DNA from: a virus
Taxonomy: Duplodnaviria; Heunggongvirae; Uroviricota; Caudoviricetes
Length of the DNA stretch: 64,000 bases
Strand: one strand, 5' to 3'
IMG/VR virus record: IMGVR_UViG_3300011972_000167
The position numbers were made by a program, and so were the translations under genes. Positions 1 to 64,000 of this stretch are shown piece after piece. The notes below the pieces were generated by a model. That model worked only from the letters and a program-made list of their open reading frames with translations. It made no database searches and was not told the DNA's origin. How positions within the stretch are numbered: position 1 is the first letter of the stretch; every line of letters starts with the position of its first letter.

Positions 1-1
1 T

Positions 2-1375
2 GTAGTTTATGAGTTTTTAAGTTCTTTAGGTTTAAGTGGCTGTATAAAGCCCGTTATAAATAAAGATAAAGTTCATGGTTTAAGTGAAAAACATATTGAT
101 TATATAAACAATAAAGTAAAGCCTGATTTATTTATTATAGTGGATAGTAGCTCAAGTGATATTAATATTATAAAGCAGTTTAATTGTGATGTATTAGTGT
201 TAGACCATCATAAAATAGATTATGACAGAATAGGAAATATTGATACTGAACATTTATACTATGGCAATACCTCTAAAGGGGTATATTATATCATTAATAA
301 TATAATAAGTAATTTATCTCCTGATATGAGCGGCTGTCAGGTTTGTTATGAATTTTTCAGAAACATGGAGGTTAATTTAGGTTTATCAGAGAAAAGTATA
401 TTAAAATCAAAGTTTTTATATCAGATAGTAGGGGTTACCTTGTTTTCTGATGCTGTAAAGCTTAATAATTTGAGGAATCAGTGGTATATACAGTCTACAC
501 TATGTAATTTTGAAATGAACATTACATTAAAAACTTTAATGAACAATATAAATAAGTATAATAAGTACTTAACCAAGACTTTTATACAATTTAAGCTAGT
601 GCCTTTGTTTAATAAGGCTATACGAGCAGGCTATTCTTCTATTGCATTAGATATATTCTTAAATAAACCCTCTAAAATAAATGCTTTATTAGAATTAGGT
701 ATAGATACAATACAAAAAGAAGTATTAAATTCTAATTCAGAGAATTGCAGTTTATATGGAAATATGGTTATATCTAATTTAGGCTTAACAGATACAAGTA
801 CTAATTATTCAGGTGTGATAGCTCAAAGATTAGTAGACACATTTAGAAAAAGTAGTATAGCTTTCAGATTAAGTGGAGATATTTATAAGGGAAGTTTCAG
901 GGGATTATACAGTTTAGATTATAATAAGGCTTTAGTAGATTCTGGAATAAAATGTGCTGGACATTCAAGTGCTTTCGGAATAGAGTTTACTAAAGAAAGT
1001 TTTCCTACAATACAATCTGTTGTAGATAAGTTAGAGTCTAACATAGATAATTATAAAGATGCATTTATATCCATAGAATGTAGTGGAGGTGAAATAGAAT
1101 TAACTAAGAAAGAGTTTGATGACTTAAAGAGTATAGGGGGTTTATGGGATATTGCTAAGATAAATAAGAATATATCCTCTTATGAACAGTTATTAATTAA
1201 AATACCTAAAAAATTACTAGATTTAGATACAAATGCAAAGATTAGTGATAAATTTAAGGCATATAAGTTTTATGGTAACAGGAGCGTATCGTTTGATAGT
1301 TACTTAACTGATTATGTTAAGTTGTATTGTGAATATACCGATGGAATTGATATTTTTATAAGGAACTTGTATTAA
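2..1375 (+). CDS. DHH-family phosphoesterase (RecJ/NrnA-like), 5' partial because the reading frame is open to the window start
   Basis: DHH motifs: DLFIIVDSS (motif I, in the in-frame extension upstream of the first ATG), VLVLDHHKID (motif III), and a DHHA1-like GHSSAFG near the C-terminus. No stop between position 2 and 140. Confidence 0.55.
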   Translation, partial: VVYEFLSSLGLSGCIKPVINKDKVHGLSEKHIDYINNKVKPDLFIIVDSSSSDINIIKQFNCDVLVLDHHKIDYDRIGNIDTEHLYYGNTSKGVYYIINNIISNLSPDMSGCQVCYEFFRNMEVNLGLSEKSILKSKFLYQIVGVTLFSDAVKLNNLRNQWYIQSTLCNFEMNITLKTLMNNINKYNKYLTKTFIQFKLVPLFNKAIRAGYSSIALDIFLNKPSKINALLELGIDTIQKEVLNSNSENCSLYGNMVISNLGLTDTSTNYSGVIAQRLVDTFRKSSIAFRLSGDIYKGSFRGLYSLDYNKALVDSGIKCAGHSSAFGIEFTKESFPTIQSVVDKLESNIDNYKDAFISIECSGGEIELTKKEFDDLKSIGGLWDIAKINKNISSYEQLLIKIPKKLLDLDTNAKISDKFKAYKFYGNRSVSFDSYLTDYVKLYCEYTDGIDIFIRNLY

Positions 1376-1463
1376 TAAGATAGTATAAATTAAGTCTTAT
1401 TTATGTTGCTTGTATTGTTATATAAGTGATTAAGAAATTAAAATAAATAGAAAGGCAAGTACT

Positions 1464-2333
1464 ATGAAATTATTTAATAATTCTAAAAATAAGAATAGAG
1501 AAAACGGTATGTATAACACTAATATCAATAAAGGTAAGAGTTTTATGCCTATTGCTACTGTGTGTGCAGTTACTGTAGTTGCTATGGCTTGGGTAGGTTT
1601 TACAGGCAGAAAAGCTGAAGAAACTGTTAGTGTTGTAATGATAAAAGAGCCAATGTATAAAAATGAAGTCCTAACAGAAGATAATATGATGGAATACAAA
1701 ATGATTAGGGCTGAATATGATAAGTATGCCATTAAAAGAAGTGATGGTACTATATCTCAAAGATTGATACTCTGGAAAGACAAAGAAAAGGCTATAAATA
1801 CTTTCGCAGCTTATCCGTTACAAAAAGAAAGTTTATTAGAGGCTAGGAGTCTTATTGTAAGTAGGGTAGATAATACTGATAGCGTATTATATGCTTTTCC
1901 GAGTAAAGAGATAGTAGAATTGGAAGTAGGTGGAAGTGAGCTAAACTCCTTTAAGACTTTCTTACAGCCTGGAGATAGGGTCAATGTTGATGCTATATTC
2001 TCTGAGCGTATACAAAGGGAAAAAAGTGATGGATATGGTGGAACTGTTATGGAAGATGTGGAAGTAAGTAAGACAGAGCCTGTTTTCACCAGTATTATGA
2101 TAGCTGATATTATAAATGGACAAGGACAGTCAGTATTAGATATTTACCAAAAATATAATAATGCAACTGTTCAAGAGCAAGCAGCGCTTGATGCTTCAGA
2201 TGAGTTTAGACAGCAAACAGAGCCTAAGACATTGTTAGTTGCTTTAACTCCAGATGAAAAGGATAGATATTATCAGTTTTTATCTAAGAACAATAATAAG
2301 TTTAGAATCAGTTTACCTCAAAGAATTAAATAG
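1464..2333 (+). CDS. Hypothetical membrane-anchored protein (single N-terminal TM)
   Basis: 289-aa ORF with an RBS-like AAAGG upstream and an N-terminal hydrophobic segment IATVCAVTVVAMAWVGF. No recognisable catalytic motif. Confidence 0.4.
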   Translation: MKLFNNSKNKNRENGMYNTNINKGKSFMPIATVCAVTVVAMAWVGFTGRKAEETVSVVMIKEPMYKNEVLTEDNMMEYKMIRAEYDKYAIKRSDGTISQRLILWKDKEKAINTFAAYPLQKESLLEARSLIVSRVDNTDSVLYAFPSKEIVELEVGGSELNSFKTFLQPGDRVNVDAIFSERIQREKSDGYGGTVMEDVEVSKTEPVFTSIMIADIINGQGQSVLDIYQKYNNATVQEQAALDASDEFRQQTEPKTLLVALTPDEKDRYYQFLSKNNNKFRISLPQRIK

Positions 2334-2962
2334 TTTATAGGAGGACATATTTTATGGGAAAACTAACAGTTATATAAAATATTATTAAATATAGTTAAAT
2401 TTATATAATTGTACAAATAGAAAACCCCCTTCATTTGGAAACAAGTGAAGTGCTTTGTGTTAAAACTAGGAAACCATAAAGATTAGCTATACTACAACAT
2501 AATCCAAAAGATAAGTGTGAATGTTGCGAAAGCAGAAAAAAATAGCTAATATGACCTATGCTGAAATAAAAGCATACTGTATATAGATTTTAGAATAAAT
2601 AGTGACCACTATAATACAGTATGTGCTAAGGGTACATCAGTTGAAGCTAAAAATAATAACTGATTATTTTAATTGGTATTTAGTTGCGAAACTCTATTAA
2701 AAGAGTACGCCCAACGACTAGGAGATTGAGTCTCCCCCTGTAAATAAGGGATAACCGTGATAACGGAAAAGTAAAACTGCAAGCAATATAAGTGACAAGT
2801 TCTTTATAAAAATGGCAGAAGAAAAATACAACATCGTGAATTAAAATTCAAGGTGAACATATAGTCTACGCTTATACGAAAGTATAAGAGGTCTGCTAGT
2901 GATAGTAAGACTGCATTAGAAGTTGCGTTCTAATGTGAATAGGGAAAATCTACTTAAATATA

Positions 2963-2991
2963 TTGAAATTTATTTTAATATGTGTTATAAT
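2963..2991 (+). promoter_or_regulatory. sigma-A-like promoter for tnpA (copy 1)
   Basis: TTGAAA - 17 nt - TATAAT about 25 nt upstream of the RBS GAGGTG and the ATG at 3016. Confidence 0.45.
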
Positions 2992-3015
2992 AACCCTTGA
3001 AAGTGAGGTGAAATT

Positions 3016-3630
3016 ATGGCACTGATGTCAATAGGAAAATTTGCTAAAGAAATAGGTTTAAGTGTTCAGCATTTAAGAAAGCTTCATGAAGATAATATTT
3101 TAGCTCCTGCTGTAATAACTAAAGGTGGAACTAGGTATTATTCAGATGAACAACTTTCAGAATACTTAAATAAAGATAACAAACCACAACAATTACCTAT
3201 TATACTGTATGCAAGGGTTTCCACTCGAAGTCAAAAAGATGATTTAGATGGACAGGTGGAAAATCTAAAATTGTATGCAATTTCAAAAGGCTATTCTTTT
3301 GAAATAATAACTGATATAGGTAGTGGTATCGATTATACTAAACATGGATTAAAGCAGTTAATTCAGAAAATAAACAATAAAGAGATATCTAAAATAGTAG
3401 TTCTTTATAAAGATAGGCTTATTAGATTTGGTTTTGAATTGATTGAATATCTTTGTGAACTTAATAATGTAGGTATAGAAATAATTGATAACACAACTAT
3501 ATCAAAAGAAACTGAGCTAACAAATGATTTAATTCAAATTATTACTGTATTTGCTAACAGATTGTATGGATCTAGGTCTAAAAAGACATTAAGATTAATA
3601 CAAGAGGTGAAATCAAATGGTAATCATTAA
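3016..3630 (+). CDS. tnpA: IS607-family TnpA: MerR-like HTH fused to serine recombinase (resolvase) catalytic domain
   Basis: N-terminal HTH (SIGKFAKEIGLSVQHLRKL). Resolvase motifs YARVSTRSQ (catalytic Ser), and GSGIDYTKHGL / LIRFGFELIEYLC, shared with the paralog at 34.8 kb. Overlaps downstream tnpB. Confidence 0.75.
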   Translation: MALMSIGKFAKEIGLSVQHLRKLHEDNILAPAVITKGGTRYYSDEQLSEYLNKDNKPQQLPIILYARVSTRSQKDDLDGQVENLKLYAISKGYSFEIITDIGSGIDYTKHGLKQLIQKINNKEISKIVVLYKDRLIRFGFELIEYLCELNNVGIEIIDNTTISKETELTNDLIQIITVFANRLYGSRSKKTLRLIQEVKSNGNH

Positions 3631-4735
3631 AGGATATAAAATTAGATTATTACCTACTTTAGAACAAGAAATACTTATAAAAAAATCAATAGATGTTTCA
3701 AGGTTTGTTTATAACTGGTGTCTAAATAAACAGCTTAGTTCTGATAAATTTATTAGAGATAACGAATTAAGAAAAGAATTAACTAAATTAAAACGAACAG
3801 ACAGTTACTATTGGTTAAATGAAGTAGGTTGTAATGTAATAAAACAATCAGCAAAAGATTTATGTAATACTTACAAGAAATTTTTTAATAAACTATCTAA
3901 TAAACCAAGGTTTAAGAAAAAGGGTGTTCATAATTCATTTTATGTTAATTATGAAACTATGAAAAAGACTAAGCATGGTGTTAGGTGTGAAAAAATAGGT
4001 GATATTAAAACATCTGAAAGATTGCCTAAACTTATACAAGATAAACATTATATGAATCCTCATATAGTTTTTGATGGAAAATATTACTACATAACTTTTA
4101 GTATAGAAATAAATATAGAACTAAAAGAAAATACATCAAAAATTATAGGCATAGATTTAGGAATAAAATCATTTGCAGTATGCTCAGATGGTACTTTTTA
4201 TAAAAATATAAATAAAACGCATACAGTAAAAAAGTTAAATAAAAAATTAAGAAGATTACAACGATGTGTTAGTAAAAAATACCTTAAGAATAAGATGGGT
4301 AATAAATTTATAAAAACAACGAATATTATAAAACTTGAACATAAAATAAAACTTATACATAGAAGAATAAAAAATATTCGTGAAAATTATATTCATCAAA
4401 TAACATCTCACTTGGTGAAAACCAAACCAAGCAGAATAGTTATAGAAGATTTGAATATAAAAGGAATGTTAAAAAACAAGCATTTATCAAAAGCTATTGC
4501 TGAACAGTGCTTTTATAAGTTTATAAGTGTTTTAGGATATAAATGTGATTGGAATAATATAGAACTTTTAAAGGCAGATAGATTTTATCCCTCAAGTAAA
4601 AAATGTTCTTGTTGTGGAAATATTAAAAAAGATTTGAAACTTAAAGACAGAATTTACAGATGTGGTTTTTGTAGTTTAATAATAGATAGAGACTTTAATG
4701 CAAGTCTAAATTTAGCAAATTATAAATTAGCATAA
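3617..4735 (+). CDS. tnpB: TnpB (IS605/IS607 OrfB family RuvC-like RNA-guided nuclease)
   Basis: N-terminal KIRLLPTLEQ...RFVYNWCLN. RuvC-I IGIDLGIKSFAVCSDG. RuvC-II IVIEDLNIKGMLKN. C4 zinc finger CSCCG...CGFC. RuvC-III DRDFNASLNLAN. Confidence 0.85.
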   Translation: MVIIKGYKIRLLPTLEQEILIKKSIDVSRFVYNWCLNKQLSSDKFIRDNELRKELTKLKRTDSYYWLNEVGCNVIKQSAKDLCNTYKKFFNKLSNKPRFKKKGVHNSFYVNYETMKKTKHGVRCEKIGDIKTSERLPKLIQDKHYMNPHIVFDGKYYYITFSIEINIELKENTSKIIGIDLGIKSFAVCSDGTFYKNINKTHTVKKLNKKLRRLQRCVSKKYLKNKMGNKFIKTTNIIKLEHKIKLIHRRIKNIRENYIHQITSHLVKTKPSRIVIEDLNIKGMLKNKHLSKAIAEQCFYKFISVLGYKCDWNNIELLKADRFYPSSKKCSCCGNIKKDLKLKDRIYRCGFCSLIIDRDFNASLNLANYKLA

Positions 4736-4885
4736 AGTTAAAATTAAAAACAATGCTAATATGTACCGTTCGATACACGGGAATTTAAGCCTTTGGAGAG
4801 TTATATCAAACTAAAGTAGCTTTTTAGCAAAATAGGACTCTGTGAACAAGGAAGTTTTAATCGTGAGATGAAACATAGTAAAAAT
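4736..4885 (+). ncRNA. Putative TnpB omega-RNA / right-end structured region of IS607 copy 1
   Basis: Directly 3' of tnpB. Sequence blocks are conserved with the equivalent position of copy 2 (36592-36735) even though the two proteins are only about 50% identical. Ends with ATGAAACATA at 4868-4877. Confidence 0.35.
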
Positions 4886-5077
4886 TGACATTGATTTATA
4901 TTTAAGTAAATTTTTCGTATCGGTTTAGATGATATAATAGAGAAAGCCATAGTTACAGAAGATAGTGGTAATGATATCAGAGAAACTGCTAAGAAAGTTA
5001 CTAAAGGCATAGTAACTGAAATAAGCGGAAAAGATAATAATGTTATTAAGCCTGTTATAAATAATGTTATAGGTTTT

Positions 5078-5812
5078 ATGTCTGCTGGAGGTGGGGCAGG
5101 GGCAAGTACTATAGTAGCTAATACAGCTAAATTAATAAAGAAAAAGGGTTTATCTGTAGCTATAGTGGATTTGAATATAGTTTATCCGAGTCAGCATTTA
5201 TATTTTTCCATACCACAGGAGTTGGGTAGAAATGATATCTATAGTTTAATGTCAGGTAAGTCAGAACTAGGAGCAAGTTTAGTATACTCTAGTGATATAG
5301 CTTTGTTATTAGCAAATAATCGTGGAATAGTTGATTATATAAATGGAGATGATAAATATTTTTCAGCTAACCTTGAAAAAGCAATAGATAATTTAAGTTA
5401 TCGTTTTGATGTAGTTTTGATTGATTGTCCTTTGGATGTTTCTAATAGCTATGTAAATGCATCCTTATACAAGATAGATACATTATATTTAGTTATAGAT
5501 GATGGTGTTCAATCAATTATAAATGTACCAAAGATAAGAAATGCTTTTGACAGATTCGGTATAGGTTTTGGAAAGTGTAAATTTATAATGAACAAGAGAA
5601 CCAGTAATTTTTATAATGAGAGCAATCTAAATAAGGCTGGTATTAAATTAATTGAGATTATACCTTTTGATTTAGGTATAATAACATCAGGATTAAGATG
5701 TGAATTATATGTAGATAAGGGAATTGGTGTAGACAAGACTAGTAAAGAAGTTGAGAAAGCTTTTAATAGTTTATGTGAAAAAATACTAAGTATAGGGGGA
5801 TATAAGAAGTAA
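5078..5812 (+). CDS. CpaE/TadZ-like MinD/ParA-fold ATPase (ATPase domain only; N-terminus uncertain)
   Basis: Deviant P-loop VIGFMSAGGGAGASTIVANTA straddling the annotated ATG. MinD-like LIDCPLD (Walker B-like). Position is immediately 5' of cpaF as in tad loci. In-frame ORF is open back to 4910 without a canonical start codon. Confidence 0.5.
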   Translation: MSAGGGAGASTIVANTAKLIKKKGLSVAIVDLNIVYPSQHLYFSIPQELGRNDIYSLMSGKSELGASLVYSSDIALLLANNRGIVDYINGDDKYFSANLEKAIDNLSYRFDVVLIDCPLDVSNSYVNASLYKIDTLYLVIDDGVQSIINVPKIRNAFDRFGIGFGKCKFIMNKRTSNFYNESNLNKAGIKLIEIIPFDLGIITSGLRCELYVDKGIGVDKTSKEVEKAFNSLCEKILSIGGYKK

Positions 5813-7306
5813 ATGAAACCTAGTGATTATTTAGAGTTATCCTCTAAAAGAGATGTTAAGAAGAACTTTATATCTGATAATAATGACCAGACTAAAAATA
5901 TAGATTTTGTAGTTAGCGAGTGTAGAAAGTTCCTCAACCTTAACGCCTATGAATACTCCAATAAAACTGGAGATGAAAAAAAGGCAATGCTACAAAACCT
6001 TATAAATAAATTTATAGAGAACATAAATTATAAGGTAAGTGGTTTTGTAACATCAGACGGAAAGTTAAATGTCAATGAGTTATTAAATAAATTATCCCAA
6101 GACATTACGGATTATGGTATTTTATCCGCTGCTATGTATGATGATGAAATATCAGAGATACAAATAAACGGCAAAGAGATTAAGGTAGAGAGAAGAGGAA
6201 GAATAGAAGATTACAGAGATAGTTCTGATAGAATTTTATCTTTCAGCTCTACAGAGCAACAGGATGTAGTATTTAAGCGTTTATTAGGAGATACAAGACT
6301 ATCACCTAAGGATGCAATTTCAAATGCAAGAACAGTTGAGGGTTATCGTATAGCCGCTGTTCATCATAGTGTTATAGCTATGGATACCTTGGTTTCTTCA
6401 AATAACGGTTATAATTATGCTGTTATTCGTAAGTTTAGAAAGCAGAAAATGCCAATACAGCAATTAGTTAAGTATGAAACTATGAGTGATAACATGGCAA
6501 AGTTTCTTGGAACTATGATAGAGGGCGGTTCTACTTTCTTAACAGTTGGACAAACTGCTTCAGGTAAGACCACAACCAATCAATGTATTTTGGATACAGT
6601 TCCAAGTGATTTAAGAACTATACTTATACAGAATCCATCAGAGATTGACCTTGCAAGAAGAGATAGTACAGGCAGAGTTACAAACAATGTTGTCCATTTT
6701 GAGGCAAGGAGCATAGAAAATCCTACTGAAGCAGACCCTACAATGGAGAACTTTATGAACCAGTCCTTGAGATTTTCTCCAACCTTTATATCCTTTGGTG
6801 AGTTAAGATTGGATTCAGAGTTTACTAGGGCTATGGCAGCGGCATTGGCTGGACACTCTTTTAATTGCACCTTCCATGCTGGTAGTAGTTATGGTGCTAT
6901 GCTAAGATATGCTACAGCTTATGAAACTGGTTCTGGAAGTAATAGAGAAACAGTTATGATAAACTTAACAAGCTATGTTAATTTTATTATAGTTCAAGAT
7001 ATAATGAGAGATGGCACTCGTAAGATACTTCAAATAACTGAAGTTTTAGGAACTAAGAAAGATGATAGGGCTGAACCAGACTTAAATGATTTATACATTT
7101 TTGATGTAGGAGAAACTGATTATGATGAGAATGGCAAAATAATTAAGATAAATGGTACTCATAAGAGAGTAGGAAAGTTATCAGATGCTACTGTTCGTAA
7201 GTTTAAGTTACATGGAGTTAATCCCGATAAATATTCTTTCTTGTTAGGTGATGTTACAGATGACGAAGTAGAAACTTATACGGGAGACTTTGAGTTTGGG
7301 AGGTAG
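5813..7306 (+). CDS. cpaF: CpaF/TadA-type secretion ATPase (VirB11/GspE superfamily)
   Basis: Walker A GQTASGKTT. Asp/His-box region ILIQNPSEID and FISFGELRLDSE (equivalent to RIIVGEVR). Start overlaps the upstream stop (TAAATG). Confidence 0.75.
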   Translation: MKPSDYLELSSKRDVKKNFISDNNDQTKNIDFVVSECRKFLNLNAYEYSNKTGDEKKAMLQNLINKFIENINYKVSGFVTSDGKLNVNELLNKLSQDITDYGILSAAMYDDEISEIQINGKEIKVERRGRIEDYRDSSDRILSFSSTEQQDVVFKRLLGDTRLSPKDAISNARTVEGYRIAAVHHSVIAMDTLVSSNNGYNYAVIRKFRKQKMPIQQLVKYETMSDNMAKFLGTMIEGGSTFLTVGQTASGKTTTNQCILDTVPSDLRTILIQNPSEIDLARRDSTGRVTNNVVHFEARSIENPTEADPTMENFMNQSLRFSPTFISFGELRLDSEFTRAMAAALAGHSFNCTFHAGSSYGAMLRYATAYETGSGSNRETVMINLTSYVNFIIVQDIMRDGTRKILQITEVLGTKKDDRAEPDLNDLYIFDVGETDYDENGKIIKINGTHKRVGKLSDATVRKFKLHGVNPDKYSFLLGDVTDDEVETYTGDFEFGR

Positions 7307-7313
7307 ATAGTTT

Positions 7314-8309
7314 ATGGGTTCAATAAATAAAGCTTTAACTACTACTAGCGGTGTAACAGTAAGTGCATTATTGATAATAGCTCTTGCGGCTTTGTTTTAT
7401 ATATTTTACATATTAAAGTTTCGACCTGGCGATTGGTTAACTGGTTTAGCTAAACTTATATTAAAGATTACTGGTAAGAATATAAATAAAGCAGAAAGAG
7501 ACTATGAAAGAAACCTTGAGATTGGAAGATATAAGCAAAAATCAGTAAGAGTAAAAGTCTATAAGTTTTTGAATGATTTAACTATAGACTTAGACCTTAA
7601 GGCATCTGGATATACTCCTTATACTTTATTATTTTTTATAGTTGCTGTTAGTGTTGTTATAGCTTTTATTGTAAGTAATATTGTATTTAGAAATTTGTGG
7701 TTATTTATTTTTGCTTTTCCTATTGTTTTTGCTGCTATAGCTTGTTTCTTATACACTAGGGCTAATATAGCACATGATAGCCGTATAGATGATGTTATAG
7801 CTTCTGAAAATATTATAAGTAACAATGTTAGTAAGGGAGTTGTAGTTTCTATAAGAATGAATTTAGATAGTTTTCCTATCAAATTACAGCCTGTTTTCAG
7901 AGAGTTTGTAGATAGTGTTGAAACAAGAAATACTCATGTTAGGACAGCTTTGCTTGAATTAGGAAGTAACCTAGGTTCTGTATCTGATGACTTTATTCAA
8001 AAGTGTATAACATTTGAATTAGAAGAGGAGCATGGTTTAGTAGGTATATTTAATGATGTTGTAGAAGTTAATAGCATTAAGAGTGAGTTTAGGATTTATA
8101 TGAAGCGTAAGTTTGAAGAGGTTATGTTTGAGTTTATTATGGGATTAGGAATGATATTCTTTTTCCTTGGTGGTATTATAGCCTTATATCCTATGCTACA
8201 GAAATTTTATTTTGTTAATATTTTCGGTCAGATATTGTTATTACTAGATGGGCTTTTAATAGTCGCCGAGTTTGTTTATATAACATATCTAAGAGCACAA
8301 GAGTTATAG
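7314..8309 (+). CDS. tadB: TadB-like polytopic inner-membrane platform protein (T2SS-F-like)
   Basis: 331 aa with TM helices at the N-terminus, middle and C-terminus. Position directly after cpaF and translationally coupled. Confidence 0.5.
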   Translation: MGSINKALTTTSGVTVSALLIIALAALFYIFYILKFRPGDWLTGLAKLILKITGKNINKAERDYERNLEIGRYKQKSVRVKVYKFLNDLTIDLDLKASGYTPYTLLFFIVAVSVVIAFIVSNIVFRNLWLFIFAFPIVFAAIACFLYTRANIAHDSRIDDVIASENIISNNVSKGVVVSIRMNLDSFPIKLQPVFREFVDSVETRNTHVRTALLELGSNLGSVSDDFIQKCITFELEEEHGLVGIFNDVVEVNSIKSEFRIYMKRKFEEVMFEFIMGLGMIFFFLGGIIALYPMLQKFYFVNIFGQILLLLDGLLIVAEFVYITYLRAQEL

Positions 8310-8313
8310 GAGG

Positions 8314-9387
8314 GTGTCAATGGTTTCAAATAATTTAATTATATTAGCCTCTGCTGTAGGTAATTATGGTATAAACAATAGTAATGACATTAATATAGGT
8401 GATAGTTTCAAGTATGAGTACTTCAATCCTATCACATTAAAGTTATTAAACAATTACGGATTTATAAAAATTCTTGTAGCTATAATACTTATAGTATTAG
8501 CCTTTCTTATAATAAAAAATATGATGGGAATACGAAGTATATTTACATCAAAGGCTGTCAGGACAGAGATAGACAACTATAATAACCTTAGAGATAGGGA
8601 TAGTAGAATACTCCATGCTAACAAGTTTATTAGGGGAATAACGGGGTTTATAACAAAAAAAGGTTTTAGAGTAAATCCAGCTTATAAAGAGTACTTTCAG
8701 TATAATTTAGATAGAGCAAATGTCAGGATACCTGGCGGAAGTAGGATATATACTCCTGATGAATTTAACAGCTTAAAAGTGTTGTTTATTTGTTTAGTAA
8801 TACTTATAAGTTTATTAGTTTCTTGGTTTATATCTCCATTCTTTGGTTTTATATTAGCTGTTGTAGTTGGTTCTGCTATAAATATACTTCCAATGATGAT
8901 TATAAGACGAATAGTAGCAGCTAAGGACAGTGAGATAAGAGAAGATTTTCCAGACTTGTATTTGATGATACATTATGAAATAATGAGCGGTGCAAAAACT
9001 CCATTAGCTAAGGCTTTTACTTCTTACAGAAGAGTTACAGACTCCATAGAAATGTTAAAGTTTGTAGATACATCTATAAATATGTTTGAAACTTATGGAG
9101 ATGAAGAGGCTGCCACTAGAATAGCTAAGATTTATAGAGAAATACCTGAAGTTACTAGGTTAATGCGTCTTATAAATCAGTTACATACTGGTGGAGATGT
9201 TAAAAAAGAGTTAAACGGATTTAGGGAACAGATAATAAAGGATAAAAAGTACAGATTAGAGGTTAAAATGAATAAGTTAATTATTAAGGCTAAGATGTCA
9301 TTTTATCTAAGCTATATTGTTTTAGCCCAAGCAATTATAAGTGCTATGGCTTTATTTTTCCCAGATTTGAATTTCTTTAGGCTATAA
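8314..9387 (+). CDS. tadC: TadC-like polytopic inner-membrane platform protein
   Basis: 357 aa with three hydrophobic blocks and a cytoplasmic domain between them. Paralogous architecture to the preceding gene, as in tadB/tadC pairs. Confidence 0.5.
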   Translation: MSMVSNNLIILASAVGNYGINNSNDINIGDSFKYEYFNPITLKLLNNYGFIKILVAIILIVLAFLIIKNMMGIRSIFTSKAVRTEIDNYNNLRDRDSRILHANKFIRGITGFITKKGFRVNPAYKEYFQYNLDRANVRIPGGSRIYTPDEFNSLKVLFICLVILISLLVSWFISPFFGFILAVVVGSAINILPMMIIRRIVAAKDSEIREDFPDLYLMIHYEIMSGAKTPLAKAFTSYRRVTDSIEMLKFVDTSINMFETYGDEEAATRIAKIYREIPEVTRLMRLINQLHTGGDVKKELNGFREQIIKDKKYRLEVKMNKLIIKAKMSFYLSYIVLAQAIISAMALFFPDLNFFRL

Positions 9388-9487
9388 AGCTATAAAACTA
9401 GAATTTAAGAACTGGTTTAAGTTTATTAGGTATAAGAGTAAATAAGATAAAATACTCTTGATACACAGTATATAGGAGGAAAATAAA

Positions 9488-9748
9488 TTGAAAAAGATAT
9501 TCATAGGGCTTATTACAGCGGCTGTAATGGTAACAATAGGTTACATATCACTAAGAATTATATTGCCAAATACTTATATGTCAATGACTAATGCTATTGA
9601 AAAAGGCATTAAGAGCGGTACAGGTATTGCATTTGACCTTAACGGAGATGGTCAGATTGGTACTGGAGCAATGCCAAATACTGGTGCTTTAGATAATAAG
9701 GCTAAACAAGGTGATAATACTGTTACAGGATTAGATGGTTTACATTAA
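9488..9748 (+). CDS. Small pilin-like / secreted protein (TTG start)
   Basis: 86 aa with an N-terminal hydrophobic helix ITAAVMVTIGYISLRIILP. RBS AGGAGG at 8-nt spacing. Followed by a strong terminator. Sits where flp lies in tad loci, but lacks a canonical G/XXXXEY motif. Confidence 0.35.
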   Translation: MKKIFIGLITAAVMVTIGYISLRIILPNTYMSMTNAIEKGIKSGTGIAFDLNGDGQIGTGAMPNTGALDNKAKQGDNTVTGLDGLH

Positions 9749-9813
9749 TTTTTAAGATGTAACCTATTAAATCAACTTAGGCTACAACCGATTGTTGTTA
9801 GTCTATATAAACT

Positions 9814-9848
9814 TAGGCTACAATACACCATTGTAGCCTATTTTAATT
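9814..9848 (+). terminator. Rho-independent terminator after the pilin-like gene
   Basis: TAGGCTACAAT-ACACC-ATTGTAGCCTA (11-bp perfect stem) followed by TTTTAATT. A second imperfect hairpin lies just upstream (9788-9810). Confidence 0.6.
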
Positions 9849-9874
9849 CTATTTAATATAGGAGGTTACGGATT

Positions 9875-10417
9875 TTGAGTGATGCATTGAGATTTATATT
9901 TAAGACATTTATAAAAATACCATTTATAATAATGATTTCTTATTTCCTAGTTAATTTACTTTTGTTTTCGTTGTATTATTTCAAGTTTACTGGTATAAGT
10001 TACAGTGTAATGAATACTGCGATGGAAAATAATTATATACCAGAAAATGAGTATGGAACTATAAAAAAGACTATAGATGACATAAAGAATAGTAGCGTAC
10101 TTATAAAGGATGCTGACATTGTAACTGACACTCCAAATAAAAGAAAACAATATGGAAGTAAGGTAAAAGTAGGTGTTAGATATACTTATAGATGGTTAAC
10201 ACCTTTAATGCCTTGGGATACAGGTCAAACTCCCTCTGATATAAGAGGTGGAACTAGTATAATTGATGATAGTACTGCCAGTGAGGGAAATTTATCTTCT
10301 ATAACTGCTGAGGAGGCAAGGAGAAGAATAGATGCCTTATCAGATAGGTCATTAAATTCACCAATAGAAATAGTTTATGAGGTGCCAGGATTGCAATACT
10401 ATCCTGATATGAATTAG
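9875..10417 (+). CDS. TadE-like pseudopilin / membrane-anchored protein (TTG start)
   Basis: N-terminal TM IPFIIMISYFLVNLLLFSLYYF and position after the pilin gene. RBS GGAGG. Confidence 0.35.
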   Translation: MSDALRFIFKTFIKIPFIIMISYFLVNLLLFSLYYFKFTGISYSVMNTAMENNYIPENEYGTIKKTIDDIKNSSVLIKDADIVTDTPNKRKQYGSKVKVGVRYTYRWLTPLMPWDTGQTPSDIRGGTSIIDDSTASEGNLSSITAEEARRRIDALSDRSLNSPIEIVYEVPGLQYYPDMN

Positions 10418-10434
10418 TTTATGAGGATACTTTA

Positions 10435-11436
10435 ATGGGTAGTGGTATAAAAAGTATATTTAAGGTTCTTATATTTTTTACTTTATTTGTTACAATAGGG
10501 ATGATTATTATTGAGGTATATAATTTGACTATAGCTAGTGAGTTACTAAAGTCTACGGCTCATACTACTTTAGAGAGGTCTTGTGATTATTTTGCTCAAG
10601 AGAGTTATAAAAATGGTAGTGGAAATGCATATCAGTTAAGGGGATATAATAGTGGTTTAGACACTTCCTTAAATGGACAATTTTATTATGGTTCTGACTC
10701 TCAAGTTTATGATAAATTGTATACAAATAGTGATGAATTTAAAACTTATGTTAACAGATTTAAGGATAAATATAGGAAACTTAAGGTATTAGGTAAAGGT
10801 TTAGGTTTAACTCATGATATTTTATTTGATGGTGAAGATGCCATAGGTTCTTATTACAGACAAGGCTTGGTAACTCCATTAAATATAGGTATAGCATACT
10901 TAGATAGGGGTACTGTTGAAAAAATATTCAAATGGGAGTTGGTTGCTATATTATCTTCTGGACAAGAGGATATGATAATTACGAATCCTGCTGATGGTAG
11001 TAACCCTTATGTTTTATATAAAGGGTTTAGAATTTATTATAACTCTATAAAGTTAGAGGATCCTTCTTATAAAGTCTACGATTTATTTAATAGTGATGAT
11101 AAGAAAAAATTTGAAGAATTAACTAACATAGAAGTTGATGATTATATGCTAAGGGCTAGGATAAATGAATCAGATGAGCGTAGATATATAGTTGTAGCTA
11201 ATATGAATTATAAAGTTCGTGTTGGATATGAGGGAATAACTCCAATAAGAAGGCTTTTTCAGTGGGTAGTTAACACGGGAGATGATGAAAGATATGATAT
11301 AAACAATCCAAAGTGGAGTGGGGATACTACTTTAAGTAGGGTAGGAGCAAGAAATGAGGACTTTTTTAGGTCAGGTTTAAGATATGACTCTTCTGTGGGA
11401 ATAGGAAATAAGATTATATACTATATAGTCAGATAG
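10435..11436 (+). CDS. TadE/TadG-like membrane-anchored protein
   Basis: N-terminal TM VLIFFTLFVTIGMIIIEVYNL followed by a large extracytoplasmic domain. Confidence 0.3.
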   Translation: MGSGIKSIFKVLIFFTLFVTIGMIIIEVYNLTIASELLKSTAHTTLERSCDYFAQESYKNGSGNAYQLRGYNSGLDTSLNGQFYYGSDSQVYDKLYTNSDEFKTYVNRFKDKYRKLKVLGKGLGLTHDILFDGEDAIGSYYRQGLVTPLNIGIAYLDRGTVEKIFKWELVAILSSGQEDMIITNPADGSNPYVLYKGFRIYYNSIKLEDPSYKVYDLFNSDDKKKFEELTNIEVDDYMLRARINESDERRYIVVANMNYKVRVGYEGITPIRRLFQWVVNTGDDERYDINNPKWSGDTTLSRVGARNEDFFRSGLRYDSSVGIGNKIIYYIVR

Positions 11437-11444
11437 GAGATAGG

Positions 11445-12080
11445 ATGTTTAGTTTATTTGGGAAAAAGAAAACAAAAGAGCCTGTAGAAGAACTTCCAAT
11501 AGTAGATAAGGCATTATTAATTTTAACAGATAACCCAAAGGCTGGTATGGTAGATTACTTTAAGTCTTTTGATATAAAGATTAAAGGTTTATATAAAAGT
11601 TTAGATGATTTAAGAACTGAGTTAATTTTATATAGTTCAGATATACCTACCAGATTGGTTATTGTAGACAGTGGAGTTGATAAGTTTAACTCTACTGGAA
11701 ACGGTGATAATAATTTATATGATATATTAGAGTTGGCAAGTAATAAAGAGTTTGATATTACTGTATTGACTTCTAATAAAGGTTTGGTAAAAAGTGTAAA
11801 GAGTATACTTAAGAAATTAGGTAAAGCAGTTAATGATAAAGCTGATTACTCGGAGTATGATAGTATAAATTCCATAATAGAAAAGTTAAGTTCTTATAGA
11901 GAACACTATATAGAGAATGGAGCAACAGATATAGTTTTAGAGGAGCCATTAAAATTTAAGGGTCAAGAGGTAGATATAAAGTATCAAACTGGGATAAAAT
12001 ACAATGATTTTGAAACTTTAGCAGGTATATCAGATGATACATTAGGAAATGGTTTAACGGCTTTTAAGGTTAAGATTTAA
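11445..12080 (+). CDS. Hypothetical cytoplasmic protein, last gene of the tad-like operon
   Basis: 211-aa ORF, translationally close to the upstream gene. Followed by a hairpin and T-run. Confidence 0.4.
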   Translation: MFSLFGKKKTKEPVEELPIVDKALLILTDNPKAGMVDYFKSFDIKIKGLYKSLDDLRTELILYSSDIPTRLVIVDSGVDKFNSTGNGDNNLYDILELASNKEFDITVLTSNKGLVKSVKSILKKLGKAVNDKADYSEYDSINSIIEKLSSYREHYIENGATDIVLEEPLKFKGQEVDIKYQTGIKYNDFETLAGISDDTLGNGLTAFKVKI

Positions 12081-12088
12081 TAATGCAT

Positions 12089-12140
12089 AAGAGATAATTT
12101 TAATTTACTTATTTTAGTGGTTAAAGTTATCTCTTTTTTG
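12089..12140 (+). terminator. Putative terminator (long-loop hairpin + T-run)
   Basis: AAGAGATAA ... TTATCTCTT followed by TTTTTG. The loop is about 29 nt, so stability is modest. Confidence 0.35.
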
Positions 12141-12255
12141 TTGTTAAAGCCTGTAAGTAATTAAAGTATAATTAAATGTTTGAATTAGAACTTTTATTGT
12201 TATATAGATATGAAAGTAAGTTCAGATATAGCATAAAAGCTAAGAAAGAGAGTTT

Positions 12256-13497
12256 ATGAGTTTAATTCAGGCATTTTTGATTGATAATTTTAATTTTAAG
12301 GAGGTAACTAATATAATGTTACATGTTTGTACGGACCAAGGTGCTTCATGCACTAGATATTCAGCAAATAACAGTAAGGTGTATAAGAACCCTAATAACT
12401 TTATTACTGTGGAACCCGATGAGGATATCAGATATATACCACATAGCGATGAGTTTGTTGATAACATGGACTTAACGATTACTAAAGATGGAGATAGTGA
12501 TTTCTTTCCTAAAAGGATACTTGGAGGAACTTTAGCGGATAGGTATTCAAGTTCATCTGTTAAGCCAAGCATGCTTTCAAGCAAGAGCAAGCAACCAGTT
12601 AATTACTATAGCATTATTTCATCAGTTGTGGACTCTATATTGCTTAAAGAGGGTTCATTAAACGGAGAAAATCCTGTAGAGGTAGCCTGCTATATCTGTT
12701 TACCACCAGTGGAAATTACGGGTAATAATGAGAACGAAGATTATGTAAAGGCACAACTTAAAGGAAAGTATACGGTTAAGTTAAACAAGATGGATAAAGA
12801 GATTACTTTTAATATAAGAGAGGTAAGTATTTATCCAGAGAGTGTAATGGCTGTTGTTGCCTTTTTGTTTAATCAAGATGCTACTCAGCGTACAGAGATG
12901 GCTAAGTATAATAAAGGAAATGTACTAAGCTTTGATATAGGTGCAAGTACCTCTGACTTGGTTATAATTAACGATAGAAAGTTTGTGGAGCATTCTGGAT
13001 ATACCTGTAAGCTTGGTGGAAATATTATAGATGACTTGCTTCGTAATGAAATTCGCAGAAAGTTAGGCGTAGAGGTTTCTAACGATGACATAGCCGAGGC
13101 AGTAAGAACAGGTAGACTTGCTTATGGTAGCTCTTATAAAGATGTAAGTGAAGAGTTAAAGAAGTGCAAAAAGCAGTTTGCAAAAATGCTTTTTGAGAAG
13201 ATTCAAAACTATTTTGCTACCAATGGAATGGGATTGCAGTCTATCAAGGCTATATTTATGAGTGGTGGCGGTTCAATGCCATCAAGTTACATAGATGAGT
13301 CTGGTAAAGAGATAGTAACATCTCCGTCTGTTGGTGAGTACATAGATGAGGAGATTAAGAAAGTGTGTGACAGCATAGATATGGTACTATCACCATCTGT
13401 AAATCCTAGAGAGTGCAATATAGTTGGGTTAATACTTAGTATGAATGTTCAGAGAAAGCAATCTCAAATTCAGAACAATAAAAGTAAAAAAGAGTAA
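12256..13497 (+). CDS. Actin-like segregation ATPase (ParM/Alp family)
   Basis: Phosphate-1 MLHVCTDQGASCTRY (DxGxxxxR). Phosphate-2 LSFDIGASTSDLVII. Adenosine/phosphate-3 motif AIFMSGGGSMPS. 413 aa. Confidence 0.55.
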   Translation: MSLIQAFLIDNFNFKEVTNIMLHVCTDQGASCTRYSANNSKVYKNPNNFITVEPDEDIRYIPHSDEFVDNMDLTITKDGDSDFFPKRILGGTLADRYSSSSVKPSMLSSKSKQPVNYYSIISSVVDSILLKEGSLNGENPVEVACYICLPPVEITGNNENEDYVKAQLKGKYTVKLNKMDKEITFNIREVSIYPESVMAVVAFLFNQDATQRTEMAKYNKGNVLSFDIGASTSDLVIINDRKFVEHSGYTCKLGGNIIDDLLRNEIRRKLGVEVSNDDIAEAVRTGRLAYGSSYKDVSEELKKCKKQFAKMLFEKIQNYFATNGMGLQSIKAIFMSGGGSMPSSYIDESGKEIVTSPSVGEYIDEEIKKVCDSIDMVLSPSVNPRECNIVGLILSMNVQRKQSQIQNNKSKKE

Positions 13498-13540
13498 GAA
13501 AGGAGAGGACTCTGATAGTTTATGAGTCCTTAAAGATAAA

Positions 13541-15685
13541 ATGCTAAAGACAGCTATATTGGTATGTAAGCAGTCTAAAATAAGATTAAAGCATACAAAA
13601 TCTTATAGGGCTATTACAGAGAAAGAGTTTTTAAGGTTTATGGAATATGATACTTCCATAAACCTTGGTATCATAGAGATAGATAAAGATGCTACTGATG
13701 AAGTTATTAGTAGCATAGTAAAATTAGTAGATTATTGTGAGTCCAATTTGAATAAAAGAGTTATACTAATGTCATATAAGAGTGATGTTAGTATGGATTA
13801 TGTTGCTTATAGTGTAACCGAGTTACAAGAATTGATAGAGGCTGAAACAGGCTATGATGTAAGTACTTATATAAAAGAAAATTTATTCGATGAACAGCAA
13901 GAAGTTCAGGTATCTCAAGTAGAGAATGGCTTATCCTCTATTGCTGAATTTGAGATACCTGATGAAGAAGAGGAAGAAGAAGAGAACATAGAGGTCATCA
14001 AGATTATCAAAGATATAGAAGAGCGTAATATAGAGAATGAAAAGATTAAAGACCTTGAGATGATAATTGATGACCTTAAAGAAAAATTAGATAAATCAGT
14101 AAGCGTTAATGCTGAATTAGAGAGTACAAGAGAAAACTTATTAAAATCAAAGAATGAAGCTGATAATGAAATAGTTAGATTAACTTCTGAATTAGAGTCT
14201 AACAAGCATAAGATAGCCGAGTTAGAAAGTAATAACTATGTTGGAGAGATTGAAAGGCTTGTTAAAGAATTAGATAGTTATAAAATAAAAGTATCAGCTT
14301 TAGATGAAATAGAAGATAAACTCAGGGAAATAAATAGTTTATGTGATGAAAAAGATAAGATTATTAGAGACCTTGAGAATAGTATAAAAGACATTGAAAA
14401 GAAAGATAGAAGAAATGAGATAGTTTTAGAATTAAATTCAAAAAGGGCAGATACTATAAGGTTCATAGATAAAATTTATGTAGACCTTAAAAATACCATA
14501 AATGTTCTTAAGACTAAAGATAGTGAATTACATGAGGCTTTAAGAGAAGTTAAAGAATTAACTGACGACTGTAATTCTCTTAAAGAAAGTTTGAATAGTG
14601 CAATCAGCAGAGAGAAAGAGTATGCAGATAAAGAGTATAAATATAAAGAAAACATAAGTTTATTAGAGTCTAACTTAGATAAATTAGGAGAGGATTACAG
14701 TAACTCTAACAGACTTTTGGAAACCTATAAATCTAAGGTATTAAGTGCTGAAGCTTCTATTGCTCAAAGTGATGTGATAAAAACTAAGTTAAGCATTACT
14801 GAAAAAGAGTTAAAAGCTAGAATTGCTGAAATTGCAGATAAGGACATTGAGATTAAAAGATTAAACTCCAGTGTTAATACTAAAGAAGTAATAACTGTTG
14901 GAGTTGATAAGGTATTCAGTTCTTTTGAATATAAGGGTACTGCTAAGCTAATAAATGTATTTGGCGGAGGCAGTTATGGCATAACAAGCATAGCTTACTC
15001 AATAGCTAATAGGTTAAAAGGCAAGGTATTGTTTTTAGATTTTGATTTATTCAATCCAAAGTCTGATAAATACACTAAGAAAAATCCAATGGTAAGTGTT
15101 GCAGGTGTACCTAACAATCTATATAGGACTGGTGTAGGTGTATTATACAGTTGTGGCATAGATAAGTTTATAAGTGAATATGATAAGCTTGTTATAAAAG
15201 TTCTGAAAATAAAGGAACTTGAGTTAAGTTGGATAAGCGGATTGTATTCAATATTAAAGTTAGAAAATTTAGATTATACATCTGAATTTTTTAATTATAT
15301 AGGCAGTTTATATGATTATATAATAATAGACTCTGGTAAGGTAGGGTATTCCAATATAAATGACAGTTTAATTAAGAGTTTATGTGAGGTTAGCTATAAG
15401 AATTTAGTAGTATCAAGTAATGATACAGTAAGTATAAGGGGAATTGGTTTAGCATTAAATAAAGTTAAGCTAGCTAATGTAGATTGGATATTGAATTTAA
15501 GTAACAATTCTATTATAAGTGATAAAGCTAAAAAGAGTATCGGAGACAGTTCATATTATATATTACCTTTCAGTAATTCTATCTTTGGTACTGACAAATT
15601 AATAATAGATGATAATAACATAGATGGAAGATTATCAGCTTATCTTAGTAAGTTTGGATTGGAGGTAAATAAAGTTGGATTATAA
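13541..15685 (+). CDS. Receiver-like N-domain / ~300-aa coiled coil / C-terminal MinD/ParA-fold domain with lysine-less P-loop
   Basis: N-terminus AILVCKQ...IIEID...VILMSYKSD (beta-alpha pattern). Residues about 130-450 are heptad-rich E/K/L coiled coil. C-terminus LINVFGGGSYGITSIAYSIANRLKGKVLFLDFD resembles the MinD/CpaE Walker A region but lacks the Lys. Confidence 0.4.
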   Translation: MLKTAILVCKQSKIRLKHTKSYRAITEKEFLRFMEYDTSINLGIIEIDKDATDEVISSIVKLVDYCESNLNKRVILMSYKSDVSMDYVAYSVTELQELIEAETGYDVSTYIKENLFDEQQEVQVSQVENGLSSIAEFEIPDEEEEEEENIEVIKIIKDIEERNIENEKIKDLEMIIDDLKEKLDKSVSVNAELESTRENLLKSKNEADNEIVRLTSELESNKHKIAELESNNYVGEIERLVKELDSYKIKVSALDEIEDKLREINSLCDEKDKIIRDLENSIKDIEKKDRRNEIVLELNSKRADTIRFIDKIYVDLKNTINVLKTKDSELHEALREVKELTDDCNSLKESLNSAISREKEYADKEYKYKENISLLESNLDKLGEDYSNSNRLLETYKSKVLSAEASIAQSDVIKTKLSITEKELKARIAEIADKDIEIKRLNSSVNTKEVITVGVDKVFSSFEYKGTAKLINVFGGGSYGITSIAYSIANRLKGKVLFLDFDLFNPKSDKYTKKNPMVSVAGVPNNLYRTGVGVLYSCGIDKFISEYDKLVIKVLKIKELELSWISGLYSILKLENLDYTSEFFNYIGSLYDYIIIDSGKVGYSNINDSLIKSLCEVSYKNLVVSSNDTVSIRGIGLALNKVKLANVDWILNLSNNSIISDKAKKSIGDSSYYILPFSNSIFGTDKLIIDDNNIDGRLSAYLSKFGLEVNKVGL

Positions 15686-16442
15686 AGTAAAATTAGGGGC
15701 TACTTTATCCTTTAATTTAGGACTTGAGAGGGATATGGTTGAGCAAATAAATAAGTTAAAGGCTAGGCATAAGCTTGGAGAGTTTATAAGTAATTCTCTT
15801 AGGATAGTATTTGAAAACCCTGAATTATTAGAAAAACAAGGAGTAAGCCTTGCTGAGTATGGATTAACTGATAATAGAAAGAAATTAAATGATGCTATTC
15901 GTACTGAAATAATCAGAATGAATAATAAAATTCAAAAGACATACAAAATGGCTTATGAAATGTATAGCTTAGCAAAGTTTAATAAGCAATTAAATTTGTA
16001 TGATTGTTCAAGGAACATACTCGCCAGTCAGTTTATACTAGCTAAACAAATAGAAGATTTAAGAAAATTATTAGGGGTCAGTAGTATAGAACAACCTGTA
16101 AATTTACATAAAGTAGATACCAGCATAGATGATATCCTAGAGTACATATTATTAACTCATTCAGAAATAGTAGACGAGTTAAAAGAAAGTTTAACTGGTA
16201 GTAATGATTACTTGAAAAAGTTAAATGACCTAAAAGATTTAGCAGACAAGCATATTACAAAAGAAGTTAAAACTATTGAACCTCAGCCTGATATTGAAGC
16301 AGAAGATGATGAAGATAATGATACTTCTGATATGACTCAAAATGATATAGTTGAAGATGAAAAAGAAGATGAAGCTACTGATTTTGAAATAAGTGATGAT
16401 GCAAATATGAATGATTTAGCTGATTTAATTAATTTGTTTTAA
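15675..16442 (+). CDS. Hypothetical protein with highly acidic C-terminus (TTG start)
   Basis: 255-aa ORF with RBS GGAGG and a C-terminal D/E-rich tail (EAEDDEDNDTSDM...). Confidence 0.4.
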   Translation: MDYKVKLGATLSFNLGLERDMVEQINKLKARHKLGEFISNSLRIVFENPELLEKQGVSLAEYGLTDNRKKLNDAIRTEIIRMNNKIQKTYKMAYEMYSLAKFNKQLNLYDCSRNILASQFILAKQIEDLRKLLGVSSIEQPVNLHKVDTSIDDILEYILLTHSEIVDELKESLTGSNDYLKKLNDLKDLADKHITKEVKTIEPQPDIEAEDDEDNDTSDMTQNDIVEDEKEDEATDFEISDDANMNDLADLINLF

Positions 16443-16457
16443 GTTGGAGTATAAAGC

Positions 16458-17339
16458 ATGGATGATAAATATAAAGACTTGCCTTTTATGTTAGATTATA
16501 GAGGGGCATATCTAGTAAAAGAAGATATACTAGAGTTATATAAAAAGCTTAGTAATGATGGTAAGATAGGATTAAAGAATTTTAGTAACTTAAAGCTAAG
16601 CTTATATAAAAAGAAATATATGATTAAAACTGGAAAGAGCTCAAGGTTAGCCACCAAAGAAGAAGTACAAAAAGCAGTTTATGGGGTATATTATGATAAA
16701 GAGAGCATTTTAAGTTTTTATACTACTAAATATATAGCTTTGATTTTGGATTATATAACTACTGGAAAATCCTATGAAACTTCCATAAATAAAAATAAAC
16801 TCATAGAAGTTTATGAGTATATGTTTACAGATAAGTTTATAAGTGATTTACATACTATAAAATCTTCTAATCAGCTTAAGTTTTATGAAAAAAATACGGA
16901 TACTAATAATTGTGAATTGATGGTTGATGCATTGAAAGTTATAAGAGAAGAGTTGGATCCTGATTTTGGTACTGACTATAGTAAGAAAGCTTTTAGTATA
17001 GCTAAATATGCTTTAAAAAATAAATCTTATATATTGTCAAAAAGTCAATTTTCTATTATAGAAATTGAGTATAAGAAAATAAAAAATAAGAATAATGGTA
17101 TAAGCTTAGATATTTTGGATAAAGCAAGAAAAATTAAGGCTGACATAACAATAAACAGCAGTTATTCTAATATGATATATGATATAGCTTGTCAGGCTAT
17201 TGAAAAAAATTATCTATCTGAAAAACAGAAGAAATTACTTTTAGAGTATAAAGAAGTTAAAAAAGCTGTTGAGCCTACTGTTGATAATACGCCTGATGAT
17301 GTACCTGATTTTGATTTAGGTAGTTTTGATTGGAATTAG
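16458..17339 (+). CDS. Hypothetical protein
   Basis: 293-aa ORF, co-oriented, with RBS-like GGAG upstream. Confidence 0.35.
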   Translation: MDDKYKDLPFMLDYRGAYLVKEDILELYKKLSNDGKIGLKNFSNLKLSLYKKKYMIKTGKSSRLATKEEVQKAVYGVYYDKESILSFYTTKYIALILDYITTGKSYETSINKNKLIEVYEYMFTDKFISDLHTIKSSNQLKFYEKNTDTNNCELMVDALKVIREELDPDFGTDYSKKAFSIAKYALKNKSYILSKSQFSIIEIEYKKIKNKNNGISLDILDKARKIKADITINSSYSNMIYDIACQAIEKNYLSEKQKKLLLEYKEVKKAVEPTVDNTPDDVPDFDLGSFDWN

Positions 17340-17569
17340 GAGGTAGCATGAAAAAGTTTGCAGTTTATTTTATAAACAGTAATAAAAAGAGTTGTGTACT
17401 TTGCTTAGAGAATGATTATGATACTGCTCAAGTTAAGTACAAGATATATAACAGATTGGGAAATGTCAGGATACATGAATATGAGAGTAATACTTCCATA
17501 GATGAAGATTTGGAAAGTTTATTAGAATTAGAAGATAAGATAGACAGTTTAGGGGGTTTTGATGAGTAG
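17330..17569 (+). CDS. Small hypothetical protein
   Basis: 79 aa. Overlaps its upstream and downstream neighbours by about 10 nt (translational coupling). RBS GGAGG. Confidence 0.3.
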   Translation: MELGGSMKKFAVYFINSNKKSCVLCLENDYDTAQVKYKIYNRLGNVRIHEYESNTSIDEDLESLLELEDKIDSLGGFDE

Positions 17570-18437
17570 AGTACACTTGATAATAGATTTTATGCCTTTG
17601 TATTATAAATACTTTTTTAAGTTAAAATGTGGAAAGCTTCCTAAATTAAGTTATAATGATTTAGACACTACTTATTTATATTACATAACAAAAGAGATAG
17701 AGGATTCTTGTAAATTGGTTTCTAAAGATAGAGAAAACATTTTAATAAGTGTTTGTTTTGATTCTAAAGGCAGTAAAAGAAAAGAAATAGATACTAATTA
17801 TAAGAGTAATAGGGATACGAACCTTGAGAGTTATGATTTTGACATGATAGATAATTTTATATATCCTATATTTGATAAACTATATGACTCTTATAAATTG
17901 GATGGATATGAGGCAGATGATATAATAGTAGGTTTAGCTAAACATACAGATAAATTTGATAGGGTTTATGTAATGTCACCTGATAAAGATTTATCTCACT
18001 TGATAAATGATAAAGTCAGTTGCATTAAAAATTCTACAATGAACAGTAGTAAATATATAGTTGATATATATAGCTATGAGGATATATTGACTAGTAAACT
18101 TGGGGCAAGAGTACCTTATAATTCAATCCTATTATATCTTTGTACTGTAGGAGATAGCTCAGATAACATTAAAGGAGTTAGCGGTTTTGGTAAATCAGCC
18201 TTTAATAAATTAATACTAAGCAATAAAGAATTTGATTATTCTTCTTTATATACAAAAGATAACATACTTAAGTTTTTAGAAAATACATTTGATGGAGATA
18301 AGTTATTTCAAGCTAAGCATAGTTTAGATTTAGTGTATCCTTTTGATTTAGAAATAGAATTAAAGGATTCAAATTCAGATAGGAATGCTAGATTTAATGA
18401 ATTTATAGCTTATGGATTCAAAAGTTTAGTTTATTAG
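17559..18437 (+). CDS. 5'-3' exonuclease / flap endonuclease (Pol I N-terminal-like, FEN family)
   Basis: LIIDFMPLYYKYFF (like LLIDGNSL..R). GYEADDIIVGLAKH. DKDLSHLIND. H3TH GDSSDNIKGVSGFGKSAFNKL. Confidence 0.8.
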   Translation: MMSRVHLIIDFMPLYYKYFFKLKCGKLPKLSYNDLDTTYLYYITKEIEDSCKLVSKDRENILISVCFDSKGSKRKEIDTNYKSNRDTNLESYDFDMIDNFIYPIFDKLYDSYKLDGYEADDIIVGLAKHTDKFDRVYVMSPDKDLSHLINDKVSCIKNSTMNSSKYIVDIYSYEDILTSKLGARVPYNSILLYLCTVGDSSDNIKGVSGFGKSAFNKLILSNKEFDYSSLYTKDNILKFLENTFDGDKLFQAKHSLDLVYPFDLEIELKDSNSDRNARFNEFIAYGFKSLVY

Positions 18438-18454
18438 GCTGGAGGTTATTACTT

Positions 18455-19507
18455 ATGATAAATTATGAGATGCTTACTTTTTTAGGATTTGCTAGTGAGG
18501 AGATACATTTTGTAGAGTGTGCATTAAATTATAACTGTGGTAAATTAGTAACTCCTGCTACAATATTAAGAAAGTTTGCTATGGATAATAATATAAATAC
18601 ACATCTTGATTTTAGTAAAATATCTTATTTGACTAATATACTTATAGGAAACTCTAGTAGAAGAATTATAAACAGTCTAAATTTAATAATGAATTGTAAA
18701 AATACTGTTTATGGGGATACTTATAGAAGTTCAGAAGAGTTTAGGGCTTTAGATATTTTAGCAAGACATTTTAATTATATGAGAAATAATTTTAGAATTA
18801 GCAATAGTATTGAAATTAGAACCAATAGAGACCTTCCAGAGTCAAAATTAACTGAGGTTGTGGAGTTAGCTGAGATAGATGGCATAGAAGATGATTCTTT
18901 CAGCATTTATAACAGTGACAGATATGAGGATAATAGTAGGTATCTAAAGGTTAAAAAAAGAGGAAATATAATGCAATTAATTCCTAAAAGATTACCTGTT
19001 ATAAAATATGGAACTGAACCTAAAATAGATGGTGTAATAGAATTAAGAAAAGATGAATACAGTGATTTTGGTGAAACAAGCTATACATTGTATGTTAACA
19101 GCAGATATGTTAAGTTACTCAATACTTTTATTATTTGTGTAAGTATAAGGATGCCTGACAATCATCTTGGTATGTTCGATATAGTTACTGATAACGGTTC
19201 AAGAATTTATGTATATGCTACTGAGTGGACAGCAAAAAACAGAAAACTTAAGTCATCTTCTACTGAGTACAATTCTAATCAAGCTAGAATAGTAGATTAC
19301 GGATATACAAACAAACAATTAGAAGATAAGCTTTATAAATTAGCAGTTGATGTATCAAACAGGTATAGTAAAAAGTTAATTTTATATATAGCACCTGTAA
19401 TAGAGTTTGATGAGACTCAAAGAATTGAGTTAAATACTAACCTAACTAGAGGAAAATTGGAGTTAGACTTAGGATTAAGTGAAGAAGATTATGAGATAGG
19501 AGATTAG
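18455..19507 (+). CDS. Hypothetical protein
   Basis: 350-aa ORF with RBS GGAGG. Confidence 0.4.
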   Translation: MINYEMLTFLGFASEEIHFVECALNYNCGKLVTPATILRKFAMDNNINTHLDFSKISYLTNILIGNSSRRIINSLNLIMNCKNTVYGDTYRSSEEFRALDILARHFNYMRNNFRISNSIEIRTNRDLPESKLTEVVELAEIDGIEDDSFSIYNSDRYEDNSRYLKVKKRGNIMQLIPKRLPVIKYGTEPKIDGVIELRKDEYSDFGETSYTLYVNSRYVKLLNTFIICVSIRMPDNHLGMFDIVTDNGSRIYVYATEWTAKNRKLKSSSTEYNSNQARIVDYGYTNKQLEDKLYKLAVDVSNRYSKKLILYIAPVIEFDETQRIELNTNLTRGKLELDLGLSEEDYEIGD

Positions 19508-19510
19508 AAA

Positions 19511-19897
19511 ATGAATTTAGAAGAAGCTAAAAAGTTTAAGGAAGATTATATAGCTAGTTTAGTAGATACTACTATGGAATGTATCTATGATAGCATTAAA
19601 AAATCTATAACAAGCGGTAATAGACTTACTAGCTTTGTTATAGAAGGAATGTATAAAGATGAATATGAGGTTTGCGGTGGAAATACTAAGTATGCAACCA
19701 ATCTTACTACTTCAAATATTTTAGATATTTTAGGAAACTTATATCATGGAGGGTACAATATAGAAATTTTATTATCTGCTAAAGATGGTTTACATAGAGA
19801 ACAATCCACTGTAAGCTTAGAGGAGTTTAAGAGTTATTTGGAAAAGTTAGGGGAGTGCTTTTATTTTAAGGCTAATGTTACCTTAAGTGGGTGGTAA
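19511..19897 (+). CDS. Hypothetical protein
   Basis: 128-aa ORF tightly following the upstream gene. Confidence 0.35.
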   Translation: MNLEEAKKFKEDYIASLVDTTMECIYDSIKKSITSGNRLTSFVIEGMYKDEYEVCGGNTKYATNLTTSNILDILGNLYHGGYNIEILLSAKDGLHREQSTVSLEEFKSYLEKLGECFYFKANVTLSGW

Positions 19898-20239
19898 TTT
19901 ATTAGTGTAAGCATAGATTAAAAATAATTGATGAGCATTATGTAAAAATCAGTATGCATTATGTAGTTTTATAGCCAATTTTTTAGTTCTAATTTTGGGA
20001 ATTAAATAATAATATAGTAGTAAAATAAATTTAGCTTTTACAAAAATTGTATGCATATAGGTAATTTTTATAGATGCAGTAAGAAAAAATAGAGATGCAT
20101 TCAAAGTCATTTTTTGAGGGTAAAATTTAAGAGTTTAGAATTATAATGTTGGGGATGGTTTAGGTTTATAGGTAGTAAATAGTGTAATAAATTAGTGATT
20201 GTTATTTAAAGTTTATTTTAGGGGATAGTTGTTTTAGTC

Positions 20240-21133
20240 ATGGAAATAACAGATTTTGAAATAAGAGTAGGGTATTTTGCAGAAGATAAAAATAAATCTT
20301 CTGACAGAAAGATAATAGGATATGCTTTTGTAAATTTATTAGAACCTAGCAAAGTATATTGTAAGAAATTCGAGGAAGATTATGGCTTTGGATTGATATT
20401 AAATAAGGATAGTTTTTTAGTAGATCCAAAACTTGAATTAATTGCAGGACTTAAATTAATGTCAGAACTTAGACCTCGAAAAAGGAATGCTAATATTTTT
20501 AATACTGATTGTGAGATAATTGTTAGTAGCGATATTCCTTTAGTGATTGACCATTACCTATATGAAAAAGAGACTACAGACATTTCTTATTTATATAGAG
20601 AATTGCCTATAAAATTAAAGTTTTCATTAGGTAGGATAGAGCCAATGTATGAAAAGATTAGCTTAGATAGTTTTACTCAGGTTATTGAAAAAGATGTAAT
20701 TCCAGAGCATCATAATATAGATGCAGAAGCATTTGACAAAATTAGAGATAAATATTGTAATTTTAAGTCATCGGGAGATTTCATAGTTATAAATAATTGT
20801 TGTTATATTTATAATAACTTGAACTATGGATTCAATGGAGATGTCATATTGGATAGTGATTGTAAGCATTTTGATGTATATACTGATAAGAATATCCCGT
20901 ATGAAGTTAAATCAATAGTATTTCCTAAGGGTATAAAGAGTTGCAGTAGAAAGGTATTTAATAGCTTTAATTATAAAGATGTTAGCTTTTACTTTAGTAA
21001 ACATACAAGTAGGGGTATTTTAGCTAATATGTTAGGATTTAATTTACAAAAATGTGTAGAGCTCAATGAGTATCAGTTTAAGAATTACTTAAATAAGATA
21101 ACATCAGATAATTTTAATTTTAATTTTTACTAG
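20240..21133 (+). CDS. Hypothetical protein
   Basis: 297-aa ORF preceded by a 340-bp non-coding region containing ATGCAT palindromes. Confidence 0.4.
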   Translation: MEITDFEIRVGYFAEDKNKSSDRKIIGYAFVNLLEPSKVYCKKFEEDYGFGLILNKDSFLVDPKLELIAGLKLMSELRPRKRNANIFNTDCEIIVSSDIPLVIDHYLYEKETTDISYLYRELPIKLKFSLGRIEPMYEKISLDSFTQVIEKDVIPEHHNIDAEAFDKIRDKYCNFKSSGDFIVINNCCYIYNNLNYGFNGDVILDSDCKHFDVYTDKNIPYEVKSIVFPKGIKSCSRKVFNSFNYKDVSFYFSKHTSRGILANMLGFNLQKCVELNEYQFKNYLNKITSDNFNFNFY

Positions 21134-21558
21134 ATTACAATTTTTTCGTTACATTTATTTGTTATAGTTATATAGGTAATATAATAAATGGAGGATATAA
21201 AATGAGGGCTAGAAAGAAAAGAATAGTTTATAAGGCATATAACTTTTAATCAAGCAACAGAGCAACTTTTCATTCAGAAAGAAACTCCTATGTGTTTGAG
21301 TAAGGGAAACTGGCTAATTGAAAATGAATTACCTAATGGAAAGAGTGAATTTTGAATAAATTAATAGTTTTTACAAAGTTATTTGGAGTTTATAAAAAGG
21401 TTAAAGATTGATTAGTTTTGGTTTTTAATACATTGAACTTAAATGGATAATTAAAAAGGCACAATTTTTATAGTATTGCTTATAAAGTATGCATAAAAAT
21501 AATATTTTACTGAACTTAATTTTTATACTGAAGATACAATGAAATAAAGGAGAATTAA

Positions 21559-22905
21559 ATGCTGAGACAGAAATATACAACTGTTACTCAACTACATAAG
21601 ATTAATAACAAAGACATTATTGAGTATTTTGAAAATGCTTCTGTATATTTCTGCAAATTACAGAGAAAAGCATTCCATATATTCAAGAATGAAAGTATAA
21701 AAGGAAATAAAGTTGAATATAGCAAATTTAGACAAGTTTTTATGAAAGAACATAATATCAGCAAGAGAACCGCAGACTCTATATTAAAAGATGTTCAAGG
21801 AAAAGTGAAGGCGCTTACTGAATTAAAAAAATACGAAGTTTCCCAAAAGGAGCAGAAAATTAAAAAAATTAAAGAAGAAATTGAAAAACTCGACATTAAG
21901 ATTCTAGAGTTCCAAGAAAAAATGAAAAATAAAATAAAAGTTAATCATTTTAACTATTGGAACTTAAAAAAGTCAAGAGCATTTAAGAAAATGAAGCTGA
22001 ATAAACTTCAGATGAGACTTGAGCAGCTCAGGTGGGAAATAGAAACAGGGCATTATAAGTTATGTTTTGGAACTAAAAAACTTTTAAATTCTGATAAAGA
22101 AAAATTTATTTTACAGCGTGACAGTCAGATGGGATATATTGGGTGTCAAGAAGAAAAAGGAAGAAATAGTGTGTTTCAGTTGAGTTATAATAGTATAAAT
22201 AACCAGTTTCTCATTAAATTAAGGAAAGATTTTGGATTTGATACAGAAGAAAAGTATGTATTTGGAAAATGCTATTTTAATAATCATAAAAACAAACTGA
22301 TAGATGCATTGGAAAATAAAAATTCAACTCCATTGACATATTCAATAAGCAGAAAAAATAGAAGATATTATTTACATTGCACTTTTGAATATAGGATTGA
22401 AAGTAAAGATTTATTTTCAACAAGAAAGGATTACGGAACTATTGGAGTTGATTTTAATAAAGGGTTTTTGACGGTTTCTGAAATAGACAGGAATGGCAAT
22501 CTTGCTAAAACTGACACCCTTAATTATCGCTTTGGAAAAGGAAATAAAACACAATCAGATTTAGAAAATTGTATTTCCAAAATATTAAGAAAAGCTTTAG
22601 AGGTAGGAAAGGATGTGTGCCTTGAAGATTTGAACTTCAATAACACAAAAGCTAAAACAGTGAAAGGTAAAACTGACAAAGGTAAAAAATACAATGATAT
22701 GCTGCATAGTTTGGCATATTCTTTATACGACAAGTTAATAACTAATATTGCTTTTAGAAATAAAATAGGAATTATAAAAGTAAATCCAGCATGGACTAGC
22801 TGGATTGCTAAAAATAAATTTTGTGAAAGAATGAAGTTAAATATACATACAGGAGTAAGTTTTGTAATAGCAAGGCGTGGATTAGGAATTAGAGATATAA
22901 TATAA
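21559..22905 (+). CDS. TnpB-like (RuvC-fold) protein lacking the zinc finger and with a long non-TnpB N-terminal region
   Basis: RuvC-I-like TIGVDFNKGF. RuvC-II-like VCLEDLNFNN. NPAWTSW in place of the TSQ-CxxC region (no CxxC...CxxC). Terminal HTGVSFVIARRG aligns with the RuvC-III DRDFNASLNLAN stretch of the window's TnpBs, but with Gly at the Asp position. N-terminal 290 aa include a K/E coiled coil. Confidence 0.45.
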   Translation: MLRQKYTTVTQLHKINNKDIIEYFENASVYFCKLQRKAFHIFKNESIKGNKVEYSKFRQVFMKEHNISKRTADSILKDVQGKVKALTELKKYEVSQKEQKIKKIKEEIEKLDIKILEFQEKMKNKIKVNHFNYWNLKKSRAFKKMKLNKLQMRLEQLRWEIETGHYKLCFGTKKLLNSDKEKFILQRDSQMGYIGCQEEKGRNSVFQLSYNSINNQFLIKLRKDFGFDTEEKYVFGKCYFNNHKNKLIDALENKNSTPLTYSISRKNRRYYLHCTFEYRIESKDLFSTRKDYGTIGVDFNKGFLTVSEIDRNGNLAKTDTLNYRFGKGNKTQSDLENCISKILRKALEVGKDVCLEDLNFNNTKAKTVKGKTDKGKKYNDMLHSLAYSLYDKLITNIAFRNKIGIIKVNPAWTSWIAKNKFCERMKLNIHTGVSFVIARRGLGIRDII

Positions 22906-23300
22906 AACTTATATTCTGGATAAACTTGTATTCATCCAAGAGAATGGAGCAAGTCACTTTACAGAATTAAAATAAGTAATACATTTCAGTATTGATAAAG
23001 ACTTACATATAAGTGAAATTCTGAAATGATAGGATAACCGTATGTCCTTTAGTACAGTTTGTATTATAAAAATAATCTTGAATAACTTTGGATAAGTTTT
23101 CAAGTTACGGTGTGAGACCTAGTAGTGAGATGCTAAGATTGGCTTTATCTGAAAGGTTTATTAGGATAAACACATTAGAGGGAATGGAATTTTTGCATCT
23201 AGGGCAAGTTTTAGTTAAATGAGTACATGGGGAATTTTATCCTGTACCTCATGAAAAATTTATACAATTATATGATATAGTTAAATAAGGAGGGGATAAA

Positions 23301-24629
23301 GTGGATATTAAAAAGGATAATGGAGAGAGCAGTTCTTCTCAACCTAAAAAGGCTCACAGATTAGATGAGGCAAATATGTGTAAAAATAGGACAGAAGATA
23401 GCGTTGCTTCTCAACCACAGCTTATAAAAAGACACAAATTAGTGACAACAGCTGATGGTAAACTTATAAGAGGTGAAGTAGAGTATGTAGATGCTGATAA
23501 GCTTAAACCTAGAGAAAGTACTAGCACTATTACTAGTAAAAGCATTAAAAAAGATGATAAAACAGATAAACCCTCTTTTGAATTAGCAGGTGACACTACA
23601 AATTATCCAAAAATAACACTAAATAGTGATGGAACTGTTTGTATAGGCGAAGATCCTCTTAGAGATAAGAATAAAGTAATAATAGGTTATGGAGTCAGTA
23701 GTGTAGATTTACCTGCTTCAAAAGTATTTGAGTTAGATAGGCTTGAAGTAAGTGAAGATTGTATTATAAGAGAACTTGTTGAAAATGTAATGATGGATTT
23801 AAGTACTGATGAGATTACTAGGATTCCTATAAATAGACTTAAGCAAAAGGAATTTAATAATTCTGTTTATTGGTGTAGCAATGGATTTTGCTATACAGAT
23901 GTGAAAACTAGAGCTGGATATGAAGAATACAATGTAAATATGCCTTTATATTTAGGGGATACAAAAATATTAAATAAAAAAGAGAAAGGTATTTATTTTA
24001 CTTCAGCAGATAACCTAGGGGATGATGATAATTTATGGGTTCATGATAATTGTAATGTGAGTAGCCTATTAAAATTTAATGGGAAAACTTTTGAACTTTG
24101 TACCCTTTCTTATAATTTTAGCACTAATAATATTGAAGAAATTCCTAAGCCTGTTGGAAAAATGCATTACGACTGGTACGCTAAACTATTGTCTTCTTTT
24201 CCTCAATATAAAGTAGGTTTTATGGGTAATTATTTTATGATAGGAGATAAGGTTTGTATACTTAATAATGATGATAAATATTTCCCTAGATTAAAGGGAA
24301 ATCCTGTAGATGGATGCTTTGTAGTACCTAATGGTTGTGTATCTTTTGGTGCTATATCTCATGAGAATATCAGTAGGTTAACAGCTATAGTATTCCCAGA
24401 GTCTATAAGGGTATGCAATTTTCATATAAGGGCGTATGTTAAAAGAGGATTTCAGTTCTGTTTTAGTTCAAAAACTCCTATAGCAACTATTATAGACATA
24501 TTAAAAATAGAGAGTACACTTAGACTAGAGGGTTACAGTGAGGATGTACTTAACAATATGGATAGATTTGAATTTACAAAAGTATTAGAAAAAGTTATTG
24601 GTAAAGATTATAGAATAGATTTTTATTAA
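23301..24629 (+). CDS. Hypothetical protein
   Basis: 442-aa ORF with RBS AGGAGGGG. First gene of a four-gene run ending in the PolA-domain gene. Confidence 0.4.
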   Translation: MDIKKDNGESSSSQPKKAHRLDEANMCKNRTEDSVASQPQLIKRHKLVTTADGKLIRGEVEYVDADKLKPRESTSTITSKSIKKDDKTDKPSFELAGDTTNYPKITLNSDGTVCIGEDPLRDKNKVIIGYGVSSVDLPASKVFELDRLEVSEDCIIRELVENVMMDLSTDEITRIPINRLKQKEFNNSVYWCSNGFCYTDVKTRAGYEEYNVNMPLYLGDTKILNKKEKGIYFTSADNLGDDDNLWVHDNCNVSSLLKFNGKTFELCTLSYNFSTNNIEEIPKPVGKMHYDWYAKLLSSFPQYKVGFMGNYFMIGDKVCILNNDDKYFPRLKGNPVDGCFVVPNGCVSFGAISHENISRLTAIVFPESIRVCNFHIRAYVKRGFQFCFSSKTPIATIIDILKIESTLRLEGYSEDVLNNMDRFEFTKVLEKVIGKDYRIDFY

Positions 24630-24637
24630 GGAGCCTT

Positions 24638-25123
24638 ATGAATTTAGCGGATACTATTAGAGATAGAAAAGAAGTTCATGTTCCTATTTGGGGTAATGAG
24701 GTATACTCTTACCCCATTCCTGCTAGGGATAAAAATGGAACAATTTACAGAGTATTTATATACACAATAAATAAGGACAATTTATTAGATGCTGGGTTAC
24801 CTTATAGTTTACTAGAGTTCAGTGCAAAAACAGGTGATTTAGTGTCTTATAATAAATTAGAATATGATATTGATAAAGACAGGTTGTTTTTGATATATGC
24901 AAATACAGAGGAATCAATAACGAATAACAGAGATAAAATAATAAGTTTATTTGATAAAGTAAGTGAACTTCATTTATTTTCAGATAGTTTATCAGACAGT
25001 GATGTCATGTTATTAGAGGAGTATGCTAATTTAGTTTTAACTAGTGTACCTCCTAATCATGTATATTATTATAAAAAATATGGAAAGGACTTTTTTAGTT
25101 GGGTAGAAAAACTAACAAAGTGA
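24638..25123 (+). CDS. Hypothetical protein
   Basis: 161-aa ORF, closely packed. Confidence 0.35.
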   Translation: MNLADTIRDRKEVHVPIWGNEVYSYPIPARDKNGTIYRVFIYTINKDNLLDAGLPYSLLEFSAKTGDLVSYNKLEYDIDKDRLFLIYANTEESITNNRDKIISLFDKVSELHLFSDSLSDSDVMLLEEYANLVLTSVPPNHVYYYKKYGKDFFSWVEKLTK

Positions 25124-25139
25124 TAATGGACAGTAGGTA

Positions 25140-25751
25140 GTGGAGATTTACAATGGTAATTATTTTGGCGCAGAAACTAAAATTGAATACAAGGATAAGA
25201 GAGTTGAAATAACAAAAACTTTAGGAGATAAGACATTAAAGTTTGATTATAAGGCTTATGAGGCTAGAAATTACCATACTTTAATACTTAAGCAGTTAAG
25301 CTATTGCATTTCAGAAACATTAAAGGAAATGCAAAGTAATGTAATAATAGCTATAAGCTGTGTTAAAATTAATAAAGATGAAGTTACTGGTCTTTTAGAT
25401 GTATATCCCAGTTATGCTGTGAATATTATAGATGAGATATTAGATAAATACAGTGAGTACATAATAAAGCCAAGTTTATTGGTAGATTGTGGGATAACTA
25501 AAGGAATGTATCAAGATGCTCATATAAAAAAGTATGATGGCATAATAATGGGGAGCAGAAAGTACATAATAGAAAAGATATATTTAGTTCCATACTCTAA
25601 TAAAAGTATATTAAAGTTATATTTTTCAGATAGAATGACTATTTTAGATAATAAAAACATAGAAGATTTTCACAGAAAAGCATTAGAATTAGGAGATGAC
25701 AGAGAAATAAATAAGTGTGAAGTAAATTTATTCAGCGTGGGTAAAATGTAA
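25140..25751 (+). CDS. Hypothetical protein
   Basis: 203-aa ORF directly upstream of the polymerase-domain gene. No clear 3'-5' exonuclease motifs seen. Confidence 0.35.
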   Translation: MEIYNGNYFGAETKIEYKDKRVEITKTLGDKTLKFDYKAYEARNYHTLILKQLSYCISETLKEMQSNVIIAISCVKINKDEVTGLLDVYPSYAVNIIDEILDKYSEYIIKPSLLVDCGITKGMYQDAHIKKYDGIIMGSRKYIIEKIYLVPYSNKSILKLYFSDRMTILDNKNIEDFHRKALELGDDREINKCEVNLFSVGKM

Positions 25752-25771
25752 TTATAGTTAAGGAGTAAGGA

Positions 25772-26980
25772 TTGTATAACATAGATTCTAATATAGATAA
25801 GCCTGATTTTAAGTTTTTATTTGAGGAAATAGATAATTTAGTTGGTGGAAAAGGTTTAAGACTTAGTAATAAGATTTTTGAATTAAAGAATAATTTATCT
25901 AAAGAGGTAAATAGTTTAAGTGCTTTTATAGTTAGTCAATATAATATAAATAACCTTAATTCACCTGCTCAGGTTTTAGAGTACATAAAAGAGCATTTAG
26001 ATTTAGACCTGTTAAAGTATTGTACTGATGAAAAAACGGGTAAGATAAGTTCAAGTAAAGAGAATTTGATTAAATTAGCAAAGTTAGGAAATACTTTTGC
26101 GAGTGATTTATTGAACTATAGGAAATATAAAAAGCAATTAGAATATATAGAATGTTTATTAGGTAGTTGTGACAGGTATGGTAGGATATTTCCTGATGTT
26201 AGTTTAGGTGCTACAAATAGGATAAATTATACAAATCCGCCACTAATGAATATACCTAAAGACATATTGTGGGATGTTTTAGCACCTAGGATAACTGGAA
26301 ATTACTTAGTTAGTGTGGATATAAAAAATCAAGAGCCGACAGTTTTAATAAACTGGCATAATATAACTTGCTTGAAAGACAAATTAGCATCTGATAGGGG
26401 ATTATATTTTGAGATATTTGTTGAGATATTTAATAGAGAGCCAAAAGATGATGAGTTAGTTGAGTTAAAGACGGCTTGGTTAGCTTTGAACTACGGAGCA
26501 ACTAAATTCGGTATATCAGGTATCTGTTCTCTTATAGACAGTAATTTGATTTATGATTATTTTACAAGCATAAAAGAAATTAAGAGATATACAGGTAAAG
26601 CTTATGGGTTAGCTAAAAATAAGTGTAGGAAAGCATATACTTATTTTGGAACAGAATTAAAGCTAGATGCAAAAGATTTATCTCAATTAAAAAGACAACA
26701 TTTGGATTTTCCTATACAGGGTACTTGCAGTGATATATTGTCTCTGCTTGTAAAAAGATTTAGAGCATATATAAATACATATAAATTAGGAAATAAACTT
26801 AGTATATATTATACAAGACATGATGAATTAATAATAGAAGTAGATAAAGATTTTTATGAAGAAAGAAATACTAATAAAGATGAAGATGAAAGCATATATT
26901 GTTTATTAGGTGAAATACTTAATCATAAAGTAGATGACTGGATTGAGTTCAAAACTAAGATAGCATTAGTCAAATCATAG
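25772..26980 (+). CDS. Family A (Pol I-like) DNA polymerase, polymerase domain only
   Basis: O-helix-proximal DRYGRIFPDVSLGATNRINYTNPPLMNIP (like TGRIHTSFNQ..TGRLSSSDPNLQNIP). Motif A LVSVDIKNQEPTVL (like DYSQIELR). Motif B KTAWLALNYGATKFG (like RRxAKxxNFGxxYG). Motif C YYTRHDELIIEV (like HDE). No exonuclease domain in this 402-aa ORF. Confidence 0.8.
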   Translation: MYNIDSNIDKPDFKFLFEEIDNLVGGKGLRLSNKIFELKNNLSKEVNSLSAFIVSQYNINNLNSPAQVLEYIKEHLDLDLLKYCTDEKTGKISSSKENLIKLAKLGNTFASDLLNYRKYKKQLEYIECLLGSCDRYGRIFPDVSLGATNRINYTNPPLMNIPKDILWDVLAPRITGNYLVSVDIKNQEPTVLINWHNITCLKDKLASDRGLYFEIFVEIFNREPKDDELVELKTAWLALNYGATKFGISGICSLIDSNLIYDYFTSIKEIKRYTGKAYGLAKNKCRKAYTYFGTELKLDAKDLSQLKRQHLDFPIQGTCSDILSLLVKRFRAYINTYKLGNKLSIYYTRHDELIIEVDKDFYEERNTNKDEDESIYCLLGEILNHKVDDWIEFKTKIALVKS

Positions 26981-27004
26981 TTTATAAGAAAAGGAGGAAA
27001 TGTT

Positions 27005-28009
27005 ATGCCAAAGAAATTTGCAGTCATGACAAGTAAAGGTATATTTTACATAACTAAAGTAGTAAGAGAAAAAGTTAAGTTAGCAATTCCAATGTTAACA
27101 GCAGCTTTTATAGTAATGGGTGCTGGGTTTACTATAAGTGAATCTGAACTAGTCGCTTTAGCGGCTTCCCCGAATATTAATGTTACAGTTAATGCTGGTA
27201 ATGCTAATGATGGAAAGATGTATTCTGACAATTGGAGGCTTAATGGTTCTAATAATTGGGAATACTATGATAACGGAAATAAAGTTACAAATGCTTGGAT
27301 ACAAGACCATAATCATTGGTATTTAGTAGATGAAAGCGGAACTATGAGAGTGGGGCTTTATAAATCCTATGATAAATATTATCTGTTAGATGATATCAGA
27401 GGAACTGGAACTTATGGAAAGCTATTAAAGAATGGCGGAACATATCAGGGAGTTACTATATCCGCAGATACTTCTTCTGATTACGAGGGAGCTTTAAGTG
27501 AAGATACATTAAACAAATTAGCTAGTGTTGGTGTAAAGAGAGATAATGCAGTTAATGTAACAGGTACAGCTCATAATACTAATAATGGAACAGCTCAAAA
27601 CCAAGGAAATGGTAATGTTTGGGATGTTAACCAGTATAAGGGAGATGGAACAACTCCAGTAAGAATAGTTAGTAACAGAGAGGGTGGAAATATTTTAACT
27701 GGTATCTATGAAGATGGAAGATATTATTGCATAGGAAATGATGGTAAAAAATACAAGAGACATCCATTTTCTACTACGGCTAGATATTTTCCAAATGCAG
27801 AAGATTTTCTAGCTTCAGATTGGGCTAAGTATTTAGATACTGGAAAGGTAGCTCCCGATGGTGGTAAATACTATAGCGGTAATATAGATGGCAAGAGGGT
27901 GATATATTGGAATAGTACACTTTATGATGATATGATTGGTGCAAGTAAAGTATTCATGTATTATAAGGCTGATGGAGTTACAGTTTCAGATAAATATAAA
28001 GATTATTAA
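27005..28009 (+). CDS. Secreted or membrane-anchored protein with cell-wall-binding (choline-binding-like) repeats
   Basis: N-terminal TM/signal peptide, then repeats such as NAWIQDHNHWYLVDESGTMRVG and GIYEDGRYYCIGNDGKKY. RBS AAGGAGG. Confidence 0.55.
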   Translation: MPKKFAVMTSKGIFYITKVVREKVKLAIPMLTAAFIVMGAGFTISESELVALAASPNINVTVNAGNANDGKMYSDNWRLNGSNNWEYYDNGNKVTNAWIQDHNHWYLVDESGTMRVGLYKSYDKYYLLDDIRGTGTYGKLLKNGGTYQGVTISADTSSDYEGALSEDTLNKLASVGVKRDNAVNVTGTAHNTNNGTAQNQGNGNVWDVNQYKGDGTTPVRIVSNREGGNILTGIYEDGRYYCIGNDGKKYKRHPFSTTARYFPNAEDFLASDWAKYLDTGKVAPDGGKYYSGNIDGKRVIYWNSTLYDDMIGASKVFMYYKADGVTVSDKYKDY

Positions 28010-28059
28010 AATTGTAAGGCGTAATAATATAACTACCGCAACAAAGGAATCTAGATTAA

Positions 28060-36764: not shown

Positions 36765-37106
36765 ATGGATTTTGATAAGGAAAGTCATGCAGATAGTGAA
36801 GAAAGTAAAGATACTTTAGATATACTAGAATCTGTTTCAGATTCATTTATAAATGGAATGGTTTGGCATTTGTTTTCGGGTTCTATTTTGTTTTTGATAT
36901 TGTCTTTTATTTCATTCTTTATAACTGAAGAGGTAAAATCTCTTGATGAGGTTATATTTGGTTTATTGACCTATATTAAAATTGCAAGTTTAGCTCTAGG
37001 TTTAACATTTTTATTATCATTCTTTATTAGTATATTTGTATTAAGTAAAGATAAGGGAATGACAATAAAAGAGTATATAGACAGCTTAAAAAAGAAGTAT
37101 AAATAA
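36765..37106 (+). CDS. Small membrane protein
   Basis: 113 aa with two TM helices and an acidic N-terminus. Confidence 0.4.
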   Translation: MDFDKESHADSEESKDTLDILESVSDSFINGMVWHLFSGSILFLILSFISFFITEEVKSLDEVIFGLLTYIKIASLALGLTFLLSFFISIFVLSKDKGMTIKEYIDSLKKKYK

Positions 37107-37108
37107 TA

Positions 37109-37150
37109 TTAAGGCATATACATTTAATTTGTATATGCCTTAATATTATT
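37109..37150 (+). terminator. Rho-independent terminator
   Basis: TTAAGGCATATAC-ATTTAATTT-GTATATGCCTTAA (13-bp stem) followed by TATTATTTAT. Confidence 0.55.
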
Positions 37151-37201
37151 TATAGACATTGGCATAGTCTATTTATAATTAAAATTAAGGAGATTAAAAC
37201 T

Positions 37202-37876
37202 ATGAAAATTGATGGAGAAGATTTTTTAATAGTAAACTATGCTAAATTAGCTGATGACTATGCCTATTTCAGTGAAACTAAGTTGCCTACTTGGTTAGAG
37301 TTTGGAACATATTGTTTATTTAAGTTGTTTGTATGGACTTTGATTGGTGTATTCTTTTACTTAACTTTTTGGTTTATTGGTCTTTTTGGTGTTAATATAC
37401 CTGATTTGCTAATTGATTTTGTTAATAAGTTAATTAGCTTTATTTCTGGTAATAAGATAGCTTCTGTTCCCAGTTTTATGTCAGGTAAGAAAATAGCTTT
37501 TGTATTTGCTTATGTGGCTTACTTTATTAAAGAAATACATGATTTTTATATTTTGGTCTCTTATAAAATTTTTAATTATAAAAAAGGCTTAAATAGTATG
37601 CTAGAATTAGATGGAATTACATTAGATATAAGTAAAATAGCTAATTTAGTTTATATTGTGAGGTCTAATTTGATTAATATTGCTGCTAAAGATACTAAAG
37701 TATTTAATGCTACTATAGATTCAGATTCAGAATATAATAATTTTGATTTATTGGTAGATAACATATTACATAGATATTTTACAAGTAATAAATCATTAGA
37801 GTATAAGTATACAAATGAATTTAACAGAGTGTATAATCAAGTTAAGTTTGATATAGATAAATACTTTAAGAATTAA
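37202..37876 (+). CDS. Membrane protein
   Basis: 224 aa with a hydrophobic core region and RBS AAGGAG. Confidence 0.4.
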   Translation: MKIDGEDFLIVNYAKLADDYAYFSETKLPTWLEFGTYCLFKLFVWTLIGVFFYLTFWFIGLFGVNIPDLLIDFVNKLISFISGNKIASVPSFMSGKKIAFVFAYVAYFIKEIHDFYILVSYKIFNYKKGLNSMLELDGITLDISKIANLVYIVRSNLINIAAKDTKVFNATIDSDSEYNNFDLLVDNILHRYFTSNKSLEYKYTNEFNRVYNQVKFDIDKYFKN

Positions 37877-37881
37877 TTAAA

Positions 37882-37910
37882 AGAGCCTAAATACAGGCTC
37901 TTTTAATATT
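37882..37910 (+). terminator. Rho-independent terminator
   Basis: AAGAGCCT-AAATACA-GGCTCTT followed by TTAATATTT. Confidence 0.5.
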
Positions 37911-37982
37911 TATAGCTTATATATTAATTATATACTGTAAAATAGTAATAGTAATAGTATAACTTATAAAGGAGGAAACGAT

Positions 37983-38435
37983 TTGAGGGAAAGAATAGTA
38001 AAGGTATTAGCTTTTATTATAGTTATAAGTTTATTAGGAAATTCTAAAGTATATGCAAGTACTCCTATTGAAGTAAGAGCATCTGCATTAAATGGAGAGG
38101 ATATTTCAACTCATTTAGGAGATACAATAGGAAATTATAAACTTACAGGTTATTGCAGTTGTGCTATATGCAATGGTAGATGGGTCAACCAACCTACTAA
38201 ACTTGGAACAGGTTATACAGAAGATTTAACAATAGCTGTAGACCCAAGATACATACCATTAGGTTCATTTATTTGGTTAAACATTCAAGGTGTAGGTTGG
38301 AGACTATATCAGGCTCAAGATACAGGTGGGGCAATTAAAGGTAATAAAATAGATGTTTATGTGGGAAATAACCATGGAGATTGCTATAACAATAGATTTA
38401 ATGTAGTAACTGAAGTAAGAGCATACATACCTTAA
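37983..38435 (+). CDS. Secreted 3D-domain protein (MltA/YabE-like cell-wall-active domain)
   Basis: Signal peptide VLAFIIVISLLGNSKVYAS. 3D-domain signature YQAQDTGGAIKGNKIDVYVG. Confidence 0.55.
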   Translation: MRERIVKVLAFIIVISLLGNSKVYASTPIEVRASALNGEDISTHLGDTIGNYKLTGYCSCAICNGRWVNQPTKLGTGYTEDLTIAVDPRYIPLGSFIWLNIQGVGWRLYQAQDTGGAIKGNKIDVYVGNNHGDCYNNRFNVVTEVRAYIP

Positions 38436-38443
38436 TTTATAAA

Positions 38444-38480
38444 AAAGATTATTAGATTGAGTTCTAATAATCTTTTTTAA
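38444..38480 (+). terminator. Rho-independent terminator
   Basis: AAAGATTATTAG-ATTGAGTT-CTAATAATCTTT followed by TTTAAT. Confidence 0.55.
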
Positions 38481-38563
38481 TATACTGGTGTTGCTAAAAT
38501 TAATAACTTATAGTAACATATAATGTTATAATAGTATAGTTAAAAATCAATGGGAGGTTATAT

Positions 38564-39151
38564 ATGAATATATTAAATAAGTTAAAAGAAAAGATAAAGG
38601 ACAAGAAAAAGTTAGCGATAGCTATAGGTTTAGGAGTAGTTATTGTCATATTGGCTAGTACAGTAATGTTTATTGGAAAAAAGAAAGGGGTTAGTAAAAC
38701 AAACAGTACAGTTAATGTATCTGATGGAGCTACTACTTTAGATAAAAAGACTGCTAATGGTTTAGATAGCTCTGTAGCTACTGGAGAAAATGGAGAAATA
38801 TTAGGTTCAGAGGGAGAAACTTTTGAGGTTACCCTATCTCCAATGGATGAGCATAAAGCAACAGAAACGGTACCTGAGGATAATTCTAAAGATAAGCAAG
38901 AAGAAACAGCAGATATTTCAGATAACAAACTAGAGCCTGATGAAATAGAAGATGAAGCAGGAGATGGTATTGAGTATGAATTAGATTCTGAAATGGAAAA
39001 GCAAGATGCTGAGGCAGAAAGTATAGCTAAAGATTCTGATGCAGATAATGGATACTCTGGAGATGCAGCTAAGGAATTTATTTTTAAGGAACTTATGGAG
39101 AGAGACCAAGCTCAGCTAGATATGGGTATACAAAGTGGTTTAGGAGAATAA
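38564..39151 (+). CDS. Membrane-anchored, acidic extracellular protein
   Basis: N-terminal TM LAIAIGLGVVIVILASTVMFIG, then a D/E-rich region. Confidence 0.4.
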   Translation: MNILNKLKEKIKDKKKLAIAIGLGVVIVILASTVMFIGKKKGVSKTNSTVNVSDGATTLDKKTANGLDSSVATGENGEILGSEGETFEVTLSPMDEHKATETVPEDNSKDKQEETADISDNKLEPDEIEDEAGDGIEYELDSEMEKQDAEAESIAKDSDADNGYSGDAAKEFIFKELMERDQAQLDMGIQSGLGE

Positions 39152-39166
39152 GCATAGGAGAAAATA

Positions 39167-42100
39167 ATGTCAATAAGAAAAAATTTATTAAAAAGATTTT
39201 TAGCATTTAGTTTAGGAATAATAACCAGTTTATCTGTGATAAACCCAATATACGCTTCATCTCTTCCTGATTTTGGAGGGGATGTCAATTCTGGTTCATC
39301 TGGTTCTGAAAGAGCTGGTAGTTGGGCTGAATATGCACATAGATTTTTTGCATATCCTCAAAATCAAGGTATAAGAATGTATTTAGTAAAAGAGGATGGA
39401 AAGCTTGCTTCAGATGCTGTAGATATATTAATAAAGTATCCTTGGGATATAGATACTTGGACTAGTTTCGATGGAGCTCCAAGGTCAGAGTATGAAAAGT
39501 TTAAGTACAGTTTTGGATGGAGAACTTGGGAGCCAGATTGGGAAACCAATAAAAATAGAGGAATTAACAAGGAGAGTAATTTTTGTTATCTAAGTGGTAC
39601 TAAGACTACAGGGTTTAGCGAGAGATATGACTCTTGGAAATTTGATATAAAGAGTAGAGCTTCAAGAATAGGTGGGGGAGACATAAGGTATATTAAATTT
39701 GAAGATTTTAATAGAGAGCTTAGTAAAAAGTTTAATGGAGCTAATTTTGTACCTCCATCTAATTTAGTCGGAGGGCAGTTTACTAACGGAGGTCAGGTTA
39801 TTAATGACTTTCTTAAGAGTAGAACAGCTGATAATAAATTAGGTGCTCAAGTTCTTGTAGATTTAAGATTAGAGGGGCAGTTTGGAGAAGATGGCAGAGG
39901 AATAAGTCATAATGTGTATAACAATGCTGCTGGAAGTGGAACTTATCTATTTAATCTATTAGATACAAATGAAAGACAACTTGTTGATACATCTCAAAAG
40001 ACAGTATCTGCTATTATGAGAGAGAAGAAATATAAATTAGCTCTTGAGCCAATATATTTTATGGTACCAGAGCTAATAAATGTAGAGCCTGGATATAATG
40101 TTTATCCGGAAAATAGAGAATATAGTAATTCTTTTAACTGTGTAATGTATGGTACTACTTCTAGTATATTGAGAACTATTAAAGATATGATAAATTTTTA
40201 TTATAAAAGAGATGGGAATGATGGGAAAGTAGGTTTCTTTTTAAGAACTTCTACAGGTAAACCTAACTTATCTAAGATATTTGTTGGAGGAGATTGGAAT
40301 ACGGGTAATTTAGGTATTTCTACATTTCAAACAGAGAAAGAAGAGAAATTTGGTATAGGAACATCTAATCCTGTAACTATAGCTAAATTTGATGGTGTAC
40401 ATGACATAGACTTCTACGGTAAAAAATATTATTCTTTAGAGAAACTAACTGGACCTTTAGGAGTAAATACAGCAGCCTATCAAGGATATGGAATAATGTT
40501 TTACAGCTTAGATGATATTGGAACTTCGACATCTACATTTGATGAAAAAACTTATGGAAGTAATTATAGAGAGGGTTCAGCCCCTCAAACAACAAATGAT
40601 GATGGAACATTTCCAAGTGAGTATCCATCAGAGGGTACAGCTTATAAAACAGCCAACAGAGACCATAAATTTAGGATTGTTAAGTTTTATAGGGAAATAG
40701 ACGGAGATGGCAATAAGACTTGCCTAAGTAATTTTGTTAGAGAAAATACAGTGCATACTATAAATATAGTAGACGAGGGTGGTTATAAAGTAGATGGTTG
40801 GTTTACTGGGGATAGCAACAAAGTACCAACTAGCCAAAGTGAATGTTATGATACATATAAATCTAGTATACCTAGTATACAAGGTGGGGGTTCGGCTGGT
40901 TCAGTTGTAATACCTCCAGATAGTATTGAAAAAACTTTATATGTTGTTCTTACAAAGAGAATACCTAGACCACCTAAGCAAGTAACAGGAACAGCTTCTA
41001 AATTATTCTTAGAGCAAGATGAGTTGGCTTATACTTATAGCTTTTCAGATATAAGGACTTTATATTCAGTAGGTCATAAAATACCATATAGAAGAACTAT
41101 TACAAAGCGTAATGTATCAATGGATAAGAGCAGTTATAATTATGAAGTAGTTAATACAGAAAATTACGGTAATACAAATTATATAGGTTATAGAGGTAAT
41201 TTTGCTCCAAAAGAAACAGGAACAGTAAGTATAAGTGGAGATATAGATTATAGTATATCAGGAAGAACTTTAAGAATACCATCACAAAGATTAGCTGATT
41301 TATCTCCTAATTTAATGTTCTCTGTTTATAGGGATAAATCCACTGATAGAGTTACGCTATATCCAAAATACAATGATACTGTTAAATCAGAATTAACTCA
41401 AATAGGAATAACTAATGTATCTTATTCTCCAGCTCAAAACAGAGTAGGAAGAACTACTGGAAGTGGCTATTATACTTCTCAGTTCAGAGCTACTTATGGT
41501 TATAAAGTAAAAGACGGTACCATAAGATACAGTTATGATGTTAAAAGAAGTGATGGAAGTTATGACACTGTAAGTAGGAGTTTTAGCATATCTGAGGGTG
41601 TTGGAGTTATAAGTAAGTTAAGAAGTTATTATAATACAGGTATAACTACTAAGTATTACCTTGGAGAAGTTAATAATGGAGTTGAAGAGCCTAAAAGAAC
41701 AAGTAGAGAAAGGTTTGTTATAGGAGGAAAGCAGTTTGGTGGTAATTTATACTATGATTACTCTAAAGTTAACTTAGGTTTTTATCCATTTACTAGAATG
41801 AGATATCATACTGTGGCAGATACAAGTAATAAATTTGCCTTTGTAACTTCAACTAATAAAAGTACAATGTATGGAGTAACAGCAGTAGATAGTGGTGTTT
41901 ACAGGTCAAATCCAAGTTTATATGGAATAGATGTGCAATCAACTCAATGGAGTACACATACAAAAGCTGTGGATGGGTTAGCTAAAATTTTAGGAAGTCA
42001 AGTCCAACCTAGTAAGAGTTTAATACCTGGAGGTGCAACAGTAGACTTAAAATCATCTAATACATCTAGTGAAGCTAGTGAGATATGGCTAGGATTTAGA

Positions 42101-42988
42101 ACATATCAAGTATGTTTACCTGATACTTCCTATGACGCTTATATAGATAAGACAGGAATTGATAAAACCAGTGATGCATTAGCTAAAGGAAAAGCATTTG
42201 CTGATGAGGTTAAGACTGTAGTAACTGGATATAGGGTAGAAAAATTCGCTAAAGAGGGAATAGTAAAAGAGAGTAGCTTTACAGGAATAACCAAAGTTTA
42301 TCCAAGTGGAACTTTTGCAGGTAAGCAATTATCTAATGATCCAAAGTATTATTTAAGAGATGGTGTTGGAACTTCTCAATCTAATTCATTAGATATAATA
42401 GGAGAAGAGCCAGTAACTCAGGTAACTTATAAAGTTTATAAGAACTCTGCAAATAATTTATTAAATTCGAAGTTTGGAGTAATAACGGTTGAAAGAGATG
42501 GTGCTGTTATAGCCAGCGGTAATAAAACTGAGGTATTATCCAATTTAGAGGTTAAGTCTTTAGATAGCAGAACAAAAGTAATAACCAACTTAAATAATGC
42601 TTTAGATAATGGAGGAACTTCTGCTGATAGAAATAATCAGAACTGGTATTATGAGGGAAATGAGCCAATAGAAGTAGTAATGACTACATTTGCTTATCAA
42701 ATAGGTTTTGGTGGAGCAAATACTGTAAGGAGTGAGGTAGTAGACCCTAAGTTAGTTGGTACACTTGATAATAAGGCTGATTTGCTTAACTTTAACGATG
42801 ATACTCTTACTAAAAAGACAAGAACAATACAATACAAATTAAGTTCTGGTAGTGCAAATGCGATGGGAAGTGGAGCTAACTATATGGGAACTTTTAACAA
42901 TATAAAAGTAGTAATACCTGGAATGACGGATGTATTCAAGTCAAGATTGCATTATATGGGTAATAATACTGTTCAAGATTTGAATTAA
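39167..42988 (+). CDS. Giant secreted protein (1273 aa), function unknown
   Basis: Signal peptide LLKRFLAFSLGIITSLSVINPIYASS with RBS AGGAG. No TM after the signal. Followed by a terminator. Confidence 0.5.
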   Translation: MSIRKNLLKRFLAFSLGIITSLSVINPIYASSLPDFGGDVNSGSSGSERAGSWAEYAHRFFAYPQNQGIRMYLVKEDGKLASDAVDILIKYPWDIDTWTSFDGAPRSEYEKFKYSFGWRTWEPDWETNKNRGINKESNFCYLSGTKTTGFSERYDSWKFDIKSRASRIGGGDIRYIKFEDFNRELSKKFNGANFVPPSNLVGGQFTNGGQVINDFLKSRTADNKLGAQVLVDLRLEGQFGEDGRGISHNVYNNAAGSGTYLFNLLDTNERQLVDTSQKTVSAIMREKKYKLALEPIYFMVPELINVEPGYNVYPENREYSNSFNCVMYGTTSSILRTIKDMINFYYKRDGNDGKVGFFLRTSTGKPNLSKIFVGGDWNTGNLGISTFQTEKEEKFGIGTSNPVTIAKFDGVHDIDFYGKKYYSLEKLTGPLGVNTAAYQGYGIMFYSLDDIGTSTSTFDEKTYGSNYREGSAPQTTNDDGTFPSEYPSEGTAYKTANRDHKFRIVKFYREIDGDGNKTCLSNFVRENTVHTINIVDEGGYKVDGWFTGDSNKVPTSQSECYDTYKSSIPSIQGGGSAGSVVIPPDSIEKTLYVVLTKRIPRPPKQVTGTASKLFLEQDELAYTYSFSDIRTLYSVGHKIPYRRTITKRNVSMDKSSYNYEVVNTENYGNTNYIGYRGNFAPKETGTVSISGDIDYSISGRTLRIPSQRLADLSPNLMFSVYRDKSTDRVTLYPKYNDTVKSELTQIGITNVSYSPAQNRVGRTTGSGYYTSQFRATYGYKVKDGTIRYSYDVKRSDGSYDTVSRSFSISEGVGVISKLRSYYNTGITTKYYLGEVNNGVEEPKRTSRERFVIGGKQFGGNLYYDYSKVNLGFYPFTRMRYHTVADTSNKFAFVTSTNKSTMYGVTAVDSGVYRSNPSLYGIDVQSTQWSTHTKAVDGLAKILGSQVQPSKSLIPGGATVDLKSSNTSSEASEIWLGFRTYQVCLPDTSYDAYIDKTGIDKTSDALAKGKAFADEVKTVVTGYRVEKFAKEGIVKESSFTGITKVYPSGTFAGKQLSNDPKYYLRDGVGTSQSNSLDIIGEEPVTQVTYKVYKNSANNLLNSKFGVITVERDGAVIASGNKTEVLSNLEVKSLDSRTKVITNLNNALDNGGTSADRNNQNWYYEGNEPIEVVMTTFAYQIGFGGANTVRSEVVDPKLVGTLDNKADLLNFNDDTLTKKTRTIQYKLSSGSANAMGSGANYMGTFNNIKVVIPGMTDVFKSRLHYMGNNTVQDLN

Positions 42989-43009
42989 TTAGTGTAGTGA
43001 ATTAAATTA

Positions 43010-43053
43010 ATAAGGTACATATTATATTTTTAAGTATGTACCTTATTTTTTAG
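43010..43053 (+). terminator. Rho-independent terminator
   Basis: AATAAGGTACATA ... TATGTACCTTATT followed by TTTTTAG. An isolated copy of the array motif GTAGTGAATTAAATT lies just upstream (42994-43008). Confidence 0.5.
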
Positions 43054-43077
43054 ATTAAAAGCAAGGAGATTGCATAT

Positions 43078-44202
43078 ATGAAAATAGAGTATATGAAAAA
43101 TATGTTGATTGATAGACTTATAGGGTTAGATTATATATACACTAGTGATTTTATAACAAAAATGAAAAATTATATTTCAGATGAAGAAGATATAGAGAAG
43201 TTAAAGGATTTAGATGGCTTCATCACAGATAGGGTATACCTAGATTATTTTAAGGGCAACATTCAAGAAAAATTAGCTGAACATTCTATATCTATTTTTG
43301 AGGTAAAAAATATGATTAAAAATAGTAGTAGAGGTGTTATAGGGGATAAAGAGAGTGTTTATTTGGGGAGAGATTTTTTATATAGTAGAGGTTTTAATTC
43401 GGGTGTAGTAGAAAAAGATATAGACAAAGTTAAAGTTGCTGACAATTATAAAAATGCTGATAGCTATGCGGAAGATAAAGAAGATGAGATAGACATTGAC
43501 TTGAATGATGAGGATAGCATAGATTCAGATAGTTTATATGATAATGGAGAAGATGACAGCGACAAAGATGAGATAGACATTGATTTAGAAGAGGACTTAG
43601 AAGAAGAGGATAAAACGGACATAGACCTAGGGGATGATGAAGATGAAATAGACATTGACTTAGAAGATGATGACAGTGATGAAGATTACTTAGAAGAAGA
43701 TGACTTATTAGAAGAAGATGACTTTGAAGAAGATGATGAAATAGATATAAACCTAGAAGAAGATGAAGATGACATAGAATTTGATTATGAAGATAATGAT
43801 TTTTCAGAAGATGACAGTGATAAAGATGAGATAGACATAGACTTGGAAGAAGATGATGAAGATGACATATACTTAGAAGATGGGAATGACAGTGATGAAA
43901 TAGACATAAACCTAGAGGATGAAGATGATATAGACATTGATTTAGAAGATGATGACAGTGATGATATAGACATTGACCTAGAGGATTATGACAGTGATGA
44001 AGTAGATATTAATTTAGAAGAAGATGAAGAAGAATATAACATAGATACAACACATAGCAATACTCCAAAACCTAAGGAAAACAAGCAACAACCTGAAAAT
44101 AGAGTTAAAGAAAAGGTATTTAATAATAATTTTTCAAATAATACTTGGGATATACTGAATGGAGCAGTAGATGGAGTGTCAAATTTCTTTAAGAGAAAAT
44201 AA
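43078..44202 (+). CDS. Hyper-acidic tandem-repeat protein (DEIDIDLEED-type repeats)
   Basis: Residues about 130-320 are made of 12 or more degenerate copies of D(E/D)IDI(D/N)LE(E/D)D separated by short acidic linkers. The DNA repeat region is about 43480-44040. Confidence 0.5.
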   Translation: MKIEYMKNMLIDRLIGLDYIYTSDFITKMKNYISDEEDIEKLKDLDGFITDRVYLDYFKGNIQEKLAEHSISIFEVKNMIKNSSRGVIGDKESVYLGRDFLYSRGFNSGVVEKDIDKVKVADNYKNADSYAEDKEDEIDIDLNDEDSIDSDSLYDNGEDDSDKDEIDIDLEEDLEEEDKTDIDLGDDEDEIDIDLEDDDSDEDYLEEDDLLEEDDFEEDDEIDINLEEDEDDIEFDYEDNDFSEDDSDKDEIDIDLEEDDEDDIYLEDGNDSDEIDINLEDEDDIDIDLEDDDSDDIDIDLEDYDSDEVDINLEEDEEEYNIDTTHSNTPKPKENKQQPENRVKEKVFNNNFSNNTWDILNGAVDGVSNFFKRK

Positions 44203-44716
44203 GTTAGCCAGTAATAAATTTATAAAAGACATATTATGTTTATGTGGTGATAGAGTTTTTAGGTTAGATAAGTTTAGTAACAGTATTGATATTATTAAAG
44301 AATTACTGGAATATTATAATAAAGATACTAGTCATAGTAAATATATATTAAATAAAACTATAACATTAGCATTTGATAAAGATAGCTTAAGGGTTGATAG
44401 GGAGATACTGTCAACTAAAGGAGATGTTGTAAGACTTGCTATAGTATCTGATAATAGGTGCATAGGAATTTTAAGTTTTACTTATGTAAGAGATAGGAGT
44501 TATGAAATCAGTTATTTTATTGCCAGCTGTTACAGAGGGAATAGCAACATATCTAGTTTATTAGATAAAGTAAAGTACATAGCAATAAAAAATAATATCA
44601 GTTTATTTGCTAGGGTAAAAGATAATAATTTTAAGTCAAGACATCTTATAGAAAATCATTTGCAATTAAAGTTTATGTGTAAAGATAAGAACAATATTAG
44701 TGTTTTTGGAGGATAG
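44171..44716 (+). CDS. Hypothetical protein
   Basis: 181-aa ORF overlapping the upstream gene's end. Confidence 0.3.
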   Translation: MECQISLRENKLASNKFIKDILCLCGDRVFRLDKFSNSIDIIKELLEYYNKDTSHSKYILNKTITLAFDKDSLRVDREILSTKGDVVRLAIVSDNRCIGILSFTYVRDRSYEISYFIASCYRGNSNISSLLDKVKYIAIKNNISLFARVKDNNFKSRHLIENHLQLKFMCKDKNNISVFGG

Positions 44717-44720
44717 TTGT

Positions 44721-45827
44721 ATGGAAAAAGTTATAAATGGACAGTTGATAGATATAGGGGATATAAGATTATTTGAGTTAGGCTTAGAGGGATTGTCTAT
44801 AAATAAGGTTGCTATTAATAATATAAATATAGAACTTAAGGATGATGAAAACATAAATAAATGTATAGAAATATATAATCAAGCCTATAGAAAATTACCA
44901 TTTCCTCTATACTCTATAGAAACCAACTTAAAGTATAGCTGTATAGCTAATTTAATGAAAGAACAATTAAAATTTGATTGCAAGCTTTGGGTAAACAAGT
45001 GTTTGTGTATTTATATAGTAGATTCAAAGCTATTAGTAAAGTTTATAGGGAATACTTGGTGCATAGAGTACGTAGAAGAGCCTTATAAAGATAATACTGA
45101 TTTAGATTTATATAAAAAAGATGTTGGATATGCAGAGTTTAGTTGGATTTTGGAAAATAAAGATAAAGATGGGTTGGCATTAGAGTTTTATCAAGAGTTT
45201 ATGAGTGATTTACTTAGAGCCTGTGGAAACAATGCTAACATAATGGTTAAGGAGTTTTCAAAAATATTAGACTTTGAGGTTGTTCCTGAACAAGTTAAAA
45301 TAAAAGATAATCATATATTAGATTGCAGTTTTCAAGATGAGTATTATGTTGATATTTATTGTAATGAACTATTAGAAACTAAGACTGAACAATACTCTAT
45401 AGATTTAACAGAAGATAATAGTGAAATAACTTCTGAAGTTGCCTTAGAGCCAGTATATTCATTAGATGTATACAAAAAAACTCAATTAAAAGATGGCAGA
45501 TTAGATAGTTTAGGTGCTTTAGAAATAGATGAGGATTTATCTGATAAACTTTATAATTTGTTGGATATAGAGGTAGACACTGAGTTAAAGGGAGTAAAGA
45601 TAGGCAATCTTATATTTTTAGAAATTAATGATACTATAACTTATCTGAATTTATTAAATAACAAATATAGTAGGGTAGGAACTGGTATAAGTATTTATAG
45701 TTTTAATATAAATTGTATGTATTTTCTTAGGCAACAATTAATAAGAGATAAGACTTATAAAAATATAATTTATAAATATAATTTATCTAATGGCAACATA
45801 AGTATAGCAAAAATAACATTCAGCTAG
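44721..45827 (+). CDS. Hypothetical protein (start moved to the ATG with RBS)
   Basis: GGAGG at 44708-44712 then ATG at 44721 (MEKVINGQ...). The ORF-track start at 44700 lacks an RBS and overlaps the upstream gene. Confidence 0.4.
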   Translation: MEKVINGQLIDIGDIRLFELGLEGLSINKVAINNINIELKDDENINKCIEIYNQAYRKLPFPLYSIETNLKYSCIANLMKEQLKFDCKLWVNKCLCIYIVDSKLLVKFIGNTWCIEYVEEPYKDNTDLDLYKKDVGYAEFSWILENKDKDGLALEFYQEFMSDLLRACGNNANIMVKEFSKILDFEVVPEQVKIKDNHILDCSFQDEYYVDIYCNELLETKTEQYSIDLTEDNSEITSEVALEPVYSLDVYKKTQLKDGRLDSLGALEIDEDLSDKLYNLLDIEVDTELKGVKIGNLIFLEINDTITYLNLLNNKYSRVGTGISIYSFNINCMYFLRQQLIRDKTYKNIIYKYNLSNGNISIAKITFS

Positions 45828-45835
45828 GGGAAAAG

Positions 45836-46567
45836 ATGTTTAATAATATTTTAGAAATTACAGAGTGTATAAATAAGGATGTTAATATAGCTTCGTCTCA
45901 TGTAACTTCTATAGGGGATAAAGTTTGTATTGAATTGTATACTAATTGGTTTAGTTACTTTGAAGCTATTAAAGATGACGAATTTTTAGAGGAAAAGCTC
46001 AAGGACTTATTAAATAGAATAGGAACACTTGTAAAATTAAATAATTATATAAGTGGAAAATCTAGTTTATTGGACTTAAAATTTATTTATAGTAGAAATG
46101 ATTATATAACTATGATAGATTATGATAAAATAGAGATATACTTATGTAAGGAAAGTATAAACAGATTACCCTTAGATGCTTTAGAAACTGAAGTAATGGC
46201 AGATAGTTTATTAGACAGTATAAACATAGTAGAATTATTAAAATACTTAAGTGAGAAGAAGATATTAGACAGCTATAAAAATATTTTTTCAGCATTATCT
46301 CGTGGAATGAATACTATTAATGATGTTATAAGTGCTGTAAAAGGTAAATCAAAGGGTAAATTAACTACTAAAGTTTTGTTAATGGTAGAGGATTTAGCAA
46401 TAATAGCTTTGTTAGATATAGATATTTTATTAGATACTAGAAATATTAGTGTTAGTTTATTAGATGATAAGGTTATATCTTTAGATACTGGCGCTGTATT
46501 GTCTGATGATACAATAAGAAGTGTGATTATAGATAGAACAACTGCTCATTTAAGAAATAGCATTTAG
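45836..46567 (+). CDS. Hypothetical protein
   Basis: 243-aa ORF with RBS GGGG. Confidence 0.35.
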   Translation: MFNNILEITECINKDVNIASSHVTSIGDKVCIELYTNWFSYFEAIKDDEFLEEKLKDLLNRIGTLVKLNNYISGKSSLLDLKFIYSRNDYITMIDYDKIEIYLCKESINRLPLDALETEVMADSLLDSINIVELLKYLSEKKILDSYKNIFSALSRGMNTINDVISAVKGKSKGKLTTKVLLMVEDLAIIALLDIDILLDTRNISVSLLDDKVISLDTGAVLSDDTIRSVIIDRTTAHLRNSI

Positions 46568-46584
46568 TTTTTGGAGGATAAAGT

Positions 46585-47280
46585 ATGGATTTTGATGATA
46601 ATGATTTAGATGACATTCTTAATGATTTTGACGGAGAAGATGACAGTGGTTTTGAGAATTATGACGAGGAAGAGGTAGACTCTTTTGGTGGTAACCTTTC
46701 AGATGAAGAAGATATCTTAAGTGATTTTAGTGATAACAGCAATCAAGATACTCCTCCACGACCTCCTGTTGATAAAAAGAGGGCTTTAATTATAGGTGGC
46801 ATTGGATTATTTTTAGTATTGGCTGTATTTATAGTTGCAGGCTTTATAAAGTCAGCTAAAGAAAAGAAAGCCACATTAGAGGAAAGTCAAGTTTATGAGG
46901 AAACACAACAAGAGATAAGCAGTCAGCATAGCATAGTTGAAACTCCTGTGCAACAGTCAGTTCAACAACCAGTACAACAGCTAATACAAGCAGATGGAGA
47001 TTGGACGGTTATAGAGGCTGATAAGACAATTAATTTAGACTCCGAGGTTACTGCTGTTTTCACTGTTACTGGTATAAGGCACTTAGCTAAGCAAACTGGA
47101 GTAGAAACTGCTGTTAAATCAATAGCAACAGGTAGTATATCAGGTTTATCAGGAACTTATGATATAGAGTTGCCATACTCTTTGGCTAGATTTGTGACAG
47201 TAGGAACTACTTTGAAACTTAAATATAAAATAGGTCAAATAAATGGGCAAAGTGTGGTAAGTGATTTGAAAATAGAGTAA
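46585..47280 (+). CDS. Protein with acidic N-terminus, single TM and C-terminal extracytoplasmic domain
   Basis: DFDDNDLDDILNDFDGEDD..., then ALIIGGIGLFLVLAVFIVAGFI (TM). Confidence 0.4.
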   Translation: MDFDDNDLDDILNDFDGEDDSGFENYDEEEVDSFGGNLSDEEDILSDFSDNSNQDTPPRPPVDKKRALIIGGIGLFLVLAVFIVAGFIKSAKEKKATLEESQVYEETQQEISSQHSIVETPVQQSVQQPVQQLIQADGDWTVIEADKTINLDSEVTAVFTVTGIRHLAKQTGVETAVKSIATGSISGLSGTYDIELPYSLARFVTVGTTLKLKYKIGQINGQSVVSDLKIE

Positions 47281-47357
47281 ATAAGGGTAAATAGAATAGT
47301 AGCCAAGTTTGTTAGAAGATAACTTTGATAAAATTAGTATAAAATTATAAAAAGTAC

Positions 47358-47386
47358 TTGACAACCTAGGTTATATAGATTATAAT
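47358..47386 (+). promoter_or_regulatory. Consensus sigma-A promoter
   Basis: TTGACA - 17 nt - TATAAT (perfect hexamers, optimal spacing), 46 nt upstream of the ATG at 47433. Confidence 0.55.
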
Positions 47387-47432
47387 AAAGATAAGTAATT
47401 AAGTAATAAATATTTTAAGGAGGCAATTTTTT

Positions 47433-48371
47433 ATGGAATCTTTTGATGAATTAGAGATGAATAATGAAGTTAATGAGGATGTTGGTTCTATTGAATCTTT
47501 TGATGAGTTAAACACACCTTCAGGTGAGCAAGGTGAAATAGCTGATATTAAAGAAACTGGTGCAAAGAAAGATGAGAACTCTGTTGAAAAGCAGGTAGCT
47601 CTTGAGTTAAGAGAGGAGCTTATAAACAATCCAGAGTTTAGAGAGTTGTTTAAGAGCCGTACTCAGGATTTGAAGGTTATTAATACCCTTGGTTTTTCTG
47701 ATAAGGGTGGTCAGGTTTCAGTAGGATATGACAGCTCTCAGAAAAATGCTCATGGCAAAGACAAGCACCTACTTGACCAAGTATCTGAAATTGTTGGATA
47801 CAAGGTTAGAAATGAAGGCGACCAGCCTATAAAGTGTGCTTCTCAAAAGTGGGTAAAAGATGAAGCAACTGGAAAGTTTGTTCCTCAGCCTTATGAATTA
47901 GTTATAAATGCTGGAGAAGAGGCTATTATAAACAAGAGAGATTTGGTTCTTATAACAATGCAACCAGAGTTCTCTTTCAACTTTGCAAATGGAATGGTAG
48001 TTTCAAAGCTTAAGGTTGAGAATGTAACTAGCGGTATGAACATAAACGATTTAGCTGAAATGCATCACATAAGACTTAACGAAAAGACTCTTAATGTTCA
48101 TGATGATACATTCAAGATTAACATATCACATCAGGAAGAGAGAAACGGTGAGACTGTATGGGTTGTAAATGATGAATATGTGGACAAGTTCGGATACCTC
48201 AACAATGAGCCGGATGCAAAGGTTCGTAAAGAAAAGGTTAAGAAAGAGAAGAAACCAAGAGTAAAGGTTAAGATAGATGCTCGTGATGTTAAGGCAGCTT
48301 TCCTTATGAAAGCTATCCAGGCTGGCATGGCTAGCCAAACTCAGGATAAGCCAGCAAATTTAACAAAGTAA
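47433..48371 (+). CDS. Hypothetical protein, probably highly expressed (strong promoter and RBS)
   Basis: 312 aa with RBS AAGGAGG. Acidic N-terminus with an imperfect duplicated SFDEL motif, and a K-rich C-terminus. Confidence 0.45.
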   Translation: MESFDELEMNNEVNEDVGSIESFDELNTPSGEQGEIADIKETGAKKDENSVEKQVALELREELINNPEFRELFKSRTQDLKVINTLGFSDKGGQVSVGYDSSQKNAHGKDKHLLDQVSEIVGYKVRNEGDQPIKCASQKWVKDEATGKFVPQPYELVINAGEEAIINKRDLVLITMQPEFSFNFANGMVVSKLKVENVTSGMNINDLAEMHHIRLNEKTLNVHDDTFKINISHQEERNGETVWVVNDEYVDKFGYLNNEPDAKVRKEKVKKEKKPRVKVKIDARDVKAAFLMKAIQAGMASQTQDKPANLTK

Positions 48372-48524
48372 AAAATTATTAACATACAGATGTGAACTTG
48401 GCTAGCATTGATTACTGAAAAGTAATAGTGTTAGCCATTATCCATCACTTTTATTCACAGCAAAAAGAGAGGAAATGGGGGTTGAAGCCTGTTTCCTTTT
48501 TCTTTTATTCAAGGGGAAAATGGA

Positions 48525-48923
48525 ATGATAGAAAGTTTATTAGGAAATCAGCAATTATTACTTATTTTAATATTTGTTGTATTATTGATAGCTATTGTAG
48601 TATCTATTGTAAAGAAAGCTATTAAAACGGCTGTATTTATAGCTATTATGCTATCTATTAACGCTTATTTAATAACTGCTGTAAACAAGTTTAACGATGA
48701 GTTTGGTTTTAAGTATAAAAACGGAGTTGTTACAGTAGATAATAGATATAATACTGGAATAGCTTTTAAGATAAATGATATACAATCAGTAAACATAGAT
48801 AAAAGTAAGAGTAATGATACTGAGTCTACTATAGTGGTTACTTTAAGAAGTGGAGCAACTGTAGACTTTAAGATAGGTAGTCATTATGAGGGTATGGCTA
48901 GGGATATAATAAATAAAAAATAA
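48525..48923 (+). CDS. Small membrane protein
   Basis: 132 aa with two N-terminal TM helices. Confidence 0.35.
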   Translation: MIESLLGNQQLLLILIFVVLLIAIVVSIVKKAIKTAVFIAIMLSINAYLITAVNKFNDEFGFKYKNGVVTVDNRYNTGIAFKINDIQSVNIDKSKSNDTESTIVVTLRSGATVDFKIGSHYEGMARDIINKK

Positions 48924-49014
48924 ATAAACTATATACCAGATAATTTGTTATAGAACCTTTGAATAGTTAAATTAAAAACTATTCAAAGGTTTTTTATTTC
49001 AAAGGGGGTTAATT

Positions 49015-50421
49015 TTGGGAGAAAGCAACAGAGAAGATAGTAAGAACTGGGCAAGGAAGTATAGACCTAGTAGTTTATCTGAATACATGGGAGACTCAAT
49101 AAAGTCTAAGGCTGTAGCCAGATTAAGTAGTGAAAGTCTGTACCCAAGAGTTTGGCTTTTAGAGGGAGATAGAGGTTCAGGTAAGACATCTTTAGCTAGG
49201 TTAATTGCTTTAGAGATGTTGTGTTTAGACAAAGTAGATGGGCATAGTTGTGGTAAGTGTGAGATGTGTCAAGAGATTAGGGATAATTTATTATTCAGTG
49301 ATAATGGTTCTACAACTTCTAATGTTTTAGAGGTCAATGTGGCTACGGATGGCGGAAAATCTGCTGTTGAGTCCATAATGGAAGAAATGGATGTAGAGCC
49401 TATGTTTGGTAAGTATAAAGTATGTATACTAGATGAGTGTCATAAATTAACTTCGGCTGCTCAGAACAGTCTACTAAAAAGATTAGAGGAACCTAGAGAC
49501 TATGAAGTTTATATCTTATGTACAACGGATCCTGATGATTTATTGCAACCAATAATAAGTAGATGTGAAGTAACATTAACAGTTAAGCCAGCAAACATAA
49601 ACGAGTTAGCTGATAGGCTATTATTTATTTGTAAGCAAGAAGATGTTATAGTAGGAAAGCAAGCACTTGTAGCTATAGCTAATGCTAAGGAGTGTAACCC
49701 TAGAGAGAGTATATTATTACTTGAGTCTATTGCAAAATCTCATAACTATACTGTTACTTATGAAACTGTACTTAATGAAACAGGTAGTATACAGGCTAAT
49801 ACTTATGTAGATTATTTCAAAAGTGCTAATACAAGCATGACTGAAATAGTAAAGTTTAATTGGAAACTAAAAAAAGATAATATACAACCAAAGGATTTTT
49901 TAATAGGGCTTAGCAAATATATAATAACTTGTCTACACATAGTAGAGGGCTTAGGATTAGAGATGTATACTCAAGATTATGTAAAAAAGGTTAAGGATTT
50001 CTTTAAGACTTATACTCCACAGGATGTAGATTATTTACTTCAAATAATAGAGTATGCATTAAAAACTCTAAATAAAGATAGTAGCATGGGAGATTTAGTC
50101 TTAATGACAACTGCTCTTAGGATAAGTAAATTAAAGCAGTTAAGCATGGGAACTGATTTATCTGGTGAAAGGAATATAGCAACTAAAGAAACCAATAGAG
50201 GAAGTCATTTGCATGTAGACCAATTAAATAAAGATAAGAACAATCAAGATAGCTTAAAGGGTGAGGTTAGTGTGGATAGTTCTTTAATAGCCGCCTCCTT
50301 TGGTAAAGAAATGCTTGAGGTTACCGACCAAAAGCCAATTTTATTTGATGACATAGATGAAGAAGATAGTTTAGCTTCGGATGAAGATATCTTAAATGAT
50401 AAGTTATTTAAGTTAGGCTAA
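49015..50421 (+). CDS. dnaX: DnaX-like AAA+ clamp-loader ATPase (DNA polymerase III gamma/tau-like), TTG start
   Basis: KYRPSSLSEYMGD (KYRP opening). Walker A GDRGSGKTSLARLIA. Zn module CGKCEMCQ. Walker B/DExx VCILDECHKLT. SRC motif ISRCEV. RBS AAAGGGGG. Confidence 0.7.
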   Translation: MGESNREDSKNWARKYRPSSLSEYMGDSIKSKAVARLSSESLYPRVWLLEGDRGSGKTSLARLIALEMLCLDKVDGHSCGKCEMCQEIRDNLLFSDNGSTTSNVLEVNVATDGGKSAVESIMEEMDVEPMFGKYKVCILDECHKLTSAAQNSLLKRLEEPRDYEVYILCTTDPDDLLQPIISRCEVTLTVKPANINELADRLLFICKQEDVIVGKQALVAIANAKECNPRESILLLESIAKSHNYTVTYETVLNETGSIQANTYVDYFKSANTSMTEIVKFNWKLKKDNIQPKDFLIGLSKYIITCLHIVEGLGLEMYTQDYVKKVKDFFKTYTPQDVDYLLQIIEYALKTLNKDSSMGDLVLMTTALRISKLKQLSMGTDLSGERNIATKETNRGSHLHVDQLNKDKNNQDSLKGEVSVDSSLIAASFGKEMLEVTDQKPILFDDIDEEDSLASDEDILNDKLFKLG

Positions 50422-50464
50422 AAGGCTTTATCAAGTTAGTATTAAATTTCATATAAAAATAGAA

Positions 50465-50510
50465 AACAGGTGTATAAACTAAGAATTTAATGTTTATATA
50501 CCTGTTTTTG
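50465..50510 (+). terminator. Rho-independent terminator
   Basis: AACAGGTGTATAAAC ... GTTTATATACCTGTT (15-bp stem, 1 mismatch) followed by TTTTG. Confidence 0.6.
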
Positions 50511-50547
50511 TTATATAAATGAATAAAAAATTTAGGGAGGAAAATAA

Positions 50548-51354
50548 ATGCAAAAATTATTTTTGGTATTAGCTTTATCAGTTTCTTTAGCTGTGCCAGT
50601 GTATGCTTCCAGTTTATCTGATGTTGCTGGGCAAAATAAATCTACACAAGCAACTATAGCAGTTCAGACTCAACCCCAGACTCAGGTTCAGACTCAACCT
50701 CAAACTCAAGCAAGTCAAAGTACTAACACATCTAATTCAAATGGTGGTTCTATACAAATAGACAAGAGCAGAAGTAAGATGGTAAATGACCTTGCTGGGG
50801 CTGCTGATTTTAGTGGAGATAGTCAGATAGCTAAAGATGTTCAGCAAAGTACCAGACCTTACATGATGGCTATTATGCAAATACTTAGCTGGATTATTGT
50901 ATTTGCTTTAGGACTTTCAGTAATGTTTGACTTACTTTACTTAGTAGCTCCACCATTGAGAGGTGTATTAAGTGGTGGTGCAGGTGCTACTTCTGCTACA
51001 TCTGGTACAGCTACATCTGGTTCATTTGGAGGTGGTTCTTTTGGAGGCGGATCCTTTGGTGGAGGCTCATTTGGAGGAGGATCTTTTGGAGGAGGAATGA
51101 GCAACCCTACTCCTGTTCAACCTGCTGGTGGGCGTGGTTTTTGTTTAGTATCTCAAGAGGCTATCAATGCAGCTACTGCTGTAGACCCACAAACTGGAAA
51201 GACAAAGAGTTCTATATCAGTTTATGCTAAAACAGCTTGGTTAAAGCTAGTCTTAACACCAGTAGTATTAATATTAACTGTAACAGGTTCTTTACAGCAG
51301 ATAGGTTTTACAATAGCTTCAATATTGGTAAACTTAATAAAGAATATAATTTAA
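50548..51354 (+). CDS. Secreted/membrane protein with QTQP and (GGSFG)n glycine-rich repeats
   Basis: Signal peptide. QTQPQTQVQTQPQTQ. Internal TM. SFGGGSFGGGSFGGGSFGGGSFGGG. C-terminal TM. Confidence 0.45.
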   Translation: MQKLFLVLALSVSLAVPVYASSLSDVAGQNKSTQATIAVQTQPQTQVQTQPQTQASQSTNTSNSNGGSIQIDKSRSKMVNDLAGAADFSGDSQIAKDVQQSTRPYMMAIMQILSWIIVFALGLSVMFDLLYLVAPPLRGVLSGGAGATSATSGTATSGSFGGGSFGGGSFGGGSFGGGSFGGGMSNPTPVQPAGGRGFCLVSQEAINAATAVDPQTGKTKSSISVYAKTAWLKLVLTPVVLILTVTGSLQQIGFTIASILVNLIKNII

Positions 51355-51372
51355 GTTTATAGGTAAATAATA

Positions 51373-51678
51373 ATGTTTGAAAGACTTAGAAGAGTAATAA
51401 GGGAAAAGAATAAAGTACAGAAAGAACGAAAAAGGAGGCGTAATAAGGATATTATAGAAATGAGAAACAACTCTATATTTTCTGCTAAATTGAGTAGAGA
51501 CCTTAATATTATAGGAATATTATTAATGGATTCAGATATAGACAGTATAGAAGTTGAGACTTCTCAAGAAAATGTACCTAGGTTAGATTCAGCCATGTAC
51601 GGATATGAGATGGCGGAATATGTAGTTTCCAAAGATGATACTAGGTACACTATAAGAAATAAAGATATAACCTTATGA
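51373..51678 (+). CDS. Small basic hypothetical protein
   Basis: 101 aa with a K/R-rich N-terminus. Confidence 0.3.
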   Translation: MFERLRRVIREKNKVQKERKRRRNKDIIEMRNNSIFSAKLSRDLNIIGILLMDSDIDSIEVETSQENVPRLDSAMYGYEMAEYVVSKDDTRYTIRNKDITL

Positions 51679-51685
51679 TTATAAG

Positions 51686-52036
51686 ATGACAGTAAATGAA
51701 AGAATTAAAGACATAGAGATGAGGACAGGCTTATCTGAAAAAACTATAAGGGCTGTATTAAAAGCTGAAACAGATTCAGTTATGGATTCTTTAGAGAGAG
51801 GAGAAAGAGCGGTACTAATAGGAAGATGTGCTTTTACTCCTGCTATAACTTATAGAGTTGGCTTAGATAATGAAAAAGTTTCTCATATCAGAGTATCTGC
51901 TAAAGCTTCTTCAAGAATAACCAATTATTTGTTTTCTAAGAGTGAGTACATAGAGAATGATTTTGAGAGCATAGAGAAAGAGATGTTAAGATTAGATGAT
52001 GATATAGTGACATTTCAAATAGAAGAATTAGCTTAG
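51686..52036 (+). CDS. Possible HU/IHF-like (histone-like) DNA-binding protein, divergent
   Basis: TGLSEKTIRAVLKAETDSVMDSLERGERAVLIGRCAFTP parallels the HU N-terminal helices and first strand (..LSKK.A..AVD...D.I...L..G..V.L.GFG.F). The RNPxTG arm motif is not obvious. Confidence 0.3.
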   Translation: MTVNERIKDIEMRTGLSEKTIRAVLKAETDSVMDSLERGERAVLIGRCAFTPAITYRVGLDNEKVSHIRVSAKASSRITNYLFSKSEYIENDFESIEKEMLRLDDDIVTFQIEELA

Positions 52037-52047
52037 GAGTTAGTTAT

Positions 52048-52824
52048 ATGACATATAGAACTCATAGGGAATTTTCAATCTGGTTTGCTTTATTATTAAA
52101 CATAATAGTTTATGAGTTAAAATTAAGTAATACAAATTATTATTTGAATTTAATGGTAATGCTATTGTTTAGTAAGCAAGGTGCTTTATTTCCTGATGTA
52201 GACCATAATTGGCAAAATGTAAAAGAAAAGACTATTGTTAATAGAGTTATAAATTTTATAATTCATTCTACGGGAGGAAAGCATAGAAGTTGGCAGACAC
52301 ATAGTTTAGATATTTGGGCAGTTAGTTTATTAGTGTTTATATATTTAGTAAATAAGTTAGGGTTTGAGGATAGAGCAGTAGCTTTATTAGTATTACTTGG
52401 TTTTTATGGGGGTTGGTTTAGTCACTTGTTTAGTGATGCGTTAACGCTTGAGGGAATAAGAGTATTTTGTTTTAATAACAAGTTAAAGATAAGATTAGTG
52501 CCTAAGCAAGCTAATTTACAAGTAAATTTAATAATAACTTTTGTAATTGCAATTATGAGCATATTGTATTATTTTGTTAACTTGCCAAGTAAGAATTTAG
52601 TTGCATCTATTGGTTTATTATTAGCGGTAGTTTTTGGTATATTTAGTCTTAAGATTGGAAATATTAGGTTTAGGACTGGTTTGAGTTCTTACGGAGAGAG
52701 GGATAGTAGTGGTAATAAGCCTAAACCAACTTGGGAAGATATAGTATACTCATTAACTTTAAGGGTAAACTTAGTGGTTTTTATAGTATCTATTGTATAC
52801 CCTTATGCTAAATTACTTATATAG
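52048..52824 (+). CDS. Polytopic membrane protein (possibly a YdjM/DUF457-like membrane hydrolase)
   Basis: Multiple TM helices. Conserved-looking DVDHNWQ and HRSWQTHSLD. Weak assignment. Confidence 0.25.
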   Translation: MTYRTHREFSIWFALLLNIIVYELKLSNTNYYLNLMVMLLFSKQGALFPDVDHNWQNVKEKTIVNRVINFIIHSTGGKHRSWQTHSLDIWAVSLLVFIYLVNKLGFEDRAVALLVLLGFYGGWFSHLFSDALTLEGIRVFCFNNKLKIRLVPKQANLQVNLIITFVIAIMSILYYFVNLPSKNLVASIGLLLAVVFGIFSLKIGNIRFRTGLSSYGERDSSGNKPKPTWEDIVYSLTLRVNLVVFIVSIVYPYAKLLI

Positions 52825-52836
52825 GAGAAAAATAAG

Positions 52837-53658
52837 ATGAAGGGATTAATTAAAAGATTACTGGTATACTTGTTAGTGTGTTTATTAGTAATTCCAACTA
52901 CTATAGTAGCCTTTGCTGCTGATTCAGCAACTGTTAAAGCTACTTATAATAAACTATCTGATGATGATAAGGCTAAAATTACTTTTAGTGGGGATTCAGT
53001 AAGTGTAAACGGTGCTAATATTGCTTGTAGCAGTTCTAGCGGTCAGGGGTTAGCTCCTATAACTTTAGGTAGCAATACATTTTATATGACTCAAGACCAA
53101 ATAAATGAATTAGATACTGCACTTAACAATTTTGCGACTGCTTCAGAAAAGTTAAAAAATGATAATGGTGCAGCTGGTGCCAAGAATAAAGTAGGAGAAT
53201 TAGAGAAACAGTTTGATGTTGGTGCCGATATGAAAAGTGCAGGTACTGCAATGAGTGGATTCAAAGCTCCAATAGCTACTGTTATAGGTATAATTTTATA
53301 CTTAGTAGTAACCTTATTCGGATTAGTTACTGCATTAGACATAGCGTATATAGTTATACCATTCATTAGGATTCTTTGTGATGAAAAGGGTCAGTTTGGA
53401 GGATTATCTGGTAAGACATCAGATGGACAAACAAAGTTTAAGTTTATAAGTGATGAGGCAGTATATGCTGTAAAACAAAACACTATAGAAAATGGTAAAA
53501 ACCCACTTGGAACATATATTATGAAAAGAATATTTGGTGTAATCATGTTGGGTATTGCAATCTTCATGCTAGCGACAAACAATTTAAGTTTGTTAATGAA
53601 GATATCACTTAATGTAGTATCAGGAGTTATAGATTTACTTGTTACTATGGCTGGTTAA
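52837..53658 (+). CDS. Secreted protein with C-terminal TM helices
   Basis: Signal peptide LLVYLLVCLLVIPTTIVAFAAD and hydrophobic C-terminal third. Confidence 0.4.
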   Translation: MKGLIKRLLVYLLVCLLVIPTTIVAFAADSATVKATYNKLSDDDKAKITFSGDSVSVNGANIACSSSSGQGLAPITLGSNTFYMTQDQINELDTALNNFATASEKLKNDNGAAGAKNKVGELEKQFDVGADMKSAGTAMSGFKAPIATVIGIILYLVVTLFGLVTALDIAYIVIPFIRILCDEKGQFGGLSGKTSDGQTKFKFISDEAVYAVKQNTIENGKNPLGTYIMKRIFGVIMLGIAIFMLATNNLSLLMKISLNVVSGVIDLLVTMAG

Positions 53659-53711
53659 GTTTATTAGGGCTAACTATTATAGGGTTAGCCCTAAATAATT
53701 AAGGAGTTTGT

Positions 53712-54161
53712 ATGGATAATTATTCTGATGTACCTTATGATGTTGATTTTGGTATACTTGATAGGATAATAGATTTTTTAGCTAGTGCTGGAATGATGTT
53801 GTTTGGGTTGATAGCTTTTTTTATATCTTTTTATATGACTTTAATAACAACATTTGATTTAATTTATATAAATTTTCCTGCATTTCAATTATTAGCTAGA
53901 AAAAGAAATTTAGATGGTAGTGAGGATATAGGAAAGTTAAAACTTAGAGTAATATCAAGAGATGCATATAGGTCAGTTTTAGAGAAAGAAACTAGCAATA
54001 CATATAAGAATGTTAATTTAATATATTTTAGAAAGAGATTAGGTACTTACATAAGATTAGCTATGATTTTATCATTTTTGATACTCGGACCTAGATTAGT
54101 AATTCCTTTAGCTACTAAAATACTAAGACCTTTATTTGAAGCTTTTAATTTGATAAAGTAA
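53712..54161 (+). CDS. Small membrane protein
   Basis: 149 aa with two TM helices. Confidence 0.35.
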   Translation: MDNYSDVPYDVDFGILDRIIDFLASAGMMLFGLIAFFISFYMTLITTFDLIYINFPAFQLLARKRNLDGSEDIGKLKLRVISRDAYRSVLEKETSNTYKNVNLIYFRKRLGTYIRLAMILSFLILGPRLVIPLATKILRPLFEAFNLIK

Positions 54162-54230
54162 ACTCCAACAACTAAGTTGGAGTTTTTTTAGTGCTAGTTT
54201 AAGTTTATAGATTAGGAGGATAAAGAATAT

Positions 54231-56873
54231 ATGAATAAAAAGATTAAAAAAATTATACTACTGTTTCCAATAGTTTTTTCTTCTATTGCAACTACTTCTT
54301 GTTCTGTAGGAGTAAATAATTTATTATCATCTTTTCAGTCTACTATACAAAGTAGAATTGCTTGGAATACAGAGCAATTAAACAGGCTTAAGAGTGTAGG
54401 TTTAATTACAGAGGGTATGTATAATGGATTAATAGAGAATATGGCAGCCAGAACTGATAGGTTATCTGAAATAAGTGAGGATAGCTTACAGACTAATGTA
54501 GCTAACATTATAAAACCAAGTTTAGCTTTTTCTATGACAACTACAAGTGACCCTTTTTCTGAAATAACAAGTGGGGATTTATCTAAATATCCTGTATTTG
54601 CTAACTATGTAGCTAATATAGATACAGTTAAAGGTTTATTGGGTAGCAATCCTGGAAATCCAGCAGATGGAATAAAAGCTCTTGAAATATTTGCTTCTAA
54701 GGATACTACTCAAGCAGCTAGTGGACAAAACTTAAATGAGATATTAAAATCCAAGATTTATGTATTAAATGCAGACATAGTAGGTAATGATTTAAGTGAC
54801 ATAGCAATAGCAATGAACACTATAAAAGAGTTAAAAGACAAAAAAGACCTAAAGCCAGATGAAAAAGACAGATTAGATAAAGCAAGAACTTGGTTAGCAT
54901 ACTTCAAAGAAACTGATATGAGTTTATTAGATGGTAACTCAAGCTTAACCAGAATAACTACTCCTAACGACAAAGCTTATGAAATAGCTACAGGTGATTC
55001 TATACCTGATAATTCAGATGAGTCATTAAATAACCCTGAAGATGGTAAGGATTTAGTTATATTTTCTGATACTGTACCTGTAATGGGTTTAAGGGTTCAA
55101 GAATTAGATAATAAAGTTATAGATAACATATTAAAGCAAGTAAATGATGCTGGAGATAGTTATTTAATAGACTATATAAATGGAGATAAGAACCAAGGAG
55201 CTAGAATTTATAAGATGTATTACCCTGTAAGCTATGTAGATAGTGTAAGTTGGGATAGTAATACTTCTAAAACTAAGATAGAAACAAAAGAGAGTGAGTA
55301 TATTAATATTAACATAATGACTGGTAAGGTCAATTTAATTAAGGATAATGATTATTACAAACCAGATGAATTAAAAGAGATAGAGGCTTTATATAATGTA
55401 CTTGGAAACTCTGATAATGAAAGTAGTTTTACTGTTTGGAGTAAGGATAAATTTAAGGAAACTCATAACGGAGTAGAAACTGAGTTTGAGAGCAATACAA
55501 TATTATTAAAAGACTATTTAGAGTATACTTATTTACCTGGATTTATCACTAATGAAAATTATGGTGCATTAGGTAGGAAAATCCGTTTATATGGAATACA
55601 AAACGATGGTTCATTCAAAGATAAAACTATTATAGGAAAGTTTATAGATAAGTTAGGAGCTCCTGTTTCTGGTGCAGAGCCATTAAGATTAGATGATTTG
55701 ATAGATAATAAATCGGGAAATAAAGATAATGATAAAAAAGCCATAAAATTAACTGGTACTTCTGGTGGTGGAACTACCTTAAGAACTCCTGGAGGAACTC
55801 CTATATATTCTGGCGGAACTTGGAGTCAAGTAACTGTAGGAGGTGGTGTTAATACTACCTATTGGACTTATACAAGAGCAGATAATACATTATTGAAAGA
55901 TGGATGGGCTTATATTGATAGCGATGGAGATGGAAAAGCAGAGTGTTATTACTTTGAAAATGGTAAGATGGCATCTTCTAAAACTGTAGATGGATATGAA
56001 TTAAATTCTGATGGACAATGGGTAGAGAATGGAGTTGTTAAACAGTATGATATAGCAGCTAATAATTCTGCTAATAACAATAGTAGTACTGGTTTAGCCT
56101 CTGATATGAATAAAGCTAAGTTTAATAATATAGAGTTTGCAGATACAATACATCCTACTTCTGTGTTTCCTATAAGTTCAAATGATTTTAGTATAGCAGG
56201 TACAGATGGTAAAGAAAATGGAAACCCCAACTCAAGATTGATACATTATGGAATCTTTGTAAATGTCAATCTATATAAATCACAAATGTATAGTGGTTGG
56301 CTAGATACATTAGGAGAGGGTAGTGGAGGCTCTTTGAACTGGTGGAACAGTTGGCTTAGAAAGGCTAAATTTACATACAGCATAGATAAGAATAAACTTG
56401 CTGAATATTTGAATGTTAATTTTACTGCTGACACTACTGACTCTGATAAAGATGCTGTTGTACTAGATAAAAATACATTAATGGCTATACAACAGCAAAT
56501 ATCAAAAGAGACTCGAAATGATTTTATAAATACTATTAGAACTTGGTTTGTGGCTTTAGGATTTATGTGTTTTGTTTATGGGATAGCTTTAGTTGGTGCT
56601 TGGGCTTTAGATGTTAATACTATGTTAGCCTTTAAGCTATTAGGCATATTAACATTTGGAAAGTGTATAGCAGTATCTGATGATATAGATAAGCCCAATA
56701 CAGATAATGGAAAATTATATATGACTTTTGCTGGAGTTATGTTCAGATTAATAGCATTAGCTGGTTTAGGAATAATACTAATAAATGTAGATTTCTTAGT
56801 AGTTGTTGGTAATATGTATAATGCTATAAAGAATTTAACTGATTTTATAAGTAAAGGTTTATTTGGAGCGTAG
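54231..56873 (+). CDS. Large lipoprotein (880 aa) with cell-wall-binding repeats and a C-terminal membrane domain
   Basis: Lipobox-like SSIATTSC. CW-binding repeat TYWTYTRADNTLLKDGWAYIDSDGDGKAECYYFENGKMAS...NSDGQWVENG. Four or so C-terminal TM helices. Confidence 0.5.
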   Translation: MNKKIKKIILLFPIVFSSIATTSCSVGVNNLLSSFQSTIQSRIAWNTEQLNRLKSVGLITEGMYNGLIENMAARTDRLSEISEDSLQTNVANIIKPSLAFSMTTTSDPFSEITSGDLSKYPVFANYVANIDTVKGLLGSNPGNPADGIKALEIFASKDTTQAASGQNLNEILKSKIYVLNADIVGNDLSDIAIAMNTIKELKDKKDLKPDEKDRLDKARTWLAYFKETDMSLLDGNSSLTRITTPNDKAYEIATGDSIPDNSDESLNNPEDGKDLVIFSDTVPVMGLRVQELDNKVIDNILKQVNDAGDSYLIDYINGDKNQGARIYKMYYPVSYVDSVSWDSNTSKTKIETKESEYININIMTGKVNLIKDNDYYKPDELKEIEALYNVLGNSDNESSFTVWSKDKFKETHNGVETEFESNTILLKDYLEYTYLPGFITNENYGALGRKIRLYGIQNDGSFKDKTIIGKFIDKLGAPVSGAEPLRLDDLIDNKSGNKDNDKKAIKLTGTSGGGTTLRTPGGTPIYSGGTWSQVTVGGGVNTTYWTYTRADNTLLKDGWAYIDSDGDGKAECYYFENGKMASSKTVDGYELNSDGQWVENGVVKQYDIAANNSANNNSSTGLASDMNKAKFNNIEFADTIHPTSVFPISSNDFSIAGTDGKENGNPNSRLIHYGIFVNVNLYKSQMYSGWLDTLGEGSGGSLNWWNSWLRKAKFTYSIDKNKLAEYLNVNFTADTTDSDKDAVVLDKNTLMAIQQQISKETRNDFINTIRTWFVALGFMCFVYGIALVGAWALDVNTMLAFKLLGILTFGKCIAVSDDIDKPNTDNGKLYMTFAGVMFRLIALAGLGIILINVDFLVVVGNMYNAIKNLTDFISKGLFGA

Positions 56874-56884
56874 GGAGGTATATT

Positions 56885-59800
56885 TTGAGAAATTTAGATA
56901 AATTTAAGTTAAGGGTAGCCAGCTTTTTTCTTGTCAGTGCTAATATATTAAACTTAATAGCCCCTATACAAGTTAAGGCAGTTGACTTCAGTTCTCAATT
57001 AAGCAGTAATGAAGCTTTAGGTTCTCCTTTGTTAAATGAAAGTACTTGGGAAGAGGGAGATTGGAACAGATGGGAAACAGTTGCTTTTGGAGTATTTTTA
57101 AGTAATTTCCCTGTACCTTTTGTAGATGATTATATGACATCCTTTCAAGATACTGGAGCAGGCTCGAACGGATACGGATTAAACGCATTGAAATACGGTA
57201 GTGGAAATGACAGTCAAGCAAATAAGGTTTTAACTAATCTTTTAAGTTTTGCAATAAAAGACCAATCGCAATCTTTATCTAATATAAAGGTGAGATATCA
57301 TAAAATAGATAATCATTTTGTAGATAGTTTAGAGGGAGAGTTAAAAGATGATGGAGCAGATGCCAAGTTAAAGGATTTGTTTATTGGCATAGGGGATGGT
57401 GGAGATACTGAACCACATATTAAAAGAACAACTGTAGATGATAGTTCTTTTACTCAAACTTTTAAGTATTTTTCTTTCGATGAAATGGTTTTGCCTGAAT
57501 TTTATATTACTACCACTAACGGACCTGTCCAGATATTTGATTACAGGGATGGCTATGATATACAGATGTTTTCTTTGACTTTAGCTAGGGCAGCTAACTC
57601 AATACATAAAGAAAAAGTAATATCAACTATAGATTCTACGATGGAAAGTCCTATAGGATTTGATGTTTATGGGAATATATGTATACAGAATGATGGTAAA
57701 AACATAGTAGTACTTCCAGCTTCAGCTAATCAACATTTAACAAATGAAAAACAATATAATTTACTTACTTCTACCATGATGCTTGGTTCTTATACTTCTA
57801 AAAGCGGAGATGGATTAGTAGGGGATTTCCTTAGTAATAGGAGAGGAACTTTGGAAGGCATTACTTCTAATGGAGGCGGTGGTTTAGTCTATACCTCTTT
57901 AGATAGAGATGACTTAGGAAAAGTTATAATGTATAGTGATACTGATGTTTCTCTGTATCAATTAGCTAAGTCAAAAGTAACTGTAGATAAAAGCTTTACT
58001 GATATTCTGAAAGAGTATGTAGGAGATAAGGATACTTTTGGTTTTGTTACTGGCGAGGCTATATATGAACTTGCCAACGCTGATTCTATAGATAATAAGA
58101 TAGGATTACCATTCAAAATAGAAGTGATTGGTACTGAGGGAGATGTAACTTGGATGGATAAGGTACTTAACGGTCTTAGTTCTGCCAGTTCAACATCTTC
58201 TGATAAAATAACGAATACAGTTAAAGCAAGTAATTTTTTAGCTAACATATACCCAACTAAACCAACTAACAATATACTTAATAATATGTTTACTCTATCT
58301 GGTAAGGCAACACTGTTCGGAGAGTCAGATAAGCAGTATATGGGTGTAGGAATGAGGTCGGGTAACGGATTAAGAGTTTATGCCAGATACATTAACTACG
58401 CATTGAAATATCTTAACACTAAGGTAGTTAGAAATATATCTGGTACTACTTCTTCAAATTGGGGAGTACCTAGCCAATCAGACTTTGTAAGTAGAGTAAG
58501 AGGTGCTAAAGACCCAAAAGAGGCGGCTCAGGCTATATTTTCTAATGTATCTCCTGTAACTGGAGATGCTTTAGGTGATACTATGCCAATGAATGGGCTG
58601 TTCAAACATTGGGCTGTTTATGAGAGTGGATATGCTAAAGGAAAGAACTATTCAGATAATAAGATAGCTAACTTAAAAGCACAAGATACTTATTCCAGTG
58701 GTGGATTATTCTTTGGAAATGATTTTCAGAATTTAACTAATATACAAGGAATAGGTGAAATGCAAGATAGCTTTTTTAGAACCGCTGCTTTATATGGTTT
58801 TAACAGTTCAGCTATAACAGCTTCTAATGTATTAAATGTAGTAGAGGGAACTGAATTTGCAAGCTTTACTCCTTATATTTATTTATCTTACTTAACTTTT
58901 TACGGTGTAGTAGATGGCAAGAGTTATTTTAATCCTAACATATTTACTGGTGATTTACTAGCAAGAAAAGGTGAGGATATAGCAAAAGGTGCTGTATTAA
59001 CTGCCGAGGCTAAAAAAGAGTTAATGGAAAATTATATGTTTAACTTATTAGACCCTGAAAGTGGAGCAGAGTACAGAAAGAAATTAATAAGTAACTTCAT
59101 GACTGAATTTTTATATGATAATTATAGAAAGATAGTTTATGGGAATACTGAGGGTTATATTGCCAGTGCTGTTAGTTCCAGTGGGGATGAGGGATTTTTA
59201 AGAGTTAATACTATCAGTGAAAATATGTTTATTGGCGGATTAGCCAAGTTTTATGTTAAAAATTTCTTAGTTATATTTGCTGTACTATTGTTAGTAGCTT
59301 TTATAATGGCAATATTCAGTGGGCATGGAATACTTAAGATAGTAGGAATAACAATACTATTTGCTGTAACAATGGCTATGAGTCCTACTTTACTTGATAT
59401 TACACCTGCAATATGTAATAGAGTAGTGCAAGACTTGTTTTCTTCTAATATGACTTATTGGGCTATAGCAGAAAGTATAGATAGTGATAGAATAGATGTA
59501 GCTAATGGAGCAGACAATGAAAAAGAGGTAAATACATTCATAAGAATGTTGAATATCTCACAATATGACAAAACAATATTAATAAAGAACGACATATCAA
59601 AAAAGGTAGTTGAAACAATACCTGGAGTTGATATGACAAAGATACAAAGATTGAAAACTACCAGATGGATATTCCCAATGTTAATGAGGCAATTTAGTGC
59701 AAATGATGGTTCTGCTGATTATGTATCAGTACCTTTAATAGACCAATATAGGAATATGCATAACTTATATTGGCTATATAGGAGCAATGATAAAATTAAA

Positions 59801-61906
59801 TTAGACTTAAGTAATGACACTACTTATAGTGCCAAGCTTGCAGGAGATTTAGGAGCAGGACAAATAAGTGGAGTAAGTAATAGTGCTGACATATTAGATT
59901 TATCTGCTAAACAGTCTATATTTGGAGGATATACAAATACTAGAGGTGATTCTAATGAATTAGACCATCATGCTATTAACAGATACAATAATGAAGATAT
60001 AAATAATTTGCATACTTCATTTTATCTAATGAATTTTGGAACTAAATTAACAATTCCAAACCCGTCAGATTTTAGTGAATTATCTACTGGCATATCAGAA
60101 ACGGGATTAAATAAAGATAATTGGGATAAATATGCAGATTACATAGCTGTAAATGGAGTAACATCTTTAGGGTTTATGAATAATATTGTAACAATAACTA
60201 ATGAAGATATACTACCAAATTTAGGTAAATATAACAGTTATAATGAGCCAATTTATAATTATTATGGTTACTTATGGATGACTGAAAACCCAATGCCATA
60301 TTTTTATATAAATGTCAAAGATACATTCAATTCCGATATGACTTTAGGAAAGTTGGTTTATGAGTTACAAGGATACAATGCTGATATCTTAGAAACAGAT
60401 GGAACTATTAAAAAAGAGAATGCAAGGCATAATTTCATGCATGATGATAGAAATGGTGCTATCAGAGATTTTATGGACATGGAGGAGTTTTTTACAAATG
60501 TATTGCCTTACATGTATAATGTTCAGATAATAGCTGGTGGAGATGGTAGTAACAATGGAGCCTTTGGAGATGCAGAGATAGGAGATGTATATAGTTATTA
60601 TACCAAAAATAAGAAGTCTTGGTTGTTTAGGAGTAATTGGTTAACTAAGATAGAAGAGGCTAAAGCTTTTAATAAACAGGATAGAATAGGATATTTAGAT
60701 GATAAAGGTGAGAAAAAGTTTGTAAAAATAACGGGTTCACTTCATCCTACAAGTTATATTAAATATAGACCTATGATATTTTCAGAATCACAAATGAAAG
60801 AGTTAGGGTTAGAGAAAGCTGACTTATCATATACTGAAAATCAGATATTAAAATTCAATAAAGCTATTGAAAAAGAGTGGACTTTACTAATAAATTATGC
60901 AAACAGTGGAGGAATGAAAGCAGATACTTTATATAGACAGATGGCATTAAGTGCTACCTTAAAATTCAGTAAATACTTCAGTACAAGTGATGTTATAGAG
61001 GGTAAGACGTTATATCCTAATACATTAGACTTAAGGAATATGTCCTTTGATGCTGTAATGAAGTTAGTTTATATGGGAGCAACTAAAAATGCAAGTGTAA
61101 TATATAAAGATACTATGCAAGTAGTAATAGAAAATGGAGATATTTTCGGAGGTATTATTCTTTTATTAGATGCAATCTTGTGTAGTAAGTTAATACCAAT
61201 AGTAAGAGATTTTGGATTAGCTTTTGTAACATTGCTTTTAGTATTTAAGATTATAGTTGATATAATACTTCAACAAGATAGCAAAAACAAGTATATGCTT
61301 GGTGCTTTGATAATTTATTTGAAGTGTGCAATCTTTACTTTAATGTTTTATGGGGTATTTAAGCTTATAATGGTAGTATCTTCTCCTAATCAAGTGCTAT
61401 CATCTTCTGGTATATCAGGTATATCTCATAATGCATGGTGGTACAACTTGATTATATTATTTGGTTGCTTAGGATATATTTTCTTATTAGGAAATAACAT
61501 AATAAAGTTTACTTGGGTACATAGAAGAGATATGGGATTAGAGGCTAGTCTAAATAGTTTAGGTAATATAGCTACTGGAATTACAGGAGGATTTAGTAGT
61601 GTATCGGATGCTATAGGAAATTACTTCGGTTCTTTTTCAACCAGTGCAAGTGGAACCAGTTCAATTGGAGAAAGTGAGATTACAACTGTATCTACATTAG
61701 ATGAAAGCTATAATTATAGTAGAGTAGACTCTATAGAAGATAGAAGAAAAGCAGATACTTCAGAAAATGATTTCTTAGATGCTAGTAGTTCTGCTATGAG
61801 TTCTAAAGAGCAAAAGATGGCTGGCTGGGGTTCTTCCGATATAGATAAGAGTATTGAGAGAGGAGAGGAAAAGAGCAGTTCAGATAAGGAGGAAAGCATT
61901 GAATAG
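56885..61906 (+). CDS. Giant (1673 aa) surface/membrane protein with signal peptide, mid and C-terminal TM clusters and a Ser-rich acidic tail
   Basis: Signal FFLVSANILNLIAPIQVKAVD. TMs around aa 780-830 and 1430-1530. RBS GGGAGG. Confidence 0.5.
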   Translation: MRNLDKFKLRVASFFLVSANILNLIAPIQVKAVDFSSQLSSNEALGSPLLNESTWEEGDWNRWETVAFGVFLSNFPVPFVDDYMTSFQDTGAGSNGYGLNALKYGSGNDSQANKVLTNLLSFAIKDQSQSLSNIKVRYHKIDNHFVDSLEGELKDDGADAKLKDLFIGIGDGGDTEPHIKRTTVDDSSFTQTFKYFSFDEMVLPEFYITTTNGPVQIFDYRDGYDIQMFSLTLARAANSIHKEKVISTIDSTMESPIGFDVYGNICIQNDGKNIVVLPASANQHLTNEKQYNLLTSTMMLGSYTSKSGDGLVGDFLSNRRGTLEGITSNGGGGLVYTSLDRDDLGKVIMYSDTDVSLYQLAKSKVTVDKSFTDILKEYVGDKDTFGFVTGEAIYELANADSIDNKIGLPFKIEVIGTEGDVTWMDKVLNGLSSASSTSSDKITNTVKASNFLANIYPTKPTNNILNNMFTLSGKATLFGESDKQYMGVGMRSGNGLRVYARYINYALKYLNTKVVRNISGTTSSNWGVPSQSDFVSRVRGAKDPKEAAQAIFSNVSPVTGDALGDTMPMNGLFKHWAVYESGYAKGKNYSDNKIANLKAQDTYSSGGLFFGNDFQNLTNIQGIGEMQDSFFRTAALYGFNSSAITASNVLNVVEGTEFASFTPYIYLSYLTFYGVVDGKSYFNPNIFTGDLLARKGEDIAKGAVLTAEAKKELMENYMFNLLDPESGAEYRKKLISNFMTEFLYDNYRKIVYGNTEGYIASAVSSSGDEGFLRVNTISENMFIGGLAKFYVKNFLVIFAVLLLVAFIMAIFSGHGILKIVGITILFAVTMAMSPTLLDITPAICNRVVQDLFSSNMTYWAIAESIDSDRIDVANGADNEKEVNTFIRMLNISQYDKTILIKNDISKKVVETIPGVDMTKIQRLKTTRWIFPMLMRQFSANDGSADYVSVPLIDQYRNMHNLYWLYRSNDKIKLDLSNDTTYSAKLAGDLGAGQISGVSNSADILDLSAKQSIFGGYTNTRGDSNELDHHAINRYNNEDINNLHTSFYLMNFGTKLTIPNPSDFSELSTGISETGLNKDNWDKYADYIAVNGVTSLGFMNNIVTITNEDILPNLGKYNSYNEPIYNYYGYLWMTENPMPYFYINVKDTFNSDMTLGKLVYELQGYNADILETDGTIKKENARHNFMHDDRNGAIRDFMDMEEFFTNVLPYMYNVQIIAGGDGSNNGAFGDAEIGDVYSYYTKNKKSWLFRSNWLTKIEEAKAFNKQDRIGYLDDKGEKKFVKITGSLHPTSYIKYRPMIFSESQMKELGLEKADLSYTENQILKFNKAIEKEWTLLINYANSGGMKADTLYRQMALSATLKFSKYFSTSDVIEGKTLYPNTLDLRNMSFDAVMKLVYMGATKNASVIYKDTMQVVIENGDIFGGIILLLDAILCSKLIPIVRDFGLAFVTLLLVFKIIVDIILQQDSKNKYMLGALIIYLKCAIFTLMFYGVFKLIMVVSSPNQVLSSSGISGISHNAWWYNLIILFGCLGYIFLLGNNIIKFTWVHRRDMGLEASLNSLGNIATGITGGFSSVSDAIGNYFGSFSTSASGTSSIGESEITTVSTLDESYNYSRVDSIEDRRKADTSENDFLDASSSAMSSKEQKMAGWGSSDIDKSIERGEEKSSSDKEESIE

Positions 61907-63182
61907 TGAGAGATTAAAGCTTAACAGAAGTAGGGATAAGATGTTTATCCCTATGAATGTTGAGGGTGGCGGATATGATGAAAAGTTCTTAAATACCACA
62001 AAGATATTAACTATAGTAAGTATAGCTGTAACTTGGATAGTTGTTGTAACTTGGTTAAATTCCTTACAAAATGCTACTGTATTATTTAAGTTTATAAGTT
62101 TATTTGTATTATTTTTTATAACATCTTTATTGGTAAGGTTTGTTATTTTTGAAGAGAGTTACTTTTATAAGATGTATAAAAAAACATTAACTTATAAAAA
62201 TCCAACTAGTGATGTATTTTGGAACATATCAAGTATTAAAGATACACCTAATGGTTCAATCCTTTTATTTTCAGACTTAAAAATTGGTGTATTGATTAAA
62301 TTAAAAAGGGGTTCAATCATAGGAAAGAACCAAGATTTCAGAGAACAGCATTACGATGCTGTTTCTGATTTTCTTAGTGAGATAGTAGGTAGGAGATATA
62401 GCTTTGTTCATTTGAATATGATGGAAAGAGCAGATAATGATGACAGGTTAGACAGGTTAGGTCTGTTTATAGGTCAAACAACCAACCCTAATATGAAAAG
62501 GTTACTTGAGTTACAGCTAGGTCATTTAAGAAACACTACTAGAAATGGTTTATATGAGAGTGATTATTATTTAATCTATACTGATAGAGCAGATAGATTA
62601 GATAGTATAATGAGGGATATAGAAGATTGCCTTGAATTTGTTTTAGATGGTTCTTATACAGGATATTTTGAGTTAGATAAGAAAGAAACAGTAGATGTGC
62701 ATAAAGAATTAATAGGAGTATCTTATTTTGATTATAATAATGCTACTGTAAATACTTTTAGGGAGTATCAAATTGATGATAACCCTGCTATAACGCTTAA
62801 AAAGTTAAATTTAGTCAATGGTTCTGTAATAGACTTAAGTAAAAATGATGATGCATTTTTAAGAAAGTTAGCATCAGATATAGATGCTAATAATTATTCT
62901 AATATAGCTGTATTAAATAAATTAACTGATAATAGAAATATGGATTACAGGTTAAGGTCTAATATAGATTTAGAGAAGTATAATAAAAAAGAAACTAAGA
63001 GCAATAAAAACAAAGAGATAAACATAAATTTATTAGACAATATTGATTTAGTTTCATTAGAAACTGAGGAAATGACTAAGAACTTAAGTAATAGTGTTCA
63101 TAGCATTAAAAAAGAAGAAGAAAGTATAGAAGATTTAATAAACAGTTTAAGTGATGAGGATGACGAGGAGATAAGTCTATGA
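61854..63182 (+). CDS. Membrane protein (442 aa)
   Basis: Two N-terminal TM helices. Overlaps the giant gene by about 50 nt in another frame. Confidence 0.4.
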   Translation: MREERKRAVQIRRKALNSERLKLNRSRDKMFIPMNVEGGGYDEKFLNTTKILTIVSIAVTWIVVVTWLNSLQNATVLFKFISLFVLFFITSLLVRFVIFEESYFYKMYKKTLTYKNPTSDVFWNISSIKDTPNGSILLFSDLKIGVLIKLKRGSIIGKNQDFREQHYDAVSDFLSEIVGRRYSFVHLNMMERADNDDRLDRLGLFIGQTTNPNMKRLLELQLGHLRNTTRNGLYESDYYLIYTDRADRLDSIMRDIEDCLEFVLDGSYTGYFELDKKETVDVHKELIGVSYFDYNNATVNTFREYQIDDNPAITLKKLNLVNGSVIDLSKNDDAFLRKLASDIDANNYSNIAVLNKLTDNRNMDYRLRSNIDLEKYNKKETKSNKNKEININLLDNIDLVSLETEEMTKNLSNSVHSIKKEEESIEDLINSLSDEDDEEISL

Positions 63183-64000
63183 AAATATTAATATGTGCTG
63201 GTGATAAAAGTAATAATTTATTAGATGCGTTGGGGAAAAAATTCTCTGATGGTTCTATAGAGTTTGATAAAGAGTGCTATGTAAGTGATATAAATGACTA
63301 TTTGAATAAGGGTGGTTCATTTAATAGGATAGTAGTGACTGCTCAGGCTATTGATAAAGATGGAACTTTTGCTAGTAATATAGAATATCAGATGTTTATT
63401 ATAGCTACTTTAGTTGAAATTCTAAAAGAAAGACAGCCTAAGTCAGATTTAGTTTTTCTTTTAGGGGATAATAATGAACTAGCCGACATAGCATATAATG
63501 AGTGTTATTCATTGGGAGATAGGGTAAGAGTACTCCATTTAACTAAAGATGTTAAAGTAACTGTTAATTTATTGGTTAAAGTATGTGTATTACCCTTTGA
63601 TAAAATGGATGTTGACATTATAAATACTTACATCTATAAAGGAACTGATGTATCATCTAATGCAAATTCTATAGTGGGGACTGATAACAACTTTACTAAT
63701 ATGGTTAGAGTTGGAGACTTAGATGAAGAGTCTAATGAATTTGATACTACTGAGCCAGATTACCAAGATACTGATAATTACAGTGAATTTAACGATGATG
63801 ACTTTGAAAATGGCTTTGAAGAAGATTTTGATAATACAGATGACTTTGAAGAAGATGACTTTAACAATGGAGACTTTGAGAGCGATGACTCTATTGAAAC
63901 AGATGAATTAGAGGAAGATTTTTATGAAACAGAAGAAATAGAGGTTGAGGAAGATGAAAGCACAGATGAAAGTTTATCTGGAGATTATGAACATAATTTT
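63179..64000 (+). CDS. Hypothetical protein with acidic D/E/F-rich C-terminal region, 3' partial (runs off the window)
   Basis: ATG overlaps the upstream TGA (ATGA). No stop to position 64000. N-terminus MKILICAGDKSNNLLDAL has a receiver/Rossmann-like beta-alpha start. Confidence 0.4.
   Translation, partial: MKILICAGDKSNNLLDALGKKFSDGSIEFDKECYVSDINDYLNKGGSFNRIVVTAQAIDKDGTFASNIEYQMFIIATLVEILKERQPKSDLVFLLGDNNELADIAYNECYSLGDRVRVLHLTKDVKVTVNLLVKVCVLPFDKMDVDIINTYIYKGTDVSSNANSIVGTDNNFTNMVRVGDLDEESNEFDTTEPDYQDTDNYSEFNDDDFENGFEEDFDNTDDFEEDDFNNGDFESDDSIETDELEEDFYETEEIEVEEDESTDESLSGDYEHNF

Follow-up and report, generated by a model that had tools for sequence, protein, structure and literature searches.

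Group B IStrons, of which CbISt3/ISCbt4 from Clostridium phage c-st, SrISt1 from Selenomonas ruminantium and BcISt1 from Bacillus cereus are described examples (Tourasse et al. 2014, PMC4227781), present in order a group I IA2-like intron, tnpA for a serine recombinase, tnpB and a right end. They insert after sites ending in GG (TGGG, AGGG or GAGG), finish in CGG, leave no target duplication and enclose their ORFs within a long (15-34 bp) inverted-repeat (IR) stem that is more than 80% AU (PMC4227781). It has been demonstrated experimentally that IStrons splice out of mRNA with the exons rejoined scarlessly (PMC4227781; bioRxiv 10.1101/2023.11.20.567912), the splice sites being the transposon ends, the target TGGG and the terminus CGG or UCGG (PMC4227781; bioRxiv 10.1101/2023.11.20.567912; PMC13521648). 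The same TGGG, as target and target-adjacent motif (TAM), and a GG core are found in the experimentally characterized CboIStron, CseIStron-1 and CseIStron-2, located on a toxin plasmid or chromosome, where the omega RNA scaffold ends in UCGG and splicing competes with omega RNA maturation (bioRxiv 10.1101/2023.11.20.567912; PMC13521648). The two native C. senegalense IStrons splice at 80% and about 2% respectively (bioRxiv 10.1101/2023.11.20.567912). Intron-less IS607 elements such as ISFba1 (PMC11061315) likewise possess TnpA, TnpB and a RAGATH-18 motif, go into G-rich targets and end in CGG but, unlike IStrons, cannot leave an mRNA by themselves.

The window analysed here, a stretch of 64,000 nucleotides of viral DNA (Caudoviricetes), contains an insert of 2565 bp at 2359-4923 (+) which is very probably an autonomous IS607-family IStron that splits a TadZ-like gene, with splicing predicted to restore the reading frame (Table 1). 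The element is a further IStron of the known class with a diverged subtype; it shares with group B IStrons the order of parts, the TGGG insertion, the terminal CGG, the AU-rich IR stem that encloses the ORFs and the lack of a duplication, and its 5' and 3' non-coding parts align with theirs, with only about 64% nucleotide identity to CbISt3. Published group B sizes are 2559 and 2583 bp, and the published lengths of CbISt3 and SrISt1 are 5 bp longer than delimitation by TGGG^...CGG^ would give (a caret marks a junction). The limits of the insert come from three element-free homologous loci, L001, L002 and L066, which read ...AGGAGG-N9-ATGGG^TTTAGATGAT, with AGGAGG or GAGGAG...ATGGGTTTA(G/A)ATGAT across the three sites. 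In the window ATGGG follows the AGGAGG ribosome-binding site and TTTAGATGAT begins at 4924; both junctions are base-for-base equal to the empty sites, no host base is lost, and the GG core dinucleotide stands at both of them (ATGGG^AAAAC...TATCGG^TTTAG against ATGGGTTTAG in the empty site). The TGGG that precedes the insert and the CGG at 4921-4923 that closes it are those of a group B IStron site (PMC4227781). In a 3' alignment of related elements the last conserved block ...AAATTTTTCGTATCGG stops at 4923, the relatives terminating at the same base; all compared IStrons (window, CbISt3, SrISt1 and that of Fusobacterium phage Fnu1) finish ...CGTA(T/G)CGG, and the flank TGGG^A is common to these four and to the relatives at L053/L057. 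A first-pass annotation had rightly recognized an IS607-family element without target-site duplication, but it placed the ends at 2950 and 4877; the left end is in fact some 590 bp upstream of the one given, and the 657-bp group I intron module at that end, which makes the element an IStron, was overlooked in its plain IS reading. Nor is the element flush against the operon, as had been proposed: it sits within it, between the CpaB-like gene and the next gene.

Table 1. Coordinates of the IStron, its predicted RNA structures and the flanking genes in the window
Feature	Position	Strand	Basis
Upstream operon gene, 289 aa, weakly CpaB/RcpC-like	1464-2333	+	RcpC 16.4 bits (below cut-off), pilus_cpaB 17.4 bits
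Shine-Dalgarno AGGAGG of TadZ-like gene, now upstream of insertion	2339-2344	+	same position in L001
Exon 1 coding part ATGGG (start codon and GG of codon 2)	2354-2358	+	empty-site comparison
TGGG, IS607/TnpB target-adjacent motif (TAM)	2355-2358	+	TAM TGGG reported in bioRxiv 10.1101/2023.11.20.567912
Complete IS607-type (group B) IStron	2359-4923	+	empty sites, 5' and 3' alignments to published IStrons, relatives' ends
Group I intron ribozyme module	2359-2962	+	Rfam match, IStron alignment, covariation, P4/P5 compensatory changes
P1 extension hairpin	2366-2412	+	helix name by analogy
P2	2429-2450	+	helix name by analogy
P3	~2676-2681 with 2824-2829	+	helix name by analogy
P4-P5	2684-2711	+	helix name by analogy
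P7 5' strand, in CAACGACUA	2712-2720	+	
P7.1	2721-2735	+	
P7.2	2777-2818	+	
P8	2832-2855	+	
J8/7 and P7 3' strand	2856-2867	+	
P9	2871-2888	+	
P9.1	2891-2911	+	
P9.2	2914-2935	+	
IR stem 5' arm	2939-2962	+	inverted-repeat search
Promoter-like TTGAAA-17-TATAAT with upstream TG	2963-2991	+	ahead of tnpA
tnpA, IS607-family serine recombinase, 204 aa	3016-3630	+	Pfam, NCBIfam, 3lhf alignment
tnpB, RNA-guided endonuclease, 372 aa	3617-4735	+	Pfam, NCBIfam, PDB 8iaz
Right end and omega/reRNA scaffold	4736-4923	+	RAGATH-18, IR arm, conserved terminus
RAGATH-18 motif	4790-4853	+	69.2 bits vs gathering score 44.9
IR stem 3' arm	4897-4920	+	
Terminal UCGG; G4923, intron terminal G and predicted 3' splice site	4920-4923	+	
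Predicted omega RNA guide, ~18-20 nt, TTTAGATGATATAATAGAGA	4924-4943	+	also first bases of exon 2
Exon 2, TadZ/CpaE-like MinD-type gene (codon 2 third base through stop)	4924-5812	+	

The 657-bp stretch from the left end to tnpA aligns end to end with CbISt3, SrISt1 and the Fnu1 IStron, and the core motifs of group I introns, CAACGACUA and AACAUAUAGUCU, occur in it. The features expected of such a core are present, namely P7 with J6/7 (CAACGACUA), J8/7-P7 (AUAUAGUC) and the terminal G4923, and the core is invariant across 21 relatives. A search of Rfam at gathering thresholds returned no group I intron (Intron_gpI, RF00028, 19.4 bits where the gathering score is 50); in a permissive local search of 701 nt the match, at 2655-2888, has E=0.016 and spans the full model length. 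The published IStron CbISt3, searched over its whole locus, gives no Intron_gpI match with E<=1 and SrISt1 reaches only 49.7 bits, which indicates that the Rfam model is insensitive to the IStron clade; the assignment of an intron structure thus rests on homology and covariation. Among the 21 relatives 89.7% of cells are paired, compared with 33-45% in slid controls, and 23 pairs show changes on both sides, values reached in 0 of 500 shuffles. Pairs were counted on the P7-P9.2 half, the whole-core MAFFT alignment having mis-registered P3-P7.1 between two intron subtypes, and P3, P4 and P5 were examined by hand. Helices P7.2, P9, P9.1 and P9.2 covary and P4/P5 show compensatory changes on inspection; P8 aligned poorly (61.8% paired), support for P3 is ambiguous, and P3, P6 and P10 are weakly assigned. 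The helix names are our own, given by analogy with IA2 introns. A P10 pairing of the 3' exon with an internal guide was discarded, as only UUU/AAA could be drawn, which is meaningless in a sequence of 30% GC.

P1 is predicted to form between the exon GGG at 2356-2358 and CCC at 2425-2427, and minimum free energy folds pair GGG with this conserved CCC in three of four elements. The 5' exon ends in ...UGGG, with G in place of the U canonical for the P1 U-G wobble; experiments established the same exception for BcISt1, and all group B IStrons are noted to share it (PMC4227781). J8/7 reads GAACAUA rather than the commoner GAAGAUA, a change common to the whole subtype, which further differs from group B in extra hairpins after P7.1, an insertion in P7.2 and the reduced length of the P4-P5 region. 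The window element's intron begins with A, where U has been recorded in several group B elements. The two 24-nt AU-rich IR arms, 88% complementary and enclosing the transposon genes, constitute the top-ranked inverted repeat within the element, the long AU-rich IR stem described for group B IStrons (PMC4227781).

Both transposon proteins are intact. TnpA combines a Pfam Resolvase domain (75 bits) with an N-terminal MerR-type HTH, scores 202.8 bits against NCBIfam transpos_IS607 (cut-off 110), and its catalytic RVS motif (YARVS) aligns to 3lhf. TnpB reaches 276 bits with NCBIfam guided_TnpB (cut-off 100) and matches PDB 8iaz, titled only 'Transposase', at E=2e-72, with the RuvC motifs GIDLG, IEDLN and DRDFNA and a CxxC...CxxC zinc finger aligned to that structure; an exact look-up of the protein found nothing on record. 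The RAGATH-18 motif, which is the core of IS607 TnpB guide RNAs (PMC11061315), occurs at the same place in four relatives. The right end, conserved as TTTTTCGTATCGG in the 3' alignment, would double as the TnpB guide RNA scaffold, known to end in UCGG (bioRxiv 10.1101/2023.11.20.567912), and as the 3' splice-site region of the intron. The predicted guide, whose length is carried over from the literature (about 18 nt, bioRxiv 10.1101/2023.11.20.567912; 20 nt, PMC11061315), matches together with the TAM TGGG the L001 empty site exactly, the predicted TnpB target being TGGG-TTTAGATGATATAATAGAG. The promoter-like site ahead of tnpA, with 11 of 12 matches, is the best of 33 in the region, and TTGACA...TATAAT aligns with it in Fnu1 and SrISt1; it is probably the element's own promoter. 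A further promoter-like site lies at 4885-4912, and, as the first-pass annotation suggested, transcription may plausibly run on from the element into the tad-like genes downstream.

In the element-free loci the TadZ-like gene directly follows the CpaB-like gene, which in L001 and L002 lies 20-21 bp upstream of the TadZ-like ATG. Joining 2354-2358 to exon 2 in silico gives 894 nt coding for 297 aa (MGLDDIIEK...GGYKK, then a stop), a protein 98% identical to the uninterrupted homologue (P0001; locus L001) and with a junction identical to that of L001. The two genes differ at 34 nt (29 synonymous and 4 non-synonymous codons), a ratio that records the history of two lineages and not the time since insertion. 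The product has a MinD/ParA-type domain (Pfam AAA_31 30.6 bits, cut-off 27; ParA 29.1, cut-off 27.1; MipZ 28.5, cut-off 20.7) with the Walker A sequence SAGGGAGAST, which lacks the lysine. With 24.8 bits against a threshold of 154 it falls below the curated CpaE/TadZ model CpaE_hom_Actino, and 'TadZ-like' is a label from context only, the gene lying between the CpaB-like gene and a T2SSE-type (CpaF/TadA-like) ATPase. A scan of genome contigs with the joined protein found only unrelated MinD-like loci of 24-41% identity, and all tblastn matches of the neighbouring secretion ATPase to plasmids and phages were below 30% identity.

According to the first-pass annotation, a plain IS607 insertion had plausibly cost a CpaE/TadZ gene its 5' part, with a receiver domain of about 130 aa and the promoter, and had left a truncated, perhaps defective first gene. 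Classical TadZ/CpaE proteins do have an N-terminal receiver-like domain. The frame, open at 4910-5812, has as described its first ATG, GTG or TTG at 5078, inside the GFMSAGGGAGAST motif, and at the DNA level the gene is indeed cut off from its start codon and ribosome-binding site. However, all 61 homologues are 293-350 aa long (mostly 293-311) and cover 82-99% of the frame (94-99% for the 40 closest), the 11 that were aligned match it from the first residue, and no receiver-like domain occurs in them. In the window gene only some 50 residues precede the P-loop. The three empty sites show nothing missing, the operon continues upstream of the element, and the ribosome-binding site and ATGGG are intact at 2339-2358, merely separated from the remainder of the gene. 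In the IS-free loci the gene is just as short and its start lies 5 nt ahead of the element's right end, which is essentially the outcome that the first-pass annotation had itself set against its reading. Such a deletion, which also leaves the 657-bp intron module out of account, is thus very improbable. Hardly more credible is translation without splicing, from ATC 4919, an ATA or ATT codon or ATG 5078: the frame is open from 4910 and the ATC sits exactly at the position of the ancestral ATG, but no Shine-Dalgarno sequence precedes 4919, and a start at 5078 would disrupt the GFMSAGGG motif with the loss of 56 conserved residues. The ATC at 4919-4921 was not accepted as an alternative start or as the mutated original, since it belongs to the terminal ATCGG, which all related elements conserve irrespective of their flanks, and its coincidence with the ATG position is fortuitous.

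In the favoured reading, a self-splicing IStron has split the gene rather than truncated it. TnpA would have inserted the element, composed of a 5' group I (IA2-like) ribozyme, promoter-like site, tnpA, tnpB and dual-role right end, at the TGGG overlapping the start codon of the operon's second gene (ATGGG^TTTAG...), with neither duplication nor loss of host bases. As element and operon have the same orientation, operon transcripts should fold for splicing: exon GGG would pair with the internal CCC, the AU-rich IR stem would carry G4923 to the ribozyme core, and self-splicing would rejoin ATGGG to TTTAGATG, restoring the 297-aa frame behind its own ribosome-binding site with a predicted RNA junction ...TTTTATGGG^TTTAGATGAT. 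Unspliced or internally started transcripts would supply TnpA, TnpB and the guide RNA and, with the first 18-20 nt of exon 2 as guide, TnpB could cut the empty site and so maintain the element. Splicing, excision and cleavage are expected of it by extension from published work on related IStrons, whereas its boundaries, homology, conserved and covarying helices, intact proteins and in-silico exon joining were established from the sequences. The model of competition between splicing and omega RNA maturation should transfer directly from CboIStron and CseIStron to the window element, with the differences that the latter is known from its sequence, that its replicon looks like a 300-kb phage-like element, and that its target overlaps a start codon, reducing the coding part of exon 1 to 5 nt.

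The wide splicing range of native IStrons means that the gene could be largely silenced despite an intact intron. That the IStron splices poorly or never, the TadZ-like gene being effectively knocked out and the insertion kept by TnpB, we consider unlikely, if a case of some weight; the downstream tad-like genes would then owe their transcription to the operon promoter or to internal or outward promoters of the element, for which the sites at 2963-2991 and 4885-4912 are candidates. One of the two C. senegalense IStrons manages only about 2%, TnpB and omega RNA structure repress splicing (bioRxiv 10.1101/2023.11.20.567912), the window element retains an intact tnpB and full omega RNA scaffold, and its Rfam group I score is low (19.4 bits). 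Against this, the ribozyme core, IR stem and terminal 18 nt are conserved, helices pair through compensatory changes, and exon 2 is without decay. Moreover, relatives at L003, L004, L005 and L053/L057 interrupt ORFs of phage genes, and TGGG^...CGG^ joining leaves one open frame in each.

The closest annotated relative, an IStron from Fusobacterium phage Fnu1 (MK554696.1, 32557-34549, in the tail-gene region; 70.7% identity over 72% of the query), has the same intron subtype, the same TGGG^A...TATCGG ends and an interrupted ORF that is open after joining. It differs in lacking tnpA (1993 bp) and in coming from a different host phylum, and is annotated only as 'transposase' and hypothetical proteins. 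Relatives of the window element are ΔtnpA and ORF-less derivatives in phage contigs; to this diverged subtype the window adds a full-length, apparently autonomous member with tnpA, tnpB, omega RNA and ribozyme intact, and leaves the current understanding of IStrons unchanged. It illustrates an annotation trap, in which a 5'-truncated gene or pseudogene and an 'IS607 transposase' are called, although RNA splicing probably allows the gene to be expressed.

Because the target overlaps the start codon and exon 1 contributes ATGGG, synthesis of the TadZ-like protein would depend entirely on splicing. Repression of splicing by TnpB and the omega RNA fold in related elements means that the IStron could act as a transposon-controlled switch or dimmer of TadZ-like synthesis, uncoupled from the downstream tad-like genes, in a jumbo-phage-like genome. 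This is a speculative and improbable proposal; if true, transcription of the downstream genes could continue from the element's own promoter. The locus is a natural case of a TGGG target coinciding with an ATGGG start. It illustrates the likeness to ribosome-binding sites and start regions of the G-rich targets of IS607 elements, which are TGGG in the window element and, among other IS607 TnpBs, AGGAG or GAGGG (PMC11061315). A second, intron-less IS607 copy in the window (~34.7-36.76 kb), which has the TnpA, TnpB, RAGATH-18, G-rich target and terminal CGG of its kind, gives no match to 2359-3015, i.e. to the ribozyme module; it is inserted just past an SD-like G-run, with 4 nt left before the next ORF's ATG.

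The open MinD/ParA-type frame that lies 3' of tnpB in the ORF listing and Pfam annotation (4910-5812; TadZ-like from its operon context) has its earliest ATG, GTG or TTG at 5078, within GFMSAGGGAGAST, so the first-pass annotation was right that no usual start codon precedes this point. Its further claims, that an inserted IS607-family element had truncated the gene at its 5' end and removed a receiver-like domain, are not borne out by the homologues. The 61 homologues of the whole open frame are 293-350 aa long (mostly 293-311 aa) and cover 82-99% of it (94-99% for the 40 closest), and all 11 aligned homologues begin M-G/N/A... at the position where the window reads I-G-L-D-D, the N-terminus of the 98% identical protein P0001 being MGLDDIIEK. 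Only ~50 residues precede the P-loop in these homologues, and none of the 11 carries a receiver domain. The Walker A region (5069-5107) lacks a lysine, as it does in all aligned homologues, among which G62, G64, S66 and T67 are invariant; judged by sequence, these proteins are probably atypical, or non-hydrolysing, relatives of MinD/ParA.

The ancestral insertion site can be read from three element-free loci: a metagenomic locus encoding a 98% identical protein (L001; site at the stop of a 289-aa gene, TTTATAGGAGGCGTAAGTTTATGGGTTTAGATGAT), a 300-kb contig (L002; ...GAGGAGATTCACTTATGGGTTTAAATGAT) and a 295-kb IMG/VR contig (L066; ...GAGGAGATAAGTAGTTTATGGGTTTAAATGAT). The window counterpart of the 289-aa gene stops at 2333 and is followed by TTTATAGGAGGACATATTTTATGGG (ATG 2354-2356), after which foreign sequence opens with AAAACTAACAG; host sequence restarts at 4924 with TTTAGATGAT. 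Because the element-free loci continue directly where the window is interrupted, the insert (copy 1) spans 2359-4923 (2565 bp), and 2359, rather than ~2950 as first annotated, is its true left end, 2359-3015 also being part of the element. GG stands at both junctions, with zero duplication, as had been stated for IS607 elements, and zero host bases lost: the IS-free loci, a comparison the earlier annotation had suggested, have the same short gene, and nothing of its 5' part was removed. Joined in silico, 2354-2358 and 4924-5812 make up a gene of 894 nt. Set against L001 it has 34 nt differences, which fall in 29 synonymous and 4 non-synonymous codons. We consider it very probable that copy 1 is an IStron and that the TadZ-like gene is intact but split.

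The 657 bp at 2359-3015, left of tnpA and disregarded when the element was originally drawn, is on sequence evidence a group I intron ribozyme module. Rfam at gathering thresholds gave no match within 2359-3015; a local permissive Rfam search gave a full-length Intron_gpI match at 2655-2888 (19.4 bits, E=0.016) carrying the signature UGAAcAUAUAGUCU, after which comes a GAAA hairpin. Three relevant elements emerged from a BLAST search of phage and plasmid records: those of Fusobacterium phage Fnu1 (70.7% identity to copy 1), Clostridium phage c-st (ISCbt4) and pSRC1 of Selenomonas ruminantium, the latter two being the published IStrons CbISt3 and SrISt1 (PMC4227781). The 5' region of copy 1 aligns to all three from base one, TGGG preceding each, and the 3' ends align through a common ...TTTTTCGTATCGG with no similarity beyond. 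Since SrISt1 reaches 49.7 bits against the Rfam group I model and CbISt3, searched over its whole locus, has no hit to that model at E<=1, the low score of copy 1 reflects an insensitive model, not decay. The intron is a mildly unusual, diverged subtype with extra P7.1/P7.2 elements.

Scanning viral contigs with a P9 pattern gave 57 loci; 21 distinct sequences were aligned from P7 to P9.2, and pairs were counted on a structure drawn on the window sequence. Standard pairs occupy 89.7% of cells, against 33-45% when 3' partners were slid by 1-3 columns; 23 of the 40 pairs show changes on both sides, and none of 500 shuffles matched the observed pairing or covariation score. P7.2, P9, P9.1 and P9.2 are 96-100% paired and P8, of variable length and poorly aligned, 61.8%. 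Even when copy 1 is set beside its closest relatives, compensatory changes are seen in P4 and P5 (window GCG/CGC, L053 ACG/CGT, Fnu1 ACC/GGT). In MFE folds of the 5' end, three of four elements have the exon GGG paired with a conserved CCC (2425-2427), a long AU hairpin lying in between and P2 coming directly next. Between the arms of the top inverted repeat of copy 1 (2939-2962 with 4897-4920; 24 nt, 88% complementary) lie the promoter-like site, tnpA, tnpB and most of the right end, and the repeat stops 3 nt short of the terminal CGG; it is the 'IR stem' (15-34 bp, >80% AU) of the group B IStrons of Tourasse et al.

The presence of an IS607-family element is confirmed by Pfam and by NCBIfam, which assigns TnpA to the IS607 family transposases (202.8 bits, curated cut-off 110) and TnpB to RNA-guided TnpB (276 bits, cut-off 100). 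TnpA retains the catalytic YARVS motif, and TnpB retains GIDLG, IEDLN, DRDFNA and the zinc finger. The best solved relative of TnpB, PDB 8iaz (E=2e-72), is titled only 'Transposase'; it is presumably the ISFba1 IS607 TnpB. The paper on that protein cites 8IAZ and describes RAGATH-18 as the core element of the guide RNAs used by IS607 TnpBs (PMC11061315). Copy 1 has exactly the same TAM, TGGG, and scaffold end, ...UCGG, as the C. botulinum IStron (bioRxiv 10.1101/2023.11.20.567912), and TGGG plus the predicted guide (4924 onward) matches the L001 empty site. At the place equivalent to the promoter-like site ahead of tnpA, Fnu1 and SrISt1 have TTGACA...TATAAT. Within the right end, an outward promoter-like site (TTGACA-16-TAAATT, 4885-4912) is located 11 nt ahead of the element boundary; its TTGACA is kept in the related IStrons of viral contigs L053 and L057, and it could drive downstream genes or merely belong to the guide RNA scaffold.

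Features of the two IS607 elements of the window
Feature	Position	Strand	Remarks
Copy 1 promoter-like site	2963-2991		TTGAAA-17-TATAAT with TG; ahead of tnpA; best of the region
Copy 1 tnpA	3016-3630	+	204-aa serine recombinase with MerR-type HTH; ORF listing, Pfam
Copy 1 tnpB	3617-4735	+	372 aa; overlaps tnpA; ORF listing, Pfam
Copy 1 RAGATH-18 motif	4790-4853		69 bits; likewise in every relative examined
Copy 2 tnpA	34745 or 34805 to 35416
Copy 2 tnpB	35413-36591
Copy 2 RAGATH-18	36642-36715

By homology, operon transcripts would be spliced at 2358|2359 and 4923|4924, restoring the TadZ-like gene. RNA left unspliced would code for a peptide of seven residues (MGKLTVI) as well as for TnpA, TnpB and the guide RNA. 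Splicing has been shown directly for BcISt1 (PMC4227781) and CboIStron (bioRxiv 10.1101/2023.11.20.567912; PMC13521648); native IStrons are ~2% to 80% spliced, and TnpB and the omega RNA repress splicing (bioRxiv 10.1101/2023.11.20.567912). We lean towards copy 1 being spliced efficiently enough to keep the TadZ-like gene functional.

Copy 1 belongs to an already described class, the overlap of its target with a start codon being mildly unusual. The Fnu1, c-st and Selenomonas elements each interrupt an ORF that reads as one open frame once the ends are joined. That of Fnu1 (MK554696.1 32557-34549, 1993 bp), an unannotated IStron with intron and tnpB, separates a 'DUF1983 domain-containing protein' CDS from the next 'hypothetical protein'. 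Two viral contigs, L053 (2175-4160, - strand) and L057 (9957-11009), carry the same IStron lineage at an identical insertion site, within one ORF that is open across the junction after joining. These 88% identical derivatives have ends TGGG|AAAAC...ATATCGG|; L053 is without tnpA and L057, nearly ORF-less, without nearly all of tnpB, which points to internal deletions after insertion and resembles the ORF-less BcISt1 copies of the literature.

A further mildly unusual feature is the host replicon, apparently a phage-like element of ~300 kb. All sizeable ORFs of the window are on the + strand and most are without a family match, those with one being RecJ-like, DNA polymerase A and clamp-loader-like. 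Loci related to the tad-like one are carried by contigs of 295-307 kb, one in IMG/VR, and the window may be part of a jumbo phage or phage-plasmid whose tad-like gene set (CpaB-like, MinD-like, CpaF-like ATPase) is no more than a distant relative (<30% identity) of those known.

The second IS607 element, copy 2 (34698-36760, ending ...GTAACGG), has no match to the copy 1 ribozyme module and is without means of RNA removal. On its left are a stop codon, TAG (34694-34696), and an SD-like run of G, on its right the ATG (36765) of a 113-aa ORF; lying between the two, it cuts this ORF off from its likely ribosome-binding site. The listed TTG start of its tnpA at 34745 is without a Shine-Dalgarno sequence; the sole good one, AAGGAGG, has an in-frame ATT 9 nt downstream (34789-34807), a rare codon at which tnpA may start. 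Elsewhere (21559-23114), an IS605-orfB-I RNA (22915-23114; 119.5 bits, above gathering) lies directly 3' of an ORF of 448 aa for which neither Pfam nor PHROG gives a match. The ORF shows faint TnpB similarity (TIGR01766, 19.5 bits; GVDFN and LEDLN motifs); it may encode a TnpB-like nuclease that has diverged very far, the RNA being its guide.

Follow-up and report, generated by a model that had tools for sequence, protein, structure and literature searches.

A probable, very divergent Tad/Flp-type pilus-assembly module in the conserved core of giant low-GC extrachromosomal elements

Described Tad systems and the present locus

Tad systems and the archaeal systems form one clade within the type IV filament superfamily. 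The canonical Tad systems of Aggregatibacter actinomycetemcomitans and Caulobacter crescentus combine a CpaF-type bifunctional motor with two single-domain platform proteins of the TadB/TadC type, a CpaB/RcpC-type protein, a ParA-like hub of the TadZ/CpaE type whose Walker A motif is atypical, and larger minor subunits that come after a small major one. The module described here, which lies in a 64-kb stretch of DNA (the window), appears to resemble them in each of these respects, with candidate proteins in the subunit positions, and the canonical motor is the closest solved relative of its ATPase. However, sequence identity to the canonical systems is below 30% even in the ATPase. The module also lacks, as expected in a monoderm host, the secretin (RcpA/CpaC) and TadD, and we detected in it neither TadV/CpaA, nor the Flp G/XXXXEY motif, nor the receiver-like N-terminal domain of TadZ.

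Tad loci have also been annotated on plasmids of monoderm bacteria. The locus on pMU3262 of Thermoanaerobacterium saccharolyticum (NC_017998) reads cpaB, AAA, cpaF, two genes for membrane proteins of ~300 aa, Flp-like and DUF4320/TadE-like, and this order, which holds for Tad loci on large plasmids of the Bacillus mycoides/cereus group as well, is the same as that of the module. Homology with the pMU3262 components is detectable for the ATPase, the TadZ-like protein, the TadC-like protein (through an intermediate) and the CpaB-like protein. Like the window, pMU3262 encodes a second ParA-like protein, which there carries an N-terminal receiver and a linker. The two loci differ in their subunits, in that a canonical Flp site (G/ALTLLEW) occurs in the pilin of pMU3262 but not in the pilin-like proteins of the window, and the DUF4320 protein of pMU3262 gives sub-threshold TadE/TadF matches, whereas the proteins of the window give none.

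The archaeal type IV filaments (the archaellum with FlaI/FlaJ, and Aap/Ups) offer another comparison, FlaI being the top NCBIfam match of the module ATPase and its second-best solved relative. Unlike these filaments, the module lacks FlaH, archaellins, a fused two-domain platform of the FlaJ type and a class III signal peptide of the [KR][GA] type. We consider it probable that the locus is a highly diverged, monoderm-type Tad (type IVc/type IV filament) assembly module that forms a core block of giant low-GC extrachromosomal elements.

Extent and machinery of the module

An earlier note on this DNA had described a complete Tad/Flp-like operon at 5078-12080. Its eight open reading frames are all where it had placed them, on the + strand, with 0, 7, 4, 100, 126, 17 and 8 nt between successive frames, and its view that a mobile or extrachromosomal replicon here carries a machine of the Tad/Flp type (type IVc-like) is supported by the ATPase, the TadZ-position protein and the gene order. 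The sequence motifs and both terminator-like sites that it listed also stand; the start point and the TadZ reading frame need correction, and the pilin and TadE names and the claim of completeness are not supported. In fact, the operon does not start at 5078, as its first gene lies upstream at 1464, and the note had missed both this CpaB/RcpC-like gene and an IStron inserted in the TadZ-like gene.

Synteny comparison finds one and the same order, starting at the CpaB-like gene and ending at a 255-aa gene downstream, in seven diverged lineages, at protein identities of 23-86%, and the arrangement is far beyond chance. The identities of the components, at the level of domain or fold, and their synteny and conservation are what these comparisons show. 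Hundreds of homologues are located on contigs of up to about 590 kb. The module sits on an element of 200-600 kb that carries its own replication genes, and as a conserved block of genes it belongs to the core of a whole family of such giant (about 200-600 kb), uncultivated, low-GC elements. The version of the Tad/Flp pilus-assembly machine encoded here is very divergent, and a tblastn search with the platform and subunit families of the window returned no match among 72,556 plasmids.

The CpaB/RcpC-like gene (1464..2333, + strand) opens the module and encodes 289 aa with one N-terminal transmembrane helix. RcpC (Pfam PF16976) is the sole family matched, by four of the seven orthologues and below threshold (best E 0.0086). 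The protein aligns by hhalign with the annotated CpaB of pMU3262 over 188 columns (probability 68%, E 4.7e-5), and its profile found no match among PDB sequences. In all lineages the gene immediately precedes the TadZ-like gene.

The secretion ATPase (5813..7306, +, 497 aa) belongs to the CpaF/TadA-FlaI clade. Its earlier naming as a CpaF/TadA-type enzyme is borne out by a Pfam match to T2SSE (PF00437, 1e-18), and the Walker A motif GQTASGKTT and FGELR box pointed out at the time are present and conserved in seven lineages, as are the Asp box, the Walker B Glu and the His box. Its best solved relative is Caulobacter CpaF (8rkd/9e24; E 6e-20, residues 89-454), followed by FlaI. The NCBIfam matches are to FlaI (6e-26), the TadA-family model TIGR03819 (3e-22) and VirB11 (6e-18), all far below the curated cut-offs, and identity to the pMU3262 cpaF product is 28.6% (E 3e-36). 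The match to ComGA reaches only 1.4e-9, far weaker than those to CpaF and FlaI. A Com pseudopilus was rejected on this low ComGA score, on the platform being two single-domain proteins and on the absence of a class III signal peptide.

The TadB position is occupied by a polytopic protein of 331 aa (7314..8309, +) and the TadC position by a protein of 357 aa (8314..9387, +). Neither has a significant Pfam, NCBIfam or PHROG match, and their profiles match nothing among PDB sequences. The T2SSF HMM (PF00482) detects neither of them, a failure that the earlier note would have counted against its reading of the locus, but fold comparison and a transitive profile link speak against that verdict. GspF-fold domains are the top matches for both predicted models by two methods, at Foldseek E > 0.1 and moderate model confidence, and in the models each protein appears to contain one GspF-fold domain flanked by transmembrane helices, as TadB and TadC do. 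The TadC-like protein is linked to a pMU3262 protein through intermediate family A8 (97%), the TadB-like protein has a weak link to a plasmid protein (E 4e-4, probability 34%), and hhalign detected no paralogy between the two. The platform proteins of pMU3262 are likewise poorly recognised by T2SSF (E 0.006-0.097).

The operon cannot be called complete, as a prepilin peptidase was not found in the window and a secretin is also absent, the latter unsurprisingly, since a monoderm host is not expected to have one. No A24 prepilin peptidase (TadV/CpaA) was found by a Pfam scan of open reading frames of the 64-kb window, which is part of a replicon with ~215 kb more, and a search for the GxGD motif in the window and the ~20-kb flanks of relatives gave none either.

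A TadZ-like gene split by a probable IStron

The protein in the TadZ/CpaE position is ParA/MinD-like, as the earlier note had recognised, but the reading frame listed for it (5078-5812) is only the C-terminal 244 aa that follow an internal Met; in relatives the product has 294-307 aa. The gene begins with a five-nucleotide exon 1 (2354..2358, +), ATGGG, in which TGGG is the target/TAM of an IS607-family IStron. This 2,565-bp insertion (2359..4923, +) follows ATGGG directly, and exon 2 (4924..5812, +) makes an in-frame joint with exon 1. The uninterrupted gene of one lineage (L002) starts with ATGGGTTTAAATGAT, and at the same point the window reads ATGGG followed by AAAAC. When 2354-2358 is joined to 4924-5812, the result is an in-frame sequence of 894 nt, or 297 aa beginning MGLDD, and this predicted spliced product aligns with orthologues of 305 and 294 aa.

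The TadZ-like protein matches MipZ/AAA_31/CBP_BcsQ in Pfam and, by hhalign, the AAA ATPase encoded between cpaB and cpaF on pMU3262 (probability 97.2%, E 3e-11). Its Walker A motif is degenerate (GGGAGAST, with the Lys absent), and its N-terminus has no receiver-like domain, carrying instead a poorly conserved extension of ~60 aa. The gene lies directly 5' of the ATPase gene, with zero gap.

The IStron consists of a 5' RNA that is structured and has a group-I-intron-like core (about 2359-3015, from Rfam and folding), a tnpA gene for a serine recombinase (3016-3630; Pfam Resolvase/MerR), tnpB (3617-4735; Pfam OrfB_IS605/Cas12f1-like_TNB) and a RAGATH-18/omega-RNA (4790-4853; Rfam, 69 bits), all on the + strand, and its right end reads TCGG. 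The Intron_gpI match spans the full Rfam model with a AUAUAGUC core at 19.4 bits (E 0.016), under the 50-bit gathering score, and the 657-nt left end has a folding z of -7.1. The element is missing from every related locus. CboIStron has the same TGGG target and TCGG right end (bioRxiv 10.1101/2023.11.20.567912). Further features are common to the insertion and to IS607-family IStrons such as CboIStron and CseIStron, namely tnpA(Ser) with tnpB and a 3' guide-RNA motif, a 5' region that is structured and contains a group-I-like core, and boundaries placed such that predicted splicing restores the open reading frame. The insertion differs from them in its intron match below the Rfam gathering score, in its splicing being a prediction, and in its setting, which is a giant uncultivated replicon and not a Clostridium genome. 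The predicted self-splicing of the RNA would bring the TadZ-like frame back together, and the transposon is probably self-splicing; the module in the present copy is therefore probably still functional. If this holds, an IStron can make an intact gene appear truncated in raw ORF calls.

Candidate subunits, neighbouring genes and possible roles

Three consecutive genes behind the platform genes encode N-terminally anchored proteins that are alike solely in their first ~30 residues. The smallest, a candidate major subunit of 86 aa (9488..9748, +), has a TTG start behind a strong Shine-Dalgarno sequence (GGAGG), a single transmembrane helix at residues 4-22, and an LPN motif and [FI]D[LFI]NGD[GN] loop conserved in seven lineages. 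The other two, of 180 aa (9875..10417, +) and 333 aa (10435..11436, +), are candidate minor subunits. By hhalign, the N-terminal 30 residues of the 180-aa protein align in register with the N-termini of the 86-aa protein (probability 72%) and the 333-aa protein (87%), and the C-terminus of the 180-aa protein has the conserved motif VPGL[QK]YY. The 333-aa protein carries the common N-terminal motif [VI]K[ST][IV]FK and an invariant Glu that closes the transmembrane helix; its 56 homologue clusters are all on these giant elements, and none has a Pfam domain. As far as sequence can indicate, the sharing of just an N-terminal segment is a pattern typical of sets of pilins or filament subunits.

The names given earlier to these proteins are not supported, as the supposed Flp pilin of 86 aa has neither a PF04964 match nor a G/XXXXEY motif, and the two supposed TadE proteins match neither PF07811 nor PF16964 (TadF). 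Indeed, no subunit candidate has a significant Pfam, NCBIfam or PHROG match, and the alignment of seven orthologues of the pilin-like proteins contains no G/XXXXE[YF], no conserved Gly/Ala at -1, no Glu at +5 and no Glu-Tyr. Against the plasmid DUF4320/TadE-like protein, hhalign gives E 0.005 at a probability of 7.5%. The terminator or attenuator noted 3' of the 86-aa gene is present as a hairpin (9814..9850, +); it lies before the 180-aa gene and has 11 pairs, 4 of them GC, followed by TTTTAATTCT. A hairpin with a T-run occurs at the matching place in six of the seven lineages, with differing sequences.

The last gene of the transcription unit (11445..12080, +) encodes a soluble 211-aa protein that has no family match in Pfam, NCBIfam or PHROG and is syntenic in six of the seven lineages (identity 27-70%). 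The closing terminator proposed earlier was located after 12080 as an AT-rich hairpin followed by T6 (12089..12141, +), which sequence and RNAfold mark as the likely operon terminator. A consensus terminator scan missed it because of its low GC content, and RNAfold predicts a hairpin at the corresponding place in other lineages too. Beyond it lie three conserved neighbours of uncertain membership (12256..16442, +), syntenic wherever the locus of a lineage reaches that far. They encode an actin-like ParM/PilM-like protein (12256-13497; Pfam MreB-like_C/StbA_N, PHROG partition protein 5e-23), whose L006 orthologue additionally matches PilM_2; a 714-aa coiled-coil protein (13541-15685) with a C-terminal degenerate ParA-like domain that hhalign aligns with the TadZ-like protein (probability 82%, E 1e-5); and a 255-aa protein (15675-16442).

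Filament formation, subunit roles, splicing and a biological role are inferences, and the mechanism proposed below is modelled on known Tad systems. The CpaF-like hexameric ATPase would dock onto a heteromeric TadB/TadC-like platform in the inner membrane, with the ParA-like protein in the TadZ position, non-catalytic in its Walker A, acting as a localisation or assembly hub and the membrane-anchored CpaB/RcpC-like protein reaching outward. The machine would pull the abundant 86-aa anchored protein from the membrane and polymerise it, the 180-aa and 333-aa proteins serving as minor or priming subunits, and the product may be a short filament or pseudopilus crossing the cell wall. The conserved hairpin after the 86-aa gene could yield a surplus short transcript and hence the major subunit in excess. 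Such a structure may serve the element in surface adhesion or cell-to-cell contact.

Instead of being an adhesion pilus, the same machine might serve the giant element in mating or DNA transfer, either as a conjugation-associated Tad-like pilus or as a competence-like DNA conduit, by drawing cells together or by passing DNA, which we regard as possible though not likely. The ATPase does match VirB11 and the 'TadA family conjugal transfer-associated ATPase' TIGR03819 (3e-22), the pMU3262 locus follows FtsK/SpoIIIE and replication-relaxation genes at a distance of a few kb and has the type MPF_T, the module belongs to the conserved core of a mobile replicon and is not an accessory island, and a giant NlpC/P60 protein immediately upstream of the window and a wall hydrolase with a 3D domain inside it would suit transfer. 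However, every NCBIfam score is far under its curated cut-off, and the earlier observation that VirB4 and VirD4 are absent holds for the window ORFs scanned, which have no FtsK-type domain either; no relaxase, replication-relaxation, VirB4 or VirD4/FtsK domain was found in the 64-kb window or the flanks read. Transfer and the filament role proposed above differ solely in biological role.

A GspF/T2SSE membrane complex that makes no filament, such as a SpoIIIA-like or secretion channel with the small proteins as fixed subunits or exported cargo, is quite unlikely. SpoIIIAB does have the GspF fold, but at ~170 aa it is about half the size of the platform proteins (330-360 aa), whose topology is TadB/C-like; the AC-AH genes have no counterpart in the module, SpoIIIAG/AH-type ring proteins are undetected, gene order and four components fit Tad loci rather than spoIIIA, and the N-terminal segment common to one small and two larger proteins is typical of filament subunits. 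It is very improbable that the block is mainly a partition or positioning system with the secretion-ATPase genes as an unrelated neighbour. Two ParA/MinD-like proteins and a ParM-like actin with its PHROG 'partition protein' match (5e-23) would fit such a system, but the Walker lysines that partition ATPases require are absent from both ParA-like domains, the first ParA-like gene abuts the ATPase gene and has as its best profile match the ATPase-adjacent AAA protein of a Tad locus, and the actin-like gene lies beyond the terminator in a separate unit.

If the locus is a divergent Tad assembly module, a Tad-type nanomachine would be part of the conserved core in a large family of giant uncultivated elements, and these could be tested for a function at the surface or in transfer. 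It would also add to the type IV filament superfamily platform and subunit families invisible to current HMMs, with subunits that possibly bypass prepilin-peptidase processing. A bolder proposal, which we hold to be rather doubtful, is a previously unrecognised type IV filament branch whose subunits are recognised by a short N-terminal motif that is conserved, [VIL]-[KR]-x-[IV]-F-[KR]-x-[LI], have no class III signal peptide and are assembled without prepilin peptidase, as the cell-contact or transfer organelle of widespread 200-600 kb elements of gut and oral Firmicutes. Standard Tad/T4P detection by T2SSF, Flp and TadE HMMs would then be overlooking such systems. The element family, made up of hundreds of contigs of which IMG/VR lists some as viral, is similar to the Inocles, which were described recently.

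The motor and its membrane platform

Eight co-directional ORFs lie at 5078-12080, separated by intergenic gaps of 0-126 nt. The product of 5813-7306 carries a T2SSE domain (Pfam, E 1e-18); among solved structures it stands nearest to CpaF, the Tad motor of Caulobacter (8rkd, 9e24; E 6e-20 over residues 89-454), with FlaI, an archaeal GspE and VirB11 next. NCBIfam models rank FlaI ahead of the TadA-family model TIGR03819 and VirB11, all under their curated cut-offs. Given this domain and these relatives, together with catalytic motifs retained in the ATPases of seven lineages (Walker A GxT[AS]SGKTT, the Asp box NPSEID, Walker B FGE[LI]R and the His box), the ORF is predicted to encode an active motor of the CpaF/FlaI clade.

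The two membrane proteins encoded next, one TadB-like (7314-8309, 331 aa) and one TadC-like (8314-9387, 357 aa), gave nothing significant in Pfam, NCBIfam or PHROGs. Profile searches of their alignments against PDB sequences returned nothing meaningful, tblastn found no match to either in plasmids even at E<=1, and hhalign detected no paralogy between the two. Because sequence searches failed to recognise these proteins, alignments were built from database homologues and both were modelled (pLDDT 77 and 83). For both models the top Foldseek matches were OutF, EpsF and PilC, with probabilities of 0.92-0.99 and E-values above 0.1. In both proteins a single domain of this GspF fold is set between transmembrane helices, which in the models corresponds to the architecture of TadB and TadC.

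When the 357-aa family was used for an exhaustive profile search, a second tier of ~310-aa proteins emerged, which, judged by profile comparison, is clearly homologous to it (hhalign probability 100%, E 8.5e-43). The protein in the TadC position of pMU3262, a Thermoanaerobacterium saccharolyticum plasmid (NC_017998), is matched by this second tier with probability 97.2% and E 4e-11. Pfam gave no T2SSF match for 45 distant TadC-like relatives. Since the platform proteins of pMU3262 also score sub-threshold for T2SSF (E 0.006-0.097), weak HMM detection characterises the whole monoderm branch. The earlier note had named failure to detect T2SSF in the membrane proteins as what would refute its Tad/Flp-like reading; detection indeed fails at the HMM level, but this is outweighed at the level of fold and, for the TadC-like protein, by the indirect profile link to pMU3262.

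The start of the module and an interrupted TadZ-like gene

A 289-aa ORF with one N-terminal transmembrane helix lies at 1464-2333, upstream of the interval that the earlier note had delimited. RcpC/CpaB is its sole recurrent Pfam signal, sub-threshold and seen in four of the seven orthologues, and it aligns with the annotated CpaB of pMU3262 over 188 columns (hhalign probability 68%, E 4.7e-5). A profile search with the CpaB-like alignment found nothing meaningful among PDB sequences. The order of the window genes is that of pMU3262 and a B. mycoides plasmid, namely cpaB, an AAA ATPase, CpaF, two ~300-aa membrane proteins, small anchored protein(s) and DUF4320. This shared order and the CpaB match therefore place the beginning of the module at 1464, with the CpaB-like gene as its first, and not at 5078 as originally proposed.

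The TadZ-like gene that follows encodes 294-307 aa in relatives. The window ORF as called begins at an internal Met (5078), and the 52 codons upstream are in frame and lack a start codon. Comparison with L002 (ATGGGTTTAAATGAT), a related lineage carrying the orthologous locus, reveals that the window gene is interrupted by a 2,565-bp insertion after its ATGGG (2354-2358) and continues from 4924 with TTTAGATGAT. The insert (2359-4923) comprises a non-coding 5' part, a serine-recombinase tnpA, tnpB and, near its 3' end, a RAGATH-18 RNA. The 657-nt non-coding part folds far better than shuffled sequences (z = -7.1) and gives a full-length, sub-threshold match to group I introns (19.4 bits, E 0.016) with a conserved AUAUAGUC core. 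On the left the insert is flanked by TGGG, and its right end reads ...TCGG, exactly like the target/TAM and right end described for IStrons of the IS607 family, in which splice sites and transposon boundaries coincide (bioRxiv 10.1101/2023.11.20.567912). These boundaries, the remnant that stays in frame and the 5' RNA resembling an intron speak against a plain IS truncation of the TadZ-like gene, and on these same grounds we take the insert to be a probable IS607-family IStron. Joining 2358 to 4924 yields an 894-nt ORF that starts MGLDD... and encodes 297 aa; we infer splicing, which would probably make the gene whole again in its RNA. None of the related loci carries the insert.

The TadZ-like protein matches the AAA ATPase in the corresponding position of pMU3262 (hhalign probability 97.2%, E 3e-11). 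Its Walker A sequence, GGGAGAST, is missing both lysines in all lineages, as would fit a TadZ-like hub without catalytic activity. Whereas canonical TadZ has a receiver-like domain, the window protein has none.

Pilin-like proteins and the end of the transcription unit

The 86-, 180- and 333-aa proteins (9488-9748, 9875-10417 and 10435-11436) each have a single N-terminal transmembrane helix. All that they have in common is their first ~30 residues, which align in register and carry [VIL]-[KR]-x-[IV]-F-[KR]-x-[LI], a pattern typical of a major pilin and its minor pilins. The Flp and TadE identities originally given to them are unsupported, as none of the three matches a Flp, TadE or TadF HMM, no Gly or Ala is conserved ahead of the hydrophobic stretch, and there is no Glu at +5; the pilin of pMU3262, in contrast, has the canonical G/ALTLLEW. 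Nothing significant was obtained for the three in Pfam, NCBIfam or PHROG, nor for their alignments against plasmid Flp and DUF4320 proteins. The 333-aa family is confined to these elements and has no known domain.

A strong Shine-Dalgarno sequence precedes the 86-aa gene, and a hairpin with a T-run lies 3' of it at 9814-9850. Six of the seven lineages have this feature at the same position, although the sequences themselves are unrelated. The hairpin on which a terminator or attenuator was previously proposed is thus present, and the two signals would fit over-production of a major subunit. The likely operon-closing terminator was likewise found, as a hairpin and T6 after the 211-aa gene (11445-12080), whose product matched no known family. 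Residues 49-56 of the 86-aa protein (window 9632-9655) form a loop, [FI]-D-[LFI]-N-G-D-[GN], that is invariant in seven lineages. The loop resembles the Ca-binding DxNGDG loop; EF-hand and dockerin Pfam matches are weak.

The operon cannot be called complete, given that no A24 peptidase was found in the window or in the sequence flanking related loci. The proposal of a Tad/Flp-like apparatus borne by a mobile replicon can be kept for the motor, the hub, the platform and the CpaB-like part, without the qualifiers complete, Flp and TadE. We consider a Tad-type filament or pseudopilus machine the most likely mechanism, and a reasonably probable one; it may serve adhesion or transfer of the element. 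The reported lack of VirB4 and VirD4 agrees with our search, in which neither these ATPases nor virion genes were found within the 64-kb window and the relatives' flanks that were read.

Neighbouring genes, distribution and the replicon

Behind the terminator, 12256-16442 encodes an actin-like protein (ParM/MreB-like; PilM-like), a 714-aa protein and a 255-aa protein; synteny with the Tad-like block extends to these genes in every lineage whose locus reaches that far. Seven lineages keep the whole block collinear, from the CpaB-like gene through the 255-aa one, with identities of 23-86%. In the distant relative L006 the orthologue of the actin-like gene also matches PilM_2. The 714-aa protein has a receiver-like N-terminus, with no significant match to the 211-aa protein, a long coiled coil and a C-terminal degenerate ParA-like domain; this domain and the TadZ-like protein are paralogues (hhalign probability 82%, E 1e-5). 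The architecture of the 714-aa protein is analogous to that of the 494-aa protein with which the Tad locus of pMU3262 starts (5539-7023; receiver, repetitive linker and ParA-like domain), but homology between them is not significant (E 0.005, probability 7%). The three genes may serve partition, or they may belong to the machine itself. Among the ATPase, TadB-like and TadC-like genes of L006 lie two Zn-ribbon-rich genes (8367-9869, 500 aa with DUF4379; 11004-12770, 588 aa), which have the appearance of selfish elements inserted into the operon.

The TadB-like family comprises at least 384 clusters, on contigs of up to ~590 kb, and IMG/VR holds 12 loci on contigs of 85-295 kb. A GTDB-wide scan of 185,579 species genomes returned a single contig, 19 kb long and from a Lachnospiraceae MAG; as a clue to the host this is weak. 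Megablast against 72,556 plasmids and 50,697 phage records found no nucleotide-level relatives of the operon.

The window is a portion of a 278,931-bp metagenomic contig (ENA ERZ27279303:k119_36362), with ~29% GC, positive GC skew throughout, almost all genes on the + strand and no tRNA genes. It encodes a 5'-3' exonuclease (17559-18437), PolA (25772-26980) and a clamp loader (49015-50421), as well as SPFH, 3D-domain, YdjM and GNAT proteins, an IS110-like transposase and many ORFan proteins. Giant ORFan membrane proteins of 1273, 880 and 1673 aa have no PDB or phage relatives, and tblastn with the first and last found no match among phages. In its size, GC content and IS load, and in having its genes on one strand, the element is like the Inocles, giant plasmid-like elements of oral Streptococcus whose description does not mention a Tad system (PMC12340149); this likeness is one of organisation, and kinship is a lead rather than a result. 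The viral label given by IMG/VR is likewise tentative. We found nothing relevant in the literature on Tad or CpaF in jumbo phages.

Additional IS607/IS605-type units are present. One, at 34745-36715, is a diverged second IS607-type unit, no more than 64-70% similar to the first in nucleotide sequence; it contains a 223-aa ORF, presumably the recombinase, a 392-aa TnpB and a RAGATH-18 RNA (36642-36715). An IS605-orfB-I RNA lies at 22915-23114 (Rfam, 119.5 bits), and the 448-aa ORF directly 5' of it (21559-22905), without a Pfam or PHROG match, may be a diverged TnpB-like gene.

Follow-up and report, generated by a model that had tools for sequence, protein, structure and literature searches.

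The question raised by this locus is whether an actin-like gene on a giant genetic element encodes the motor of a DNA segregation system and, if it does, which proteins and DNA sites it acts with. The window analysed here is a 64 kb stretch (64,000 nucleotides) of an element of ~284 kb. A sequence-only reading had described ORF 12256–13497 as an actin-fold ATPase with neither an obvious ParR-like adaptor nor obvious repeats upstream, and had placed it in an unconventional segregation system together with its downstream neighbor and a distant repeat field. We favor the interpretation, to which we assign a probability of roughly 0.5, that the gene belongs to a DNA positioning or partition module of the actin type (type II-like), in a variant with three proteins, carried by an element that is giant, plasmid- or phage-like and probably present at low copy number. 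The three genes are as follows.

12316..13497, + strand: actin-like ATPase of the ParM/Alp type, 393 aa from the revised start (ORF as given from 12256); Pfam, PHROG, AF2 model and Foldseek.
13541..15685, + strand: 714-aa partner protein, directly 3′ of the actin gene; alignment of nine orthologues and profile matches.
15675..16442, + strand: 255-aa candidate adaptor ('R'), TTG start; alignments A4 and A7, conservation and AF2 model.

The three motifs from which an actin fold had been proposed (DQGASCTR, FDIGASTSD and GGGS) are all present in ORF 12256–13497 (+ strand), and residues D27, G29, D227, G229, T232, D234 and G337–G339 (ORF numbering) are invariant or nearly so in 24–29 homologues. 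The actual gene is most likely 12316–13497 with ATG 12316 as its start, because Met21 of the ORF is the N-terminus of every homologue in the alignment, a GGAGG sequence (12300–12304) lies 11 nt 5′ of this ATG, and the gene caller predicts a 393-aa actin in the closely related contig L007.

The only Pfam model passed by the actin is MreB-like_C (38.3 bits; cut-off 27.8). No curated StbA_N, ALP_N (Pfam) or ParM (NCBIfam) model is passed, with scores of 23.5 bits for StbA_N (6e-5; cut-off 24.6), 16.9 bits for ALP_N (0.008; cut-off 26.3) and 30.7 bits for ParM PRK13917, the last far below its cut-off of 417. PHROG 691, a 'partition protein' family, matches at 5e-23. The AF2 model (pLDDT 90.3) was compared with the PDB using Foldseek, and ranks 1–24 are occupied by Alp7A, ParMs, Ta0583, CorM and Alp12, followed by MamK and MreB; the best matches are Alp7A (TMq 0.70), pCBH ParM, pSK41 ParM, Ta0583, CorM, BtParM and R1 ParM. 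There are no sugar kinases, PilM or FtsA proteins among the 50 best PDB structural matches, and a PilM or FtsA identity is ruled out by this ranking. In a BFVD search the first-ranked entry is gp506 of Bacillus phage G (TMq 0.72, E 1e-23), annotated as a 'partition protein', and Hsp70s are far weaker. Alp7A, Alp12, the ParMs and gp506 are segregation actins carried by plasmids or phages. Sequence identity to any solved actin is below 20%, with no PDB match at the sequence level, and cultured phages have no relative at E ≤ 1e-5. The sequence-only reading, which had named sugar kinases and Hsp70-like proteins as the competing families, agrees with the Pfam, PHROG and structural matches, none of which has these families as its best hit. 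We conclude from sequence and model that the ORF encodes a genuine, very divergent ParM/Alp-type actin-fold ATPase with intact ATP-binding motifs.

The gene immediately 3′ of the actin gene codes for a protein with an N-terminal alpha/beta domain (aa 1–~112), an acidic linker, a ~340-aa coiled coil, and a C-terminal domain of ~260 aa (aa ~455–714, nt ~14903–15682). The middle part matches coiled-coil families only, and the C-terminus appears to be a ParA/MinD-like domain, the evidence for which is weak but consistent. A C-terminal profile has weak PDB matches to Soj (0.004), MinD (0.01) and ParA (0.02–0.03), with the P-loop and Walker B strand in register, and Pfam AAA_31 is matched by six of the nine family members (best 6e-4) and CbiA by three, all below the cut-offs. 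This accords with an earlier description of the protein as coiled-coil/MinD-like. The P-loop is degenerate (GGGSYGITS, with no lysine) and is accompanied by a Walker-B-like strand (YDYIIIDSG). All orthologues have the P-loop motif G-x-G-S-Y-G-x-T without lysine, such that both lysines of the deviant Walker A motif KGGxGK[ST] are missing in the family, and the C-terminal domain is therefore probably not an ATPase. No receiver-domain match was found for the N-terminal domain, and the search gives no support to a receiver-domain identity. Every relative examined encodes a counterpart (510–896 aa) with the same domain order directly 3′ of its actin gene.

A ParR-like adaptor had been thought absent, but the second downstream gene has the layout expected of one. 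Starting at a TTG, it shares 11 nt with the 3′ end of the 714-aa gene, and the overlapping and closely spaced genes indicate co-translation, with the 255-aa gene translationally coupled to the 714-aa gene. The 255-aa protein is composed of a conserved N-terminal segment of 55 aa, a coiled-coil hairpin (aa ~68–133), an acidic disordered linker (aa ~197–243) and a conserved C-terminal peptide (..DF..DADL.AL.NFFG). In a conservation profile of 171 sequences of this family, which has 283 clusters at 50% identity in a library of 1.84 billion proteins, the N-terminal pattern (I-R/K-L-G-S-T-L-S-F ... H-K-L-G-E-F-I-S-N-L-I-R) is highly conserved and is compatible with a ribbon-helix-helix, and we regard such a fold as possible for these 55 residues. 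PDB and Pfam profile searches with the full-length protein and its N-terminus returned no ribbon-helix-helix, only coiled-coil or chance matches, with the central part matching GCN4 coiled coils. The AF2 monomer is poor (pLDDT 55.8), with residues 1–13 unstructured, one long helix predicted, disorder at residues 197–243, and a C-terminal helix at 246–252. The protein is likely a ParR-like adaptor, since it is co-conserved with the actin and has conserved ends, a coiled coil and an acidic disordered linker.

All relatives examined, with actin identities ranging from 80% to as low as 26%, keep the order of actin, large coiled-coil protein and ~250-aa protein. The contigs carrying these relatives are 200–516 kb long. 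A cultured relative with a homologous actin is pXO16, which is a conjugative, low-copy plasmid of 350 kb from B. thuringiensis sv. israelensis and is 'phage-like', with genes in one orientation and mostly unannotated; it is stably inherited and no plaques have been obtained. Its ParM/StbA family protein (WP_000409536) is the homologous actin, aligned over 61% of its length with 31% identity (E 3e-21), and the gene is followed by genes for 583-aa and 269-aa hypothetical proteins in the same order as here. A DHH gene 5′ of the actin gene is a further shared feature. The 583-aa protein is built like the 714-aa protein, with an acidic linker and a coiled coil between alpha/beta domains at the N- and C-termini, and the 269-aa protein resembles the 255-aa protein in its acidic linker and C-terminal ...DEDVLAGVGDAMSAIEGLGIEL tail. 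No homology of the 583-aa and 269-aa proteins to the window partners was detected with hhalign (probabilities 0.5% and 7%), and the 269-aa protein was not found with an HMM built from the 171 R-family sequences. A literature search returned no study on the function of the pXO16 module.

The region 5′ of the actin gene was examined for transcription signals and for a centromere, and two features are present.

12089..12139, + strand: intrinsic terminator with a long hairpin and T-run; inverted repeat I1, RNA fold, kept in relatives.
12213..12255, + strand: two imperfect 11-nt direct repeats, AAAGTAAGTTC (12213–12223) and AAAGAGAGTTT (12245–12255), 32 bp apart in the promoter/leader region.

The terminator hairpin (12089–12135) has a folding energy of −20.3 kcal/mol (z −6.4; none of 200 shuffles is equally stable) and is conserved in relatives. 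It closes the Tad-like operon upstream (see below), and the actin gene therefore opens a new transcription unit. As had been noted from the sequence, the upstream region is without obvious repeats: there is no iteron array in 12081–12315, and the 11-nt pair there is at chance level. The window has 106 copies of the 11-nt motif where 99 are expected, which is no enrichment, and comparable pairs appear in 38–57% of shuffles. The block AAGTAAGTT is invariant across four aligned relatives; the second repeat copy is intact in L014, L001 and L015, and in L003 a pair spaced by 31 bp recurs with a different sequence. The pair may, weakly, represent an operator, and it is also the sole, and a weak, centromere candidate near the operon. 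Nothing significant resembling a parC repeat array adjoins the operon by repeat finding, a motif-enrichment test or a shuffle control. Since 64 kb of the ~284-kb element is in view, a conventional par locus could be present elsewhere.

The large repeat field that the sequence-only reading had pointed to is real, although it represents something other than a centromere.

28010..31459, + strand: TIGR array (28010–30478) and Tas gene (30479–31459); NF052498 match and unit structure.

Between 28.0 and 30.4 kb there are 17 exact and 34 near-exact copies of AGTGAATTA, all on the + strand, and the window as a whole contains 20 exact copies where two are expected. The array unit is AGTGAATTAaCTA, ~8 nt, aaGWAACCTA and ~9 nt, and in each 39–40-nt unit an edge repeat of 12–13 nt is separated by a 7–8-nt spacer from a loop repeat of 10 nt, which is followed by a further spacer of 9 nt. 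The array is a chain of at least 24 units, with 34 edge repeats, and contains no ORFs; it is on the same strand as the Tas gene and directly 5′ of it. This corresponds to the dual-repeat/dual-spacer definition of a TIGR array, with two alternating 8–12-nt repeats and ~9-nt spacers (PMC12045711). The product of ORF 30479 matches NCBIfam NF052498 (TIGR-Tas) with 123.4 bits (cut-off 100; E 1.3e-35) over model positions 2–215 of 215. From this sequence evidence the field is assigned as a TIGR array and ORF 30479 as its Tas protein, a predicted RNA-guided endonuclease, and neither therefore belongs to the segregation system. Relatives retain both array and Tas gene (Tas 87% identical).

It had been suggested that the actin works jointly with the 714-aa and 30479 proteins, with the field as a remote centromere. 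The field is strongly non-random, and the window has no other large repeat cluster, but ORF 30479 scores above the curated TIGR-Tas endonuclease threshold, and none of the relatives has such a repeat field less than 10 kb from its actin gene; we consider this arrangement extremely improbable. The Tas neighbor and the TIGR unit structure rule out the field as a centromere or iteron origin, and since GC skew is positive on both sides it is also not a skew-switch origin. The 2.4-kb 'repeat field' is thus reclassified: the element that carries the actin also carries a TIGR array of unusual length. What stands of the proposed unconventional system is that no parC-like repeats are adjacent and that a large coiled-coil/ParA-like gene comes next; the absence of an adaptor and the membership of the field and the 30479 protein do not.

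The actin gene is preceded by a pilus-like locus.

1464..12080, + strand: Tad/Flp-pilus-like locus (context); Pfam, NCBIfam and synteny.

This contains a CpaB-like gene (a weak match, 0.0086), an IS607-type insertion, a ParA/TadZ-like gene, a TadA/CpaF ATPase gene, two genes for polytopic membrane proteins, a small pilin-like ORF and three more genes. The ATPase matches T2SSE at 1e-18, and the NCBIfam TadA-family and FlaI models at 3e-22 and 6e-26, both under the equivalog cut-offs. ORF 5078–5812 codes for a TadZ/CpaE-like ParA protein with matches to MinD, MipZ and AAA_31. Other ORFs fit TadB/TadC, Flp pilin and pseudopilins in size, order and hydrophobicity, with no Pfam, PHROG or NCBIfam match. 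Database comparison of the TadA-like ATPase with plasmids gave no clue to the host.

TadZ/CpaE proteins of Tad pilus systems combine an atypical receiver domain with an atypical ParA/MinD ATPase. The 714-aa protein likewise has an N-terminal alpha/beta domain and a ParA-like domain with a non-canonical P-loop, and is encoded beside a Tad-like locus that is directly 5′ of the actin gene in all metagenomic relatives. It could be proposed that the actin is a PilM/FtsA-like platform and the 714-aa protein an elongated TadZ/CpaE-like localization factor, with the module positioning the Tad/Flp machine rather than DNA, and there are weak PilM_2 matches from one homologue and from the pXO16 actin, as well as a distant Bacillus plasmid in which the actin gene is 3 kb from a T2SS/T4P ATPase gene. 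However, the strong terminator separates the Tad-like operon from the actin unit, the pilus locus has its own ParA-like gene at the TadZ position, and the 50 best structural matches of the actin are to segregation actins, MamK and MreB. Unlike TadZ/CpaE, the 714-aa protein has an inserted ~340-aa coiled coil and has lost both Walker A lysines, its gene is within the actin operon and not the pilus operon, and it has no significant similarity to receiver domains or to the element's TadZ-like protein (hhalign with the ParA-like domain is not significant). In pXO16 the DHH gene is directly 5′ of the actin gene with no Tad-like locus between them, and no Tad genes are annotated ~20 kb to either side, which indicates that the module does not need a pilus locus. 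We consider a role in pilus positioning to be quite improbable.

The element may be a plasmid or a phage. AlpC/AlpA of the Corynebacterium prophage CGP3 and PhuZ of jumbo phages move or organize replicating phage DNA, and the actin studied here could similarly act on the DNA of the element during lytic or transfer-associated replication, with the two partners as tether and regulator and with no role in vertical inheritance. Relatives are listed in IMG/VR as viral genomes of 200–295 kb, all genes are in one orientation as in 'phage-like' pXO16, and genes for replication proteins (5′–3′ exonuclease, PolA and a clamp-loader subunit) form a cluster with the module at its head. The nearest viral structure is the actin of Bacillus phage G, a jumbo phage with a 498-kb genome; that phage has a canonical two-gene cassette, the actin gp506 and the overlapping 129-aa gp505, with no coiled-coil/ParA-like partner. 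Against a phage cycle, no capsid, portal, terminase or tail families are found among the window proteins, including those of 880–1673 aa, no relative of the actin is seen in cultured phages at the threshold given above, and the cultured carrier pXO16 behaves as a stable low-copy plasmid. In the same cultured-phage search the 1673-aa protein had no match and the TadA-like ATPase distant matches only. Function in a phage-like cycle rather than in inheritance seems unlikely. The Inocle giant elements of oral Streptococcus (PMC12340149) are similar in size, in being rich in IS and in how few of their genes are annotated. The Inocle marker InoC (PF13814) was not found in the 10 kb examined 5′ of the window on a near-identical contig, and identity with Inocle is not established.

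Among known segregation systems, those with the best structural matches and the same actin fold and motifs are Alp7A/Alp7R/alp7C of B. subtilis pLS20 and the ParM/ParR/parC systems of R1, pSK41, pCBH and B. thuringiensis pBMB67. As in these type II systems, the actin gene is first in its operon on a large extrachromosomal element with a low-GC, Gram-positive-type genome, and there is a downstream protein with an acidic tail and a conserved C-terminal peptide, as in ParR. There are departures as well: identity to the solved actins and the StbA_N and ALP_N scores are low, as given above; the 714-aa coiled-coil/ParA-like protein is encoded between the motor and the putative adaptor; the putative adaptor is about twice the usual size and has an internal coiled coil; and there is no iteron-type parC 5′ of the operon. 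A third coiled-coil protein is a feature of the type III TubZ/TubR/TubY systems of Bacillus and Clostridium plasmids and phages, in which a filament and a DNA-binding adaptor are joined by a modulator or anchor (PMC7762940), although the likeness is without demonstrated homology, the TubZ motor is tubulin-like rather than actin-like, and TubY has no ParA-like domain.

In the three-protein module that we favor, the actin would polymerize into ATP-dependent filaments. The 255-aa protein would act as a ParR-like adaptor, dimerizing through its coiled coil and binding element DNA through its N-terminal block. The C-terminus of ParR inserts into ParM, and the disordered acidic linker and conserved terminal peptide of the R family are as expected for a filament-binding adaptor; the amphipathic C-terminal peptide may insert into the actin in a like manner. 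The 714-aa protein would be a non-catalytic scaffold that dimerizes through its dead ParA-like domain and its coiled coil, and may serve to anchor, bundle or regulate either the filaments or the complex that carries out partition, a role comparable to that of TubY. A bolder and more tentative proposal, which we regard as possible but doubtful, is that these proteins represent an undescribed class of partition machine, a hybrid of types I and II in which an actin filament acts with an unusually long adaptor and a giant coiled-coil protein whose catalytically dead ParA-like domain serves in a kinetochore-like tether or polar anchor. Such a class would be conserved over hundreds of lineages of 200–500-kb elements of gut, rumen and oral bacteria, with a counterpart in pXO16.

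The inheritance of very large low-copy elements such as giant plasmids, phage-plasmids and jumbo phages is little understood and most of their genes are unannotated; few blocks in this large and diverse element family can be interpreted functionally, and the module described here is one of them. To the two proteins of the textbook actin system it adds a third, conserved one that has a coiled coil and a degenerate ParA-like domain. Because a homologous actin and similarly built partners are present on the cultivable plasmid pXO16, the hypothesis is open to genetics and microscopy and, if confirmed, would provide a third protein component for actin-type segregation, parallel to TubY in the tubulin-type systems.

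The reading frame at 12256–13497 encodes the phosphate and adenosine motifs from which the sequence-only reading had recognized a ParM/Alp-type ATPase, and aligning 24–29 homologues shows no variation in the phosphate-1 Asp/Gly, in the D-x-G-x-x-T-x-D of phosphate-2 or in the adenosine-motif GGG. The start codon is revised: the homologues all begin at the position of internal Met21, GGAGG (12300–12304) precedes the ATG at 12316, and the gene is called as 393 aa in the closely related contig L007, so we set the gene at 12316–13497. The Pfam family MreB-like_C exceeds its threshold (38.3 bits; threshold 27.8), StbA_N (23.5 bits; cut-off 24.6) and ALP_N (16.9 bits; cut-off 26.3) fall below theirs, and the NCBIfam models for ParM, PRTRC-D, MamK and BeeR score far under their cut-offs; PHROG 691 ('partition protein') matches with an E value of 5e-23. 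A sequence search against solved structures detected none. The AF2 model, built from 29 homologues, is confident (pLDDT 90.3, pTM 0.87), and Foldseek against the PDB places Alp7A first (TMq 0.70, E 1e-18), followed by pCBH ParM, pSK41 ParM, archaeal Ta0583, CorM, B. thuringiensis ParM, R1 ParM and Alp12, with MamK and MreB ranking below all of these. The first 50 PDB matches include no sugar kinase, PilM or FtsA, and Hsp70-type proteins appear there once, at rank 46, as a ClpB-DnaK complex. Among viral models the top match is gp506 of the 498 kb Bacillus phage G (TMq 0.72), with Hsp70s far weaker. The best matches in both collections are thus actins rather than the sugar kinases or Hsp70s that would have spoken against the sequence-only reading, and by its predicted fold the protein is a ParM/Alp-type actin of a very divergent lineage, with 11–17% identity to solved members.

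The window has a G+C content of ~29% and positive GC skew throughout, and nearly all of its genes are on the + strand. The features around the actin gene are:

140–1375, DHH-family ORF, 411 aa from a GTG start
1464–12080, Tad/Flp-pilus-like locus, upstream of the actin gene
12089–12139, hairpin and T-run at the end of the Tad-like locus (-20.3 kcal/mol, z -6.4)
12316–13497, actin gene
13505–13531, small hairpin without a T-run, between the actin stop and the next start (-12.5 kcal/mol, z -2.5)
13541–15685, gene for a 714-aa protein
15675–16442, gene for a 255-aa protein, beginning with TTG and overlapping the 714-aa gene by 11 nt
16458–17339, gene following the 255-aa gene

Because the Tad-like locus ends in a strong hairpin and T-run, the actin gene opens its own transcription unit. 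The genes downstream of it overlap or are closely packed, and beyond 16458–17339 the series runs on into a 5′-3′ exonuclease and a PolA fragment, with a clamp-loader subunit at a greater distance. The hairpin at 13505–13531 might tune expression of actin relative to the 714-aa gene.

The Tad-like locus contains a CpaB-like gene (a weak match), an IS607-type insertion with a RAGATH-18 RNA, a ParA/MinD/TadZ-like gene, a gene for a TadA/CpaF-type ATPase, genes for two polytopic membrane proteins, a pilin-like ORF of 86 aa and three further genes; putative pseudopilins are also counted in the locus. Such a locus on a giant extrachromosomal element is kept in all of the metagenomic relatives. The TadZ-like gene is 244 aa in the window compared with 294–300 aa in relatives, and may therefore be truncated. 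Just upstream of it is one of three IS200/IS605- or IS607-type insertions with guide RNAs (3016–4853; serine resolvase and TnpB, then RAGATH-18 RNA at 4790–4853); the others are at 34745–36715 (a second TnpB, RAGATH-18 RNA at 36642–36715) and 21559–23114 (a 448-aa ORF, then IS605-orfB-I RNA at 22915–23114). The DHH protein is 494–536 aa in relatives and 523 aa in L007, and the ORF in the window may have a mis-set start or be altered at the window edge.

The order of actin, large coiled-coil protein and ~250-aa protein is the same in every locus retrieved, and in most there are more genes and then a 5′-3′ exonuclease after the module. Locus L012 carries an extra 387-aa paralogue (8447–9607), mainly a degenerate ParA-like domain, between the 892-aa protein and the adaptor-like gene.

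Table. Actin modules in retrieved relatives (locus; actin identity; large protein; next protein)
L014; 80%; 718 aa; 277 aa
L001; 65%; 720 aa; 261 aa
L003; 41%; 850 aa; 261 aa
L006; 39%; 791 aa; 276 aa
L005; 38%; 896 aa; 242 aa
L013; 37%; 885 aa; 302 aa
L012; 33%; 892 aa plus 387-aa C-terminal-domain paralogue; 242 aa
L025; 33%; no size given; picked up by the HMM of the 255-aa family
L011; 26%; 510 aa; 190 aa

Orthologues of the 714-aa protein have an N-terminal alpha/beta-type domain of ~110 aa (S12, R23-A24 and E46 invariant), for which searches gave no informative match, then an acidic linker, a coiled coil whose length varies (300–450 aa) and, at the C-terminus, a ~260-aa domain that carries V-F-G-x-G-S-Y-G-x-T-T and Y-D-Y-I-V-x-D-x-G. 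Searched as a profile, this last domain matches Soj (0.004), VpsO, MinD (0.01) and ParA (0.02–0.03) in the PDB, in alignments that coincide with the P-loop and Walker B strand, and Pfam gives AAA_31 for six of nine members and CbiA for three of nine, all sub-threshold. The earlier description as coiled-coil/MinD-like is thus borne out for the coiled coil and weakly for the C-terminal domain, whose ParA/MinD-like fold is probable. The P-loop lysines are clearly missing, which argues for a non-catalytic scaffold role.

The sequence-only reading saw no obvious ParR-like adaptor, but the 255-aa protein encoded two genes downstream of actin is a plausible candidate. At 50% identity its family falls into 283 clusters, almost all of them 240–300 aa in length, and its conservation pattern is drawn from 171 sequences. 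Conservation is strong over the first 50 residues (x-Y-x-I-[RK]-L-G-S-T-L-S-F-D-E-E-K-E-K-D-I-I...L...H-K-L-G-E-F-I-S-N-L-I-R-I-A-F-E-N-P-E), in a pattern compatible with a ribbon-helix-helix; profile searches with the protein did not find that fold. There follow a helical hairpin matching GCN4-type coiled coils, a variable acidic linker (residues 197–243 are disordered in AF2) and a conserved C-terminal peptide, (I/V)(I/V)-D-F ... D-A-D-L-x-A-L-x-N-F-F-G, predicted to be helical. The AF2 monomer is poor (pLDDT 55.8). Filament adaptors have this layout: a head that binds DNA or cargo, a part for dimerization, a flexible tether and a short helix that contacts the partner. We infer an adaptor role.

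Repeat searches around the operon found no parC-like repeats, in agreement with the earlier observation. A block containing AAGTAAGTT, just 3′ of a -10-like TATAGA, is conserved in four relatives, with a second copy 31–32 bp downstream; L003 has a pair at 31-bp spacing of different sequence, and five other clades have no such pair. The motif is not enriched within the window (106 found, 99 expected), similar pairs appear in 38–57% of shuffles, and the two-copy repeat is at best an operator.

The segment 28010–30478, 2.4 kb in which there are no ORFs, had been suspected, together with the protein encoded at 30479, of being a third part of the segregation system. It contains 34 copies of AGTGAATTA (≤1 mismatch, all + strand) as edge repeats, in units of 39–40 nt (AGTGAATTAaCTA, 7–8 variable nt, aaGWAACCTA, 9 variable nt), of which at least 24 are chained, and it is divided into several sub-arrays. 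The adjoining gene (30479–31459, 326 aa) matches the NCBIfam 'TIGR-Tas system RNA-guided endonuclease' (123.4 bits; cut-off 100). TIGR arrays have two alternating 8–12-nt repeats, ~9-nt spacers and an adjoining tas gene, and typically 5–15 units (PMC12045711). Array and gene are kept together in relatives (L026–L033), and Tas identity is 87% where that of the neighbouring gene is 69%. Judged by its repeat pattern the field is an RNA-guide array, unusually long, and field and protein both belong to a TIGR-Tas system; a remote centromere here is exceedingly improbable, and on the TIGR unit structure and the adjoining Tas gene we rule out both a centromere and a segregation role for the 30479 protein.

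The best plasmid matches of the actin (31% identity, E 3e-21) are B. thuringiensis records of ~349.2–350.1 kb, including pBTHD789-1 of strain HD-789, which is pXO16, a 350 kb low-copy conjugative plasmid with all CDSs in one orientation and suspected to be phage-like (PMC6199540). Its module (L040, NZ_CP045024.1 240870–248464) encodes, in order, a DHH protein and ParM/StbA of 429 aa, then a protein of 583 aa (N-terminal alpha/beta domain, acidic linker, coiled coil, C-terminal alpha/beta domain), one of 269 aa that has an acidic linker and a tail reading ...DEDVLAGVGDAMSAIEGLGIEL, and one of 691 aa. The core order of DHH, actin, coiled-coil protein, acidic-tail protein and large protein is thus shared with the window's family, and points to pXO16 being a cultured, distant relative of such giant elements. 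The 583-aa and 269-aa proteins have no detectable homology to the window's two partners, so the parallel is one of architecture and gene order. In the window's family the DHH gene is just before the Tad-like locus, whereas in pXO16 it directly precedes actin, and the pilus locus looks inserted between the two. Its position next to the actin gene could suggest that the actin machinery is a cytoplasmic part of the Tad-like machine; the pXO16 arrangement speaks for independence of the module from the pilus genes, and we consider such a role decidedly doubtful.

Phage G differs from the window in having a canonical pair, actin and a 129-aa protein, and in a 145 kb Bacillus plasmid the gene after actin encodes a 221-aa protein whose tail is basic. 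A third component with a coiled coil has its nearest precedent in TubY of tubulin-type systems (PMC7762940); in the papers covered by our literature search we found no description of an actin-type system having a partner of this kind, or of the pXO16 module.

An identical actin is present on a 283,723 bp JGI contig, and relatives are on contigs of 200–516 kb. One pair of short contigs is assigned to a Lachnospiraceae MAG. Weak choline-binding/cell-wall-binding repeat matches occur at 27005–28009 (334 aa) and 54231–56873 (880 aa), and Pfam and PHROGs give no family for the proteins of 1273, 880 and 1673 aa; the host probably has a cell wall of the Gram-positive kind. The Inocle elements of oral streptococci are alike in size, IS content and low annotated-gene fraction; their marker gene was not found near the locus. 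Twelve relatives are classed as viral genomes in IMG/VR (46–295 kb, nine of them 200–295 kb), as would suit a three-protein actin machinery serving a phage-like replication cycle; no phage structural families were found among the window proteins and no cultured-phage relatives were found, and we regard this explanation as unlikely. From the proposal of an unconventional segregation system, the ParM/Alp actin and its odd arrangement stand, the absence of an adaptor is not supported, and the remote third part is a TIGR-Tas system. We favour, with a probability of about one half, a positioning or partition module of the actin type, made of three proteins instead of two and carried by a giant element that is probably low in copy number.

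Follow-up and report, generated by a model that had tools for sequence, protein, structure and literature searches.

A conserved coiled-coil protein with a lysine-less ParA/MinD-type domain encoded behind an actin-like gene in uncultured gut elements

Bacteria rely on proteins of the ParA/MinD type as their standard ATP-driven switches for positioning. In type II partition systems (ParM/ParR/parC) and in AlpC/AlpA of prophage CGP3, two-protein systems of large extrachromosomal or viral elements, the gene for an actin-like NTPase is followed by partner genes, and to our knowledge no type II or AlpAC system encodes a ParA-fold protein, or a large coiled-coil protein, between its actin-like NTPase and its adaptor. 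Filaments of the actin-like phage protein AlpC, together with the DNA-binding adaptor AlpA, serve the positioning and replication of viral DNA (PMC4446434, PMC5539076), and in the type III TubZ/TubR/TubY system a third, coiled-coil component of the cytomotive partition machinery, TubY, becomes part of the nucleoprotein complex and tethers it to the membrane or to DNA (PMC7762940). TadZ carries a Walker-A-like K/RGGxGxS/T motif and acts in localisation; in Bdellovibrio, a split of its function between two genes, TadZA and RomR, has been proposed (bioRxiv 10.64898/2026.07.08.737194). Localisation persists in TadZ variants whose ATPase activity is low or absent (PMC13189830).

Encoded within the window, which is the whole stretch of 64,000 nucleotides that was analysed, the gene product considered here is a real, conserved protein composed of a small new domain, a coiled-coil rod and a lysine-less MinD/ParA-type domain (Table 1). 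The reading frame proposed in a preliminary description of this DNA proved genuine, and the stretch quoted there, KLINVFGGGSYGITSIAYSIANRLKGKVLFLDFD, is found at aa 469-502. As the architecture is kept by 41 close full-length homologues and throughout the 244 clusters (50% identity) recovered by an exhaustive profile search, in which the C-terminal domain is situated at the C-terminus of proteins of 600-1100 aa, a chance arrangement is excluded. The family has a mean identity of 36%, and every one of its members is metagenomic. Neither megablast nor tblastn matched anything in GenBank phages or PLSDB plasmids, whether the query was the locus, the protein itself or a member of the major clade; a locus search with a 12-sequence alignment led to one MAG contig and one IMG/VR contig, a search with the single protein to no loci. 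No described equivalent was found in the literature searched. As the family as such is absent from Pfam and from cultured phages and plasmids, and its N-terminal domain belongs to no family, the analysis establishes a new family of proteins and, with it, a module that can be tested.

Table 1. Features of the locus, with positions counted from the first nucleotide of the window
Feature	Position	Strand	Description
Coiled-coil protein, complete reading frame	13541..15685	+	714 aa, ATG start; N-terminal domain, acidic linker, coiled coil, lysine-less ParA/MinD-like domain
N-terminal alpha/beta domain (aa 1-115)	13541..13885	+	Iterated HMM, alignment, propensity pattern
Acidic linker (aa 116-150)	13886..13990	+	Net charge -14, run DEEEEEEE
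Heptad coiled-coil rod (aa ~151-448)	13991..14884	+	~300 residues; ~45 nm in length for an unbroken rod
C-terminal ParA/MinD-fold domain (aa 465-714)	14933..15682	+	
Degenerate Walker A GGGSYGITS (aa 475-483)	14963..14989	+	Both deviant-Walker-A lysines gone; aligned to Soj KGGVGKTT
Switch-I / Walker A' D-x-D (D500, D502)	15038..15046	+	Invariant, 50/50 sequences
Walker B D597-x-G599 followed by conserved K/R600	15329..15340	+	K/R600 in 46/50
Actin-like (ParM/Alp-type) gene	12256..13497	+	Pfam MreB-like_C 2.3e-9, StbA_N 6.2e-5; PHROG 691 partition protein 5.3e-23
Downstream 255-aa gene	15675..16442	+	TTG start inside the last codons of the coiled-coil protein gene; candidate DNA or filament adaptor
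CpaE/TadZ-like gene	4922..5812 (ORF from 5078)	+	Canonical slot before cpaF; lysine-less; 5' end cut off by IS607-type insertion
Rest of the Tad-like locus	5813..11436	+	CpaF-type ATPase (T2SSE 9.9e-19), two polytopic membrane proteins, 86-aa Flp-like prepilin, two further putative pilin-like proteins
Conserved 211-aa protein between Tad-like genes and actin-like gene	11445..12080	+	

The C-terminal domain possesses the seven-stranded alpha/beta fold of the ParA/MinD type, as the preliminary description had proposed. The evidence comes from the family: as AlphaFold2 (AF2) with six sequences gave a pLDDT of 50, an alignment of 50 sequences was used instead. The profile of the family matches Soj in the PDB with an E-value of 6.6e-6, the top ~20 matches are all of the ParA/MinD/Wzc type, and the sequence homology extends to FlhG, ParA and AAA_31, with the Pfam families AAA_31 and CbiA matched by 22 and 10 of the 50 members, respectively. 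The BY-kinases Wzc and CapB are matched as strongly as Soj (E 7e-6), and Wzc likewise joins a long helical domain to a C-terminal ParA/MinD-like domain. The sequence of the window protein alone did not reveal this homology, a 6-sequence profile of the domain found no match in the PDB, and the window protein alone against Pfam and PHROGs gave weak matches to coiled-coil families only, which are noise.

The predicted absence of the P-loop lysine holds for the family as a whole, the consensus of which reads G-x-G-S-[YF]-G-[IV]-T-T. Among 50 sequences, the position of the P-loop lysine holds I or V in 44 and K in one, while that of the signature lysine is occupied by S, T, C or G and never by K or R; the deviant Walker A motif x-K-G-G-x-x-K-[ST] with both lysines is thus present neither in the window protein nor in the family. 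The remainder of the pocket is strictly maintained. G480, D500, D502 and G599 are invariant and D597 is conserved in 49 of the 50 sequences, followed by G475, G477, R633 and N652 (48/50 each) and by S478 and T482 (46/50 each), which puts the conservation of the P-loop Thr, of the DxD in switch I and of the Walker B Asp at 92-100%. Two family members from the same gene context, P0068 and P0176, retain G-K-T-T, which indicates that the ancestral P-loop was canonical. Near-invariant Gly/Ser/Thr of the P-loop, DxD and Walker B Asp speak for a pocket that has stayed in use, and the motifs suggest that it may still bind a ligand and probably hydrolyses poorly. The earlier designation as a probably non-hydrolysing pseudo-ATPase is plausible, but has to be set against this conservation. 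The strictness of DxD and Walker B, taken with K/R600, would be equally compatible with real catalysis.

Features in common with the MinD/FlhG/FleN branch are the DxD of switch I, the Asp of Walker B and a conserved MinD-like Arg after the fourth strand, R633 occupying the position of the MinD-like 'S-x-R-D' motif. The family differs in having lost both lysines of K-G-G-x-x-K-[ST], in the fusion to the new N-terminal domain and to a coiled coil of ~300 aa (231-760 aa), and in being encoded with an actin-like gene and not with MinC/MinE or flagellar genes; no minC or minE gene is located nearby. In the protein, ~10 residues follow the final helix of the fold. The C-termini vary within the family, and an amphipathic, basic membrane-targeting helix as at the C-terminus of MinD was not found among them.

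A long coiled coil in the middle of the protein, noticed from the sequence beforehand, was borne out by composition and periodicity. The region aa 131-448 contains one Pro and two Gly, consists to 43% of D/E/K/R and is enriched for hydrophobic residues at the a/d positions, and the heptad periodicity of the window protein reaches z = 6.7 against composition-matched shuffles, and each of the 133 full-length members of the family tested exceeds z = 4.6. While the three-part architecture is shared by 133 of 136 full-length members, the length of linker plus rod ranges from 231 to 760 aa, by which the rod behaves as a spacer.

The N-terminal domain, recognized by iterated HMM search in 133 of 136 full-length family members, carries the motif V-K-V-G-x-x-S-x-[IL]-[KR]-[LF]...[YH]-R-A-[IV]-T and an E46 at the end of a strand; columns conserved to at least 90% are only V8, R23, A24 and E46. 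It had been described as receiver-like. An alternation of beta and alpha elements is indeed seen with a crude propensity prediction, although the helix between the first two strands is missing, but sequence and profile comparisons do not connect the domain with receivers: none of 46 members matched Pfam Response_reg (PF00072), the profile of the domain matched one designed protein and no natural protein in the PDB, a 6-sequence profile matched nothing there, and hhalign against a receiver alignment gave a probability of 0.2%. In this non-significant alignment the place of the acceptor Asp is taken by E46, with which the third strand ends. A receiver profile match, with the acidic pocket, phospho-acceptor Asp and conserved Thr/Ser and Lys, was not found.

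With respect to genomic context, the position right after an actin-like gene stated in the preliminary description is confirmed and recurs: in nine of nine contexts, down to ~30% identity, the actin-like gene is located directly 5' and the gene for an acidic-tailed protein of ~240-320 aa follows, although all of these contexts stem from collinear relatives within a single element clade and are not independent, so that the adjacency may reflect descent. The actin-like protein is very divergent, with no match in the PDB or among phages. In the window, the third gene is translationally coupled to the gene for the coiled-coil protein, as judged from an overlap of 11 nt and a GGAGG 8 nt before its TTG; the two genes also overlap in L001 and L003. 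The downstream protein shows a short strand-helix-helix pattern at its N-terminus, a conserved acidic region of low complexity and, at its C-terminus, a tail that is hydrophobic and likewise conserved; it is without a match in Pfam and PDB. Scans for promoters and terminators gave no excess of sites over shuffles.

The trio is a core module of this clade of uncultured elements. The clade is diverse, its elements from the gut measure 110-300 kb and possess their own replisome genes as well as a Tad-like pilus locus, and the genes around the coiled-coil protein are of the replication and partition type (5'-3' exonuclease, PolA, clamp loader). The element is putatively a jumbo phage or a megaplasmid of gut Clostridia.

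As both lysines are lost and the gene keeps a constant place between the actin-like and the acidic-tailed gene, a scaffold rather than a motor appears to be the most likely role. Our favoured but tentative reading of the sequence is that the protein may be a dimeric, rod-like, non-motor scaffold in an undescribed actin-based DNA-positioning module. The coiled coil, its pairing assumed, would form a parallel dimer in which the two ParA-like domains are held side by side, and given such a dimer the ATP-and-lysine-dependent dimerisation switch of ordinary ParA/MinD would no longer be needed. The pocket would bind nucleotide with slow or no turnover, as reported for TadZ. The paired C-terminal domains could represent a permanent docking platform, plausible in view of the partner recruitment by MinD, FlhG and TadZ, while the N-terminal domains ~45 nm away might bind a second partner. 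As scaffold or tether, the protein would couple the actin-like filament and the adaptor-DNA complex to a cellular landmark, or would organise this complex. It would constitute a third component with a role comparable to that of TubY in TubZ/TubR systems, the closest functional analogy, even though the two are not homologous and TubY possesses a MerR-type HTH, a short tetrameric coiled coil, a lysine cluster and a tubulin-like filament as partner.

Extended to the whole trio, a more doubtful though still conceivable proposal is a so far undescribed cytomotive system of three components in which parts of type I and type II partition machinery are merged. Giant gut phages or megaplasmids of a diverse clade would employ it for positioning or segregating their genomes, or for anchoring these to a Tad-like envelope machine of their own, and the ParA fold would have changed from a switch driven by ATP to a constitutive docking module dimerised by the coiled coil. 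With the fold and most of the pocket kept, both lysines dropped and a dimerising rod gained, such a protein would be a natural switch-to-scaffold experiment, one step beyond TadZ. The pairing with a divergent actin-like protein points to unstudied DNA organisation by giant mobile elements of gut Clostridia, which would stand alongside PhuZ spindles, AlpAC and TubZRY.

A relation to TadZ had been proposed from the order of domains. Structures of TadZ/CpaE are 3fkq and 3ea0. The likeness stands as far as the ParA-like domain is concerned: like that of TadZ, it is without the lysine of GK[ST], and it shares with the TadZ motif K/R-G-G-x-G-x-[ST] the core G-[GS]-x-G-x-T, but the leading K/R is replaced by S/T/C/G, a receiver is undetectable, and a long coiled coil separates the two domains. 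The protein is not the TadZ of the locus, as the canonical slot directly upstream of tadA/cpaF is filled by a separate, conserved CpaE/TadZ-like gene, whereas the gene for the coiled-coil protein comes after six further genes and the actin-like gene, separated from cpaF by six genes. The CpaE-like protein at 5078 carries GGGAGAST and is lysine-less, as stated earlier (SAGGGAGAST, aligned to SGKGGVGKTT of MinD). The coiled-coil protein could still be a localisation hub, i.e. a second, elongated TadZ paralogue which sets the place or the spacing of the CpaF/TadBC platform, e.g. at a pole, with its N-terminal domain as a protein-binding module. Tad-like genes, the order of which is shared by L001, L003, L005, L011 and L012, are indeed located upstream of the trio in eight of nine contexts, a small domain in front of a ParA-like domain resembles the logic of TadZ, and the local CpaE-like protein is without a receiver-type N-terminal domain, so that the function could be split over two genes as proposed for TadZA and RomR. 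This role is nevertheless unlikely, as the gene always follows the actin-like gene, also in L013 where the trio has no adjacent Tad-like genes, and as the local CpaE-like protein scores below Soj in the profile comparison.

It is rather improbable that the C-terminal domain is instead an active nucleotide switch or ATPase, in which K/R600, as a relocated basic residue, or a residue of a partner replaces the P-loop lysine and which, cycling with nucleotide, regulates the dynamics of the actin-like filament or moves cargo in a hybrid of type I and type II partition systems. The near-invariant pocket residues, the conservation of K/R600 and R633 and the two members with G-K-T-T would fit such an activity. 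On the other hand, P-loop NTPases that have lost the P-loop lysine normally no longer hydrolyse, the signature lysine for the ATP sandwich dimer is missing as well, and in TadZ a similar motif goes along with ATPase activity that is low or absent (PMC13189830).

The preliminary description had alternatively considered the protein as the filament-to-DNA adaptor, the equivalent of ParR or AlpA, with one end on a centromere and the other on the filament. The gene occupies the usual place of ParR directly downstream of the actin-like NTPase, the C-terminal domain is mildly basic (median pI 8.85), and dimers of the ParA fold are capable of non-specific DNA binding. ParR, however, is a small ribbon-helix-helix (RHH) protein with a ParM-binding tail, while the protein of the window has an alpha/beta domain at its N-terminus and a globular ParA domain at its C-terminus, its family (714-1143 aa) is far larger than known adaptors, no recognisable DNA-binding motif is present in it, and no convincing centromere-like iterated repeats were found around the trio. 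The features expected of an adaptor, a strand-helix-helix pattern and an acidic, hydrophobic-tipped tail, belong to the coupled next gene, the product of which would fit the role better, as inferred from these features since hhalign against RHH proteins was negative. The adaptor role is thus a remote prospect for the coiled-coil protein.

That the protein is a tape-measure-like or fibre protein with the coiled coil as main feature is highly improbable, as the weak match to a PHROG tape measure (E 0.0011) is confined to the compositionally biased coiled coil, the neighbours are replication- and partition-type genes and not structural genes, and a tape measure would have no use for a conserved cytoplasmic domain of the ParA fold.

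Further ideas about the locus were considered and not upheld. Comparison of the N-terminal domain with the 211-aa protein encoded upstream showed no relation, and the 211-aa protein is equally unrelated to receivers. Recent paralogy of the C-terminal domain with the local CpaE-like gene does not agree with scores of 10-18 bits, as compared to 28.6 bits to Soj. Finally, the insertion sequence does not cut the CpaE-like gene inside the P-loop; as homology reaches upstream to 4922, only about the first 8 codons of this gene have been displaced.

The protein encoded directly downstream of the actin-like gene, here called the rod protein, consists of an N-terminal domain, a variable middle segment and a C-terminal domain, and as its relatives share this three-part architecture, they form a large, diverse and as yet unnamed family. 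A word-indexed search recovers no more than 41 homologues of full length; these fall into three clades with 96%, ~65% and ~43% identity and come from metagenomic contigs that reach 300 kb. When the C-terminal 270 aa serve as query in an exhaustive profile search, the yield is 244 clusters, defined at 50% identity, with E <= 1e-3, of which 232 have E <= 1e-10; nearly all are proteins of 600-1100 aa that carry the domain C-terminally. By iterated HMM the N-terminal domain of ~115 aa is present in 133 of 136 full-length members, with 231 to 760 aa separating it from the C-terminal domain. The family has no match in GenBank phages or PLSDB plasmids; among GTDB species representatives it occurs on one 4.4-kb contig only (a Lachnospiraceae MAG from water-deer caecum) and in IMG/VR on one 268-kb viral contig.

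The long central coiled coil of the preliminary description is upheld: the 318 residues of aa 131-448 include a single Pro and two Gly, are 43% charged and show a/d heptad enrichment, the heptad signal being z = 6.7 versus composition-matched shuffles and z > 4.6 in 133/133 full-length relatives tested. The anatomy is solid. The ATG start codon leads into the N-terminus (MLK/MLN...) common to all close homologues. It has no obvious Shine-Dalgarno sequence; a strong Shine-Dalgarno-like sequence, AAGGAGAGGA, follows the actin-like stop codon with a spacing that suits a three-codon mini-ORF (ATG AGT CCT TAA), and the two may reflect re-initiation or coupling.

Of the receiver-like N-terminal domain proposed earlier, the alternating beta/alpha pattern stands and the receiver identity is unproven. 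Alignment-averaged Chou-Fasman propensities, which are crude, give the order strand, strand, helix, strand, helix, strand, (helix), strand, helix, with no helix intervening between strands 1 and 2 and one helix deleted in the window's own clade. No member's N-domain matches Pfam Response_reg, the sole noteworthy Pfam match being OKR_DC_1_N in one member (5e-4); a PDB profile search finds a designed Rossmann-like protein only, and hhalign against four receiver sequences gives a probability of 0.2%. Only V8, R23, A24 and E46 reach >= 90% in a 46-sequence alignment.

The C-terminal domain finds no match with the sequence of the rod protein alone, and with a 6-sequence alignment its AlphaFold2 model is poor (pLDDT 50). 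A 50-sequence profile, on the other hand, matches Soj (E 6.6e-6) and Wzc (7e-6) in the PDB, as well as VpsO, FlhG, PF-32 and ParA chains, the best 20 matches being essentially all of ParA/MinD type; Pfam AAA_31 is matched by 22/50 members and CbiA by 10/50, and AlphaFold2 with the same alignment reaches pLDDT 93.2 and pTM 0.91. These three lines agree on a predicted ParA/MinD-type domain, as had been suspected. The fold is already known, and so are, as a concept, ParA-like localisation factors poor in lysine; new are the family, its N-domain, the obligatory coiled-coil rod and the constant association, in giant uncultured elements, with an actin-like gene.

Coordinates of features in the window and, where named, on related metagenome contigs
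Feature	Coordinates	Details
Tad/Flp-type pilus locus	1464-11436	complete-looking; upstream of actin-like gene
CpaB-like gene		weak match
CpaE-like gene, native start	~2354	RBS AGGAGG, ATG GGA AAA CTA...
Region with IS607-type insertion	2354-4921	insert ~2.55 kb; ~650 nt non-coding on its left
Serine recombinase	3016..3630	within insertion
TnpB	3617..4735	within insertion
RAGATH-18 (RF03064)	4790-4853	69 bits
CpaE-like gene	4922-5812	homology to relatives resumes at 4922; in-frame TAA five codons upstream
CpaE-like gene, L001	1449-2333
CpaE-like gene, L003	1282-2199
CpaE-like gene, L005	1152-2072
CpaF-type ATPase		T2SSE 9.9e-19
Two polytopic membrane proteins
Flp-like prepilin		86 aa
Two further Tad-like locus proteins
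Conserved 211-279-aa protein	11445-12080	211 aa
Inverted repeat	12076-12148	28 nt, imperfect, 79% complementary, 17-nt loop, then T-rich run
Actin-like gene	12256..13497
AAGGAGAGGA region	13498-13540
Mini-ORF	13523
Rod protein gene	13541..15685	+ strand; 714 aa
K600 codon	15338-15340
Acidic-tailed protein gene	15675-16442	TTG start; GGAGG 8 nt upstream within last codons of rod protein gene
ORF	21559..22905	448 aa
IS605-orfB-I RNA (RF03065)	22915-23114	119.5 bits
TnpB	35413..36591
RAGATH-18 (RF03064)	36642-36715	71 bits
Large ORFs	39167-42988, 54231-56873, 56885-61906	1273, 880, 1673 aa
Genes replacing Tad-like block, with trio, L013	1-8764	983, 69, 97 aa; contig 111 kb

The rod protein is not the TadZ of the adjacent Tad-like locus, as the TadZ slot is held by a conserved CpaE-like gene, the product of which is itself lysine-less (SAGGGAGAST or ASGGTGTST versus SGKGGVGKTT in MinD; switch-I DxD reads D-L-N) and is scored by the family profile at 10-18 bits, below Soj at 28.6 bits. 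A role as a TadZ-like hub serving the Tad machine is unlikely, if the strongest of the alternatives. In its favour, the CpaE-like protein has an N-terminal extension of only ~60 aa without a receiver-type domain, and the Tad-like block lies upstream in eight contexts; against it stand the occupied slot, the higher score of Soj and contig L013, the one context observed with the trio of actin-like, rod protein and acidic-tailed genes uncoupled from Tad-like genes. Always located between Tad-like genes and the actin-like gene is a conserved protein with the motif (V/I)(V/I)DSG.GKF, unrelated by hhalign to the N-domain or receivers; the inverted repeat that follows its gene, not called by the terminator scan, might bind a protein or act as a terminator. 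In the literature searched, Tad loci were nowhere described for jumbo phages; the present one is carried on a 110-300 kb element with one relative classed as viral in IMG/VR. In the window, the insertion splits the CpaE-like gene near its 5' end, so that in this particular element the function of the Tad-like locus may be impaired.

In the P-loop-like stretch of the rod protein (aa 469-502), position 481, that of the P-loop lysine, is I/V in 44/50 diverse family sequences and K in 1/50, and alignment with Soj places the family's G-S-G-S-Y-G-V-T-T opposite K-G-G-V-G-K-T-T; neither the signature lysine nor that of the P-loop is therefore retained, the absence of the latter having been noted previously. 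Two members, P0068 and P0176, retain G-K-T-T in an unchanged gene context, which indicates an ancestor with a canonical P-loop. The remaining pocket is conserved despite a mean identity of 36% (window numbering: G475, G477, R633 and N652 in 48/50; S478 in 46; G480, D500, D502 and G599 in 50; T482 in 46, with Ser in the other 4; D597 in 49), which argues from sequence that it would still bind a ligand. From what is established for P-loop and deviant Walker A NTPases, a protein lacking both lysines is not expected to hydrolyse normally or to form an ATP-sandwich dimer. Next to the D-x-G of Walker B, at a position commonly taken by Pro or Ala in ParA/MinD proteins, stands K/R600 (46/50; directly C-terminal to the motif), on speculation a candidate relocated basic residue replacing the P-loop lysine. 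A still-active switch built on this residue is an improbable reading that ranks next, with the loss of both lysines against it. A precedent for the lysine-poor pocket is TadZ: its motif reads K/RGGxGxS/T (bioRxiv 10.64898/2026.07.08.737194), and TadZ variants that have little or no ATPase activity still localise (PMC13189830).

In nine of nine contexts (the window and contigs L001, L003, L004, L005, L009, L011, L012 and L013; identity down to ~30%) the rod protein gene is directly preceded by an actin-like gene (377-413 aa) and directly followed by a gene for a 240-322-aa protein; as all contexts are collinear relatives, this linkage is partly phylogenetic and does not amount to nine independent observations. 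The window's actin-like gene matches Pfam MreB-like_C (2.3e-9) and StbA_N (6.2e-5) and PHROG 691 partition protein (5.3e-23). The downstream gene, overlapping the rod protein's stop codon, encodes a protein that opens with a conserved strand-helix-helix pattern (invariant F13, E18, H32, K33, G35 and R43, including the motif H-K-x-G), is helical in the middle, has a low-complexity acidic stretch and ends in a conserved hydrophobic tail (...DLADLINLF, ...LLGDFFGE, ...ALSTFFGLG). With these features, expected of a ParR/AlpA-type adaptor, its product is a candidate for that role, which we infer only, since Pfam, PDB and hhalign all failed to recognise it. A search near the trio for centromere-like repeat arrays was negative, and promoter and terminator scans yielded no excess of sites over shuffles. 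The rod protein itself, earlier suggested as filament-to-DNA adaptor, is a poor and quite improbable candidate, being large and devoid of a DNA-binding motif while the downstream gene suits the role better; that it is a structural phage protein is most improbable of all.

The most economical reading, held tentatively, is that of a coiled-coil-dimerised docking scaffold. As a mechanism we infer that a parallel coiled-coil dimer would keep two ParA-like domains permanently together, so that an ATP switch relying on lysine would no longer be needed; the paired domains, which probably have nucleotide bound, would offer a docking surface, as in MinD, FlhG and TadZ, while the N-domains, some 45 nm away at the opposite tip of the rod, would bind a second partner. 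The rod protein would be a third component, without motor function, of an actin-like positioning module, with a role like that of TubY in TubZ/TubR systems (PMC7762940), with AlpAC as a comparable phage-type actin system (PMC4446434, PMC5539076).

With respect to the element, the window has ~29% G+C, a strong positive GC skew and genes nearly all on the + strand, with replication genes (5'-3' exonuclease, PolA, clamp loader) 3' of the trio and no recognised capsid, portal or terminase in its 64 kb. Contigs with the family are 110-300 kb long, carry their own replisome genes and bear several IS607/IS605-type insertions; L004 has in addition a homing-endonuclease-like gene and L005 a sortase and a SpaA-type adhesin. 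As a best guess, the element is either a jumbo phage or a phage-like megaplasmid, with gut Clostridia as its hosts. Each RAGATH-18 motif lies just 3' of one of the two TnpB genes, consistent with a guide (omega) RNA region. The 448-aa ORF directly 5' of the IS605-orfB-I RNA has no Pfam or PHROG match at E <= 0.001 and may encode a divergent TnpB/IscB-like nuclease. The three large ORFs are likewise unmatched at this threshold, and L001 retains a ~1264-aa counterpart of a very large window ORF.

Follow-up and report, generated by a model that had tools for sequence, protein, structure and literature searches.

Results

The locus and its host phage

The window, by which we mean the whole stretch of 64,000 nucleotides that was analysed, has a GC content of about 29%, and nearly all of its long open reading frames (ORFs) share one strand. 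Its source is a large uncultured phage. The syntenic contigs, 165-279 kb in length, come from human-associated metagenomes. When the GenBank phage collection was searched at the DNA and protein levels, no match was obtained either to the element described below (positions 20000-25000) or to the large neighbouring ORF of 1273 aa. Annotation of the phage is very poor: at positions 12256-13497, 39167-42988 and 54231-61906 of the window, a ParM/actin-like protein was recognised, and the ORFs of 1273, 880 and 1673 aa are without Pfam match.

The ORF at 21559-22905 (+) was confirmed in the window. It is intact and encodes a TnpB-like protein of 448 aa, whose key residues are D298, E356 and H430. The left end of the element lies at 21458-21558 (+), with a boundary that is approximate to about ±40 bp; it begins with GG at 21458-21459, followed by a conserved leader of ~100 bp which includes the ribosome-binding site AAAGGAG. 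Downstream of the gene, an ωRNA-type scaffold belonging to Rfam family RF03065 (IS605-orfB-I RNA) is found at 22915-23114 (+), and the right terminus, TTACGG, at 23105-23110 (+), constitutes the last bases common to all copies. The adjacent flanking phage DNA at 23111-23130 (+) contains a putative guide segment, TGTGAGACCTAGTAGTGAGA, the length of which is taken by analogy with TnpB.

Protein family and RuvC residues

Comparison of the 448-aa protein with Pfam and PHROGs gave nothing significant, and NCBIfam gave a weak match to TIGR01766 (TnpB-related, E 1e-3) over residues 340-414. The protein is no orphan: a word-indexed protein search returned 4498 matches, the best 120 of which were all 448-449 aa long and 81-99% identical. 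When representatives at 50% identity were searched exhaustively, 1352 clusters were obtained at E ≤ 1e-3. Since the matches typically span residues ~5-446, the N-terminal 290 residues are integral to the family; the first-pass annotation of this DNA had described them as a "non-TnpB" extension.

Conservation was followed in an alignment of 60 sequences, 24-85% identical to the window protein. D298, in the RuvC-I motif TIGVDFN, is kept in 59 relatives, E356, in the RuvC-II motif VCLEDLNF, in all 60, and H430 in 59/60; N300 and R439 are each found in 59/60 as well. The RuvC-I and RuvC-II stretches align with those of the window's canonical TnpB (hhalign, E 1.6e-4), which confirms the earlier reading of TIGVDFNKGF and VCLEDLNF as these two motifs. 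In the same comparison, the counterpart of NPAWTSW is the TS motif, which in canonical TnpB stands ahead of the zinc finger. A CxxC after this motif (after residue 405) is present in 0/60 relatives, and the distance from the TS motif to H430 is only ~14 residues. The zinc finger is thus lost, as had been proposed.

The C-terminal consensus of the family reads KVNPAYTSxIGxxKYxxxxKLNxHxxAAYVIARRGQGxxD. Judged from sequence, His430 occupies the place of the catalytic Asp in the RuvC-III motif of TnpB and Cas12, D-x-N-A-A-x-N-I-A-R-x-G, the register being inferred from the shared AA-x-x-I-A-R-x-G motif rather than from a superposition of residues. The loss of the RuvC-III Asp had therefore been correctly noticed, but the Gly that was thought to replace it came from a register off by two. 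Another acidic residue, Asp446 (22894-22896), is situated three residues from the C-terminus; it is conserved in 52/60 relatives and replaced by Glu in two more. It could be a relocated or compensating catalytic carboxylate in a rearranged RuvC site. Purifying selection acts on the gene, dN/dS being 0.12-0.18 in ten pairs and 0.14-0.18 when the window gene is compared with its relatives.

Predicted fold

An AlphaFold2 model built on the family alignment (pLDDT 93, pTM 0.82) displays the order of elements of TnpB. A predicted WED strand (residues 2-11) is followed by a predicted enlarged helical REC (residues 18-187) with two long helices, 69-123 and 130-163, then by a β-rich block of predicted WED strands (residues 190-280) and by a predicted RNase-H-like RuvC domain (residues 289-441). 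In the model, the last RuvC helix (429-441) has His430 at its beginning, and a single helix, 413-425, replaces the zinc finger.

With Foldseek, the top match was AsCas12f (E 3e-8), followed by CasX, Casλ, Fanzor2 and TnpB. In a PDB profile search, the best sequence match was Cas12m. Homology to TnpB/Cas12, that is, a RuvC fold with WED and REC, was confirmed in this way. The coiled-coil N-terminus had also suggested a TIGR-Tas or Nop-domain protein, which was ruled out by the fold searches.

The downstream RNA and the putative guide

Directly 3' of the tnpB-like gene, the segment 22915-23114 (+) was identified by cmscan as RF03065 with 119.5 bits (gathering score 94.2; E 2e-26), over model positions 1-214 of 214. 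The same RNA, again above the gathering score, follows the gene in 10 further loci that were tested. It contains five stem regions, and the Rfam structure includes a long-range helix formed by ACCGUA (23037-23042) and UACGGU (23106-23111). Through UACGGU, the transposon terminus takes part in this helix, the last one ahead of the guide. A subterminal hairpin (23077-23104) stands just ahead of the element end.

Covariation was examined on an alignment of 40 distinct 3' tails with its own consensus structure. Compensatory changes were observed in 37/47 base pairs, and 96% of the cells were paired, vs 79% in column shuffles; none of 500 shuffles reached the observed values. When the partners were slid by 1-3 columns, pairing fell to 30-47%. 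Relatives differ by whole hairpin insertions, for instance a 28-nt stem-loop in locus L001. A 35-nt stretch of L001 that is absent from the window was considered as a variable guide or spacer, and this was ruled out, as a homologous stretch occurs in L125 and the 35 nt lie in the loop of the subterminal hairpin.

We conclude that the RF03065 RNA is the predicted ωRNA scaffold of the window TnpB. The suggestion that the downstream DNA encodes a guide-RNA scaffold is hence supported by both the Rfam match and the covariation, although not for the whole of 22906-23300, since only ~205 of these 395 bases belong to the element. An RF03065 RNA was also detected at 9031-9305 (-) of L125, with 96.9 bits, in a locus where no TnpB-like ORF was detected; scaffold and right end seem to be present there as a solo or MITE-like copy.

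These data bear on the idea, also put forward at first, that the gene is a decaying and functionless tnpB remnant of an IS1341-type element. The absence of an adjoining tnpA and the atypical catalytic and zinc-finger motifs would agree with such a remnant. However, the ORF is intact and has the standard length of its family (448-449 aa), its dN/dS lies at 0.12-0.18, the same architecture is shared by 1352 clusters of relatives, and the RNA has accumulated compensatory changes. Decay is therefore a highly improbable explanation, and we have abandoned it.

In TnpB systems, the stretch immediately past the right end acts as the guide; it follows the scaffold-guide boundary, where conservation falls (PMC10278001). 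By analogy with characterised TnpB systems, the flank from 23111 to ~23130 would be the guide. For its first 18 nt (23111-23128), no second match was found in the window with up to 3 mismatches, so targeting of the element's own site (retention or homing) fits better than regulation of another window locus.

Copies, contexts and ends of the element

An 84% identical protein, P0024, is encoded in other surroundings, next to a ribonucleotide-reductase gene that is split. When the window was compared with this locus by BLAST, DNA similarity was restricted to 21496-23087, or extended to 23110 if a loop insertion of 35 nt was allowed. Close relatives in L008, L176 and L191 lie each in other contexts again, and relatives that are 76-85% identical occupy at least five different contexts. 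When seven neighbour genes of the window were searched by tblastn against all fetched loci, none was found outside the syntenic contigs.

A scan of viral contigs gave 74 loci, on contigs of up to 398 kb, many of them of 100-400 kb. Several single contigs carry 3-5 copies, with five on UViG_3300045988_173726. Between copies, a DNA similarity of 70-91% is confined to ~1.5-1.7 kb and comprises the ORF with 10-110 bp upstream and ~225-240 bp downstream; copies within one genome are ~80% identical. The first-pass annotation had stated that multiple identical copies with terminal structures would speak for an active IS rather than for its own reading. Multiple copies with terminal structures are indeed present, but they are 70-91% similar at the DNA level and not identical.

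The ends of the element, described at first as not obvious, become sharp upon comparison of copies. In a sister subfamily, 14 copies all end in …TTTCTAGTTACGG (GTTACGG) with complete divergence after the GG, and the same sharp right end was observed between the window and L001 and L008. In most loci, TTACGG is found 200-245 nt past the stop codon. On the left side, the 14 sister copies start after a G-rich or GG junction, and the similarity of the window to L001 and L008 sets in between ~21441 and 21496 and continues into the ORF. From the ends of the sister subfamily, the right end of the window element was placed at 23110 and its left end near 21458, with GG at or near both ends. IS607 elements use a GG core. 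Taken together, these comparisons at the sequence level indicate that the gene family is mobile.

An empty site was looked for and not found: the 442-aa downstream neighbour was without relatives in the viral contigs, and exact-protein look-ups of two neighbours yielded only element-carrying contigs; all near-identical phage contigs carry the element. A metagenome scan with GGATAACNGTATGTCC was unspecific, and among the matches listed only L125, L176 and L191 were genuine.

Several further features were noticed around the copies. L207 and L209 (Logan SRR1779497) are contigs of one assembly that stop in or just past the element, as repeats do. At ~2855-2900 of L032, a second right-end terminus, TTTCTAGTTACGG, stands ~28 bp upstream of the left end of the copy, which suggests an insertion beside an existing end or tandem copies. 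At 6148-7552 of L001 (also in L002 and L003), the element is beside a ribonucleotide-reductase small-subunit gene split into ORFs of 118, 51 and 189 aa; an intron, an intein or a further insertion may account for the split. Finally, the copies at 4583-7263 of L024 and 618-2917 of L012 adjoin phage tRNA arrays, L024 having 13 tRNA matches together with a RAGATH-18 RNA at 4801-4879.

Probable affiliation with IS607

No tnpA adjoins the window copy, as had been noted from the start. In L176, which encodes a 77% identical protein, an ORF with a MerR helix-turn-helix and a resolvase domain ends 11 bp before the tnpB-like gene, and an IS607 serine-recombinase tnpA is also found directly upstream in L062, L073, L075, L077 and L039. 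Furthermore, the right terminus in the window, …TTTTCAAGTTACGG, resembles the termini of the resident IS607 elements, …TTTTCAGTAACGG and …TTTTTCGTATCGG. On the left side, convincing similarity to the left ends of the resident IS607 elements is absent. From the absence of tnpA here, its presence upstream in relatives and the likeness of the right termini, the element would therefore be a tnpA-less derivative of IS607 type, depending on a recombinase provided in trans.

The window itself contains two canonical IS607 units, at 3016-4853 and 34745-36715, each composed of tnpA (MerR + resolvase) and an overlapping tnpB. The latter encode proteins with the Pfam domains OrfB_IS605 and TNB, and the units contain RAGATH-18 RNAs (RF03064) at 4790-4853 and 36642-36715. 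It was with these TnpBs that the first-pass annotation had aligned the 448-aa protein. The two TnpAs of the window are 31-32% identical to the TnpA of L176, the closest tnpA-bearing relative; that they mobilise the element in trans is a guess on our part.

Proposed assignment to clade RIIIr-4

Five major TnpB clades were defined by Altae-Tran et al. (PNAS 2023; PMC10691335). Among them, clade RIIIr-4 is characterised by a RuvC-III Asp replaced by His, by the lack of a C4 zinc finger and by enrichment in viruses, and the conservation of the change was taken by these authors as a sign of retained activity (PMC10691335). One RIIIr-4 ortholog, no. 39 from Nocardiopsis dassonvillei, was tested by Nety et al. 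(CRISPR J 2023; PMC10278001). Its ωRNA processing site was clear, but row 39 of Supp. File 2 (PMC10278001) records a negative outcome ("N") for this protein when screened for a TAM on dsDNA.

The profile of the window family matched ortholog 39, which is labelled RIIIr-4, with an hhalign probability of 99.0% and an E value of 6.7e-18 over 241 columns, this match covering the first 399 aa of the protein. In addition, a representative of the Nety et al. tree (clade unlabelled here) was matched to the window protein by BLASTP with an E value of 1e-20 and shares the tail KVNPAWTS...H..AAYV.GRRGLG. On account of the profile and BLASTP matches and of the three defining features, the 448-aa protein is assigned, from its sequence, to the catalogued clade RIIIr-4 as a TnpB with a predicted D-E-H site.

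The result for ortholog 39 brings in two readings of what such a protein does. According to the first, it would be a TnpB-derived, RNA-guided DNA binder resembling TldR or Cas12m: with His at RuvC-III and without zinc finger and TNB domain, it would have lost dsDNA cleavage, and the ribonucleoprotein (RNP) would repress or mark its target instead. RuvC-III Asp and zinc finger are both missing, the sole RIIIr-4 ortholog tested processed its RNA without cleaving dsDNA, and the best PDB sequence match is Cas12m, a non-cutting binder (PMC10691335). Nevertheless, D298, E356 and H430 are near-invariant in relatives that are only 25-50% identical to the window protein, which is unexpected for a dead site. 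Moreover, the family is multi-copy, has transposon ends and tnpA-linked relatives and is found in many contexts, whereas TldRs are immobile and linked to their target gene; and for the candidate guide (first 18 nt) the window offers no second match. We consider a binder of this kind unlikely. The more specific proposal of the first-pass annotation, a regulator of the TldR class, is contradicted by the varied contexts (at least five), the 3-5 copies per contig, the defined ends, the IS607 tnpA of relatives and the near-invariance of D-E-H.

According to the second reading, the protein would be an RNA-guided enzyme whose substrate is not dsDNA but, for instance, ssDNA, RNA or a nick in phage DNA under replication; this change of substrate would then be reflected in the D-E-H site and in the loss of TNB. 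This would agree with the conservation of the rearranged site and with the behaviour of ortholog 39, negative in the dsDNA screen and yet able to process its RNA, and altered substrates have been raised for such clades by the authors of PMC10278001 and PMC10691335. The remaining anatomy, on the other hand, is that of a standard TnpB/ωRNA transposon, and a change of substrate seems to us doubtful.

Discussion

The best explanation of these results is that the region ~21458-23110 of the window is a non-autonomous, tnpA-less element of IS607 type, with a RIIIr-4 TnpB (D298, E356, H430) and an RF03065 ωRNA scaffold, residing in a large phage; we hold this to be probable. Family membership, RNA structure, element ends, the multiple contexts and copies, and purifying selection are directly supported by the data. 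Expression, guide use and mobilisation in trans are presumed, as is cleavage by the D-E-H site of the window protein.

For such an element, the following mechanism can be proposed. Gene and RNA would be carried on one transcript, of which the protein would bind, and probably trim, the 3' scaffold, the last scaffold helix including the terminus UACGG. The transcript would continue from 23111 into the flanking DNA, and this flank would serve as the guide. The RNP may then recognise the same sequence at an element-free site, such as one left by excision or one present in a co-infecting phage, where its action would help the element to be retained or copied through recombination, as has been shown for canonical TnpB. 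Movement to a new site would need an IS607 serine recombinase in trans, such as the one carried upstream in relatives or the two encoded by the phage in its other IS607 copies.

A bolder variant can also be formulated, in which the zinc-finger-less D-E-H TnpBs, multiplied as they are in these large phages, do not cut dsDNA in the ordinary way. Guided by their ωRNA, they would act on a nick, ssDNA, RNA or replicating phage DNA, or would steer the IS607 recombinase, Asp446 completing the rearranged site. We regard this as a long shot. If true, steering of the IS607 recombinase would represent a distinct RNA-guided mechanism of homing or competition for phage-borne IS607 elements.

TnpB clade RIIIr-4, Rfam family RF03065 and IS607-type elements were known already, and under the preferred explanation of a tnpA-less IS607-type element the locus is a further member of them. 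That zinc finger and RuvC-III Asp have been lost is here no mark of a dead, domesticated TnpB; it marks a whole clade which appears still mobile and is under selection. For a clade without demonstrated activity, the phage copies are good material for testing the D-E-H RuvC site, with the useful traits of compact 448-aa proteins, no zinc finger, a well-delimited scaffold of ~200 nt and many natural variants.

Comparison with known systems

Like clade RIIIr-4 and its ortholog 39, the window protein has the RuvC-III Asp replaced by His, lacks a C4 zinc finger and occurs in a virus. It differs from the actinobacterial ortholog 39 by its shorter length (448 vs 529 aa), by its scaffold (~200 nt, RF03065, vs 466 nt) and by belonging to a multi-copy family of AT-rich large phages with IS607 tnpA in some copies; in contrast to RIIIr-4 systems, no RHH/MazE partner is present at the window element.

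With canonical IS607, the element has in common the serine-recombinase tnpA upstream (in relatives), the GG at or near both ends and a similar right terminus. Unlike canonical IS607, the window copy is devoid of tnpA, neither zinc finger nor Pfam OrfB/TNB signatures are found in its TnpB, and its RNA is RF03065, whereas the resident IS607 copies have RAGATH-18 (RF03064).

The RNA agrees with RF03065 in its full-length match over the curated threshold, its position directly 3' of tnpB and its helices. Its score lies at the low end (119 bits vs 160-196 in sister subfamilies), and the window lineage is without part of the central multi-stem, while L001 and similar relatives have hairpin insertions.

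Compared with Cas12f and ISDra2 TnpB (8dzj, 8h1j), the window protein has no TNB/zinc-finger domain, its predicted REC is larger by the two long helices 69-123 and 130-163, and the third catalytic Asp is changed to His. Finally, with TldR it shares an origin from TnpB, an altered RuvC C-terminus and a predicted guide RNA encoded 3' of the gene; but whereas TldRs are immobile and linked to their target gene, the window gene belongs to a multi-copy and apparently mobile family with transposon ends and a conserved D-E-H.
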